Source: Methanotrichaceae archaeon | GTDB lineage: Archaea > Halobacteriota > Methanosarcinia > Methanotrichales > Methanotrichaceae | NCBI GenBank assembly: GCA_963754945.1 | Contig: CAVWIG010000032.1 | Coordinates: 1-50,652, forward strand | DNA: 50,652 nt | Reading direction: 5' to 3' | Part shown: positions 1 through 50,652 of the stretch, piece after piece | How positions within the stretch are numbered: the stretch's first letter is position 1 | How the letters are laid out: each line of letters opens with the position of its first letter | The notes under the pieces: generated by a model | What the model saw: the letters and a program-made list of their open reading frames with translations, nothing else | What the model was told of the DNA's origin: nothing | Databases searched by the model: none | Translations under genes and position numbers: made by a program

Positions 1-479
1 CCTGATCAGCGACGACGTGCCACCCACATCAACTATTCCGCATGCAGTAGGCCGAATCTAACCTAGACAACCCTTAGCGCGCAGAGCACATCAATCTTGG
101 CGAAAGGACCGTCAAAATCGAGCATCTTGTTACGCTTTTCTTTGCCACCCATCGATCCTATTTTGGAGGGCCATTCAATAGGATTTTGCGCTGCATATTC
201 AGGCTGGAATGATATGGCCATTGATGAAACGCACGGAGACCGATGGGCCAGTAGAGCTAGGCGATAGCGTTATTTATCACCTAGGTGCATTTACCATCTG
301 TCAGTTTGTCTCGACAGCAGCGCTTGCGCATTTTGGCTCTTTGTAGGTCACAGAACACCTACAAGTAGATAATTATAACTACTTGTGCATAATTTTCTAA
401 TTGGAGTTAATAAGAAAAATAGCCGATGCATTGGCATGGATATGACCGGTTGGGAAAATTGTAGGTGGCACACGCGGCG

Positions 480-1098
480 CTATTCAGGTTATTAGACGTG
501 AAAATAATAGACGCTTTCTCGTATCTCCTAGAGATCAACTGGAAGAAACAGTGTGCGCCCAACTAGTCAAACGGTAGATAGCCTATCTCATCAATGATCA
601 AGAGCTGAAACTTCGATAGCCCTCGAATCTTGTCCTCTAACTTTTTCTCCTTCTCCGCCTTAGCGAGACGTTCAACCAGGATAGGCGCGTTAACGAAATT
701 CACTCTGAATCCCGCTTTGGCAGCCTCGATTCCCAAAGCGATAGCTAGATGAGTCTTCCCTACACCTGGAGGTCCCAGGAAAACAACATTCTCGGCATTA
801 TGGATAAACTTCAGAGAGGCTATCTCTTTAATCGATGCTTTGTCGATAGATAGTTGGAACTGAAATCGAAATCTTCTAGCCTCTTTTCCACGGGAAATCC
901 CGTTAGTCTCATCCTAAGTTCGAGAAAGCGAACCTCTTTGCTCTGAATCTCCTGTCCTACTAGATAATCCAGGATCTCAATAATGGATTTGCTGTCTTTG
1001 GCTGCCATCTCCAGGTAATTGTCCAGGATTGACTCGAATGTGATGAGATCCAGGAGCTTGAGATTATGGTGAAGACGCTCGTATTCCAGCTGACTCAC
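480..1098 (-). pseudogene. istB: IS21-family helper ATPase IstB, frameshifted and truncated
   Basis: N-terminal ORF (...FPVEKRLEDFDF) continues after a frameshift into Walker A GPPGVGKTHLA and Walker B LLIIDEIGYLP; internal stop; left boundary approximate. Confidence 0.85.
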
Positions 1099-2289
1099 TT
1101 TCTAACCCCCTCGCTGAAGGAATCGTAGATCGATAGTGCTCTTTGTTCTACCTCCGGCTCGATGAACTTGAAACTTGGAGAGCACTTTGCTCTTGGAATA
1201 GAGTTCTGCTTTAAGATCTCAGATAACAGCCCTTGAAAGTGTTCCTTGTTTCTGGAAATCTTACCATGACCTTGATGAATCTCATGGGTACAGATCACCT
1301 CTCTGCCGACGACAATGGTGAGTGTTTTATCCGAGATCTGCAATAAGCAGTTCCTTCCTGCAAATCGATAAGGAACTGAATAGCGATTACCCAGATAAGA
1401 GACATATGAATCTCGTGATATCTTCCGATTCTCTTCCCGGATGTTATGGTAAGGCAAAGCTGCATCATAATCTCTGAGCCCTTCATCCTTAAGTCGTTCC
1501 AGGGGTGCCTCGTAGTAGTGTTGTGAATGGCTGAGTTCACCCGAGCTAACCAGTTTTGAGCTTGGAGGTTAAGATCAGAGAAAGAACTAAATTCACTTCC
1601 CAGGAGGAGATCTCTCTTCACAAAACCTACGCTATTCTCGATCTTGCCTTTTGTTTGCGGACGATAAGGGACGACAGAGTCGGGGGATAAAACCGTAATA
1701 GCTGAAGAAATCTTCGAATGCAGCGTTCCAAATCGAATCTGATGAGATGGGCGCTCTCTTGAGTACGATCTGCTTCATGTTGTCATAGAGAGAATCTCTT
1801 TGGTGTAGCCACCGAAATAACGAAATGCGTTCAAGTGACACTGAATCAGGGTGTGGACATCTGTATGCAGCGTGAACTCGATGTACCTCATCCGAGAATA
1901 TCCGAGCACCATGACAAAACAGTAGAGCTTCCGTGATTTGCCGTCGATCTCGATGCGACCGCATTCTGCCCAGTCTACCTGAGATTGGACTCCGGGTTTG
2001 GTCTCGTATCTGTATATGGCAGAGACTCCGACTTTTGGTCGTACGTCTCTCTACAAAATCCTTTACGATTGTGTATTTGCCGGTAAATCCTTTCTCTTGA
2101 ATCTCGCGATAAATGCGCTTGGCAGAGAGCGGATATTCCTGAAGCCTACTGAGAATGTATTCTCGATAACCATCCAGCTTGCCGGGCTTCTTTGATCTTT
2201 CCTAGGGATGAAGGCGGAACTTGAGAGCAAAGGTATTTCCTAACCGTTCCACGGCTGTGTCCTGTTCTTCTGGCGATCTCGCTGATGCT
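1095..2289 (-). pseudogene. istA: IS21-family transposase IstA, multiple frameshifts, 5' end interrupted by an IS5-family element
   Basis: Fragments SISEIARRTGHSRGTVRKYL (HTH), YDNMKQIV, GFIPRLCRP, RKISRDSYVSYLGNRYSVPY; overlaps the istB start. Confidence 0.85.
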
Positions 2290-3277
2290 TGCTGTGTTGC
2301 AGAAGCTATAAATAGTTTAAATATAAATATTATGTTATGACCTATATCGACCAACGAAATTGGCCTGAATATAACGCTCAGCTCGTAAGAAGAGGCGAAT
2401 TCTATCTTGACCTGCAATGCGTGAAAAATTGGAATAGCGAACTGAGGAAAATGAACCGCAAAAAATCGGGCGCTCCATTTAAATATCCCAATACATTTAT
2501 AATTTTTGTTGCGGTGATCTATTCCTTTTTGCGAATGCCATACCGTCAGATAGAAGGATTTATTGGAAAGATTTCCAAATATGAACCAGGATTGGTAGCT
2601 GCAGATTATATTACGTTATTTCGACGAATCTCAAAGTTGGCTCTACAAATAACAGTTCCAGAAAACGATGCTATCGTTGCAGTTGATTCGACCGGCATAA
2701 AGGTCACAAACAGGGGTGATTGGATTCGCGAAAAGCATGGAACGACTCGCAAAGGCTGGCTAAAAGTGCATGTAGCTGTTGATGTCGAAATGAAGAAGCT
2801 CCTATCGATTGAGGCTACCGAGAGGGATTCAGATAGTGAGATGTTCGCCCTTTCCTGAAAGAGATTGATGTAAGAGAGGGACTGATGGATGGTGCATATG
2901 ATACCAACGATGCCTTCAATCTGCTAGCTGAGAAAGGTGTGGAATGTCCCGGAATGGAGATCTAGGGAAAATGCCGTAGTTGGCGATGAGCCCTCACCAA
3001 GGTCAAATGCTGTTCTCGAATTCAAGAAAAACGGATACCAAGCCTGGAAGCAAATGCACCAATATGGGCGAAGATGGGCAGTCGAAGGTTTATTCTCTTC
3101 TGTCAAGCGGATTTTTGGGGAGACCGTGAGAGCATCTTCAACCGATGGAATGATTTCGGAAATTCAAAGGGCTTTCATTTTTTATAATATAATTATTAGT
3201 GTATAGATGATTGCAATAGACTAAACTGGGAATTACTTAATGAGAATAATTATAATATACAATTATGCAACACAGCA
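2290..3277 (+). mobile_element. IS5-family (IS903-like) insertion sequence with frameshifted transposase
   Basis: 12-bp terminal inverted repeats TGCTGTGTTGCA (2290-2301) / TGCAACACAGCA (3266-3277); ORFs 2337-2858 (RNWPEYNAQLVRRG, AVDSTGIK, WLKVH) and 2937-3206 (YGRRWAVEGLFSSVKRIFGE). Confidence 0.85.
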
Positions 3278-3616
3278 TCTAACTCTTGTATCAATGCATC
3301 ATGCATAGGCGCTGTATATTTGCCTGCATATGTGTCGGAATAATGCGAAGATATCTCTTCAAAATGGGTTTTTGTTTCTTCTTTATATTTTTGTGAATTA
3401 TGTTCTTCCATTCTAGTTTCACGCCCAAAGTTCTTGAGATCTGATGAGGTAGCCCAATATATTCTTGCAATGGAAATATACCTTTCCGCCTAGATTCTAG
3501 GTTAGTCGGGAATAAATTAGCAGATTCGTAGCTATATGTAAAATAGGCGAGTGCAAAGAGATAAAGGAAAGTTACGTATCATGGTTGGAATAGCATTAGA
3601 CTGCGCCACTGCCTGG

Positions 3617-3890
3617 TCACTTCAAGGATTCTGCGATCTCCCTTAGCGCCTCCATCATGCTCTTGGCCCACAGGCATCTTCGGCTTCTCCTCTCTCACCT
3701 GCGCAACCTCTCCTTTCATCTTGGATGTAATCAGGGCCTCAATCCGTTCCTTGTAGCCGTCATGGTACACTGTGAGGTCCAAGTTTCCTTCGTCATCTTG
3801 TCCACGATCTTGGTCATCATGGACAGCTCCTCCTCGCCAGCCTCGGGCAGATCCTTTAGCTCTGCAAAGTGCGATGGGATTGGCCTCACT
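3617..3890 (-). pseudogene. 3' remnant of a Ku (NHEJ end-binding) gene
   Basis: Across two frameshifts reads ELKDLPEAGEEELSMMTKIVDKMT / NLDLTVYHDGYKERIEALITSKMKGE / AKSMMEALREIAESLK*, resembling the C-terminal part of prokaryotic Ku. Confidence 0.7.
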
Positions 3891-4014
3891 GAAATGTTGA
3901 CCGAAAGACAGGCAAATTCGGATACAGTAACTCTGAACCATCTTTCTTCAAGAGACTCATCGTTTCAAACAATGACTTATACTGGCAGCTTCCTCACCTA
4001 GTGGAGGGAGATAA

Positions 4015-5910
4015 TTGGCGGACCCTAGCTCAATAGTAAAGGTCGATTCTATTCAGACATGGAACCTGGCCCTTCAAGAAATCAGAGTACATAGAATCTG
4101 CGGTCTGGACATGGAGACTGATGGCCTGGACCCCCTGGCCTCGAAGATCCGGCTAGTCCGACTGGTGCTTCCCAATGGCTGCGTTTACGTGGCAGATATT
4201 TTCAATCCAGGAAAGGAGATCGCTAATGATCTGGCTGTACTAATGGAAGATAGCCAGGTAAAGAAGGTCATTTACGATGCTAAGGTTGCGTTATCTTTCG
4301 TCCGGGCATCTCATGGACGAAGGTTGAAGTTCAAAAACATATTCGACATCATGCTTGCCTCTCAGTTATGCTGGTCGGGCTACTACGATCTGGTGCCTTC
4401 AAAATCGGCTAAGAATCCCTGGAAGAAGAGAATCGCTGACCACAGTCTCGAAGCCCTGGCGGAGAAGCATTTGGGAATCATTCTTGATAGGAGCGCCCGG
4501 ATCACTGATTGGGGAGCATTGGAGCCAACTACCGAACAGATAACCTCTGCAGCCAAGTATGCCGAGGTACTTCTGCCACTACACGCCGTTCTGCAGGAGC
4601 TTTTAATCAAGAATACCCTAATGAGGGTTGCAGAGCTGGAGTTCAGGACCATCTCGCCTGTAGTGGAGATGGAGCTTTCAGGCATCTACCTGGATGTCGA
4701 TGCTGCCAGAGCGTTGATACTGAAGAAGGAGGCCAGAATGGTAGAAGCATTCTTGGAACTCCAGGCTGAAGCGGAGAAGAACGGATTTGTCCCAATACCA
4801 CGGGAAGGCAGGGAGCCGAGCAGATACCTTAATCCGGATAGCCAGGAGGATGTCAAAAGATATCTTCAAACCCGGTGTTTCAATATTACCTCAACGAGAG
4901 CGGAGGTTCTCAAGGAACTGGCTATGGGCGGCAATATCTTTGCTGACAAATTGCTCTGCTACAGACAGATAAGTCACCAGCTGGCCTTTCTGAATAGCTG
5001 GTTACAGGATATTCATACTGTGGATGGCCGCATCCACCCCAAGTACTTCCAGCTCAAATCTGAGACAGGGCGCTTGAGTTCCAGAAAACCCAATGCCCAA
5101 CAGGTGCCCAAGCGTGGAGAAGACGGTCTGGCCATAAGGAGACTTTTCAAAGCTCCTCCTGGGAAGAAGCTGGTAAAGGTCGATTTTTCCTGTATAGAGC
5201 TTCGGATAATGGCCTTTCTGTCTGGTGACGAGACCATGATTAAAACCTTTCAGGCTGGACAGGATATACACAGGCTGACCGCCTCCATGATCACAGGCCA
5301 GCCTCTGGACCAGGTGACCAAGGACCAGAGGCAAGCGGCGAAGATCATAAATTTCCTGCTCATCTACGGAGGATCTGCAGAGACGCTTCAACAGCACGCC
5401 ATTTGTGATTACGGGCTGGCGATGAGCCTGGACGAGGCGAGAGAATATCAAGAAAAATATTTTGATGTTTATTCAGGCGTCAGGGAGTGGCAACGCAGGC
5501 AGGTGGAGGCGATGAACTACACCCACCAGCAATGGTTTCACGACTGCGTAAGAGGAACGTTTTGGCTGGCTCTGACCTGCACCTTTACTGCGCTCGGTCG
5601 GAGAAGGGTCTGGCCAAGGTTCGGGACCGGGATCAAGGCCTCGAAGTTCCAGGTGTTCAATACCCCCTCGCAGGGAACGGGTGCGGACCTATTGAAGATG
5701 GTGATGTGTGAGCTTTATGATAGACTCGATTCGGAGGACGCCAAGATAATAGCCTCAATTCACGATGAACTTCTGCTGGAGGTTCCAGAGGATCAGGCGG
5801 AAGAATATGCAAAGATGCTAAGCGAGATCATGAACAGGATAGGCTCCAGGATTTTGTTTCCGGTTCCAGTTATCTCGGAGGCTGAGATTTTATCATCGTG
5901 GGGAGGGTAG
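4015..5910 (+). CDS. Family A DNA polymerase (3'-5' exonuclease-like domain plus polymerase domain, no 5'-3' nuclease)
   Basis: Motif A KVDFSCIELRIMA, motif B RQAAKIINFLLIYG, motif C SIHDELLLE, plus TGRLSSRKPNAQQVP and NTPSQGTGAD; TTG start after GGAGGGAG. Confidence 0.93.
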   Translation: MADPSSIVKVDSIQTWNLALQEIRVHRICGLDMETDGLDPLASKIRLVRLVLPNGCVYVADIFNPGKEIANDLAVLMEDSQVKKVIYDAKVALSFVRASHGRRLKFKNIFDIMLASQLCWSGYYDLVPSKSAKNPWKKRIADHSLEALAEKHLGIILDRSARITDWGALEPTTEQITSAAKYAEVLLPLHAVLQELLIKNTLMRVAELEFRTISPVVEMELSGIYLDVDAARALILKKEARMVEAFLELQAEAEKNGFVPIPREGREPSRYLNPDSQEDVKRYLQTRCFNITSTRAEVLKELAMGGNIFADKLLCYRQISHQLAFLNSWLQDIHTVDGRIHPKYFQLKSETGRLSSRKPNAQQVPKRGEDGLAIRRLFKAPPGKKLVKVDFSCIELRIMAFLSGDETMIKTFQAGQDIHRLTASMITGQPLDQVTKDQRQAAKIINFLLIYGGSAETLQQHAICDYGLAMSLDEAREYQEKYFDVYSGVREWQRRQVEAMNYTHQQWFHDCVRGTFWLALTCTFTALGRRRVWPRFGTGIKASKFQVFNTPSQGTGADLLKMVMCELYDRLDSEDAKIIASIHDELLLEVPEDQAEEYAKMLSEIMNRIGSRILFPVPVISEAEILSSWGG

Positions 5911-6083
5911 TCACCAATACACCTTATGAAGACCGTGATTTTCTTTCAAGGGTTATTCTTGATTTAAGCCTAAATCCCACTGCATTGCTCACATCCAACA
6001 TGAAATGTTGTGTGCTAATTATCACAGCCTTCTCATCACTTGGTCGAAATTTTTAACTACAACACACACTGTAGCTTGGACAT

Positions 6084-6839
6084 ATGAACACATCCGGAAA
6101 TGATTCATTGCCAGATAAGGCAGTTGGCTTTAACACCTCTAGCTTATTGCAAGCAAGCTCTCACTGGGACCTCGGGCCTGAGCTTAAGCCTCCCGATGAA
6201 CTACAGCGTCTTGAATCAATCAAGGCATACATATTGCAGCATCATCACAATCAGCTCCTCATTATGATTATAGCCTTAATAATGCTCCTCGTGGGAGTTT
6301 ATTGTTGGAACGAGCTGCGCCTGCCAATACAAATCCAGAATACGACCACCTTGCCTTTTGAGAGCCCTTCCAACTGGGCCGACTGGCTGATACGCTTGCA
6401 ATCTTTTTTAAACATCCCGATTCTTCTTGTTGCCCTTTTCGTTTGGTATAGCGAAATTCGCGAAGATTGGGGGAACGATTTACCTAAGCTGATGAGTGTT
6501 TTCTTCTTTTACGAAGATCAGCCCACCATTGTATGCCGCTATGTTTGGTTAGCTGGCGCGGACGATTTGCGCGCTTGGGGACAACAGGTGGCCGCCCAAG
6601 CAGCATGTGAACGATTCCTCGACTTTAGCCCTGATCTTGAAGCAAAAGCTCCAAGCCCAGTGATCGGAACCGATGGTATTGTTTACAGGCACTACGCCTT
6701 GCGCTTTAAGCTCACAACACCGCCCCATGCGCTGACCTCAGGCATGTGCCGTTACCAAAACGTCGCAGGAGCTGATAAGAGCGTACAATCTGTCCCATTT
6801 GAGCAAGTAAGAGCACTTCCGATAATTGCGAATTGGTGA
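6084..6839 (+). CDS. Membrane protein with two hydrophobic segments and a soluble C-terminal domain; tentative Csx23-like type III membrane effector
   Basis: Hydrophobic stretches LLIMIIALIMLLVGVYCW and FLNIPILLVALFVWY followed by W-x3-LPK-x3-VFF...C...LAGADDLRAWGQQ; adjacent to the array; family assignment is from recollection only. Confidence 0.45.
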   Translation: MNTSGNDSLPDKAVGFNTSSLLQASSHWDLGPELKPPDELQRLESIKAYILQHHHNQLLIMIIALIMLLVGVYCWNELRLPIQIQNTTTLPFESPSNWADWLIRLQSFLNIPILLVALFVWYSEIREDWGNDLPKLMSVFFFYEDQPTIVCRYVWLAGADDLRAWGQQVAAQAACERFLDFSPDLEAKAPSPVIGTDGIVYRHYALRFKLTTPPHALTSGMCRYQNVAGADKSVQSVPFEQVRALPIIANW

Positions 6840-6965
6840 ATGATTATTATTTGAGTCGATCAGTTCAAGACCGCTTATTGGCAAGATGCTGAGATGAGAC
6901 CACTTATTCTTCTGATCCGATTATATCCACCGCGGTCTTAATCGGTTTCAACTATCAGATTAGAA

Positions 6966-7000
6966 GTTCCTTCTTCTCATTGAAGGAACCCGCTTTTTTT
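6966..7000 (+). terminator. Hairpin plus T-tract terminator-like element at the array trailer
   Basis: GTTCCTTC-8 nt-GAAGGAAC, then CCGC and T7; overlaps the decayed terminal repeat. Confidence 0.5.
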
Positions 7001-7015
7001 CATCAAAATGGATAG
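6975..7015 (-). repeat. Degenerate terminal (trailer) CRISPR repeat
   Basis: Ends ...TTTCATCAAAATGGATAG like the consensus ...TTTCAGAAATGGATAG; 42 nt (one spacer length) from the first intact repeat. Confidence 0.7.
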
Positions 7016-7057
7016 AATAGAACAGTACCGACGATGTATCGAAGAAAATAAAAGGCG

Positions 7058-10000
7058 GTTTCAATGGAGCCACTTCCTTTCAGAAATGGATAGAATAGAA
7101 ACGAAGGGCAGGCAGTTTATTGTCGAGGGGTTTCAATGGAGCCACTTCCTTTCAGAAATGGATAGGTAAAAATGTACTTCTGTGGGGCCCCGGTGGACAT
7201 GGTAGTTTCAATGGAGCCACTTCCTTTCAGAAATGGATAGATGACGAAGCTCTTAGCGCTGGCTTCAGCGTAACGGCTGTTTCAATGGAGCCACTTCCTT
7301 TCAGAAATGGATAGCTCGATGGCGCTGGTTTGGAAACATTTAAAAAGATTGGGGTTTCAATGGAGCCACTTCCTTTCAGAAATGGATAGAATGAATGGAT
7401 CGCAGGCCTTTATTGATCTGTTTGGTTTCAATGGAGCCACTTCCTTTCAGAAATGGATAGATCGTCAGCGCACCTTGCGTCGGCGATATAAACATGAGCG
7501 TTTCAATGGAGCCACTTCCTTTCAGAAATGGATAGCGCAATCTGCGGCGGACAGTAGGAGGGTATGACTATGTTTCAATGGAGCCACTTCCTTTCAGAAA
7601 TGGATAGGTTCCTAAAATCGCTGTAACTATGCCGCAAGCCGCGATGTTTCAATGGAGCCACTTCCTTTCAGAAATGGATAGGCTGGGATAGCTGCAACCT
7701 CGGCAATGGAGGATAAAGTTTCAATGGAGCCACTTCCTTTCAGAAATGGATAGGTTCCTAAAATCGCTGTAACTATGCCGCAAGCCGCGATGTTTCAATG
7801 GAGCCACTTCCTTTCAGAAATGGATAGATGAGGGAGAAGTTCAAGGCCGCAGTTGGGCTAAACAAGTTTCAATGGAGCCACTTCCTTTCAGAAATGGATA
7901 GCTATTTGTCCTGATGCACTCGCCGTCAAGGCTCCAAAGTTTCAATGGAGCCACTTCCTTTCAGAAATGGATAGCACAGTCAAGGTGTACGACACGGGTC
8001 GCGAGAGGCTGTTTCAATGGAGCCACTTCCTTTCAGAAATGGATAGCTTAAGCCTGGGGTGACAAAAAACATATCGTTTGAACGCGTTTCAATGGAGCCA
8101 CTTCCTTTCAGAAATGGATAGCTTGCCCCAGCAACTTATCCGTTCTTGCCTTTTAAGCAGTTTCAATGGAGCCACTTCCTTTCAGAAATGGATAGAGACT
8201 CAGGAATTGATATTTGAAGCTCCGGGTGCGGTGTTTCAATGGAGCCACTTCCTTTCAGAAATGGATAGGAAAGACTGCCTCGATCTTCTTAACAGTCAAA
8301 GGGGGTTTCAATGGAGCCACTTCCTTTCAGAAATGGATAGGACACTCACGAAGTCTCGGAAAGAGGGAGCTATGACTGTTTCAATGGAGCCACTTCCTTT
8401 CAGAAATGGATAGATCGCCATAGCGATCAAAGACAGCATTGATTATGTTTACGTTTCAATGGAGCCACTTCCTTTCAGAAATGGATAGGGGCCACAGGGT
8501 GATCAGGCTTGACGTATACGATTGGATGTTTCAATGGAGCCACTTCCTTTCAGAAATGGATAGACGCATCGGTGGTGACAAGGACGCGAGAATGCCCGGA
8601 CTGCAGTTTCAATGGAGCCACTTCCTTTCAGAAATGGATAGATGTTTCGCTGTGCAGCGACAGCAAGACATAACGAGTTTCAATGGAGCCACTTCCTTTC
8701 AGAAATGGATAGGATTATTTGCACCGTCGTTTACATAGCAATTAAATCGTTTCAATGGAGCCACTTCCTTTCAGAAATGGATAGCTGGGGTCAGTGGAGA
8801 CATCGTTGAGCAACTATCAAGGTTTCAATGGAGCCACTTCCTTTCAGAAATGGATAGATGAATGGAAGATGAATTACCTGCTATCCTCGAGGTGTTTCAA
8901 TGGAGCCACTTCCTTTCAGAAATGGATAGGTAAGTCCGCCAACGACTAACCATTACCAAATATTGGGTTTCAATGGAGCCACTTCCTTTCAGAAATGGAT
9001 AGTCGTTATATATCCATGACGGTGGCTTATGGTAAGGGGTTTCAATGGAGCCACTTCCTTTCAGAAATGGATAGACATTGTGATGTTGTGCGCTCGGTCG
9101 GATGGAGTATGTTTCAATGGAGCCACTTCCTTTCAGAAATGGATAGAAGGTGGATTGTGGGACTACCTTATGACCCCGCCCGGGTTTCAATGGAGCCACT
9201 TCCTTTCAGAAATGGATAGGGGGCACTTCAGGATCAACATGCGACCGATATTGTTGTTTCAATGGAGCCACTTCCTTTCAGAAATGGATAGCTGTGTGAA
9301 GGAGGGTGGCATGGACCAGCGGTGGAGCGTTTCAATGGAGCCACTTCCTTTCAGAAATGGATAGGAACAAGAGTCTCCAGCTCTTCCTGGATCTATCGCA
9401 GTGTTTCAATGGAGCCACTTCCTTTCAGAAATGGATAGGCTGGCCGAACAGAGATCCCTTGATTAATAGAGCTTTGTTTCAATGGAGCCACTTCCTTTCA
9501 GAAATGGATAGCTGGCAGGTTGGATTGCGAAGCATGCGAACTTATGAAGTTTCAATGGAGCCACTTCCTTTCAGAAATGGATAGAGTTTAACAGCCTGAA
9601 CGAGTCTTATGCTAGTATTCTGTTTCAATGGAGCCACTTCCTTTCAGAAATGGATAGATCCAAAGGAAACTGTGTAATAGCGGATTGTGGTGTTTCAATG
9701 GAGCCACTTCCTTTCAGAAATGGATAGATCCTTTCTGGACTCGATAGAACGGCTAACGCCTCAAAGTTTCAATGGAGCCACTTCCTTTCAGAAATGGATA
9801 GAGTTTAGTTGGTGATCAGGGATTGAAGCCTACGTTGTTTCAATGGAGCCACTTCCTTTCAGAAATGGATAGGAAAGATGCCTTGGCTGGCTTTGCTTAA
9901 GCGCACGCGTTTCAATGGAGCCACTTCCTTTCAGAAATGGATAGACGGTTGTATGGATAGTCTCGGCTGACGAGTATTGTTTCAATGGAGCCACTTCCTT

Positions 10001-10162
10001 TCAGAAATGGATAGTGCAATATTTGATTATAATACGATGTAATCTCACTCGAGTTTCAATGGAGCCACTTCCTTTCAGAAATGGATAGGCGATTGCGCTT
10101 TTATAGCTGAGACTTAAAGTCACATCGTTTCAATGGAGCCACTTCCTTTCAGAAATGGATAG
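7058..10162 (-). CRISPR. CRISPR array: 43 copies of a 36-bp repeat, 42 spacers of about 34-42 bp
   Basis: Plus-strand repeat GTTTCAATGGAGCCACTTCCTTTCAGAAATGGATAG; the reverse complement ends in canonical ATTGAAAC; degenerate repeat at left and leader/cas2 at right give minus-strand transcription. Confidence 0.99.
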
Positions 10163-10411
10163 AGCGGCCATTTTAAGGCCCTTACTGCTATCGGAAAAAA
10201 TCCGATTTGCGAGCGTTCCGTTAACCATACAATCATTTTATGAGTGTTTGGCACTTGGAAAACAACAATTCGATATGCAGATACTTTGCGAGCATACCGT
10301 TAACTATATGCAAGTTTTTTTGAAGTGCGTATGTCGTCTCAGGAGTTTTCGTAATACTGGCCTTCTGATAGCCCATCTACCTCCTGGACCCACTGACACG
10401 TCGGTGCGACT
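10163..10411 (-). promoter_or_regulatory. CRISPR leader
   Basis: Non-coding interval between the cas2 stop and the first repeat; contains a 24-bp imperfect direct repeat (10206-10229, 10285-10308). Confidence 0.8.
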
Positions 10412-10708
10412 TCATACTATAATAAACTTATCTTCTTTATCCTCATGGTGTACGCCCAGAAATTCTATCCTATCATCGGCTCCTCCTTCCGTAGGACCCA
10501 TATCAATGATCATTATGCGATCTTCATCGACCTTGATCAGCTCACTAAGAATTGCCACCATCTCTACCCGGCTCTTCGGAGTGAGATCGCAGCGAAAAAC
10601 GGAATAATGGACCGGCTGGCCGAACCCTTTCATAGCAGTATGAACTCTGCACAGCCTCTTTCTGTCCATAATATCATAGCTAACTACATAACAATTCAGT
10701 CCGCTCAT
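10412..10708 (-). CDS. cas2: CRISPR-associated endoribonuclease Cas2
   Basis: YVVSYDIMDRKRL...GFGQPVHYSVFRCDL; directly downstream of cas1. Confidence 0.97.
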   Translation of the reverse strand: MSGLNCYVVSYDIMDRKRLCRVHTAMKGFGQPVHYSVFRCDLTPKSRVEMVAILSELIKVDEDRIMIIDMGPTEGGADDRIEFLGVHHEDKEDKFIIV

Positions 10709-10714
10709 GCATCC

Positions 10715-12415
10715 TCACCTCGTTGTGAAAGCCGGATACTCTTTTATCTCACCTGAGAGAACCCTGGCCAAAAGCCGGGACTGTACTTCCAGTATCCTTC
10801 GATTGTTCACCTTATACCCAAAGATGGGATGGACGACCTCGGTCTGCATGCGGTGCTCGTAACCTGCAACCACCTTTCTCCTGGCTTCAGGGGTTAACGA
10901 TATCCCGATGCCTGTCTTGATAAAGTCGTTTCCATTGAGCTCTTCTTTGTTAAAAAGGGTCAGTGCCGTAGAATCAGCTATTATTGGCCGGAACTCCTCC
11001 ATCATATCCAGAGCCAATGCCGGTCGACCGTACCTGGGCTGATGGTAGAAGCCGAGATAGGGATCAAAGCCTACAGCCAGAACGGTCGAGAAGAGTTCCT
11101 TGGTCAATATGCCGTAGAGATAGGAGAGGACGGTGTTGACTGGATCTCTAGGGGGCCTCTTATTCCGGTTTTGGAACGAGAAGTCTTGTGAGCACTTGAG
11201 CATGTTTCCGAAGCGGCCAAAGTAGATCTCAGCCGCGGCACCTTCGAATCCCAGCAGACTCGGCATGCGCGAGGCGTCTTCCGCCTGGCCAGCGAGCCGC
11301 TCCAGAGAATCCAGCACATCCGAAGGTACATCCGGATCATTTCTGCGTAAGAGAATCCTACAGTTCTCGATCTTACCAGATACGATTTTCCGGGCTATGG
11401 ATAGAGATCGCGCCTCATTACCGGCCCACTCGAACTGCTTTATGCGAAGCTCCACATTCTTGTGGCTCATGCCGAGACAGATACCCTGGAACCAACCTCC
11501 ATGAGAAAAGTGCAGCACTGGAACGCCTCGTTGCATCAGCTCGACCGTGGCCGGGGTGGTAATCTCAACTCCACCATAAAGGCAGACCTTGGAGATCTCC
11601 CGGATCCTGGCATCGCTGATCTTGCCCTCATCATGGGACCAGACCTCCAGGCGCTCGCCGCGCTTCCTAACCGTCTTCCCCTGGCCAATCACATAAAGAG
11701 GTACTTGGTCGTCCCGCATGGGAAGAAGCATCCTTACCTTCTCATCCCTGGGATCAATTTCCAGATTTCTTTGTTGCTTCTTTTCCGCCTCCATTTCTCG
11801 CAGTAGGTTGACCTCATCGGGCAGGCATATGCCTGCCAATGAACAGCGATCGCACCGATAGCTGCTCTGCAAAGGAGGCGGAACTTCGCCACGCTCAACG
11901 GTGTTTCGCAGTGCGGCCAGCAGTGCCTTTGTTCGGTCCATCAGGGCAAGATCGAACTTCACGGGCACCCTTTCCTGGGAGTGAATGAAATAGACCATGC
12001 CTTCGTCACATTGAAAGCCGTTCTCTCGCAGAGCTAGGCACTGAGCAGCGAGCTGGACCTGAAAATGCTCATAGAGGCCCGCGGGAGTTTTAGGTGCCTC
12101 ACCACGCTTGTACTCCACGGGAGTGACTTTGTTGCCATCTCCTTCTAGCAGATCTAATCGGCAGCACACTCCCGCCTGCGGAGCGGTCAAAGAGACCGAG
12201 CGGGCATGGAAGGGCTGGAAATCCTCAGGGATAGCGTCTTGCTCGGCGTCGACCCAGCGGTGCTGGAACCTCCCATCTACTGTCTCAGCGCTGTCCTGGA
12301 ACTCTCCCTGAACCCACTGGATGTAACAGAGCCGAGGGCAATAGGCAAAGGCTGCGAGCATGCTGGCTGGTATGAGATCTGGAACGATGCCTTGATTCTG
12401 ATCTGCTTCTGCCAA
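10715..12415 (-). CDS. cas1: Cas4-Cas1 fusion (type I-G-like adaptation protein)
   Basis: Cas4: CPRL, LDLLE..PVEYKRG, QLAAQ, CDRCSLAGIC. Cas1: LLGFEGAAAEIYF, RNKRPPRDPVN, GFYHQ, LALDMMEEFR. Likely TTG start at 12415 after GGAGG (the ORF track starts at 12511, inside a repeat). Confidence 0.96.
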   Translation of the reverse strand: MAEADQNQGIVPDLIPASMLAAFAYCPRLCYIQWVQGEFQDSAETVDGRFQHRWVDAEQDAIPEDFQPFHARSVSLTAPQAGVCCRLDLLEGDGNKVTPVEYKRGEAPKTPAGLYEHFQVQLAAQCLALRENGFQCDEGMVYFIHSQERVPVKFDLALMDRTKALLAALRNTVERGEVPPPLQSSYRCDRCSLAGICLPDEVNLLREMEAEKKQQRNLEIDPRDEKVRMLLPMRDDQVPLYVIGQGKTVRKRGERLEVWSHDEGKISDARIREISKVCLYGGVEITTPATVELMQRGVPVLHFSHGGWFQGICLGMSHKNVELRIKQFEWAGNEARSLSIARKIVSGKIENCRILLRRNDPDVPSDVLDSLERLAGQAEDASRMPSLLGFEGAAAEIYFGRFGNMLKCSQDFSFQNRNKRPPRDPVNTVLSYLYGILTKELFSTVLAVGFDPYLGFYHQPRYGRPALALDMMEEFRPIIADSTALTLFNKEELNGNDFIKTGIGISLTPEARRKVVAGYEHRMQTEVVHPIFGYKVNNRRILEVQSRLLARVLSGEIKEYPAFTTR

Positions 12416-12495
12416 TCTTGAGCCTCCTTTTCTTTTTATCATATGATTTTCAGCAATAAAAATGATCTGAGAACTGTCTCCACAAATTATCCGGT

Positions 12496-12620
12496 GTTTC
12501 AATGGGGCCACGACTTCATGTCATGGAATTTTTTGCCATCGATTTGGATGGATCATGTGGCTTGATTCGGCAACAAACGAGGTTTCAATGGGGCCACGTC
12601 TTATCAAGACATGGGAATAG
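12496..12620 (-). CRISPR. Mini-array of two divergent repeats flanking one ~50-nt spacer-like sequence
   Basis: GTTTCAATGGGGCCACGACTTCATGTCATGGAATTT (12496-12531) and GTTTCAATGGGGCCACGTCTTATCAAGACATGGGAATAG (12582-12620); same orientation and same ATTGAAAC end as the main array. Confidence 0.85.
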
Positions 12621-12745
12621 CTACGGTCTTGGGCCAGTCGCATCGCAACAGCTCATTCGCTTTCTGACCCACTCCATCCTTCTGGCAGGATGGCCCTGGC
12701 CCATCAGGGGGCATGCTGATCCAGATATCTTTGATGATCATGATG

Positions 12746-13024
12746 CTACTTTTCTTCGGGTATGGTTACATCAACAACTTGACCAATGGTGAACGAGGGG
12801 TTATGGCTGGCTACGATGACTGCTCCTAGCCTGGGATCGTAGAAGGCAATGGCTGCTGCTGGCGAGCCATGCAGCAAGTGCAGGGCCATACCATATCGCC
12901 AAATTGGTGCACGGCCTTCCACAATTACCAGCGAGCCGCGAGGGATGTCAGGCAACGGAGGAAGTGGCTCGTTTGGCGTTATAGGGTGATCTACGCCGAT
13001 GGAGTAGACTACGTGATTCAACAA
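12746..13024 (-). CDS. crn3: CRISPR ring nuclease Crn3 (Csx3 family)
   Basis: EGRAPIWRYG..LHLLH...AFYDPRLGAVIVASH signature; 92 aa; in the cmr operon. Confidence 0.9.
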   Translation of the reverse strand: MLNHVVYSIGVDHPITPNEPLPPLPDIPRGSLVIVEGRAPIWRYGMALHLLHGSPAAAIAFYDPRLGAVIVASHNPSFTIGQVVDVTIPEEK

Positions 13025-14313
13025 TTCAACTCCTCCACCTTCTTGGGAAATATAACCTCTGAAATGAGCTGTAAAATATTGGGATCGTGATCAAGCTCCG
13101 ACATAGCCAGCTTTCTGATGGCGTTGCCTGGAATTATTATGCAACCATAGAGTTTAGCCCTTGTCCCAATGCTACATCTTATCTTGCCTTCTTCCAGGAT
13201 GTTTTGAGAAGTCGTTGCAAGGTAGGATTTTACATTCAGAGCACCGAGCTGTTTCTTTATGGCCTCGACCTTGTAAAGAGTATCATTTCCCATCGGGTCG
13301 TGATCTTGGATGCCAGTCTTGCATTCTATGAACCTCAGAGACTGGTTGTACATGAAGGAGACATCCCAGTCATTCCTGACCTCACTTTTTGAGTCTTTCT
13401 TGCTATCCTTCTTGCTGTCCTTTTTTCCCGGATTGAGACCAAGGCGCACGTCCCAAATATTGAGCATCTGACTATGTTTGCACAACAATCCCCAGAAGAA
13501 AACTTCCAGCCACCCTCCCGTCAGGAACTTTACTGCGTTTTTATCTAGATTCCCACTCAAGCCATTCTCGTTCTCGTCCAGTTGGAAATCTTCCGCCAAT
13601 AAATTCAATATCTGTCGATCTTGAACTTCAAAATTGACAAGAGGAATCCCTCCGCCACGGGCTTTTTCCCGAGCCTTCTCTTTATACTTATTTTCGTATC
13701 TCTCTTTATTTCCGTACTTCTGTATTATCCATCGGTCCAGATCATGCATTATTTCGTGGGCAAGATCATAATTGGCCGCAAGATGGGCAGAAAGATAGAA
13801 TAGCTTTTTTGCAAGATCTTCATCTGCTTGGACGATATCCTCCTCTTTTAGGAAATCGAATCCATACCCAGCCAGAAACTCCTTGATTGAAACATTATAG
13901 TCCAATGGAATCTGAGAATTATCGGCAAAATTAGTGGCATGGCTCTGACGGCCTATGGATACGTAAAGCAACTTCGCGCCTTTATCCTTGAAAAATTCAT
14001 AGGCTCCGATGGACATAGGTTTCGTACCGCCGGTGAGATTGACCACCCATTCGGCACCTGGATGTTCAATGAAAACAGTTTCAAGCTTTTTCATTGTGGC
14101 CGATACGGAGTTTCCGTCTTCAAGGCAGACAATTTCACGTCCTCCTGTATAACCCGACTCGCCGTAAGCCAAAGCTTTCATGAAATTTTGAGCCGCATTT
14201 TTCTTCTTCATCTCTGGAGTAACTACGAGGATCAGTAGATCTGGATTTTCGACTCGAACCGTCAGAAAATTAGGAACGTGCTGATCGCTGACGAGGCAGA
14301 GGAGGATCTTCAT
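13018..14313 (-). CDS. Can2/Card1-like CARF plus PD-(D/E)xK nuclease effector (DUF1887-like)
   Basis: CARF motifs CLVSDQHVPN and VNLTGGTKPMS; nuclease motifs FLTGGWLE, NDWDV, FIECKTG. Confidence 0.88.
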   Translation of the reverse strand: MKILLCLVSDQHVPNFLTVRVENPDLLILVVTPEMKKKNAAQNFMKALAYGESGYTGGREIVCLEDGNSVSATMKKLETVFIEHPGAEWVVNLTGGTKPMSIGAYEFFKDKGAKLLYVSIGRQSHATNFADNSQIPLDYNVSIKEFLAGYGFDFLKEEDIVQADEDLAKKLFYLSAHLAANYDLAHEIMHDLDRWIIQKYGNKERYENKYKEKAREKARGGGIPLVNFEVQDRQILNLLAEDFQLDENENGLSGNLDKNAVKFLTGGWLEVFFWGLLCKHSQMLNIWDVRLGLNPGKKDSKKDSKKDSKSEVRNDWDVSFMYNQSLRFIECKTGIQDHDPMGNDTLYKVEAIKKQLGALNVKSYLATTSQNILEEGKIRCSIGTRAKLYGCIIIPGNAIRKLAMSELDHDPNILQLISEVIFPKKVEELNC

Positions 14314-15467
14314 CGTCTCCTCCTGGTGTCCTTCCGTTTCTGACTTTCGTGCTCCTCCCTCGATCCGGGAACTGCGAAATTGTACCCCTCGTTCATCCTT
14401 CCCGAGATTTCCAGTCTAGCAGTCTTTCCGATATCGATATTTGGGGTTTTCCCAAACATGACAATTCCGCCAAAGCCGTCATCCGCCTTGAACCATATTC
14501 GACCCTTATTTTTCGGGTCCTCAGTTCTCTTGGCATCGACGATCTCCCCCTTTTCATGGCGTGGATCTGAACTGATCGGCGCGGCGGATACGGTTTTGGC
14601 AACAGGCTGATCTGGCCCGATTGAGCCGGATGTCGACTGCGTATTTTGGACTAGTTTGGCGGAGGAGGCGACCTTCTCCAACCGCCCATATCCAGCATTT
14701 GTTTTGCCACCGATGCCCCATTCCCGGAGTGCCTCGGAGAGCATATCAAAAACAAGTTGGGCCCACTTTTTCCCTTCATCTCCCGGAACATCACACGAAA
14801 CGGCTATGTGAAAAGTTCCGACGACTGACAGGAAGGTAACCGGATTCGGATCATCGAAGTCTGTGGGCGCTCCACTGCCAGAGTAATAATCACCATGATG
14901 TGGGGTCATGACATCCGGTTGCAGTGACTTAGTTAGAGTCTCCGGAGTGAGCCAGGCATCGTGAAAGATGATATGTCCCGAATCATCCGTGGTTCCGAAG
15001 ATGGCCTTGTGATATGTTCCTCCTGGAACTCCTTCACGCCATCTCTTGAATTCATCTCCTTGATCTCTGGCACCCCACACTTGATCGCAGTAGTGGGAAG
15101 CCAATCCTTTCAGTGCTGTCCCAGGAATTAAAGGAGTTCCATAAGTATGATTAAGCGAGAGCCCAGTCTCCAGCACATTCCCGCCACCTAGACCAATCAC
15201 CATTCTCCCCTTTGTATTGAAGAAGCCTTCTGCTTTTGGGTTCTGAAGAGACGTTAATTGTCGCCTGTAAGCAGCCTGGTAAACTGTTTCTGACTTATCA
15301 AAAGATTGACACATCGCATCAAAAAGATCTCGGCGTGCTACAGGGTGATTCGCTTTGTCCTTTACTGCTACTCTCAAATATCTATCTCTGAGGAGAGCCG
15401 CATTTGCAGCCATCGGGTGCTCCTCCTTCCACCATTTAGAGACAGCAGCCCGGCATGAATCCGCCAT
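14310..15467 (-). CDS. cmr6: Type III-B RAMP Cmr6
   Basis: GRMVIGLG, YGTPLIPGTALKG, DVMTPHH, DFDDPNPVTFL, GIGGKTNAGYG. Confidence 0.95.
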   Translation of the reverse strand: MADSCRAAVSKWWKEEHPMAANAALLRDRYLRVAVKDKANHPVARRDLFDAMCQSFDKSETVYQAAYRRQLTSLQNPKAEGFFNTKGRMVIGLGGGNVLETGLSLNHTYGTPLIPGTALKGLASHYCDQVWGARDQGDEFKRWREGVPGGTYHKAIFGTTDDSGHIIFHDAWLTPETLTKSLQPDVMTPHHGDYYSGSGAPTDFDDPNPVTFLSVVGTFHIAVSCDVPGDEGKKWAQLVFDMLSEALREWGIGGKTNAGYGRLEKVASSAKLVQNTQSTSGSIGPDQPVAKTVSAAPISSDPRHEKGEIVDAKRTEDPKNKGRIWFKADDGFGGIVMFGKTPNIDIGKTARLEISGRMNEGYNFAVPGSREEHESQKRKDTRRRR

Positions 15468-15468
15468 A

Positions 15469-15816
15469 TCAATCCGTCCCCAGTAGCGCCTCAGAGTAGC
15501 GCTTAAGCCAGGTTGCAGATTCTATGGCCTCATAAGTCAGCCGTTGATATTTCATCAGATCTGAATTTCTGCTGGTCGCTCCCAGGTCTCCCTTCTCGTC
15601 CATAACCTGAGCGAGATGAGAGATGTAGTCTCTTCCAGTTGGCCCTTCTTTTGCGCTAATGAAAGCCAGCGCCTGAGCAAGCCCGCAAGATTGCACTAAA
15701 GCCGGAAATCTCTTGGACAGCTGGCTATAATCTTCATCACCTTTAGATCTGGTCGAGACGCAATCATAGGCCTTCTGTGCCCTCTTCTGCTGTCGGGTTT
15801 GATGTTTCTCGGCCAT
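15469..15816 (-). CDS. cmr5: Type III-B small subunit Cmr5
   Basis: FPALVQSCGLAQALAF...WLKRYSEA; between cmr4 and cmr6. Confidence 0.93.
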   Translation of the reverse strand: MAEKHQTRQQKRAQKAYDCVSTRSKGDEDYSQLSKRFPALVQSCGLAQALAFISAKEGPTGRDYISHLAQVMDEKGDLGATSRNSDLMKYQRLTYEAIESATWLKRYSEALLGTD

Positions 15817-15820
15817 GATT

Positions 15821-16717
15821 CTAGCTCCTCGTGAACAGGCATCTAACGCGACCTTTGCCGACGGTTGCCTTGCCCCCTATCTGCAGGTCCAGCTTGTCCT
15901 TCGTGCAGTATGTCTCCAATATTTTACTCCTGGTCATCCCATTGCCGCCGAAAACCCTATCACACCAGGCGATTCCGGCAAGTATCGCTTCTGCAGGAAG
16001 GGCTTCCTCGTACCAGAGTGCTCCTCTGGCCACGATCTTTGTATCGTCTTCGATCCTAACGTGTGCAGTCACTTCGGTGCCGGTCTTTGATAGGAAGTTG
16101 AAGCAATCATCGGATAGGATTGCAAACCGCGCTTCAAAGATTCCTTTCCAGACAGCTTCTTTGGCTAGTTCCTTAGGAAAGATGACTTCCGCCAGCATCT
16201 CGGCCCATTTCTTTGCATTTTCATCTTCCTTTGCCTTAAAATCTAGATCTTCAAAGAAGACCTGTCCCTCACCGGCAATCTTCGATCCCTTAACGAGCAA
16301 GGCTTCATTTCTTGCAGGATTGGAGACCGAGCGAAGATCCTTGTAACCAGCGGTCTCAAGATCTCTCTTGAGCCTCTCCAGAACCAGCGGACTGGTAATG
16401 TAAGCAAATGTTCCATAAAGGCTTCTTACCGGCAAGCAGACGATATGAGCATCGGTGAGGATCAGGGAACCTGCATTGGACGAGTCATCTACAATCTGTT
16501 TTCCGAAAGCTACGTCTATGAATTTCTTCTGATCATCATTTCCATTCAGGAAGAAGTGATCCCTCAGCACGCCTTTTGATGCCGAGCCGGGAACAAGCGG
16601 CCAGTCCGTGACCTTCTCCCTCATGATAGGCATGTCTATGAATCCAACTCCCTTACCTGCTCCAACGTGCAAAGGCGTTATCGCCTGCAGCCAGTACATT
16701 CTAGTGTTATTCTCCAT
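15821..16717 (-). CDS. cmr4: Type III-B backbone nuclease Cmr4
   Basis: TPLHVGAG..GFIDMPIMRE..TDWPLVPGSASKG, ALWYEEALP, QIGGKATVGKG. Confidence 0.96.
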   Translation of the reverse strand: MENNTRMYWLQAITPLHVGAGKGVGFIDMPIMREKVTDWPLVPGSASKGVLRDHFFLNGNDDQKKFIDVAFGKQIVDDSSNAGSLILTDAHIVCLPVRSLYGTFAYITSPLVLERLKRDLETAGYKDLRSVSNPARNEALLVKGSKIAGEGQVFFEDLDFKAKEDENAKKWAEMLAEVIFPKELAKEAVWKGIFEARFAILSDDCFNFLSKTGTEVTAHVRIEDDTKIVARGALWYEEALPAEAILAGIAWCDRVFGGNGMTRSKILETYCTKDKLDLQIGGKATVGKGRVRCLFTRS

Positions 16718-16730
16718 GATCCTGCACCTC

Positions 16731-17972
16731 CTATTCCCGCTCTTTCACAATCTTTTCATCCGCATAATCCCAAATGCCCCACAGGGCCAAGCCGAAGCCA
16801 TCCCGGCGGTCCTGCCTATCGTCACAGACTGATTTTAGCCAGAGGTTTTTGGCCAGAGTTGTTGCGTCTCCATTTCCCTCTATCTCGAAGAAGTAAACCG
16901 ACCCAGCAGGCACTAATCGCCTAATGGGCTTAGGGCCAGGCTTAGACCCATGTCTGTCATCTTCGAGGCTCCAGCCAGAGATTGGCTTCCAGCGATCGAT
17001 ACAGGCTGAGACAAGCTTAAGCTTCAGTCCATCAGGCCAACCATCAGGTGCTCTATCTTTTGGCCAACCCCTTAGCCAGCCGGGCTTCCATCCATCGGAA
17101 AAGATGGCGGGTGTCGCCAAAATCATGCGAATCTTCTTATTTCCTGTAAAATCTGAGGCCAATTCCGATGGGAAGTTCCAGTCATCCAGAGCTTCTTGTA
17201 CCCTCCAACGAGCCAGCCGCCGCTCTCCTCCAATTGCATTAAATAGATCGTAATTTGCCGCCAGATTTGTGAAGTCGCTTTCATCTTCAACTCTAGCAGC
17301 AAGCTCGATCCCTTCCGTTTGCCCCTTAACAGAGAGGTCAAGCCCTATAGTCTCAAAGAGCTTGGTATCCTCAGACGTTCCAAGCTTAGGGTCGATCTTA
17401 ACATGAGTTCTTGGCTCTTTTTGAGGAAGATTTAAGAAGGCTGTATTTTTTGCGATCGTCTCAGGGTCTGGTGGAGATTCGAAGCCGTCACCTCTGGCAT
17501 TTATTAACCATTTTTTCATAATCTCCATAGACCAGAGTGATGGAATTTTGGCCGGTTTGAATTCGTCTTCTACGCTCTTGGGCAACATTGACGGAAGGAT
17601 ACCGCCTGGCGGAAGATCACTATTACAGCCTTTCCACTCATCTGCATCAATATCCACAGGCCTGATTGCATAAGCATAAGGCTCTCGCGTCTTGTTCTCT
17701 TCTTTGACTAGGAGATCCTTTGGTGCCGGGAGGTATATTCTGCCTCGGCAAAGAGGTAGCGGCCCTGAAATAGAAATACGCTTCAGGGACTCAATTGTTT
17801 TCTCATCGAAATTGCTGTCCGTTCTATTTCCCAGCATTGTTCTAAAGGCTCCAGCCAGAACTGAAGGATAGAGCCAGTCCAGAGATTTCATGCGGATGCC
17901 CAAACCAAAGGGACGACCATCTCTGGCAATAAGGGGGTCATGAGCGGTTATTCTTAGGTAAATCGCCATCAT
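16731..17972 (-). CDS. cmr3: Type III-B Cmr3
   Basis: DPLIARDGRPF, IGGERRLA, LATPAIFSDGW, VPAGSVYFF, RRDGFGL. Confidence 0.95.
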   Translation of the reverse strand: MMAIYLRITAHDPLIARDGRPFGLGIRMKSLDWLYPSVLAGAFRTMLGNRTDSNFDEKTIESLKRISISGPLPLCRGRIYLPAPKDLLVKEENKTREPYAYAIRPVDIDADEWKGCNSDLPPGGILPSMLPKSVEDEFKPAKIPSLWSMEIMKKWLINARGDGFESPPDPETIAKNTAFLNLPQKEPRTHVKIDPKLGTSEDTKLFETIGLDLSVKGQTEGIELAARVEDESDFTNLAANYDLFNAIGGERRLARWRVQEALDDWNFPSELASDFTGNKKIRMILATPAIFSDGWKPGWLRGWPKDRAPDGWPDGLKLKLVSACIDRWKPISGWSLEDDRHGSKPGPKPIRRLVPAGSVYFFEIEGNGDATTLAKNLWLKSVCDDRQDRRDGFGLALWGIWDYADEKIVKERE

Positions 17973-19873
17973 CGTACCTCCTGGTGCAGCTGCTCGTTGA
18001 TTTGGGGTTTCCTGCCTTTTGCCTGTTTCATAGCGGTTGCCAACCTTCGGGCAAGGATTAGCTCAGCTGCTAATCCACTGATTGCCTCATAGGGATTTGC
18101 ACCCGTCAACATAGCTTCGATATTCTCTCTCGTGAGGAGATCAGACTTGGTTTTGCCTTTCTTGCGTTGGAGGAGCCTCAGTGCATCGGCGGCGATGAGG
18201 TGTCTCAGCTTCTCCTTCTCGTCCTCAGAAGATGCATCCCAGTTTTTGTAATCCTCCGCCAACTCGTGCATTTCATAGGCTGCGCTGTCAGGCAACTCAT
18301 CCCTGCAGTGCATTTCGGCCCATATTTGGAGACGTTCATCAAGTCCTTTATTCCCTTTGAGCGTCCACTTCTGCCTGATTTTGATCGGAGCGCCGCTTCT
18401 TGGGTAAATATTCACTGCAAAACCGTCTCGTTCATCGTCTGCTAATTTCCCTTCTTTTGCAGCTTTTTCAGCTTCCATTCCGAAGCCTAAAAGGTTCTCC
18501 AGAGGCTCCAGATAATGTCCAATGGCAATTCCCACGGAGAGCGTTAACGGGTTTCCTTTCTCATCCGGAAAAGCCTTTAGCATCTCCCCAAATTTATCAT
18601 GAAGTTTCCTTGCGGCGTCAAGGCAAGTATCCACGGGCAGGAAGGCCAAAACATCGTCTCCACCTGAAAAGACCATACAACCATGAAACTCGTTCTCCAC
18701 AATATTTCTAGCTTCAGAAGCGAAATAGGCAAGTTGTCCTGAAAGTCTGCGATGCTCATCAACGAGATCGATGGCTGAAAGAGCTTTCCCCATTCGATCT
18801 CCATCGGCCCTCAGAACGGCCAAATAGTTGTTTGGCTCTCCGAGTCCAAGGCCGCCATCCCTCTTTTTTTGAAGCCTGCAAACTTTTTTCTCAATCTGAA
18901 TTAATTTATTTGGATCATCCTGGTATGGATTATTTGCATCCAAATCGGTTGAAATATCCTTGAGGTTGTCCTTAGCTCTGGCCAGGCGGGATGGATATAA
19001 GATCTGTCCATCGAAGGGAAACTCCTGATAAAGCCTGTTTCCTGTGCCGGTTGAAAAGCTGTTCTCCCCTTCGCAGAGAATTTCTATTTCATCTAGCAAC
19101 CTATTTGCTTCATCGCCGGGATATTTTCTTATTCCTCTGATCCAAGGGTCTGCCGCCACTCGTACCACTGATGGAAATGTTACCCGCTCACCGTTTGGCC
19201 GCTTGCCTAATCGTTTAGTCAGGCCTACTGCGCAAAGTTGTTCTCCATCGTTAAGGCGCATTTGAAGAGAAAGCCATTTGGGAAGAGATCGATCTTTTTC
19301 AAGAACACTTTCCCTGGCACCGTCGAGCGATGATTTTGGAATTCCAAAATGACCCTTTGCCTCCTTGAAGTCTCGGATAGACTTCCTGCCAGCCAAAAGA
19401 CGCATCACTTTCGTCCGAGTTTTCTTGTAACTCTCACCCTCTGGAACCCAGGCTGCATAGAATTCAATGATGTCATTGACCTGATCATCCCAAATTTCCT
19501 GGCCTAATTTATCTTTGCGAACAGCCCTTCCTGCATCGCTTCTTGCCTTTTCAGCCAAAGTCATCCATTCCCTCTTTGCAGCAGCCTGCGCTTTTTCATT
19601 TAGAGTTATTGGGTCCTCGGTTCCTTCAGGCAATCTTGCCAGAATTATATTTGCCACGCTGAACTCATTATCGGAGAATTCCAGCCTGGGATCCCCTTTA
19701 TCCAGGGCAGGAAATATCAAATATCCACCGGAATGCGCAATCTCCCTTGCTGCTGCCTTGCTGATAAGGGAAAGGAGATAAGACCCAAACCATAGGTCTC
19801 TTGTACGACGGGCTGCAGCAATGAAATCCTGCACAGGGCCGACGGAGAGGACATACAGATAAGACGACATCAA
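17969..19873 (-). CDS. cas10: Cas10/Cmr2 without HD domain, cyclase motif intact
   Basis: Begins at SVGPVQDFIAAARRTRDLWFGSYLLS (no N-terminal HD); ADGDRMG and FSGGDDVLAF palm motifs. Confidence 0.96.
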   Translation of the reverse strand: MMSSYLYVLSVGPVQDFIAAARRTRDLWFGSYLLSLISKAAAREIAHSGGYLIFPALDKGDPRLEFSDNEFSVANIILARLPEGTEDPITLNEKAQAAAKREWMTLAEKARSDAGRAVRKDKLGQEIWDDQVNDIIEFYAAWVPEGESYKKTRTKVMRLLAGRKSIRDFKEAKGHFGIPKSSLDGARESVLEKDRSLPKWLSLQMRLNDGEQLCAVGLTKRLGKRPNGERVTFPSVVRVAADPWIRGIRKYPGDEANRLLDEIEILCEGENSFSTGTGNRLYQEFPFDGQILYPSRLARAKDNLKDISTDLDANNPYQDDPNKLIQIEKKVCRLQKKRDGGLGLGEPNNYLAVLRADGDRMGKALSAIDLVDEHRRLSGQLAYFASEARNIVENEFHGCMVFSGGDDVLAFLPVDTCLDAARKLHDKFGEMLKAFPDEKGNPLTLSVGIAIGHYLEPLENLLGFGMEAEKAAKEGKLADDERDGFAVNIYPRSGAPIKIRQKWTLKGNKGLDERLQIWAEMHCRDELPDSAAYEMHELAEDYKNWDASSEDEKEKLRHLIAADALRLLQRKKGKTKSDLLTRENIEAMLTGANPYEAISGLAAELILARRLATAMKQAKGRKPQINEQLHQEVR

Positions 19874-21165
19874 ACCACCTTCACGAAGCCGTTCTCCTCT
19901 GCAAAGGCGAGGAATCCTTCAATGGCCGATCCCGATGAGGAGCGTGCTGGCGCACCCGTTCTCGGCCCGCCCATTGGAGAATTGGGATAGCTGGCCAGCG
20001 CTGGATCGCGTATTTTCTTGAATCTTGGGCTCCCTTGGGCCTTTTCCAAGACTACTTCATCCGGAACAGGAGCATTTAGCTTGAGAATCAATTGTATTAC
20101 TTCTCCATTTCTGCAGATTAGGGGCTTCAGGATCAGCGGGCTTGACATTCTTGTTTTCTCTTGCCCGTTTACTACCGGGTACAGCTCAGTATCTTTGGGA
20201 TCTCCAATATCCTTGAAATGAAAAACAATTGGCAGCCCAAGCTCTGCTCTGGGAAATGCATCATTAGGAATCGCCGGCATTCGAGAATGTCGTGCAAATC
20301 TGCTGGAAGTTGCCTGCCTAATGGCCTCCGGTTCGGGCCATCTTGAACGTCCGGGCCGGTTCGGGCTTGATCCAGGATTCCTGCCAACACCTTGACCTTG
20401 CCTAAAGGTTTGCATCAGGCCCACTACATCCGACCATCCCTGCAGTACATTGTTACTATTATTATCTCGAACGCGGAATTTATCCGGCAGAGTTGGCCAC
20501 TCCTGCGAGCGGGATAGATCAACACCAAGGCCATCTAGGAAGGATTTGTACCACGAATTTAATGATTCTCTTTTAGGGGAAAGCTCCTTACAGTACAATG
20601 CACCGCAGCCACGCCTTGTCCTGGCACCAATCCCTCCAAAATTGGTCCAGGCCCAGACGGCAGCATCTACTTCCATAGATAAACTTTGAGGATGAGTCAA
20701 CTTCATTTCAAACAGGACATTGGTTGTACAGTTGGCCGGAGGAATGCCATCCCTTTTGTTTCCCTGAAATGGAAATAATGCATAAGACGGATGGTTCTTT
20801 TCGAACCTGGGGAAGTTTTTATCCTCCGGAAAATATGCACAAGGGTATTTTTTCCCTGGAGATTTTAATTCAATTTCCAAAGCAACTCTACTCGGGTTCT
20901 CAGTCGTCCCCCAAATCTCGCCTTCAATCTGGCGCAGTTCTGCTCCACTCCTGCATTTTGCTCCCCTTGTCGCCCTCCACCAGAATCGCAGGTGCCCTCT
21001 GATGCTGGAAGGCCGGATGAGCGTTACAGGATCATTTTCGCCTGCTTTGACGCCACCTCCAAAGATAGGTGTAATCACCTGAATGGCGTAGGTTTTCGAA
21101 ATCATGTCCGGATGAGATTCTACTTCAGGAAGCTTATCCGGAAATTTCACGATGCTGCGCGACAT
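19870..21165 (-). CDS. cmr1: Type III-B RAMP Cmr1
   Basis: ITPIFGGG, IRPSSIRGHLRFWWRA, FGGIGARTRRGCG, GLPIVFHF. Confidence 0.95.
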   Translation of the reverse strand: MSRSIVKFPDKLPEVESHPDMISKTYAIQVITPIFGGGVKAGENDPVTLIRPSSIRGHLRFWWRATRGAKCRSGAELRQIEGEIWGTTENPSRVALEIELKSPGKKYPCAYFPEDKNFPRFEKNHPSYALFPFQGNKRDGIPPANCTTNVLFEMKLTHPQSLSMEVDAAVWAWTNFGGIGARTRRGCGALYCKELSPKRESLNSWYKSFLDGLGVDLSRSQEWPTLPDKFRVRDNNSNNVLQGWSDVVGLMQTFRQGQGVGRNPGSSPNRPGRSRWPEPEAIRQATSSRFARHSRMPAIPNDAFPRAELGLPIVFHFKDIGDPKDTELYPVVNGQEKTRMSSPLILKPLICRNGEVIQLILKLNAPVPDEVVLEKAQGSPRFKKIRDPALASYPNSPMGGPRTGAPARSSSGSAIEGFLAFAEENGFVKVV

Positions 21166-21212
21166 TATTATTCCACTCCTGCAATTCTTCTATCTCATTA
21201 ACCAATTGATCA

Positions 21213-22187
21213 TTATTCAACATCATCACCGACAAATCCCCCCATCCCAAAATGCGCCCCGTACCCGACAGCCAACAGTCCCTGCACCAGCTCAGGGAAC
21301 TTGATCCTATAACCGTAGCCTGCCCCATTCGCAACCGGCCTTCCCTCACCCGTCTCCCTCCGACGCAGGAAAACATGCCACGCCACCTCCTGCTCGCCAA
21401 GTTTCGTGCCTGCCACAGGCTCGACCGCCACTGGAGCCGGAAATCCTCCAAGTTCCAGCAGCCTGCGCAGATCGTGTTCAGGGCTGCCGATTTGCAGGCC
21501 GCTGGCGTCCCGCTTAGGCACGCCCGCCCGAGTGGCCTTGGGGTGACGCGTGGGGATAAAGGGCGTGCGAGAGACCCAGGTCCTCGACTCTGCGAGTAGA
21601 GGGCCCTGACCCCGACTCAGATTCAAGCCGCCGAAGTGCTCCGGGCGACCTAGACCGAGGAGGTTGAGCTGAACGTAGAGGCCTGACCCCTGGATCTCTT
21701 TGAGTTCTTCGAGGGCTGATACCTCCGCAGAACCGAAACCAGCCGGTGCGTAAACAGTGACATGGGTGATCTCTCCGTTCCTGCCCCTTCCCAGGGCCAT
21801 GTTGGACTCGCTAAAAATGAATGCGTGGGCGTGACCTTTCCGCGGGCTTCCAGACTCATCGCACCCTGTAAAGACGCTTGATCCATTCGACAGCTCCACC
21901 AGAGCGAGGTGAATCCTTTCCCCAAGGAGAAGGGCAGCGGTGAGCCTGGGAGCCTGGCCGCCAATTGAATAGCGTGCTACGGTAAGTACATCTTTTCCGA
22001 ATGCTAAGGCATTCTGGCTCGATGTCTTTTCTAATGTGGGTGCTAATCTCCCTTGAAAAGAATGGACTGCAGAAGCTGGTCTGCCTGCTACAACTCCTTG
22101 CTCGAAATTGTCAAGGCCGCGCTCGACATCAGGCCCGCTTGGGTTCAATCTCCCTCCCTCGATTACCCAATTTTTATGCCCAGACAT
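21213..22187 (-). CDS. csb2: Csb2-like (type I-G) protein comprising only the C-terminal Cas6-like half; probable crRNA maturase
   Basis: TVARY..PRLTAALLLGERIHLAL, GHAHAF, WVSRTPFIPTRH, C-terminal G-rich loop AVGYGAHFGMGGF; first gene of the cmr operon. Confidence 0.8.
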   Translation of the reverse strand: MSGHKNWVIEGGRLNPSGPDVERGLDNFEQGVVAGRPASAVHSFQGRLAPTLEKTSSQNALAFGKDVLTVARYSIGGQAPRLTAALLLGERIHLALVELSNGSSVFTGCDESGSPRKGHAHAFIFSESNMALGRGRNGEITHVTVYAPAGFGSAEVSALEELKEIQGSGLYVQLNLLGLGRPEHFGGLNLSRGQGPLLAESRTWVSRTPFIPTRHPKATRAGVPKRDASGLQIGSPEHDLRRLLELGGFPAPVAVEPVAGTKLGEQEVAWHVFLRRRETGEGRPVANGAGYGYRIKFPELVQGLLAVGYGAHFGMGGFVGDDVE

Positions 22188-22507
22188 ATGTTGGGCACAT
22201 ATTCTTCGTCGTCGAAAACAAAATGATGTTCTCAGATAAAAAGGTAATCAGTGGTGAAAAGACTTACCAAATATTCTTCCATGAAGTTTGATTAAGAGGC
22301 TATGATGTCTTCAGGAAGAGAGATGGTCTTCATCCACATCTATCAACCACATTCGCCCTCACTGCGCTAACGTTGGAGACTCTTCGATTCGATAAGAGTC
22401 TACATGAGACTCATTGACCAGCACGATTGTGCCGACATCGGGAGTTGGCCCGCCACTCATGGGATGAGTATGCAAGTTGAATATTCTCAAAAAAGATGAG
22501 CTTCGTT

Positions 22508-24016
22508 TCATATCTTTATGATTTCAGCGTTTTCAGGGTTTAGTCCGCTCCATCTTACCTTGTAACCTAGGATCGCAAGTGCCTGGCTATAAGCTCTTAT
22601 TCCATATCTCTCGAAGATTTTAAGAGCATCATCATGCTTTTTCACACCATTCAATTCGCTCTGAATTGCGCCAAGGATTTGATTGCTAACAAGCTGATAT
22701 CCCAAAAGTGAATAATTGGGTTTAATCTGACCCTTGATTGCTTCTTTCAAGGCCTCTAAACTAACGGCGTATCTCTTGGCTACCTCATCGAGACTGATAA
22801 CACTTGCATCGCCAAACGAGATTTCCATGCCCTTCAACTTCGTAATTTCTTCAGCTTGCTGCTTTTCCTCATATCTCCTCAGAATCTTGATTATCTCCAG
22901 ATGCGGAATTTTTCTATCATAGAAAAGGAGATTTTCTGCCTGGAACTCTGAGCTCGTACATGCCAGGTTTCTGTTTACGAGCAGGATCATGCTTTCTTTT
23001 TCTTGTAGCTGGTTTAGTTTCTGAATCTTATGTTTGAGATATTCAGGTGTCCAGAAGCCAATGATCTCAACGTATATCCTGGTGCCATTTCGCTCCAGGG
23101 AAAAGTCAGGAATAAAGGCATACTGGCCCGCTTTCAATACTGTTGGCTCTCTTCTGACTACCCAGCCCTTGAAACCGAGCTGATAGAACTCTTTCTCAAT
23201 AGCGCTATCAAAATCAATTTCCGCCGTTTCTAACTCAGTTTGGAAAATCGGTCTCTGTGTATGGTCCAGAGTGAAATCGAAAATCCTCTTACCCTGAAAT
23301 GTTTTCCTTGATATGCTGGCCCTCAAACTCCATTTGGTGGACTCCATTACGATAGGCAGCAGCTTTGCGAAGGCTGAACCATATTTTTCGGTTAGCTTAA
23401 ACAGAGAAAGAGGTCCTTCCAGGGATATCTTGCCATCGTTTATGGAGTAGATGAGGCCCAACTGTTTGATCTTCCTGAAAACCGGCTGGTAGTTATCCTC
23501 TATCTGAATCTCCATTCCCGTAGCCCTGAACAGGAGAGTCTGAGCCAGGGACAGATTATAATGCCTTAGCAGGTCCTCTGGAGTCAAGGTTTGGAACTCC
23601 TTTATGACCAGATTCCCTTCATTGTCAGCCCAGAGAGCCTTTTCCAGGTCATCGACCTCGATCGATAGCTTCCTGGCAACCTTTCCCAGAACCTCTTTTC
23701 TCTCTTCCTCGCTAGTAATAAAGCCCTTAGATTCCTCAAAGACAGTCCTTCTGGCGGCAATTGGATCGATAACCGAGTCAGTCTCTATTACGCATCTCCT
23801 TTCAAGGATCTGGGCAAGTCCTCTGATCAATCGGTAGTTGATCTCTTCAATGCCCTCTAGTTCTTCGATAAGCTCGCCGTATGTCCTTCCCAGATGCTCC
23901 TTGAAAACGCCAATAACGGAAAGGGCAATCTCCAGGTTATCCTGATCCAAGGGAGCATAAACAGGTTCGATTTTTCCCTTTGAAATCTTCGTAACAAGTA
24001 GGTCACTGGTAAGCAT
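22508..24016 (-). CDS. Bax1-like nuclease (DUF790 family), XPB partner
   Basis: MLTSDLL start, YNLSLAQTLLF, GPLSLFKLTEKYG, FDSAIEKEF, FIPDF..YVEIIGFWTPEYL. Confidence 0.9.
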   Translation of the reverse strand: MLTSDLLVTKISKGKIEPVYAPLDQDNLEIALSVIGVFKEHLGRTYGELIEELEGIEEINYRLIRGLAQILERRCVIETDSVIDPIAARRTVFEESKGFITSEEERKEVLGKVARKLSIEVDDLEKALWADNEGNLVIKEFQTLTPEDLLRHYNLSLAQTLLFRATGMEIQIEDNYQPVFRKIKQLGLIYSINDGKISLEGPLSLFKLTEKYGSAFAKLLPIVMESTKWSLRASISRKTFQGKRIFDFTLDHTQRPIFQTELETAEIDFDSAIEKEFYQLGFKGWVVRREPTVLKAGQYAFIPDFSLERNGTRIYVEIIGFWTPEYLKHKIQKLNQLQEKESMILLVNRNLACTSSEFQAENLLFYDRKIPHLEIIKILRRYEEKQQAEEITKLKGMEISFGDASVISLDEVAKRYAVSLEALKEAIKGQIKPNYSLLGYQLVSNQILGAIQSELNGVKKHDDALKIFERYGIRAYSQALAILGYKVRWSGLNPENAEIIKI

Positions 24017-24025
24017 TTTCTTATC

Positions 24026-25366
24026 CTATTGCTTCAATGGTCTTTTCCTTCTCCTTGCAGTGTTGACCTCACTTGTCTCTGCTGATACGATCTCGTATAG
24101 GACTGCTTCCTTTCCTTCTTTCTTTCTAAGAATCCGTCCCAGCCTCTGGATAAACGCTCTCTCGCTTCCTGTTCCGCTCAAGATAATCCCTACATCCGCA
24201 TCTGGAACATCTATGCCCTCATCCAGAACCTTTGAGGTTACAACTGCCCTGTATATGCCTGATCGGAACCGGTCCAGAGTCTCGCTTCTTTCTTTGCTAG
24301 CGGTTCTGTATGTTATAGAAGGTATCAGGAATTGCCTTGAGATTATATGGACCAGCTTGTTATGCTCGGTGAAGATGAATATCTTGCTCTCTTTATGCCT
24401 TTTCAGGATCTCGGAGAGTTTCCCTATCTTCGAGATGCCGTTATAAGCGATGTCCCTTGCTTTATTCCTGGCAAGCAATGCCCTTCTGGCTCCCGGATCT
24501 CTGCCACTCCTCATAATCAGCTTCTGGAAGTCGGCTGGACTTCTTATGGTGAGGTTGATCCTGGCAAGATAGTCTGAGAAAACTTTTTGGTTTTTCTCAT
24601 ATTCCTTTTTCTCTTCTTCGGTCAGCTCAACAACGATCTTCTCAAGCCGGAAGGGTGAAAGATGCGTTCCAGTAAGCTCTTTTACCCTTTTCTCAAAGAC
24701 CTTTCCGCCAACAAGGCGGTTGAGCTCTGCATGCAGACCATCTTCCCTCTCAAAGGTAGCCGTCAAGCCCATCCTACAAGGAGAGGCAAACATCTCAGCT
24801 ATATTTCTGTATCCTACGGCAGGAAGATGGTGGACCTCATCAAAGATTATCAAACCAAACCTATTCCCGAGCTTGTCGGCATGAATGTACGCAGAGTCAT
24901 AGGTGGATACTGTTAAGGCTTTTATATCCCACTCACCTCCACCTAGGACGCCTACTTCAACTTTGAACTCGTTCTTCAACCTGGAGCGCCACTGGTCCAC
25001 CAGATCGAGGGTTGGAGCTACTACTAATGTTGGGGTATTCAGCAAGGATATGGCGTTAATTCCAACAAGCGTTTTGCCACTTCCCGTAGGAAGTACGATT
25101 ATACCACGCTTATCGTTAGTTGTCCAAGCATCTATGGCCTGCTTCTGGTAATCCCTCAACACAACGCTGCTTTGAAGTTCAGGACAGGGGGTAAGATCGA
25201 GAACGTTATCCGCGAAGTCGAATCCAGATGTCTTCAGAAAATCGATGATCTCCTTATAATACAGGGCCATTGCCCTGAAGGACTTGGATCGTTCATCCCA
25301 GGTGGAATTCGGGACTCGTATGTCTCCCTTGACTAGGATGGTTCCTCGATCAAAAGTGAGCTCCAT
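24026..25366 (-). CDS. xpb: XPB/Rad25-like SF2 helicase
   Basis: LRDYQ, LPTGSGKT, DEVHH, GLTAT, LDEGIDVP, QRLGRILR; immediately upstream of the Bax1-like gene. Confidence 0.92.
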   Translation of the reverse strand: MELTFDRGTILVKGDIRVPNSTWDERSKSFRAMALYYKEIIDFLKTSGFDFADNVLDLTPCPELQSSVVLRDYQKQAIDAWTTNDKRGIIVLPTGSGKTLVGINAISLLNTPTLVVAPTLDLVDQWRSRLKNEFKVEVGVLGGGEWDIKALTVSTYDSAYIHADKLGNRFGLIIFDEVHHLPAVGYRNIAEMFASPCRMGLTATFEREDGLHAELNRLVGGKVFEKRVKELTGTHLSPFRLEKIVVELTEEEKKEYEKNQKVFSDYLARINLTIRSPADFQKLIMRSGRDPGARRALLARNKARDIAYNGISKIGKLSEILKRHKESKIFIFTEHNKLVHIISRQFLIPSITYRTASKERSETLDRFRSGIYRAVVTSKVLDEGIDVPDADVGIILSGTGSERAFIQRLGRILRKKEGKEAVLYEIVSAETSEVNTARRRKRPLKQ

Positions 25367-25416
25367 GATCTGAATGACATTTGATCCACTAGTTAAAAAG
25401 CTTTTAGAAAAGCGGG

Positions 25417-25760
25417 GTGGAGGTGCTTTCTGCCTCGGCTCACCTATTCCAGCATTCTGGACAAGCGAACCATAGGCTCATCGATCAAGAGATCCATCGT
25501 GCATCCACAGTCTTTCAGCTAATGGCCATTCTTGAAGATGCCCGCTACTCCTTGATCGTCATCGAGCACGATCCCCTGAACTATGAGGATGCCCAAGGGA
25601 TAGTTGAGTACATATTCCAAGGTTTGCACGACGCTGCCAAAGAGGCTGCGGTTGGCCCCTTGAGTCCAAGCTGACGGTAAATCCGAGAATCCTTGAGCTG
25701 GAGATGGCCAAGCATATCATCGAGGAGATTTCCACGCCAGACCCTCGGACGTGGATGAGA
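25417..25760 (+). pseudogene. Decayed fragment of a conserved hypothetical protein (possibly inactive RecA-like fold)
   Basis: HRASTVFQLMAILEDARYSLIVIEHDPLNYED looks like real coding sequence but lacks a credible start and end; family from recollection only. Confidence 0.35.
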
Positions 25761-25923
25761 TGATCCAGATGAGGCTAGAAGAGACGAGCTGGAGCAAGAG
25801 CTGGCAAGAAGAGGAGGAGCCACGGCCAAGAGAGTTCTGCCTGGGTGAGGAGCTATGGGCAGGAGCTTTGAGAGCGTTAGAACCCCAGCCAAAACGTTGT
25901 GGTTTTTTAATGGTGTCATTTTT

Positions 25924-26934
25924 CTAGAAATTGGTTGTGCTATTTCCCAGAACCGCTTTTTGCCTTCCATTGCTATCCTTAATTACATGGACATTACTTC
26001 CAAGAAAGTTCTTGCTCTTGGGCAGCACGGCCCTTGTAGCTTTTAATGTACCAGAAAGTCTAGAGAGCACAGACTGTTCTGTTGAACTATTCATCGCTGG
26101 AGGTTTTGGTGCAATGTCGCCGCATGATTGGCAGTTGCAATTCTTGGATGTGGTAACGTTTTGCAGCAGTTCCTCTTCGGGATCTATGTTCAAGACTACT
26201 GAGCTGGTGTTAGAATATTCATAAACTAACTTGGATGGCCGGCTGAGTGGGGACAAGGAACCAAAGCTGACTTTTATTCTGTCCATCTCTTTGGGTTCAA
26301 GTTTCCGACCCTCGAAGCCGTCGAAGGAATATCGGTTGTACGCAAGGCTGTCGTACCTATATCCCCACTGATCGATTAGGCTGAAGTTCTTCGAACTTAA
26401 GGGCAGTTCCTTAGTGCCGTTATTGGTTACACCTATATCGAAATCGATGGATTTTAGGTTTGATTCGACCTTTGAGTTCAAGACCCCATAGTACAGAAGA
26501 TTCACCATTCCATTAGTGGCGTTGGTCAACTCTCCAAAGTTTATCGATAGCCGGTCGCCCTCCCGTGGACTCCCGGAAGGAACCACGATCAACATCTTGG
26601 GAATGGTCTCCGGATGAACTGCAAAGCCCAAGAGCTGACGACCAGGCCGAAGAGATCGGGTGAACTCGCCTCTGGTCGGGTAGGTCTTGTCATCGCGGTC
26701 CACTAGAAAATAATTTGCCTGAGCAGGATAGCTGCCGGTGTCATTGGACTTGACTAGAGAAACATCCACGTTCAGAACGATGTTTCTGTCTTCGTTCGGC
26801 TCAACTATGAGATAATTGTCCTTGAATTCCCCAAACACTGTGCAGTTGAATGCGTCATTGCTTGCGTGTATCGGGTAGCCTTGGGCGACACCTTGGCAAA
26901 TGATCAGGATCAGAACCATTTCCAGCCGTTTCAT
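25924..26934 (-). CDS. Secreted protein with DUF4352-like beta-sandwich domains
   Basis: Signal-peptide-like MKRLEMVLILIICQGVAQG; DIGVTNNG..LPLSSKNFSLIDQWGYRY pattern. Confidence 0.6.
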   Translation of the reverse strand: MKRLEMVLILIICQGVAQGYPIHASNDAFNCTVFGEFKDNYLIVEPNEDRNIVLNVDVSLVKSNDTGSYPAQANYFLVDRDDKTYPTRGEFTRSLRPGRQLLGFAVHPETIPKMLIVVPSGSPREGDRLSINFGELTNATNGMVNLLYYGVLNSKVESNLKSIDFDIGVTNNGTKELPLSSKNFSLIDQWGYRYDSLAYNRYSFDGFEGRKLEPKEMDRIKVSFGSLSPLSRPSKLVYEYSNTSSVVLNIDPEEELLQNVTTSKNCNCQSCGDIAPKPPAMNSSTEQSVLSRLSGTLKATRAVLPKSKNFLGSNVHVIKDSNGRQKAVLGNSTTNF

Positions 26935-26960
26935 GAATATGCCTCGATTCTTAATAGGTC

Positions 26961-27479
26961 TCATCTGAGGTCGGGGAAATCGAATACGTCCGGCACGAAA
27001 TTGGATGACCCAGCCTCGTAAAGGTCCAGCTCAAAGACGGAGTATTCAATATCAGAATCATTCTCAGTAGTTTGGAAGACCAGCGAAGGATTGTAGCGGT
27101 AGTAGCCCAGAACATCGCGGAACTTCTTTGCATTCGCATCCCAGTTATTGCCTATGGTGAAGTAAAGGCCGTAGCTACCGTCATCTATCTTCTCGAACTT
27201 GAAGGAGTCCTTGGAACGTATGTAGACGGCAATGAGGGGCTTCAAATTGTCATCGGTCAGAACACCGACCGTGTCCATCGTCCAGTTGTTATGAATTGTG
27301 AGGACACCGTAGCCGTTTCTTGCTTCGTCTTTGATCATAGTGCCTGTCTCTGGACGGATGGAGGGCTGAGATATCGACAATGAACACAATAGGAGAAACG
27401 CAAAGGCTGTGATCAACAGAGGCCTAGTCAAGGCTAAGATCGCCAATAAAGACAATCGATGATTTGGCTTCACATCCAT
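26961..27479 (-). CDS. Secreted or membrane-anchored hypothetical protein
   Basis: N-terminal hydrophobic segment; AGGAGG RBS upstream; abuts the next gene. Confidence 0.7.
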   Translation of the reverse strand: MDVKPNHRLSLLAILALTRPLLITAFAFLLLCSLSISQPSIRPETGTMIKDEARNGYGVLTIHNNWTMDTVGVLTDDNLKPLIAVYIRSKDSFKFEKIDDGSYGLYFTIGNNWDANAKKFRDVLGYYRYNPSLVFQTTENDSDIEYSVFELDLYEAGSSNFVPDVFDFPDLR

Positions 27480-28025
27480 CCCTCCTTACACACAAGTGCT
27501 TTATCATGAATTTTGAACTGATATAAAGACATGGTACTGGCAAGTTTGAGGTATATTCATTATAGACAAGATGTGTTGCTGAACTGTTCAAGGAGATGTC
27601 CGAGGCTTCGGCTCTGCAGGCTCACATGAAGCAAGGGCTTCCCACTGGCTCCTGGGATGGAGATAGGCTACTCGGTGAGGGAGGCGAAAAAGTGGGAGGT
27701 CGATCCAGAAAGAACTGCTTCAATGTTCGATGCTGCGTACTAAGGAGGGCTACTCGAGAAGGCTTGGTCAGAAGCGGCATTTGTGTTTCGATCAGATTGA
27801 AGTTAGTAGCTTTTTAGTCTGGGCTTTCATCCCCGCTCATGCCGAAAAGCTTGTGTTTCGAGGAGACATAGAGGTGCTTGGGCTTGTCAGTATTACCGCT
27901 TGTACCCACAACTTCGCCGACGAAGACAGTATGATCTCCGGTCTCAAATTGATCCAGCACTTTGCACTCGAACGCTACTGTAGACCCCTCGATTGTCGGG
28001 ACCTTTACGGCTGTCGATTCAACTA

Positions 28026-29207
28026 GTGCACCATAACATTAATTTTGCAAATTAATATAATGCCTGTTTAGCTTTAATCTTGCATCATTCTTCGTGAATT
28101 TCCATCTTACAGTAGTTTTTTTTGCGTTACGTTCTTGTGCCCACACCGAAGCCTCTTTGGTTAAAGTATCGATGTCTCCAATCCGACGATCGAGGCATTG
28201 CTTCGATAGGGCTGAGAGTTCTATCTCAGCCATGTTGAGCCAGCTACCTTTCTTTGGCGTATAATAATATTCGAACTCCTTAGCCAGCTCAAACGCCTCT
28301 TCAGGCGCAAAAGCATTATAAAATGAGCCTGAAGTATGCGTATTGAGATTATCCTGGACCAATCGAATGGATTCTACACCTGGATATTGCTGGGTAAGTT
28401 CTTTCATGAAATGGGCGTAGTCCACCCTTGTCCTGTGCTCCATGACACGAATCATTCTTTTTCCTGCATGAAGATCAAAAGCAATAAGGATGCAACATGT
28501 CCCGTTACGGACGTATTCATAATGCACCTTCTTCGGACTGCCTGGTTTCATGGGTATAGGCACTAAGACATCGCCTATCAGTTGGCATGGCCTCTCGTCG
28601 AAACAAACCACAGGATGCCTCGGATCATATGGTTGCTCGTACAGAGTTAATACATTTTCCATGTTCCAGATATATTCGCTCGTCATGCTCCCTATGCACC
28701 ATCGCTGTTTGAGCCATGGCTTTATTTCATTTTTTTTAACGCTCTGCAAACGCTCATTCCTGAGATCGAGTCCACTTCCCCCAGCTCAACAAGCTTGTCG
28801 GCCAATAGATTCAGCGTCCATCTCGATCTGCCTTCAGGCGGATCTGAGCAAGCAATGCCGGTCAGTTTAGCCTCAACTCGTGCATCTATCTTCGGAGGCG
28901 CTCCACTGCGAGATCTTTCATTCAATGCAGATTCCAGGCCACCCTCGAAATATCTCTTTCTTATCCTCACTATTGTCGTTCTGCTCGCCTTCAATGCATC
29001 AATGATCTCCGCATCGGATTGCCCTCCATCGGCCAGGAGCAGTATTCTTGCGCGAGTTAAACTCCTTGCAGACGACTTCCCACGACGGATGTACTGGTTC
29101 AACTCTTCTCGTTCTTTCTCTTCCAGTTTCACACAGAATATTGTTTTTCTTGCCACAATCTATATTCTAGACCTTTTATAAGATTTAAAACTTGCGTTAT
29201 GGTGCAC
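28026..29207 (-). mobile_element. IS630-family element, apparently intact (two ORFs joined by a probable -1 frameshift)
   Basis: TIRs GTGCACCATAAC / GTTATGGTGCAC, TA duplication at CTAG; ORFs 28722-29156 (HTH) and 28039-28749 ([20 protein letters not shown]) overlapping at an A-run. Confidence 0.95.
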
Positions 29208-29218
29208 TAGCCTTAGTC

Positions 29219-29331
29219 TTTGACGCAAAATAAAATATACAAATTTAGCCAGCGTAGCTAGAAATCGCTATCATTGGACAATATGATTCAGAACATGTCC
29301 CTGGAAATGCGTAAATTATCTCCAGTCAAGC
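29219..29331. mobile_element. 113-bp MITE-like insertion with 8-bp target duplication
   Basis: CCTTAGTC at 29211-29218 and 29332-29339; imperfect inverted ends (TTGAC...GTCAA). Confidence 0.75.
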
Positions 29332-29694
29332 CCTTAGTCCTGCGATCTTTATCTTATCCCCATCGCGCCCCGATCTTGTGCCACATATCCAGGCAGCTTC
29401 GGCCTGAGCTTTACTGGGGTAATTGAGAACAAACTCCTTATGCATCTGAATGCCTTCGTGCGAATAGCGCCGGTGATCGATGGATATCATTATCATGAAT
29501 GGCTCTAAAGAAGTCCTTGTAGCCCAGGCGACACCCATAGCATTAGGCCGGCCATTCTTATCAAGAGAGGTCACAAGAGTATATGGAAATGGTCCAGATA
29601 GGGCTAATGCCTCTGATTCGCTTATAGCTTGCATCTATAACACCTCGTAGATACAGATACTCAAATCCCGATATGGCTATTTTGCTCCAAATTT

Positions 29695-29970
29695 TTATCT
29701 CTTAGACCTTTCCAGTTTGATCGTCACAAGGTTAACGCTATCAGGGCACTGCAGTTGGATAGTGTCTCCTTGCCACCAAGGCATTCTCCCGCCGAACTGG
29801 AAAGTCTGCAAGTTTGGGAAGATCCGTTGGTAGAAGAATCCGCAAAGCCCTGCAGGATTATGACAGCTTATCTCGAAACTCTCACCTACTCGGTGGTCAA
29901 CATTGCATTTTCCTTTAACATCAGTCACCGTTGCCACTACTTTATATCCCAACCCCGGATCTTTTACCAT
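29695..29970 (-). CDS. TIGR04076-like small Cys-containing protein
   Basis: VTDVKGKC..HRVGESF, GLCGF, QCPD..NLVTIKLER. Confidence 0.75.
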   Translation of the reverse strand: MVKDPGLGYKVVATVTDVKGKCNVDHRVGESFEISCHNPAGLCGFFYQRIFPNLQTFQFGGRMPWWQGDTIQLQCPDSVNLVTIKLERSKR

Positions 29971-30069
29971 AACATCCTACCTCCCATCAAATATCGATGT
30001 TCTTTTTCTCAAGAGTATTTTTGAATTTCCCTATCGCCGATCATGGGTATAGCAAGACAGGCCCTTTTT

Positions 30070-30795
30070 TCAGACAAAACCCTTATCCCCGAACCGATTA
30101 TAATGGACAAATCCGTCTATCTCCCGACGCACTCTCAGGAACTTGGACGGCTTAGAGATTGGATACCCAAGACGGACGGCGTAGGCTATCCTTAGACACT
30201 CTGGAATCTCAAGAATTTTCTTTACATCTTGTTCGACTGAGTCTCCGCCAAAGACACTCATTATCTGAAAACTAATCCCCAGCTCTTGGGCCATAAGCCA
30301 CATGTTCTCCATGATACAGCCAAGGCTCATGAAGCCCAAAATATCATTCTCGGAGGCAGGGGCCCTCTTTCTGACGTCATAGGTCACGATCAGCAGCATG
30401 GGACTGCCTTTGATCATCTGGTCGAGGGTTGACGGCTTACTTTCACGCGCAACCTTACTCCAATCATCCGGAGTCCTCCATGACGGAGGGAACATGGTGC
30501 CCAGGATTCCGACCTTCTTTTGGAGCAGCTCCTCCTCCGAGAACGAAAGATGTTGATAGTTCTCCCTGAGGAAATCTTCGGAGATCTTGGACTTGATGTT
30601 TCCTAACTCCTCAAGCTGTTTCTTATCATCAACGACTATTATCTCAAAGTTCTGCATGTTGTGGGCAGTAGGTGCCCAGCGTGCAGCCTCAAGGATCTGC
30701 AACAGGTCATGTTTCGATGGTGCATGGCCTTGGTCAAAGAGAACCCTAGACGAATGCCTATCCTGAATGACCTTCAGAATTTCGCTCATGATCAA
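30070..30795 (-). CDS. Nitroreductase family protein
   Basis: RHSSR, ILEAARWAPTAHNMQNF, ENMWLMAQELGI, LGYP. Confidence 0.9.
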   Translation of the reverse strand: MIMSEILKVIQDRHSSRVLFDQGHAPSKHDLLQILEAARWAPTAHNMQNFEIIVVDDKKQLEELGNIKSKISEDFLRENYQHLSFSEEELLQKKVGILGTMFPPSWRTPDDWSKVARESKPSTLDQMIKGSPMLLIVTYDVRKRAPASENDILGFMSLGCIMENMWLMAQELGISFQIMSVFGGDSVEQDVKKILEIPECLRIAYAVRLGYPISKPSKFLRVRREIDGFVHYNRFGDKGFV

Positions 30796-31804
30796 TTACC
30801 TCCCATTTTAAGAACCGCACGGAAATGAACTTTTGCGGACATCATTTTTTCATAAGCAAGGGCTGCCTGCTCCAATGGAAACACTTCGACCATCGGTCTG
30901 ACTCCAGTGAGGACGCTGAAGCGTAACGCGTCTTCAGGTTTGCCTCCGACCCAGCCGCTGATGGACCGACCGCCGCGCATCAGGTTTCCAGGAGAAATCT
31001 GCATCATCTCGTTGACATAGGTGACTATGATCATCTGCCCATTTCGGCCTAGGCCGGAGACAAGCTCGGAGATGGCCTTGCTGTTCGGTGCCGTACAGAG
31101 GATGACCTTGCTCCCCCGAGATTCATCAACTCTTTTGCAGCGTCAGCCGTATTGGTATCGATGAAGTGGTGAGCGCCCAGCTTACGAGCCAATGCCTCCT
31201 TTTCTCTACCGCGTGATAAGACTGCGGTCTCGAAACCGAGCTTGTTGGCGAACTGCAGGCCCAGATGGCCCAGCCCTCCGAGACCGTGGATCGCCACCAG
31301 GTCGCCACCTTTTGCCGAGCTATTTTGCAGGGCTCCAAAGGTTGTCCTTCCAGCGCATAGGAGAGGTGCGGCTTCCACAGGGTTAAGATTGTCAGGAACG
31401 GAATTCAAAGCCTCCATGCGGGCAACCATGAACTCCGCGTAGCCACCGTTCGTTGTGATACCAGTAGTCGATGATTCCTCGCAGGCTCCGAACTCGCCAC
31501 TTCGACAAGCAGGACATTCGAGGCAATGTCCTCCGAGCCAGCCTACGCCAACTCTTTGCCCCACCTTCCAATACTTTGATTTGGACCCCAGTTGATCTAT
31601 TATCCCAACAACTTCATGTCCAGGAATTCTGGGATATTGCAGCCCAGGAAACCGACCTTCTTTGACGATCGCATCTCCATGGCACACCCCACAAGCTTCT
31701 ACTTTAATGAGGACTTCGTTTTCTTTTGGTTTGGGGACTTCTTTGTGAACCAACTCAAAGTCTTTCCCTGGTGAACTTATTTGAATTGCTTTCATCGACG
31801 CCAT
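30792..31804 (-). pseudogene. Zn-dependent alcohol dehydrogenase, frameshifted near 31090
   Basis: CGVCHGD, PGHEVVG, structural-Zn cysteines, GLGGLGH; C-terminus (RPMVEVFPLEQA..FRAVL) lies in another frame. Confidence 0.85.
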
Positions 31805-31909
31805 GATAAACCCCTCTTATTTCCTGACTTGTAGGATACACACCCTTCTGAAATTAATCTTCAACATCATTGAATGACGATTGTCCGAAGTTTCGGCTAT
31901 ACATATCAT

Positions 31910-32983
31910 TTATAGTGCTGGGTAGTCGATATAGCCTCTTTCTTCTCCTGCATAAAAGGTCGTTATATCAGGCATATTAAGTGAAGCGCTCCTCTTGAAG
32001 CGTTCAGGCAGGTCTGGATTTGCCAGGAAAAGAGAGCCATATGCGATAAGGTCCGCTTCATTTTTTTGAATTGCCTCATTTCCTTTCTCAGCGTCGTAAC
32101 CCCCATTCAAAATGAAGGATCCCTTAAAGATCTCGCGAATAGTTGAGGCAAACCGCGCTTCGGGCGGTATTAGCATCGGCCCAGCAACGCGTTCTATCAT
32201 GTGAAGATATCCAAGTTTGAGGTCATTTAGCTCCGCTGCAAAATAGGAAAAGGTTTCATGTGGATTCGAATCAGACATTGAATACCCTTGGAAATGGGGC
32301 GAAATTCTGTATCCAACCCTGTTTGCACCAAATACCTCTAAAACAGCCTCAACGACTTCAAGAGGAAGACGCACACGATTCTGTAGACTCCCGCCATATT
32401 GATCGGTTCGACGATTTGAACCGTCTCTCAAGAATTGATCCAACAAATAACCATTGGCTCCATGAATCTCGACCCCATCAAAACCAGCATCTTTAGCATT
32501 CTTAGCTCCTTTTCTGAATTGATTGATGATACTTGGTATCTCATCGAGTTCGAGAGCGCGTGGAGTCTCGATTTTCTTTTTACCTAATGGAGTATGTACT
32601 TCACCCTCAACAGGAAGTGCGGAGGGTGCAACTGGTAATTCTCCTTCATGAAAATCAGGATGCGATACTCTTCCTACATGCCAGAGTTGAAGGAAAATCT
32701 TGCTTCCTGATTGGTGAACTGCTTCAGTCACCTTCCTCCAGCCTGCAATCTGGTCCGGAGAATAGATACCTGGAGTGCGAACATAACCAGCTCCCTGATG
32801 GCTAACTTGTGACCCTTCAGTAATAATCAAACCTGCCTGAGCTCTTTGTTCGTAATATGTGATTGCTAACGGATTTGGGATGTTCCCTTCAACGCCTCGG
32901 CACCTGGTCATAGGCGCCATGACCATGCGGTTTGATAGTTTGATACTGCCAAATGTGTACTGAGAGAATAAATCCATATCCAA
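31910..32983 (-). CDS. Old Yellow Enzyme family NADH:flavin oxidoreductase (alkene reductase)
   Basis: [44 protein letters not shown]. Confidence 0.95.
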
Positions 32984-33102
32984 TCCTTGTCTTTAAAGAT
33001 ATTTCTTTCTTATCGTCTTACCGAGTAGTCCTCAGGAAGGCCCAAACACCCTTGCAATGTTGGTGGGAAATCTTAAATTGCTCTGAGAAAAATACCGATC
33101 AT

Positions 33103-35712
33103 ATGAATTCTTCATTTCAACGTTCTCTTCCTGAGGGTCTTGAGGTACTATACGAACTTGCCTTAGACCTTCGCTGGAACGAGCGTTGCGCAGCAGATTT
33201 GATCTGGGGAAGGTTGGATCCTGAGGCCTGGGAGCGAACCAGTAATCCCTACATGATTCTGGAGAATATTTCAGAGGAGCGATTGGAAGAAATCTCCGAA
33301 GATGAAGTGTTCAAGAAGGAACTCCAGTTCTGGACGGAAAGCAGGAAAAAAGGCCAAGAGGAGAAGTGCTGGTTCGATAGGCTTGGCTACTGTTACCTGA
33401 TGGGAAAAATAGCCTATTTCAGCATGGAGTTCGGATTAAGCGAGGCGCTGCCAATCTATTCCGGTGGCCTGGGAATACTTGCTGGAGACCACCTCAAGAC
33501 TGCTAGTACAGCCGGGCCTAAATAGCACTATGATTTATACCTTTCACAGCAATGGATTATCCAGTTATATTCGTGGCCTTAATTAGGCCTGGCTGTACTA
33601 GTGACTTAGGAGTCCCTCTGATAGGGTTGGGGCTACTATACCAGCAAGGCTATTTCCATCAGGTTCTAGCCGATGATGGTTCACAGATAGAGGCCTTTCC
33701 TTATAACGATCCTTTAACGCTGCCCGTGGTTCCTGTGCGAAAGGATGATGGAAGCCGTCTGAGAGTTAAGCTTCTGCTTCCAGGAAGGGATCTATACCTC
33801 AGGGTCTGGAAAGCTCAGGTTGGAAGAGTTGACCTTTACCTCCTTGATTCCAATGATCCATTGAACAGCCCTTGGGATAGGGCAACTACAGCTAATCTCT
33901 ACGATCCTGGAGAGGAACGACGTCTAATCCAGGAGTTAGTCCTAGGAGCAGGAGGCTGGTTAGCCCTACAGGCTATGGGCATAGAGGTTGATGTATGCCA
34001 TATCAACGAGGGCCATGCCTCATTTCTGGTGTTGGCCAGAGCTTATAGTTTCATGATGAAACACAGAGTGCCCTTCTCCGTTGCCCTTTGGGCAACCAGG
34101 GCCGGCAACGTTTTCACGACTCATACTGCCGTTGCTGCAGGCTTTGATAGCTTTGACAAATCTCTAATCTATCGATATGCTCGGTGGGCCGCGGAATCTG
34201 TTGGGATCACAGCAGAAGAACTGATGAATTTAGGTAGGGTAAACCCTGATGACGAAAACAGCCCTTATGTCATGGCTCTCTTGGCCATGCGAGGATGTTC
34301 CCGCGTTAACGGCGTAAGCCGTCTTCATGGAGAAGTGGGTCGAAGGATCTTCCAGCCCCTGTTCCCTCGATGGCCTCAAGCCGAAGTTCCTGTTGACCAC
34401 ATCACCAATGGAGTGCACGTTTCATCCTGGGAATCTCCTGCAACAAAGAAAATTTGGAGTCGTGCATGCGGTTATGAGCCTAAAGATCTAACCGATGTCG
34501 AGACTGTTCTGGAGCTATCAAGATTAGGAGATGCGGATCTGTGGAGCTTCCGGGCTGAAGAACGCAAGAGCCTGGTAGATTATATCAGGCGCAGATTGGC
34601 CCGTCAGCTTCAGGAGCATGGCGCTGACGCCGAAAAAATCCAGAAGGCCAGTCACGTTCTCGACCCTAATGCCCTGACCATAGGATTCGCCCGGAGGTTT
34701 GCCTCTTACAAGAGGCCTAACCTCCTGCTTCGTGATGCCGATAGGTTTGCCCGGATCCTTAAGGACTCGAAACGTCCAGTTCAATTCGTAGTGGCAGGGA
34801 AAGCCCATCCCAAAGATGATGAAGCCAAGAGAATGGTCAAGGAAATGGCTCAGTTTGCCTCTCGACCGGATCTCTTCGATAGAGTAGTCTTCCTGGAGGA
34901 TTACGATATAGCCTTAGCTCAGAAGCTCTTGTCTGGAGTTGATCTGTGGATCAATGTTCCGTGCCGTCCCATGGAGGCATCAGGAACAAGTGGTATGAAG
35001 ATCCTGGCTAAATGGCGGCCTGAACCTCTCTGTCCTTGATGGCTGGTGGGCAGAGGCCTATGATCCTGAAGTAGGCTGGAGTTTAGGAGATGGACGTGAT
35101 TACCTGGGCCCTCAGCAGGACGAAAGTGACGCTGAGCAGCTCTACAAACTTTTGGAAGAACAAGTAATTCCTGAGTTTTACACCCGCGACAGTGAAGGAT
35201 TTCCCGGTGCCTGGATTGCTCGTATCAGAGCTAGTATGTCAAAGCTTACACCAAGGTTCAGCAGCGATCGGATGATGCGGGAGTATGTGGAAAAGATCTA
35301 CCTGACCGCATCCGAGGCATCCAAGAGCCGAGAAGCAGAAGGTTGCAGGCTGGCCAAAGAGCTGGACATTTGGGCCAAAGGATTAGCTGAAAACTGGAGC
35401 AGCATGCGATTCTTGGGCACAAGCGTTTCCAGAGATGGCGATGACTGGAAGTTTGAGGTTCAGGTCTACTTCGGTGAAATCGATCCGAGCGCGGTTAAGA
35501 TGGAACTCTACGCAGATCCAATAGATGATAAAGGCCCAATGAAGGTGGCAATGACCCAAGAGGGCGCCATCCCTGGAGTGGTCAATGGATATCTATATAG
35601 GGCTCGATTGGCTGCGGCACATCCTGCAGATCATTACACGCCTCGGATAGTTCCCTATCATCCGGCTGCTCTCGTACCTTTAGAAGAGAGTCATATCTTA
35701 TGGGAGCATTGA
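33103..35712 (+). pseudogene. glgP: Alpha-glucan (glycogen) phosphorylase disrupted by a MITE and a frameshift near 35010
   Basis: [47 protein letters not shown], then out-of-frame NGGLNLSVLDGWW. Confidence 0.92.
33506..33598. mobile_element. 93-bp IS630-type MITE
   Basis: TIR GTACAGCCGGGCCTAA / TTAGGCCTGGCTGTAC; TA duplicated at CTAG; removal restores K-T-A-S-D-L-G of glgP. Confidence 0.9.
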
Positions 35713-36095
35713 GAGTTATCAGTCTATCAATGGATGATGATCTAATGGATTGATCAAATTCCCTGTTTATATCATAAACAGAACTATTATAGTACCGGTA
35801 AATTATCTGGATCCACGAGAGGATCACGCCATCTCCGGGGAGTTTCTCATGCAGATCAAGGAGATGGCCGAGAACATGGCTTCCAGGTACGCGGACGAGC
35901 TGGACGACGCCGATGTCAAGAGTTGGCCATTCACCGCACGTTTAGCAGGCTGAACTATTATCACAGGTGCTCCGAGGCCTCGGCTGCGCAGGCGCATATG
36001 AAGCAGGACCTTCCCCTGGCTCCAGGGGATAAGCACTTTTGGGGAGTAACCTAGGCCAAAGTACGAGTTGCTGATGTATTCGTGCAGATACAGCA

Positions 36096-36332
36096 TCAAT
36101 ATAGTGACTGTGGTGCTATGATTTCCAATTTCGGAGCCCAATCGATAGCATTGATTTCCTCAATCTTCAGAAGGCTTATACCATCTGGATCTTCAAGCAC
36201 CATATGATAGTCATCAAATTCAACGATTTTTCCAGTCCAGACGCCGATGCCTATGGTGACATCGATCTCCTGACCTCGAAGTTTATCGAGAAAATCGAGA
36301 ATTGTGGATTTCGTTACCCCCGATCGCTTCAT
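36096..36332 (-). CDS. Small Sm/Lsm-like fold protein
   Basis: FLDKLRGQEIDVTI..WTGKIVEFDDYHMVLE..LLKIEEINAI; ATG after GGAGGAG. Confidence 0.55.
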   Translation of the reverse strand: MKRSGVTKSTILDFLDKLRGQEIDVTIGIGVWTGKIVEFDDYHMVLEDPDGISLLKIEEINAIDWAPKLEIIAPQSLY

Positions 36333-36731
36333 CAAACTCTCCTCCATTATCGACACGCATCGAAAGCTAACCCGAATTTGTTTCGTAGAACTCTCGTAGC
36401 GCACTAACTATTTATTAGCTACTGTGTTAGCTCCGTAGTTCGACAATCAACGAATATAAATCTTACGATTCAACAGCGCTTGTAGAGCTTGGCATTCATA
36501 TACAAATCCACTTCGAAATGATACAGGCAAATCCAGAGGAGGATGGGGCAGAGATGGGAAAGAAACACTCCAGAAAGGCTTTACGCATTTGATGGCCCGC
36601 TAGGGCGGCAGTGTTTTTTTGTAATGGGGAGGTATGAGGGAGTGCGCCAAGGTAACTTAGTATTTCTCTATCCCACACCCCAGAGGAAATGCATCATGCT
36701 TATTTAGCCGAGCCGAGTTGTTATATTCTGT

Positions 36732-37679
36732 TTAGCCCTCACAACTGACAATCGTATGCTCGTATCCCTTCGGCTCCAGCCTTCGCCTCCCGCCCCGTGA
36801 TTCCATCCAGATGCCTTCTTCGACCACATACCCTATAACCGTCAGGTCGCACGCCTTCCTGGCTGCCTCCAGCATATCCGGCTTAACTGTGAACACAAGC
36901 TCGAAGTCCCCTCCGGCCCTCAGCATAAGATCCACCGCATCCTTGTGCCCAACCATCTCCTCGATGCCTTTTGCTATGGGCAAAGCTTCCTCTTCCACAA
37001 CGAACCCAACGCCGCTGACCTCCGCCAGATCGGACATCGACAGAGCCAGGCCGTCGCTGTTGTCCATCATGGCAGTGACAGATCTGGATTTAGCCAGGGC
37101 CCTGCCCTCCTTCAGCCTGGGCTGGGGCTCGAGCAAGTTCTCAACAAATTCATTCTTCAGATCGCCCTGCTTCCAGGCCAACAGGCCAGCGCCCGCCGCG
37201 CCTAGGGCGCCGGTGGTGCAGAGCAGATCGCCAGGACGAGCCCCGCTGCGCCGCAGGATCAGATCCTTCTCCACGAACCCGAAGACGGACCCTACCAGCG
37301 TCAGCTCATCAGTTGAGTCCAGGTCGCCGCCCAGAACTTTGGTCCCATAGATGTTGGCGCACTCCCCAAAGCCGGAGAACATCTCGTCGATGAAGTACAG
37401 GTCCGTGTCCTGCGGTATTCCCGCTGCGATTAAGACCCCTGATGGCTCCGCACCCATGGCGGCCACATCGCTCAGGTTGACGGCCACGGTCATCCAGCCG
37501 ATCTGCCAGGGGGTCATGATGTCGGGAAAGTCCGACTTTCGATGGAGCATATCAGTAGTCGCGACCATAAACCGATCGCCTGCGTCCACCACTGCGCAGT
37601 CGTCGTTGACAATACCTCCCAGGATCTCTGAGATCCTCCGGATGAGCTGGCGCTCGCCGATGTGATTGCATAGAGCCAT
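36732..37679 (-). CDS. thiL: Thiamine-monophosphate kinase
   Basis: GERQLI, DDCAV, TTDML, AVNLSDVAAMGA, GGDL, DNSDGL, GGDFELVFT. Confidence 0.95.
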   Translation of the reverse strand: MALCNHIGERQLIRRISEILGGIVNDDCAVVDAGDRFMVATTDMLHRKSDFPDIMTPWQIGWMTVAVNLSDVAAMGAEPSGVLIAAGIPQDTDLYFIDEMFSGFGECANIYGTKVLGGDLDSTDELTLVGSVFGFVEKDLILRRSGARPGDLLCTTGALGAAGAGLLAWKQGDLKNEFVENLLEPQPRLKEGRALAKSRSVTAMMDNSDGLALSMSDLAEVSGVGFVVEEEALPIAKGIEEMVGHKDAVDLMLRAGGDFELVFTVKPDMLEAARKACDLTVIGYVVEEGIWMESRGGRRRLEPKGYEHTIVSCEG

Positions 37680-37918
37680 GGTCCAACCTGTCTGGTCTAA
37701 TAAGGTAATATAAGGGAATATAGATTGAGTATTCTGGCTTTAAGTTATGCCTCGCCCCGCTTTTCTTACAGCCCAAGAGTGCTGCATCTTTGGAGCTTAG
37801 AGTCGGACCTATATCCTCGGTCGATTATTTCAGATTCGACGTCTGCTAGTGGTCGAAACAAATTGTGGCCAACACAAAGTTTTTGAGGTTTCAGCGTCGT
37901 TACATAAAGGAGGATTCA

Positions 37919-38869
37919 ATGGCTTACTCCGAAAAGATGCTGGTCGTTGCGATGATCTTCACCGTCTCTGTAATTCTCATGGGTTTATCTAATGCAGATG
38001 TGACCGTATGCCCTGACGGCTGCAGCCACAACAGCATCCAAGCAGCCATCGACGCCGCCAAGCCTGGCGACTCTGTAGTTGTGCACGGTCCGGCTTACAG
38101 AGAAAACCTGGTAGTGAACAAGTCCTTGACGATTCACGGTTTGATTTCGAATGGTCAGCGTCCCGTCCTGGAAGCGGATAACGATAGCGTTGCAATCCTA
38201 TCGGCTGACGGCATCAACCTCTACGGATTTAGCTTTGTTAACTCTCAGAGACCGGCCAACTCCAGTGATGGGGCAAAAGATTGCAGCATCCTGGTTGTCG
38301 ATTCTCAGGATAATTCAATCTACCTTAACGACTTTGCCGACAGTAGAGGAATATGCTCTAATGGATCGAGCTTCTGGAACTCCAGCCAGAGTATAAACTA
38401 CCAGTACAACAGCAAGATCTTCAGCGGCAAAATGGGTAACTACTGGAGCGATTACACAGGCTCCGACAAAGATGGCGACGGTATAGGTGATCAACCAAAG
38501 GTCATAGATGCTAACAACGTCGATTACCACCCACTGATGGTGCCATCTGAGGGCTATGTGATCAAAGGAGAGAAGCTTGAGGTCGAGAACGCAATTCAGG
38601 CAAAGCTGAACAAGCCTTTCGACATATCCTTTGATTCAAACCCCACAACCGGATACGTCTGGACAGTAGATTTTGATTACCGCTTCCTGAATGAGTACGA
38701 GAAACCCTACCTTCCAAGCCAACCGGGACTCATAGGCGGTGGAGGTCAGCAGGTCTTCGCCTTCACCCCAGTTCACGTTGGCAAGACAACGGTATCCGCA
38801 GTCTACAAGCGACCCTGGGAGAACATAGCGGCAGACGAAAGGACGTTTGACATAATTATATCCGAATAA
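37919..38869 (+). CDS. Secreted NosD/beta-helix-like protein with C-terminal chagasin (I42) protease-inhibitor domain
   Basis: Signal peptide; SIQAAIDAAKPGD; GNYWSDYTG.DKDGDGIGD; SNPTTGYVW..GGGG..YKRPWE. Confidence 0.8.
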   Translation: MAYSEKMLVVAMIFTVSVILMGLSNADVTVCPDGCSHNSIQAAIDAAKPGDSVVVHGPAYRENLVVNKSLTIHGLISNGQRPVLEADNDSVAILSADGINLYGFSFVNSQRPANSSDGAKDCSILVVDSQDNSIYLNDFADSRGICSNGSSFWNSSQSINYQYNSKIFSGKMGNYWSDYTGSDKDGDGIGDQPKVIDANNVDYHPLMVPSEGYVIKGEKLEVENAIQAKLNKPFDISFDSNPTTGYVWTVDFDYRFLNEYEKPYLPSQPGLIGGGGQQVFAFTPVHVGKTTVSAVYKRPWENIAADERTFDIIISE

Positions 38870-38974
38870 GTATTAATGAGGAAAGGAGAAGCAGTTCCTT
38901 AGCTTTTTTATCCTTTAATTTGTTGTCCCTACCTGCGGAAGAAAGGTGAAATACCACCGATTCAATCTTGACTC

Positions 38975-39841
38975 ATGCACTTCGGAATAGTCGTCTCTGA
39001 TCCTGAAGACTGGACAGCAAAGTCGCTTCGGACGGCTTTCCTAAAAAGGGGCTCTGACGCGGATTTCCTGAACTTCTCTGAGCTTTCTGCTTTCATCGGG
39101 GCAGAAGTCCGGCTCACCTGCGGTGGCGTAAGCCTTACTGATATTGACGTGCTGGTTGTCAGAGACTTGGGTCGTGGCAAGCCCGTTGATGTCGCCTTCA
39201 GGTTCGAGATACTGAACGCCTTGGAGGATCGGGGAATACCAGTAATCAACCCGCCGGAGGCAATAGCCAGGGCTGCGAACAAGCTAGGCACGACACTGGC
39301 ACTTGAGCTGGCAGAAGTCCCCACACCCGCAACGGCCACGACATCCAACTTGAAGGCGGCCCTGGAATTCTTAGCGAAATACAAGAAGGTGGTCTCTAAG
39401 CCCCTCTTCGGTTACAAAGGCCGTGGAATTGTCCTGCTGACAGAAGAAGATAAAACTGTACTGCGAACGACCCTCGAATCACAGGGAATTGTTTACCTTC
39501 AGGAGTTCATTCATCTTGCAAGCCCAAGGGATATCAGGGCCTTTGTTGTGAACGGCGAAGTTCTGGGGGCCATCTACAGAGTGGCTCCCGTCGGTGCTTG
39601 GATCAGCAACCTGGCCAGGGGGGGGAAGGCGGAAGCCTGTCCGGTTACGGACGAGCTGAGAGATCTGGCGGTCAGAGCATGCCGAGCTGTAGGCGCAGTC
39701 TACAGCGGCGTTGACTTGCTTGAGGCATCAGATGGCCTAAAAGTCATAGAGGTCAACGGGACTCCCTCAGGAAAGGGCATCTACGATGCCTTGGGAGTGG
39801 ATGTGACCGAGGCCATAGCCAACTACGTCATCGGCCTATAG
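38975..39841 (+). CDS. mptN: RimK-family ATP-grasp ligase, probable tetrahydromethanopterin:alpha-L-glutamate ligase
   Basis: KPLFGYKGRG, YLQEFI, RDIRAFVV, WISNLARGG, GVDLL, IEVNGTP. Confidence 0.75.
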   Translation: MHFGIVVSDPEDWTAKSLRTAFLKRGSDADFLNFSELSAFIGAEVRLTCGGVSLTDIDVLVVRDLGRGKPVDVAFRFEILNALEDRGIPVINPPEAIARAANKLGTTLALELAEVPTPATATTSNLKAALEFLAKYKKVVSKPLFGYKGRGIVLLTEEDKTVLRTTLESQGIVYLQEFIHLASPRDIRAFVVNGEVLGAIYRVAPVGAWISNLARGGKAEACPVTDELRDLAVRACRAVGAVYSGVDLLEASDGLKVIEVNGTPSGKGIYDALGVDVTEAIANYVIGL

Positions 39842-39909
39842 TTCCTCACCTCAGCCATAACTCGGCCATCAAAATAGTTATCTACGTTGCGGCACACCTT
39901 GGAGGCCAT

Positions 39910-41175
39910 ATGTTCACCATACTCACGGGGGCACAGTTCGGAGACGAGGGAAAGGGCAAGGTAATCGATCTTCTGGCCGAGAATTACGATATAGTCGTCC
40001 GCTTTCAGGGTGGAGATAACGCCGGCCACACAGTAGTGGTAGGAGGAAAGACCTACAAGCTTCACCTGGTGCCGAGCGGTGCTCTCTTCGAGAAGAGGCT
40101 TCTGGTCGGTCCTGGAGTAGTGCTGAACCCCCGCGTCCTGTGGAGCGAGATTGAAGCCCTGGAGGCAGAGGGGTTGAAGCTGGACCTGGGCATCGACGCT
40201 AAGACAAGCATTATCATGCCCTATCACATCGAGCTGGATGGGCTCCGTGAGAAAGCCAGGACAGAGAAGATCGGTACCACCAACCGGGGGATCGGCTTTG
40301 CTTATGTGGACAAGATCGCTCGCGAGGAGGTGCAGATGGAAGACCTAACCGACCCCGCCCTTCTGGAAGCCAAGTTGAATGAGATAGGGCCAGCTAAAGA
40401 GAAAGCCATAGCGGAGATGGGTGGCGATCCGACCATCGTTAAGTACGGGCCCTTCATCGACGAGTACCTGGAGATCGGAAAGAAGCTGAAGGACATGGTA
40501 GTCGATGTCTCTAGAGAGATCAACGCTGCCCTTGACGAGGACAAGACCGTCCTAGCCGAGGGTGCTCAGGGAGCGTTCCTTGATGTAATTCACGGAACCC
40601 AAAAGTTCGTCACCTCCAGCTTCACAACTGCGGGCAGCGCCTGTGCTAACCTGGGCGTAGGTCCAGTGATGGTGGACAACGTTGTAGGGGTTATCAAAGC
40701 CTACATCACAAGGGTAGGCGAAGGGCCGATGCCAACCGAGCTGAAAGACGAGACGGGCGCACGGATGAGGGAGATGGGCGGAGAGTATGGGACGACTACT
40801 GGACGGCCAAGAAGGTGCGGGTGGTTCGATGCAGTTCTGGCTTTGAAGTCCTGCTACCTGAACGGCTATACCGAATTGGCCCTGACCAAGCTGGATGTAC
40901 TTACGGGGCTTAATACGTTAAAGATGTGCGTTGGATATAATCTCGACGGCGAGGAGCTTGGCTATCCTCCAGAGAGCACTGCACGACTGGCAAGATGCCA
41001 GCCCATCTATGAGGACATGCCAGGTTGGGCTGAAGACATCACCTGTATAGAGTCTTACAAAGATCTGCCCGCAAATGCCAAGCTCTATGTCGAAAAGTTG
41101 GAGGATCTGCTGGGCGTGGACATAACGGGAGTGTCGATCGGCCCCGGTCGAGAGCAGACGCTGTTCAGAGACTAG
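39910..41175 (+). CDS. purA: Adenylosuccinate synthetase
   Basis: GAQFGDEGKGK, GGDNAGHT, EGAQG, EYGTTTGRPRRCGWFD, TKLDVL. Confidence 0.98.
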   Translation: MFTILTGAQFGDEGKGKVIDLLAENYDIVVRFQGGDNAGHTVVVGGKTYKLHLVPSGALFEKRLLVGPGVVLNPRVLWSEIEALEAEGLKLDLGIDAKTSIIMPYHIELDGLREKARTEKIGTTNRGIGFAYVDKIAREEVQMEDLTDPALLEAKLNEIGPAKEKAIAEMGGDPTIVKYGPFIDEYLEIGKKLKDMVVDVSREINAALDEDKTVLAEGAQGAFLDVIHGTQKFVTSSFTTAGSACANLGVGPVMVDNVVGVIKAYITRVGEGPMPTELKDETGARMREMGGEYGTTTGRPRRCGWFDAVLALKSCYLNGYTELALTKLDVLTGLNTLKMCVGYNLDGEELGYPPESTARLARCQPIYEDMPGWAEDITCIESYKDLPANAKLYVEKLEDLLGVDITGVSIGPGREQTLFRD

Positions 41176-41289
41176 TTTAGTACTCAAAAACCGCAAGCTG
41201 ATGACTGAAAACCCTTGGAGACTATCATAGCGAAGATGAAAAGAAAAAACTTAGGCGAGTGCCGAAAGCTGTCAAAATCAAAGGCAGGT

Positions 41290-41403
41290 TCACTTAATAG
41301 CACTCTGCCCCCTCGCCTGAGCCTTTTGCCGTCTCTCCTCCTGCTTTGCTTTTCTTTCCGCCTCTCGTGGATTTCCTGTGCTTTTCTTGAAAATGCTGAT
41401 CAA
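41290..41403 (-). CDS. Putative 37-aa basic small protein
   Basis: AGGAGG 6 nt upstream of TTG; MISIFKKSTGNPREAERKAKQEERRQKAQARGQSAIK; below the ORF-track cutoff. Confidence 0.45.
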   Translation of the reverse strand: MISIFKKSTGNPREAERKAKQEERRQKAQARGQSAIK

Positions 41404-41734
41404 GATTAGCCTCCTATTTAATGATTAATGTAGCATAATCCCTTGCGAGTATTAATTTGTTCCCCCCCCAGTAACGCAGATTTGGGGGACGTTTCCGCAG
41501 ACCGGCAGAGAATTTCTCTCTGTTCTTCCGTGATGCGATGCTCTTTACCTCTTATGCATCTCGAATTTCAATAATATCAAAGATGCGCTTCCGTTAATAG
41601 AATCCATATATTCTGATGCTATCGTTTTGCCGGTATTGGGTACTGGAGTGGGCTGAACAAGCGCGAAATTTATGCCTAGAGTTTCTTGAGATAAGTTCAG
41701 CGACAACTTATTAGAGAATCGCGACCCAGTAACG

Positions 41735-42319
41735 ATGATGTCAGAAAAAGCTGAGAAAAAGCACGAGCATCACGGCAGGTCGAGCAGGGGTTTCCTGGAT
41801 GCTGGGAAGGTCCTAAGATATATCGGCATCAACGAGGGTGACCGATTCCTGGATCTGGGGTGTGGGAACGGTTATTTTTCTATTGTTGCATCGCAGGCTG
41901 TCGGGAAGGACGGCATAGTCTATGCTTTCGACGTGGATGAGGAGTCTATCGCCCAACTAAAAAGCGAGATTGCGGATAGGAAATTAGCCAACATCGAGTC
42001 ATCTGTTGTGGACATCACGAAGAAGCTTCCTCTCGCGGACGAAAGCATAAGCCTGGCTTTTATGTCTAATGTGCTGCATGGTCTTGTGGAAAACGACGAG
42101 GCAGATAGTACTCTTAAGGAAATAGCCAGAGTAACGGCACAAAACGGAAGGCTGGCTGTAGTGGAGTTCAAGAAACAGGATTCACCTATGGGGCCACCCC
42201 TCTCCATAAGGCTCACACCCGAGGATGTGGAAGCTTTGGCGCAAGGTTACGGATTCTCAAAGGATAGCGCCCAGGAAGTAGGACCATATCATTACGCCAT
42301 AATTCTCAGGAAAAAGTGA
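41735..42319 (+). CDS. Class I SAM-dependent methyltransferase
   Basis: FLDLGCGNGYF, VYAFDV, SNVLH, GRLAVVEF..GPP. Confidence 0.9.
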   Translation: MMSEKAEKKHEHHGRSSRGFLDAGKVLRYIGINEGDRFLDLGCGNGYFSIVASQAVGKDGIVYAFDVDEESIAQLKSEIADRKLANIESSVVDITKKLPLADESISLAFMSNVLHGLVENDEADSTLKEIARVTAQNGRLAVVEFKKQDSPMGPPLSIRLTPEDVEALAQGYGFSKDSAQEVGPYHYAIILRKK

Positions 42320-42393
42320 ATCACGATGGCACAGTCGCATTATTAAGCGATGAAGGCCGACGGTCAGTTTTCAAAACATTCTGCCCGGGAGCT

Positions 42394-42708
42394 TCAGTCA
42401 GGCTCCTGGCCGCCTTCTGCCATCTCTTGCATACACTGTTGTGCTTGCTGGTCCAGGTTGCACCTGAGAAGGCCAGAGATGAACATGCCTGCGATCAATG
42501 CATGCTCTTTCGGCATGTCTTTCAACGCAGCCTTGAGTTGTTCGATCGCTGCCTCCTCACTATCAACTCCTGGACCGAAAAGCAAGTTCTTTGTCAGATC
42601 GCCGATATGCATCATCTCATCGGATGTGATATCAAAGAAACTACGGACGATCTCTAAGATTAGGGATTCCTCTTTTGGTTCGAACATGGCTAAACCTACT
42701 TGATACAT
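42394..42708 (-). CDS. Hypothetical protein
   Basis: 104-aa ORF of natural-looking helical composition; no motif recognised. Confidence 0.5.
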   Translation of the reverse strand: MYQVGLAMFEPKEESLILEIVRSFFDITSDEMMHIGDLTKNLLFGPGVDSEEAAIEQLKAALKDMPKEHALIAGMFISGLLRCNLDQQAQQCMQEMAEGGQEPD

Positions 42709-42807
42709 GATGAAATAGATTTGGCTACAACACAGAGCCGTCTCTCGGGCAACGTTTGCAACAAATATCGTTTAAGACAAGTAAACTTCAATTATCAGAT
42801 CATTGGA

Positions 42808-42981
42808 TTGACTACGGACCTGGACCTCAGAGTATACAATGACGGCTACAAGAATGAGTGAGGCCTGATCAAGCCGAGATGAAAGGAGAGGCTGCAAAGG
42901 TACAAGAGAAGAGTCCAAAGAAGCCGGTGGCCAAGAGCATGATGAAAGGCACTGAGAGCTACAGCGAAATCCTTGAAGTGA
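42808..42981 (+). pseudogene. Second Ku 3' remnant
   Basis: DLDLRVYNDGYK / MKGEAAKVQEKSPKKPVAKSMM / ..KSLK*; nucleotide similarity to the reverse complement of 3617-3790 (e.g. GGCCAAGAGCATGATG, AATCCTTGAAGTGA). Confidence 0.7.
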
Positions 42982-43010
42982 GATATTGGATATTGCAACC
43001 TTTTGGCGTC

Positions 43011-44291
43011 AACATCACGCAGATTCAAATTGCTTTCTAGTGCACCATAACGCAAGTTTTAAATCTTATAAAAGGTCTAGAATATAGATCGTGGCAAGAA
43101 AAACAATATTCTGTGTGAAACTGGAAGAGAAAGAACGAGAAGAGTTGAACCAGTACATCCGTCGTGGGAAGTCGTCTGCAAGGAGTTTAACTCGCGCAAG
43201 AATACTGCTCCTGGCCGATGGAGGGCAATCCGATGCGGAGATCATTGATGCATTGAAGGCGAGCAGAACGACAATAGTGAGGATAAGAAAGAGATATTTC
43301 GAGGGTGGCCTGGAATCTGCATTGAATGAAAGATCTCGCAGTGGAGCGCCTCCGAAGATAGATGCACGAGTTGAGGCTAAACTGACCGGCATTGCTTGCT
43401 CAGATCCGCCTGAAGGCAGATCGAGATGGACGCTGAATCTATTGGCCGACAAGCTTGTTGAGCTGGGGGAAGTGGACTCGATCTCAGGAATGAGCGTTTG
43501 CAGAGCGTTAAAAAAAATGAAATAAAGCCATGGCTCAAACAGCGATGGTGCATAGGGAGCATGACGAGCGAATATATCTGGAACATGGAAAATGTATTAA
43601 CTCTGTACGAGCAACCATATGATCCGAGGCATCCTGTGGTTTGTTTCGACGAGAGGCCATGCCAACTGATAGGCGATGTCTTAGTGCCTATACCCATGAA
43701 ACCAGGCAGTCCGAAGAAGGTGCATTATGAATACGTCCGTAACGGGACATGTTGCATCCTTATTGCTTTTGATCTTCATGCAGGAAAAAGAATGATTCGT
43801 GTCATGGAGCACAGGACAAAGGTGGACTACGCCCATTTCATGAAAGAACTTACCCAGCATATCCAGGTGTAGAATCCATTCGATTGGTCCAGGATAATCT
43901 CAATACGCATACTTCAGGCTCATTTTATAATGCTTTTGCGCCTGAAGAGGCGTTTGAGCTGGCTAAGGAGTTCGAATATTATTATACGCCAAAGAAAGGT
44001 AGCTGGCTCAACATGGCTGAGATAGAACTCTGAGCCTGATCGAAGCAATGCCTCGATCGTCGGATTGGAGACATCGATACTTTAACCAAAGAGGCTTCGG
44101 TGTGGGCACAAGAACGTAACGCAAAAAAAACTACTGTAAGATGGAAATTCACGAAGAATGATGCAAGATTAAAGCTAAACAGGCATTATATTAATTTGCA
44201 AAATTAATGTTATGGTGCACTAGTCGTTCATTTTGTGAACAATATTTATAAACATCACGCAGATTCAAATTGCTTTCTAGTCGTTCATTTT
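43011..44291 (+). repeat. 41-bp direct repeat; first copy split by IS630, second copy intact at 44251-44291
   Basis: AACATCACGCAGATTCAAATTGCTTTCTAGTCGTTCATTTT twice, 16 bp apart once the IS is removed. Confidence 0.85.
43040..44220 (+). mobile_element. Second copy of the IS630 element, transposase inactivated
   Basis: Same TIRs and TA duplication; near-identical to 28026-29207 but with a 1-bp deletion near 43860 and substitutions near 44032 creating TGA. Confidence 0.95.
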
Positions 44292-44394
44292 CTTGCTTAA
44301 TAATAAATCTCCCATGAGTTGTCAGATGCGCCAGGCTGGCCTCAACCACGGCCCTCTCGCATCGGCAAGTCGCATCTGAGCGTAAAATCAAACT

Positions 44395-44444
44395 GCGTGC
44401 GGCCACCCCACCCTAAAGGATGGGGTATGCTTCGGGCCGCACGC
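44395..44444. repeat. GC-rich nested palindrome resembling an IS200/IS605-type end hairpin
   Basis: GCGTGCGGCC-ACCCCACCC-TAAA-GGATGGGGT-ATGCTTCG-GGCCGCACGC. Confidence 0.55.
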
Positions 44445-44567
44445 CTCACGCCAGGTTTTATGGAATCCAGAAATCGTCGAGTCTTCGTTGCCCTGATCTC
44501 CTTGGTCTGCACGATTGATACTTTGCTTCGGTTTCCCCTGAGAATCTTTATTGTTGTGCTGATTGCG

Positions 44568-45236
44568 TCAGCAGTTGCTGTATCCACTGAGGATATTTGA
44601 CATAATACGTGCTTCTGCCTTTCGTAGATGCTCAATAGTTACGGCTTTGCTGATTCCTACTTTTTCAGCCAATTGATCCCCATTGGTCCTGCGAGGATAC
44701 TCATAATACCCATTCTTTTTTGCCTCTAAGACAACTTCTCTTTGCCTATCAGTGAGGCAAGATAGGATGTTGCGCCCCTGGTATGCTGATAATTGGCATT
44801 GGATGTTTTCGATCTTTCCATACGTCTTTATAACTTCAAGGAACCTCTTTAGGTTGTCTTTATCTCCAATAACACTTATTACTAATTTATCCTCAGTAAT
44901 TATGGTGGGAGTATCCCATATCAGATCTCTACCTAGCTTTTGATTGATGTTTATAAATTCTTCTGGAGCTTTTCCCTTAATAAAACATGTGTACTCGTTC
45001 CCCTCGACTTTTATCACATCGAGCACCTCAATTTCGTTGGGATTTTCCACATCGTGTAATGAAAACCCGTCTTTAAACGTGAATAGGCCAATGAACAATT
45101 TCAGGCCCCGATCGAAATCAATATTTACAAATTGGAGGATTTCGACAGATTTAATCTTATTAAACATCTTGAATGGTCCCCTTTTCGTGCTTTTAAATTC
45201 CGCATTGGGAATTAATTCGACTATTAATTTTCTCAT
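44568..45236 (-). CDS. Transcription regulator with C-terminal HTH-10 (Bat-type) domain
   Basis: LTDRQREVVLEAKKNGYYEYPRR..LAEKVGISKAVTIEHLRKAE. Confidence 0.9.
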   Translation of the reverse strand: MRKLIVELIPNAEFKSTKRGPFKMFNKIKSVEILQFVNIDFDRGLKLFIGLFTFKDGFSLHDVENPNEIEVLDVIKVEGNEYTCFIKGKAPEEFININQKLGRDLIWDTPTIITEDKLVISVIGDKDNLKRFLEVIKTYGKIENIQCQLSAYQGRNILSCLTDRQREVVLEAKKNGYYEYPRRTNGDQLAEKVGISKAVTIEHLRKAEARIMSNILSGYSNC

Positions 45237-45641
45237 ACTTTAGCTCGGTTTCAACCTATACTATATAAACTACCATACATGAAAGGCACAATTCATTTAT
45301 TACTTGAACATCTAACCAATAGAGCGATAGGATGAAATGAAGGCAAGATCGCCAGCACAAATCAACACAAATATTATCCGTGCTTGGAAGACGCGCACAG
45401 TGGCTGCGATATGAAGGTGCTTGACCATATGGACGAGAAAGTGAAAATAAGTAGATATCCCAAGGTAGTGGCGTACACGGAGCTTGATGTGGGAATAAAA
45501 CTACCGAGGATGGACGAATTCGATGGGGGCTGGAAAGACATCTCGAATATATTTGCTGATGAGATGAAAGAGCTTCGAGTACAACTGCTAAAGACATATA
45601 AAATTATTTGCCCGTCAGCTCGAAATACAAATCGCTAAAGG

Positions 45642-46799
45642 ATGAAAATTATGGAACGCGCATCTATCATTGCCATTTTGGCTGCTTCAGTCATTCTCTC
45701 GGTGTTTATAGCTTCTTCCCAACCATTACCCGCATCCTTTCTGGCTTCTCAGAACCCCGCAAATCAAACCGGATACACCCAGGGATCGCCATCTATCCCA
45801 GCCCAATTTTCCGGCGATTGGTACGAAGTAAGCGGCGGACCGAACCTACAGGTTGCCCTTGCACGTTCAAGCGTTTACAGGAACGAGAATTCCTCGCTGG
45901 AACTCACTGTAACCAACGTTGGTCGCGTCACCTCCTTCAAAGTGCTCACGCAGCCAGAGCCATCCCGCCCAGAGGAAATACTTGCAGCCCAGAAGGAGCT
46001 GCAGCTTGAAGCCCTGAGGTCTACAGCACAGGATGTCTCTATCCGTCTTATAGCGCAGAACAGCAGCGCTATGAACCTGAAGCGAGAGGTGGCCTATGCC
46101 GGTACCATCCGGGACGGCCAGGTCTCTCAGGTGCTGGACTATCCAGTCGAGGTTTACGAGAATACGGGTCCTGGCGATTACACTCTTCTCGCCATAGCAA
46201 ATTACACTTACCAGCAGGATGTGGCAGTCAAACCCCACAGCGATAGTCCAGAGAACCCCGATGTCTTTTACTGGTACAACTCCGCAAGTCAGATTATCCC
46301 CATTACCTTGCACATTGAGAAAAGGAGCCAGGTTGATCTCAAGGCTTTGAGCGCCTCTCCGGGAACCCTGACCATCGGATCGAAGAACAACATAGTGAAG
46401 GTCACAATACAGAACCAGGGCACAGATACCGCCAAGGATCTTGTCGCCAGGCTCAGACCGGAAACAGGCATCTATGTTGACATGGATGAGTCGCCCATAG
46501 CGGCCCTCGGGCCGGGCGAGAAAGCTGAGCTGACCTACAAAGTGGACGTATCAAAGGATGCAATCGGTGGCAGGCCATACAGGTTCACGCTTCTCTTCGA
46601 TTTCTCCGACACGTACAGAAAGAACCTGCAAGATAGCGACCATGTTTACATCAACCTACAGCTTGGCCTCGCTGACATTGTCCTTTCCTACTGGTGGGTG
46701 GCGGTAATTGCAGGTATCGTGGCCTTGGGAGTAATCTTCAGAATGAGGAGCAAGCGAGTGCCGCAGGCCAATGAGCACCCTCGAGAAGGTGCCCAGTGA
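45642..46799 (+). CDS. COG1361-like S-layer domain protein associated with an ABC exporter
   Basis: Signal peptide, Ig-like repeats (VTIQNQGTDTAKDL..LGPGE), C-terminal TM helix with basic tail. Confidence 0.8.
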   Translation: MKIMERASIIAILAASVILSVFIASSQPLPASFLASQNPANQTGYTQGSPSIPAQFSGDWYEVSGGPNLQVALARSSVYRNENSSLELTVTNVGRVTSFKVLTQPEPSRPEEILAAQKELQLEALRSTAQDVSIRLIAQNSSAMNLKREVAYAGTIRDGQVSQVLDYPVEVYENTGPGDYTLLAIANYTYQQDVAVKPHSDSPENPDVFYWYNSASQIIPITLHIEKRSQVDLKALSASPGTLTIGSKNNIVKVTIQNQGTDTAKDLVARLRPETGIYVDMDESPIAALGPGEKAELTYKVDVSKDAIGGRPYRFTLLFDFSDTYRKNLQDSDHVYINLQLGLADIVLSYWWVAVIAGIVALGVIFRMRSKRVPQANEHPREGAQ

Positions 46800-46821
46800 A
46801 AACAGAGGCCCGAGGAGTAGC

Positions 46822-47742
46822 ATGAATGAGCTCATGCAGGTTCCTGAGAGGAACTTGTTCGCCGTAATTGGTCGCGGAATCACTAAGAGCTTCGACAACC
46901 TGTGCGTTTTGCGGGACATGCCAGTCAACATTCCTAGAGGGGTTACCTATTGTCTCTTAGGTCCAAATGGATCGGGCAAGACCACGCTAATGAGGATGAT
47001 AATGGGCCTGGTGAAGTTAGACTCTGGAGAGATTTATGTACTGAATGAGCCCCTGGATCGGATAAGTAAGGTCTATCCCAAGATAGGGTATATGCCGCAG
47101 CAGAGACCGCTCTATCCGGACCTCACAGTTCTTGAGAACCTAGAATTCTACGCGGGTCTTTATGGAATTCGAGGCCAAGAAAGGACCAGAAGAATTGACG
47201 AGGTCCTCAGGATCGTAGACTTACCCCAGACAAAAAACAGGATAACTGGTATGTTAAGCGGAGGGATGTATCAGAGAATATCGCTGGCCTGCACCCTGAT
47301 CAATAGCCCTGACATGCTCCTCCTGGACGAACCTACAGTTGGTGTCGATCCCGTGACGAAGCAATCATTCTGGGGATACTTCCGGGACCTGACCAAAGAA
47401 GGCAAGACTGTCGTGATCACCACCCACATCATGGAAGAGGCTGAACGTTGCGATATGGTGGGGTTTATGCGAAATGGGCGAATGCTAGCCGAGAGCAGCC
47501 CGGATAAGCTCAAGGAGTTTGCTGGTTTGAAGAAGCAGCTCCGGATGAAGGTAGCAGATCCCGAGGAAAAGTTGGCAAGATTGGTCGGAGCAGGTCTGGA
47601 AGTACAAAGGACGGGGGATATACTGATCGTCGATATCACCGATGCATCAAAGATGCGGGACATACTCGACCAGGTAGAACCCATAGACTTCAAAGTCATC
47701 GAGCCAACTCTAGAGAGCGCTTTTCTCAAGCTGGCGATTTGA
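46822..47742 (+). CDS. ABC transporter ATP-binding protein
   Basis: GPNGSGKTT, LSGGMYQR, LLLDEPT, ITTH. Confidence 0.95.
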   Translation: MNELMQVPERNLFAVIGRGITKSFDNLCVLRDMPVNIPRGVTYCLLGPNGSGKTTLMRMIMGLVKLDSGEIYVLNEPLDRISKVYPKIGYMPQQRPLYPDLTVLENLEFYAGLYGIRGQERTRRIDEVLRIVDLPQTKNRITGMLSGGMYQRISLACTLINSPDMLLLDEPTVGVDPVTKQSFWGYFRDLTKEGKTVVITTHIMEEAERCDMVGFMRNGRMLAESSPDKLKEFAGLKKQLRMKVADPEEKLARLVGAGLEVQRTGDILIVDITDASKMRDILDQVEPIDFKVIEPTLESAFLKLAI

Positions 47743-47761
47743 CCGAGTGGGGTAAAGAGAA

Positions 47762-48865
47762 ATGGTCCAAACCAAGGAAGTTTCACAGAGTCTGTACAGG
47801 ATATGGTCCGTAGGGCTGAGGGTGATACGCCAGACAAAGCGAGATAGGCGCACCATCGTAGCCCTGATCATCAACCCTATAATCCTGATGTTGCTCATAG
47901 GATACGCGTTCTCCGGAACTTTTACCGGCATAAACCTGGGTATTGTGGAGCTCTACAGCGGACCCGTTCAGGAGAGCGTCGTGAGTCACCTTCAGGCATC
48001 CGATACCTTTTCGATCACATACCTCGCCAGTGAGTCAGAGGCTCGAAAGCTGATATCCGAGGGAAAGATCGACGGTGCTGTAGTCCTGGGGAATAATGAG
48101 ATAAGGCTGATCCTGGATGGAACAAGCCCCCAGGTTGCAGGCACCATAACAACCGTAGTGCAATCTGGATTGCAGGCAGCAGCCGCCCAGATCCTTGGAA
48201 GTCTGCCGGTGAGATCAGCACTTCCGGCAGTTAACAGCTATTATGTTTACGGATATGACCTCGAGGTAAAAGACTCGGTGGGTCCCTCCCTGCTGGCCGT
48301 TGTCATCTTCTTCTTCACATCCTTGAACACCACGATTGGTTTCCTCAGGGAAAGGCTTCAGGGAACCCTGGAGAAGGTTCTGGTATCGCCCCTGGACAGG
48401 ATAGAACTCGTATCTGGCTATATACTGGCGTACATGGTCCTGTCTGTAGCTCAGTCTGCAATCACCTTCGTAATCCTTGTACTTGGCTTTAAGGTGCCTA
48501 TCGGTGGCAGTTTGTTGGCAGTCTTAATTATCGTCTTGCTGCTTTCCGCTGGCTCGCTGAGCTTCGGTGCGTTACTCTCGAACTTCGTCACAACTGAGTT
48601 CCAGGTCATGCAGCTAAACCCAGTGGTTACTTTTCCGCAGACGATCCTCTCAGGAGCATGGGTTCCAATTCAATCGATACCTGGTTGGCTGAGGCCTCTA
48701 TCGTACATCTTTCCACTCACTTATGCGTGTGATGCTTTGAAACTTACACTGCTGAAAGGGGCGTCCTTAGGCGATATACTCTACCCGGATGTGGTGGCTC
48801 TCCTCATTTTCTTTTTGGTGACATTCTTCATGGCAACTTTCATGATCAAGAAGGAGATAGCCTGA
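47762..48865 (+). CDS. ABC-2 type permease
   Basis: Multiple TM segments; RERLQGTLEKVLVSP; LSGAWVPIQSIPGWLRPLSYIFPLTY. Confidence 0.93.
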   Translation: MVQTKEVSQSLYRIWSVGLRVIRQTKRDRRTIVALIINPIILMLLIGYAFSGTFTGINLGIVELYSGPVQESVVSHLQASDTFSITYLASESEARKLISEGKIDGAVVLGNNEIRLILDGTSPQVAGTITTVVQSGLQAAAAQILGSLPVRSALPAVNSYYVYGYDLEVKDSVGPSLLAVVIFFFTSLNTTIGFLRERLQGTLEKVLVSPLDRIELVSGYILAYMVLSVAQSAITFVILVLGFKVPIGGSLLAVLIIVLLLSAGSLSFGALLSNFVTTEFQVMQLNPVVTFPQTILSGAWVPIQSIPGWLRPLSYIFPLTYACDALKLTLLKGASLGDILYPDVVALLIFFLVTFFMATFMIKKEIA

Positions 48866-48969
48866 TGAAGGCGATATCCAAATGAATAGCTAAGTCAAAC
48901 CAAAGAGTTATCATTATGTAGGGGCTCTATTCCTACAACAGTCGGATAAAATTATTCTGAGGAGAATAT

Positions 48970-49533
48970 ATGTCTCAAGATCCGCTCAAAGCTTACCGCG
49001 AGAAGAGGGACTTTGCAGCTACATCAGAACCCATAGGAGGCAAAGCGGTTCAAGGTGACAGGATCTTTGTGATCCAAAAGCATTCTGCCAGAAGTCTTCA
49101 TTATGACTTTCGTTTGGAGGTTAATGGAGTATTGAAGTCCTGGGCCGTACCTAAAGGGCCTTCCACAAACCCGAAGGATAAACGGCTGGCGATCTACACA
49201 GAAGATCACCCGCTTGAGTACGCGGGTTTCGAGGGTGTTATTCCTGAAGGTCAGTACGGCGCTGGAAAAGTGATCGTTTGGGACACCGGTAACTATCGGA
49301 ACAGGACCGAGAAGGATGGCCAGGTCGTGGAAATGGACCGTGCCCTGGAGAACGGACACATATCCGTCTGGTTAGAAGGCAGAAAGCTGATGGGAGGCTA
49401 TGCCATTACTAAAACGACCAGGGGTTGGATCCTGGTAAAGATGAATGATGAATTGGCTGACGCTTCCAAGGATATACTTATTGCGGAGCCTAGGTCGGTC
49501 TTAAGTGGCAGAACGATTGAAGAAGTTTTCTAA
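48970..49533 (+). CDS. Standalone LigD-type 3'-phosphoesterase
   Basis: YREKRDF..TSEP, FVIQKHSARSLHYDFRLE, SWAVPKGPS, EDHPLEY..FEG.IP.GQYGAG.VIVWDTG. Confidence 0.93.
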   Translation: MSQDPLKAYREKRDFAATSEPIGGKAVQGDRIFVIQKHSARSLHYDFRLEVNGVLKSWAVPKGPSTNPKDKRLAIYTEDHPLEYAGFEGVIPEGQYGAGKVIVWDTGNYRNRTEKDGQVVEMDRALENGHISVWLEGRKLMGGYAITKTTRGWILVKMNDELADASKDILIAEPRSVLSGRTIEEVF

Positions 49534-49722
49534 TGATGGAAGGCAAGGATAGAGTTTGAGTACAAATTAGATACTGATGTACATAAATAAAAGAAGCATA
49601 AAGAGAGTATAAAAGAGAAGTTTTTAGTAGAGGCCCACCTCTTTATGTAGAGCCTCTTCTGCAATCAGACAGTCCTCTGCCTTTTCCTGCAGATGACCGC
49701 TGGAATTGGTTGAGCTAGGACG

Positions 49723-49917
49723 TCATCTGGATTTCAAAGCTTTGGCTCGCTTTCCTTCTTCGATCAGTTCTCGGACCTTCTGACCACCCTTGTGACCTAT
49801 CTCTTTGTAAAACTCATGTCCGTGCGTATCTGCGGTCTTCTTTCCACCTTTTCTGCCTGCCTCAGCAACAGTCATCGCTCCTTTCTTTTCGGTTGTCTTT
49901 TTTCTGCTTTCTGCCAT
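49723..49917 (-). CDS. KGG-repeat general stress protein
   Basis: MTVAEAGRKGG...HGHEFYKEIGHKGG. Confidence 0.85.
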   Translation of the reverse strand: MAESRKKTTEKKGAMTVAEAGRKGGKKTADTHGHEFYKEIGHKGGQKVRELIEEGKRAKALKSR

Positions 49918-50447
49918 TTTTTGCCTCCAATTCATACAACAAATAAAGCTAATTTCGCCAGGGATTTCTTGTTATCTTCGATAATCGTCACCTGTCACGT
50001 AAATTAAATCCGTGAAGAGTGGGTAGATCTATATCGATAACCCTGACATTGTCGTCCCATTCGGGAGTAACCGATATTGTGAGCAACACCGGGCACATCA
50101 ACAATTTACAAGCAACTGACTTCCTTCTAAAGTGTTATATACTTCTTTTACTTATTTCAATATTTATGTTTTTCGCAATTTCAAAGTGAAGACGGAAATA
50201 TTTTCGTTAGCCTCAGTTCGAATGGCTTTACGATCATTTCGACTAGGATTCCAAAAAAATTAATCTATTTGAAATATTTGGGCTAATCACCAACATATCC
50301 CCAAGCAATTGTGATGGAATCTTCAATACAGTTACCAGAGTGTCATACAGACAGGATATGCTAAGTAAGCCTTCACTTAGCAATTGTTCGCGATTCAACC
50401 TCGAATCACGCCTCTTAATTCTTGCGAGTCAGAAACCACCTCGTTTA

Positions 50448-50652
50448 GAGGCAGTGTAACGATTTTTCTGTACTTTGATAATAAGAATGATTATCGGCCC
50501 TGTATCCTATCCAATCTTGAGAAAAGGAGGACACAGGACCATGATACCCATAGCACTCTTGGAAGATTACCTTATCGATCAGGAAGATGGACTAAAGAAG
50601 CTTCTGACCTGGTTCTTGAACCTTGTAATGCAGCTAGAAGCGGCGCAACAGG
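50448..50652 (+). mobile_element. Left end of an IS256-family element (transposase starts at 50541 and runs off the window)
   Basis: AGGAGG RBS, then MIPIALLEDYLIDQEDGLKKLLTWFLNLVMQLEAAQQ; IS256-like end GAGGCAGTGTAACG; left boundary approximate. Confidence 0.7.

Follow-up and report, generated by a model that had tools for sequence, protein, structure and literature searches.

Between csx3 and the cas4/cas1 fusion gene of a type III-B (Cmr) CRISPR-Cas locus from a Methanotrichaceae archaeon, we found a mini-array of two hairpin-forming repeat variants on the minus strand, and the 32 nt that follow each repeat are antisense to bacterial rRNA of the Patescibacteria type. The arrangement is conserved in a second genus, the differences between guides and targets follow a position-specific pattern, and among the collections scanned the antisense complementarity is confined to Patescibacteria-type rRNA. 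Patescibacteria, also called CPR bacteria, are ultrasmall, and they are known as parasites of this methanogen family. The element resembles a hard-wired detector of a cellular parasite more than DNA in decay, and we consider it probable that the two guides form a fixed mini-array of the Cmr system that recognizes Patescibacteria 16S and 23S rRNA and triggers a cyclic oligoadenylate (cOA)/Card1 response. The window, meaning the whole stretch of DNA analyzed, is 50,652 nt long (contig CAVWIG010000032.1), and the features discussed are collected in Table 1.

Anatomy of the mini-array and its cas locus

Table 1. Positions of the mini-array and the surrounding CRISPR-Cas features in the window.
Feature	Position	Strand	Description
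Main CRISPR array	7058-10162	minus	43 exact repeats plus variants; spacers 34-42 nt
Leader of main array	10163-10411		
cas2	10412-10708	minus	
cas4g/cas1g fusion	10715-12442	minus	adaptation; NF049935, 709.5 bits
Decayed 3' continuation of guide 2	12416-12463	minus	merges into cas4/1 promoter, 5' UTR and ribosome-binding site
Guide 2	12464-12495	minus	32 nt antisense to Patescibacteria-type bacterial 23S rRNA; without following repeat
Repeat copy A	12496-12530	minus	35 nt; 7-bp hairpin and 12-nt tail as in copy B
Unconserved rest of first spacer	12531-12549	minus	target complementarity ended; 21% identity to G019; mismatches pile up from nt 33-34
Guide 1	12550-12581	minus	32 nt antisense to Patescibacteria-type bacterial 16S rRNA
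Repeat copy B	12582-12620	minus	39 nt; 9-bp hairpin and 12-nt tail
Conserved intergenic element	12621-12745	minus	125 nt, hairpin-rich; between csx3 and mini-array
csx3/crn3 ring nuclease	12746-13024	minus	
Card1/Can2-type CARF nuclease	13018-14313	minus	PF23400 and PF09002
cmr1, cas10/cmr2, cmr3, cmr4, cmr5, cmr6	14310-21165	minus	
Csb2-like protein	21213-22187	minus	TIGR02165, 70 bits, model positions 244-489

Copies A and B are identical over the 17 nt of their 3' ends, one base off the main repeat, and the spacing between them is 51 nt (12581-12531). The repeat listing groups them as family D5, at 12488-12511 and 12574-12597 with a distance of 86 nt, and has nothing else resembling a repeat away from the main array. 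The repeat-tail motif gave 45 matches, all in 1 of 54 genome contigs, the present one, where they correspond to the main array plus copies A and B. The computed fold of copy B has an energy of −10.6 kcal/mol (z −3.45), which 0 of 200 shuffles equaled or bettered, and that of copy A −9.1 kcal/mol (z −2.73; 2 of 200 shuffles equal or better). A preliminary description of this DNA had reported two divergent repeats, each folding on the minus strand, and these values bear it out.

That description also pointed to compensatory changes in the stems. We aligned 20 repeats, namely 5 upstream or first-repeat copies from mini-arrays, 2 second-repeat copies, one extra repeat from the public contig L071, and 12 array repeats of related loci. 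The 8-bp stem was paired in 96.9% of cells, with slid stem controls at 32-56%, and 4 of 8 stem pairs were changed on both sides. Stem covariation was 0.402 versus 0.139 in shuffles, a value reached by 0 of 500. The compensatory changes are real, yet they are a trait of the whole repeat family and not of the mini-array alone. Other details required revision. The enclosed 51 nt, thought to be self-structured, gave a z of −0.08, with 83 of 200 shuffles as good. In place of a single spacer of ~50 nt there are two guides of 32 nt: conservation covers just the initial 32 nt of that spacer, and the guide behind copy A had been overlooked. The distance of ~80 nt to the cas4/1 start holds for the TTG at 12415 (81 nt from copy A) and not for the ATG at 12442 (54 nt).

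Where no leader had been evident, the conserved element of Table 1 lies directly upstream of copy B. It is alignable 5' of cas4/1 in the loci L090, L074, L088 (genome G019), and L031 (genome G005), is visible in L002, L005, and L007, and shows 74-90% identity between the window and its relatives. It may serve the mini-array transcript as a 5' leader or promoter region. An Rfam search of 12300-12900 returned only sub-threshold CRISPR-DR matches (E 0.21-2.9) and no family for the element. One assembled contig from an RNA library (X16) spans the element together with copy B; such runs consist of assembled contigs in which DNA carry-over is possible, and stretches not covered by RNA contigs were given no weight. 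The end of another RNA contig (X15) at 12624, 4 nt before copy B, was considered as a transcript end and set aside as a single contig.

The unit has the features of a type III-B crRNA gene, namely a repeat of the family, a Cas6-type hairpin, an 8-nt 3' tag, and the transcribed orientation of the array, and it lies in a locus with complete Cmr effector genes (Cmr1-6) and a predicted cyclase-competent Cas10. The cas10/cmr2 translation contains a GGDD motif, and Cmr3 scored 94.6 bits, below its cut-off of 100.4. The Card1/Can2-type nuclease is likely a cOA-activated effector. The Csb2-like protein corresponds to the Cas6-like C-terminal half of the type I-G Cas5-Cas6 fusion and is a candidate pre-crRNA endonuclease; canonical Cas6 (PF01881) was not found in the host genome, which is 87.7% complete.

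Guides antisense to Patescibacteria-type rRNA

Guide 1 was searched with a pattern in which positions 12 and 18 were free and the remaining positions fixed. The metagenome scan returned 49 loci, 47 in rRNA-gene context and 2 in CRISPR context, and a scan of 185,579 species, one genome each, returned 12 loci, 10 in rRNA context and 2 in CRISPR context. Guide 1 thus matches 16S at 57 public rRNA-gene loci, with mismatches at guide positions 12 and 18 only, the two that the pattern left free. Among the 10 labeled 16S target loci, 8 are assigned to Saccharibacteria, Parcubacteria, Paceibacterota, Minisyncoccales, or Patescibacteria and 2 merely to 'bacterium'. In both loci that were checked (L050 and L096), Rfam placed SSU_rRNA_bacteria on the strand opposite the guide-1 site. 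Likewise, guide 2 is antisense within LSU_rRNA_bacteria on the opposite strand in L098 and L099. It occurs with up to three mismatches in 4 of the 10 genomes that have the 16S site: G132 and G397 differ at position 12 alone, and G129 and G400 at positions 5, 6, and 12. In the other 6 of these CPR genomes the 23S site was not detected or is poor, and some of them may simply be without an assembled 23S. Both guides are antisense to rRNA, the orientation needed for RNA targeting. The target flank matches the repeat tag at 2-3 of 8 positions, so that, as in a type III-B crRNA gene, a guide complementary to a foreign transcript is joined to a non-complementary anti-tag.

Within the host, about half of the aligned positions of its own 16S and 23S differ from the guides. 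The host genome holds no further copies of guide 1 or 2 and no complement of either beyond chance-level matches of 11-17 nt, and no complement with up to three mismatches was found in 105 genomes of the order. A 17-nt exact match to spacer nt 31-47 (C23:16049-16065) was treated as chance because it is an intergenic, same-sense site with a small palindrome and falls outside the conserved 32 nt.

The same searches bear on an explanation favored in part by the preliminary description, in which the unit is a Cre-type regulator acting by partial pairing, or its hairpins are cleavage sites that part the cas4/1-cas2 mRNA from the interference genes. The position in the cas gene row directly 5' of cas4/1 is like that of CreR and CreA, and Cre-type units likewise consist of two divergent repeats around a conserved spacer-like sequence between cas genes (PMC10120712; 10.1101/2023.03.10.532045); here, too, two degenerate repeats and a spacer-like sequence keep their position in related loci. 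Cutting at copy A would sever any read-through transcript, and the window and L090 are mosaic exactly at the mini-array, with 77% identity upstream and 93-100% downstream. However, the Cre-type units described in these sources work with type I or V-A effectors on DNA and match promoters of the same locus in part. The present locus has Cmr proteins only, with type I-G remnants in the Csb2-like half and Cas4g/1g, and its guides match foreign rRNA over the full 32 nt, unlike partial-match regulators, with no host-genome target above chance level. A pure cleavage site, moreover, would not conserve the sequence 3' of the repeat. We regard regulation or mRNA processing of this kind as very unlikely.

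Functional guides might instead serve another target or purpose, such as the sensing of transcripts from incoming Patescibacteria DNA or from a mobile element with rRNA-gene fragments, the modulation of a tolerated symbiosis, or a role as cargo of a mobile defense island that is mainly of use to bacterial hosts. Two scans of viral collections (the guide-2 core pattern and a guide-1 23-mer) gave 0 matches each, no mobile-element copies of the rRNA target sites were found in the scans, and 57 of 57 non-CRISPR matches are in rRNA-gene context. What speaks for a wider role is the genome G402, a bacterial carrier of the same island, which has a bacterial rRNA operon and encodes FlgG on the same 642-kb contig. 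Relative to the window, its segment with cas4/1, the mini-array, and csx3 is 89% identical and its segment with the Csb2-like and Bax1 genes 90%, with the cmr genes at only ~65%. A simple archaeal-bacterial chimera was rejected since the sequence resembles the window no further than the borders of the island, and assembly chimerism in some other form keeps a residual chance. Bacterial hosts with spacers against Patescibacteria epibionts, including a type III-E system, have also been described (10.64898/2026.09.16.751625). On the other side, the genome-resolved carriers G000, G019, and G005 belong to the archaeal family. The bin membership of the window's contig is based on binning and a single gene of methanogen type (MptN-like; 339 bits, cut-off 350). 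On balance, a different target or purpose seems unlikely to us.

The main array does not share the targets of the mini-array. Its 42 spacers gave a best E of 0.008 (a 15-nt match) against the CPR loci and of 0.32 against five CPR genomes, values not above chance, and therefore there is no sign of ongoing adaptive targeting of CPR bacteria. The extra spacer of L071 reached only E 0.8 against the same number of CPR genomes.

Conservation and substitution pattern of the guides

The genome G019 belongs to another genus of Methanotrichaceae, with Cas4/Cas1 at 62-64% amino-acid identity to the window, and has the same order of element, repeat, guide 1, repeat, guide 2, and cas4/1. Guide 1 is identical at 30 of 32 positions (94%) between the two. 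Identity is lower in the upstream element (74%), in the remaining part of the spacer (21%), and at third codon positions of cas4/1 (57%). Examination of the orthologous locus thus turned out positive beyond the window's own genus. Three additional public contigs (L090, L074, and L071) carry the mini-array as well, with copy A and guide 2 lost from L071 and L074. In G005 a one-repeat form carries guide 2 only, and guide 1 is also lost in one variant of run X2. Hairpins and tags are retained wherever the guide is retained and decayed where the guide is lost. The arrangement is rare: among 105 genomes of the order, 2 have guide 1, as do 2 among 392 of the class, and of the 11 Cas4g/1g loci whose upstream sequence is visible, 8 lack the upstream repeat. 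When the 105 genomes were searched by BLAST with the whole mini-array and no positional constraint, there were many repeat-only matches, and the sole extended match was G019. An array match in G005 that extends into guide 1 proved to be an unrelated spacer (25 of 32 mismatches).

Mismatches between guides and their targets were compared in nine guide copies, guide 1 in the window, L074, L071, L090, and G019 and guide 2 in the window, L090, G019, and G005. Against the commonest target and over nt 1-32, guide 1 differs at positions 12 and 18 in the window, L074, and L071 and at 18 alone in L090 and G019. Guide 2 differs at position 12 in the window and L090, at 6 in G019, and at 6 and 18 in G005. 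This amounts to at least six separate substitutions, all at multiples of six (6, 12, and 18), with none at the other 27 positions. The hand-computed chance of such a pattern is (5/32)^6 ~ 1.5e-5, a figure to be read with the fact that the independent lineages behind it are few and related to one another. It should be noted that L090, L071, and L074 were found by the guide-1 pattern and could not show other guide-1 mismatches because the pattern freed only positions 12 and 18; the unbiased cases are the window, G019, and G005.

These positions have a structural counterpart. In Cmr complexes every sixth guide nucleotide is left out of pairing (PMC8376896; PMC11127173), and positions 6, 12, and 18 are those flipped out by the Cas7 backbone. 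Complementarity ends at nt 32-33 in all nine guide copies, and in G019 and G005 the stretch of 23S that is matched is shifted by 12 nt and again spans exactly 32 nt. For Cmr, PMC8376896 describes complexes whose crRNAs measure 40 nt (8 + 32). It also reports the first seven guide positions, except 6, as necessary for cOA synthesis; here, guide positions 1-7 except 6 are all paired to the target. An upstream TTN is present at 3 of 3 protospacer registers, and TTN is the PAM selected by a Cas4/Cas1 fusion (PMC6547450). As judged from sequence comparison, the substitutions at 6, 12, and 18 together with the stop at nt 32 indicate that selection acts on guide pairing within the Cmr complex.

Trailer-end spacers are typically the oldest in an array and the most widely shared. 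The mini-array could be a neutral relic, left from the trailer end of an older upstream array in which the final two spacers came by chance from Patescibacteria rDNA and have not yet decayed. Consistent with this, genome G017 has a complete second array with its own leader at the mini-array position, and G115 has a decayed guide 2 behind the degenerate terminal repeat of an ordinary array. The losses of copy A and guide 2 in L071 and L074, and of guide 1 in G005 and the X2 variant, also fit. Furthermore, Shmakov et al. judged two-repeat units beside type III-B loci, seen at 12% of such loci, to be degraded repeats without function, having found neither positional conservation nor targets for them (PMC10120712). 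The present unit, unlike those, is conserved in G019, L090, L074, and L071 and has targets. Neutral decay predicts mismatches anywhere and not at every-sixth positions alone, and it does not account for a stop of complementarity at nt 32 in two different registers, for a guide that is far better conserved between genera than the adjacent non-coding sequence (21-74%) and third codon positions, or for hairpins and tags that stay with the guide. We consider a relic improbable.

The preliminary description had named a match of both repeats to another array as the mark of a relic. The stem of copy B does resemble the array repeats of L004 and L007 and that of copy A those of L008 and L011, but the conclusion does not follow, since the guides carry a pairing-specific footprint of selection. 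The earlier views that the repeats are maintained and not decaying, given their retention in a second genus and this footprint, and that they release a guide for an RNA-targeting Cmr complex both gained ground; the second is now the most likely reading, as footprint and 32-nt length fit Cmr. Its alternative of Cre-type regulation lost ground, with chance-level complements in the host genome, none in the 105 genomes, and targets that are foreign rRNAs.

Proposed mechanism and relation to known systems

Based on the locus and the guides, we propose that the minus strand is transcribed, either by read-through from the cmr-card1-csx3 genes or from a start in the conserved upstream element. Processing would fall to a Cas6-type enzyme, for which the Csb2-like protein is the probable candidate, with a cut 8 nt before the 3' end of every hairpin repeat. 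Each cut would leave an 8-nt tag followed by a guide: the last 8 nt of the copy B tail would become the 5' tag of guide 1, and copy A would supply that of guide 2. The 3' ends would then be trimmed back as far as the complex covers the RNA, which would give 40-nt crRNAs with 32-nt guides and spare guide 2 the need for a downstream repeat. Guide 1 is predicted to pair with Patescibacteria 16S rRNA and guide 2 with 23S rRNA. Once a target with a non-complementary anti-tag is bound, the Cas10 cyclase would start to make cyclic oligoadenylate, which in turn would activate the Card1-type nuclease. Csx3 would serve to reset the signal, and the likely outcome would be a parasitized cell that is arrested or dead. 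Each step from transcription, processing, and Cmr loading through access of parasite rRNA to the host cytoplasm to the cOA/Card1 response and its physiological outcome is inferred.

For a broader claim we see roughly even chances, namely that the mini-array is a germline-encoded, innate-like CRISPR receptor, in which Methanotrichaceae and a mobile island shared with a bacterium keep two crRNAs against the 16S and 23S rRNA of Patescibacteria, the best conserved and most plentiful RNAs of this entire parasite clade, and answer detection by cOA/Card1 shutdown of the parasitized cell. This would require that ribosomes or rRNA of the parasite enter the cytoplasm of the host. The attachment of Patescibacteria to Methanothrix, a member of the host's family, is specific, and parasitized filaments show a low ribosomal signal (PMC9600506; PMC10936435). 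If the receptor reading is true, these low-ribosome cells could reflect an abortive immune response. PMC10936435 makes no mention of penetrat-, cytoplasm, or intracellular, and we found no support for entry of Patescibacteria rRNA into the host cytoplasm. The guides match Patescibacteria rRNA genes, the partnership in PMC9600506 concerns Methanothrix generally, and the genomes searched exclude the parasites named there. The link of the mini-array to Methanothrix parasitism is also not exclusive, since G402 is bacterial.

Two known uses of CRISPR guides are closest to this proposal. The homing guides of CRISPR-associated transposons (CAST, I-F3) are likewise fixed and inherited, with atypical repeats, a conserved cellular gene as target, and tolerated mismatches (PMC9723613), and the delocalized crRNA of type V-K is also a homing guide with atypical repeats. 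These, however, direct transposition into their own host chromosome by way of nuclease-free DNA-binding effectors, whereas the mini-array guides address the rRNA of a different organism, in RNA form, with a target that is absent from the host genome. No transposition genes, Tn7-like or other, are among the annotated proteins of the cas locus and the flanking window, and no guide to an own attachment site is present. Host spacers against episymbionts (Altiarchaeum and Huberiarchaeum; bacteria and Patescibacteria) share the idea of memory against a cellular epibiont and not a virus, and one reported case employs a type III system (10.64898/2026.09.16.751625); for such spacers Esser et al. 2023 is referenced both there and in PMC12612501. 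Such spacers belong to ordinary arrays and are directed at protein-coding or repetitive DNA of a single partner. In contrast, the mini-array guides lie outside the array, are kept across genera, address two rRNAs at sites common to several Patescibacteria classes, and bear a footprint of selection. We found no report in the literature of natural rRNA-directed spacers or guides, and the supplementary tables of PMC10120712 and 10.64898/2026.09.16.751625 could hold related cases.

If borne out, the two guides would constitute the first inherited set of CRISPR guides against the rRNA of a cellular parasite. The accepted view of CRISPR immunity is one of adaptive memory of viruses and plasmids, and the mini-array would instead resemble the innate sensing of bacterial rRNA known from animals. 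Mini-arrays next to type III loci have so far been dismissed as debris; the present one is conserved, has targets, and shows a Cas7-type substitution pattern. Complementarity to ruler length with drift at every sixth position may offer a sequence-only criterion for functional fixed guides of class 1 systems. Confirmation would make host defense against CPR/Patescibacteria episymbionts and the exchange of cytoplasmic contents testable, and the guides are natural designs for type III detection of Patescibacteria rRNA.

Putative targets and mini-array were found together in environmental RNA. In two peat RNA libraries, subject to the same possible DNA carry-over, contigs with rRNA-type flanks match guide 1 at 31 of 33 positions (depth 35 and 46) and guide 2 at 30 of 33 (depth 3053). 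Mini-array contigs are present in the same libraries.

Composition of the locus and its repeats

The minus strand of the window encodes a complete type III-B system whose Cas10 retains the GGDD cyclase motif. A canonical Cas6 (PF01881) was not found in the home genome, G000, which is 87.7% complete. Between csx3 and cas4/1 lies a mini-array of two repeats, copies B and A, each followed by a guide (the first 32 nt after the repeat). The genes of the window include one for an MptN-like tetrahydromethanopterin ligase (339 bits; cut-off 350), and the main array contains a duplicated spacer pair, in which two repeat-spacer units (7572-7681 versus 7718-7827) are 100% identical over 110 nt.

Features of the type III-B locus and its surroundings in the window
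Feature	Position	Strand	Remark
Bax1-like nuclease and XPB-type helicase gene pair	22508-25366	minus	directly adjoins the type III-B locus
Csb2-like protein	22187-21213	minus	similarity restricted to the Cas6-like half of the type I-G Cas5-Cas6 fusion
cmr1, cas10/cmr2, cmr3, cmr4, cmr5, cmr6	21165-14310	minus
Card1/Can2-type CARF nuclease	14313-13018	minus
csx3/crn3	13024-12746	minus	followed by the mini-array
Upstream element	12621-12745	minus	hairpin-rich, ~125 nt
Repeat copy B	12620-12582	minus
Guide 1	12550-12581	minus
Repeat copy A	12530-12496	minus
Guide 2	12464-12495	minus
cas4g/cas1g fusion	12442-10715	minus
cas2	10708-10412	minus	leader next, then the array
Main CRISPR array	10162-7058	minus	3.1 kb

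The two repeat-like units were confirmed where they had been described, with 51 nt between them, and both fold as claimed (z = -3.45 for B, -2.73 for A). The enclosed 51 nt had also been called self-structured, which the folding analysis does not bear out (z = -0.08). Across the 54 contigs of G000, the repeat tail occurs outside the array in copies B and A only. In an alignment of 20 repeats, comprising the mini-array copies of six loci and 12 array repeats from related genomes, 96.9% of the cells in the 8-bp stem are paired, four stem pairs have changed on both sides, and covariation is 0.402 versus 0.139 after shuffling, with 0 of 500 shuffles reaching 0.402. The compensatory changes of the preliminary description are real, but they are a trait of the whole repeat family and not peculiar to the mini-array; B-type and A-type stems are found as ordinary array repeats in related genomes. 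Within the part of the first spacer that is not conserved, a short palindrome (12535-12551) has a 17-nt exact same-sense match on another contig (G000:C23:16049-16065), which is intergenic and probably due to chance.

Occurrence of the mini-array in other loci

We probed 61 related genomes with Cas4g/1g and read the upstream sequence at 11 orthologous loci. One genome (G017) carries an entire second array, leader included, one (G005) a single repeat, and one (G031) a 17-nt repeat fragment; the remaining 8 of 11 have none of these. The G017 array (C2, locus L004) occupies the mini-array position and has four repeats, a degenerate fifth, and a leader like the main one. From these 11 regions alone, eight of them without repeats, a degraded relic looked likely. 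This would agree with the survey of Shmakov et al., who found mini-arrays beside 12% of III-B loci and, for want of positional conservation and of targets, regarded them as degraded (PMC10120712).

A mismatch-tolerant search of 105 genomes of the order revealed a homologue of the mini-array in G019, a member of the same family from another genus. The order of parts is the conserved upstream element, a repeat, the same first 32 nt (30/32 identical), a second repeat, the same motif, and cas4/1. The mini-array is thus found at an orthologous locus of a second genus, in the same position, where the Cas4/1 proteins are only 62-64% identical to those of the window. By segment, identity is 94% in guide 1, 74% in the upstream element, and 21% in the rest of the spacer, as compared with 65% in cas4/1 (57% at third codon positions). 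A position-blind BLAST over the order returned no further homologue of the whole element, and the element is uncommon, with guide 1 present in 2 of 105 genomes of the order and 2 of 392 of the class. In every genome-resolved or long-contig carrier, the element is placed between the type III effector module and cas4/1.

Piecemeal loss of the mini-array is under way in some lineages (G005, L071, L074, and G115), and loss of a guide goes with decay of its repeat, as seen for copy A in L071 and L074. Guide 2 can also occupy the trailer end of an array, as in G115 (C10, L034, 230-310): the truncated last repeat of an ordinary array is followed there by a decayed guide 2 that differs from the target by two substitutions and a 1-nt deletion. 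Locus L071 has an extra degenerate repeat and a 36-nt spacer upstream of its anti-16S guide (5333-5441); this spacer had no match in five Patescibacteria genomes. In peat run X2, a population variant (record 11, on window 12582-12646) has lost guide 1 and copy A, so that guide 2 comes straight after copy B; the two-repeat form occurs in the same run (records 9 and 10).

The upstream element precedes cas4/1 in eight loci (the window, L002, L005, L007, L031, L074, L088, and L090), irrespective of whether repeats come after it and of which gene lies upstream. It has no Rfam family, and could be a leader, a promoter, or a structured 5' RNA. By eye, its stems vary compensatorily among loci.

Ribosomal RNA targets and the placement of mismatches

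Contigs from one DNA and three RNA runs from peat were compared with window 11900-13200. Short RNA-library contigs with good coverage matched exactly the intervals 12549-12581 (31/33 nt, depths 35 and 46, two runs) and 12464-12496 (30/33 nt, depth 3053); the matches begin at repeat/spacer junctions and their flanks are not repeat. A search with the guide 1 32-mer, leaving two variable positions free, gave 49 metagenome contigs and 12 contigs of a one-genome-per-species collection. One bacterial 16S rRNA gene site, in antisense, accounts for 57 of these 61 matches, with the context confirmed by Rfam in the two loci checked. Record titles were available for ten of the 57: eight name Patescibacteria lineages (Saccharibacteria three times, Patescibacteria group twice, Parcubacteria, Paceibacterota, and Minisyncoccales) and two only 'bacterium'. 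The other four matches are CRISPR contexts, namely L088 (identical to the G019 locus), L090, L071, and L074. Guide 2 is antisense to bacterial 23S rRNA, with a single mismatch in both G132 and G397 and three in both G129 and G400. It thus matches at three mismatches or fewer in four of the ten genomes with the 16S site; G398 has a weak match, and the other five yielded none.

Host 16S and 23S rRNA differ at about half of the aligned positions. Together with the target matches, this divergence indicates that what both guides aim at is not the host but one common set of foreign organisms. The preliminary description had pointed to CreA/CreR-type regulators as a precedent; a regulator of this type is unlikely here, since neither 33-mer recurs elsewhere in the host genome and the targets are foreign rRNAs. 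None of the 42 ordinary spacers of the window array matched the Patescibacteria sequences tested. Beside the 8-nt tag, no more than 2-3 of 8 positions of the target flank are complementary, as licensing of Cas10 requires. An upstream TTN is present at all three protospacer registers, and TTN is described as the PAM chosen by a Cas4/Cas1 fusion (PMC6547450), which suggests that an adaptation module of this kind once took up the guides from Patescibacteria rDNA.

Numbered from the repeat junction, guide 1 mismatches the commonest 16S site at positions 12 and 18 in the window, L074, and L071, and at 18 only in L090 and G019. All 57 16S targets share a single base opposite position 18 and have one of two bases opposite position 12. 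Guide 2 is mismatched at 12 in the window and L090, and the X2 DNA variant has the target base there. In G019 and G005, guide 2 reads this part of the 23S in a register displaced by 12 nt, with mismatches at 6 (G019) or at 6 and 18 (G005). In all nine copies and both registers, complementarity drops abruptly past nt 32-33. Accounts of Cmr and other Cas7-backbone complexes describe every sixth guide nucleotide as flipped out and unpaired, 40-nt crRNAs (8-nt tag plus 32-nt guide), and cyclic oligoadenylate (cOA) synthesis that requires the first seven guide positions except the sixth (PMC8376896; PMC11127173). The observed states require at least six separate substitutions, and all fall on the five every-sixth positions among 32 ((5/32)^6 ~ 1.5e-5, calculated by hand). 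L090, L071, and L074 were retrieved with a pattern fixing the other positions and are not independent tests for guide 1; the window, G019, and G005 came from position-blind searches and, with the guide 2 data, alone give six events. This apparent selection footprint is the decisive result. Mismatches confined to every-sixth positions and complementarity ending at nt 32-33 argue against a degraded relic, which we consider unlikely.

Proposed function and a shared defence island

The best-supported explanation from these comparisons is that the mini-array is a conserved pair of putative Cmr crRNA genes aimed at Patescibacteria 16S and 23S rRNA. The mini-array would be transcribed and processed, its guides would be loaded into Cmr, and parasite rRNA would reach the host cytoplasm by some route. 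The resulting cOA could activate the Card1-type nuclease and lead to arrest, with Csx3 resetting the system. The 3' ends of type III crRNAs are made by trimming, so a guide without a downstream repeat is workable. RNA-library contigs cover the csx3 end and upstream element (X15 record 1), the upstream element, copy B, and guide 1 (X16 record 4), and copy B to copy A (X17 record 6), a cover that may reflect DNA carry-over.

Methanothrix is a member of the host family. Two studies describe Patescibacteria of class Paceibacteria that attach specifically to filaments of Methanothrix; cells whose ribosomal FISH signal is faint or absent are more numerous in parasitised filaments, and the filament walls are deformed where the bacteria attach (PMC9600506; PMC10936435). 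Bacterial hosts with CRISPR spacers against Patescibacteria epibionts, including a type III-E system, have also been reported; unlike here, these are ordinary array spacers targeting ORFs in repeated regions (10.64898/2026.09.16.751625). Our literature search found no report of natural guides against rRNA, or of a conserved guide set of this kind.

The carrier L090 is part of a 642-kb contig with a FlgG gene; the genome concerned, G402, has a bacterial rRNA operon. Island segments of G402 (L090, L117, L118, and L119, contig C7) were compared with window 7058-13014 and 20891-23985. The cas4/1, mini-array, and csx3 segment is 89% identical and the Csb2-like and Bax1 segment 90%, as compared with only about 65% for the cmr genes, and similarity ends at the island borders. 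Because of these unequal identities and the stop at the borders, the island appears to be a mosaic that moved between archaeon and bacterium, which suggests exchange of a defence island between domains; a chimeric G402 contig is the less likely reading. The anti-Patescibacteria guides travel with the island, and the account based on Methanothrix may be incomplete. Bax1 is likewise in the shared island of G402 (NF053694, 326 bits; L118 5500-7071). Elsewhere in the window, two-ORF transposase-like genes (28039-29156, minus) are nearly identical to a pair at G000:C23:14211-15328, pointing to a multi-copy insertion sequence.
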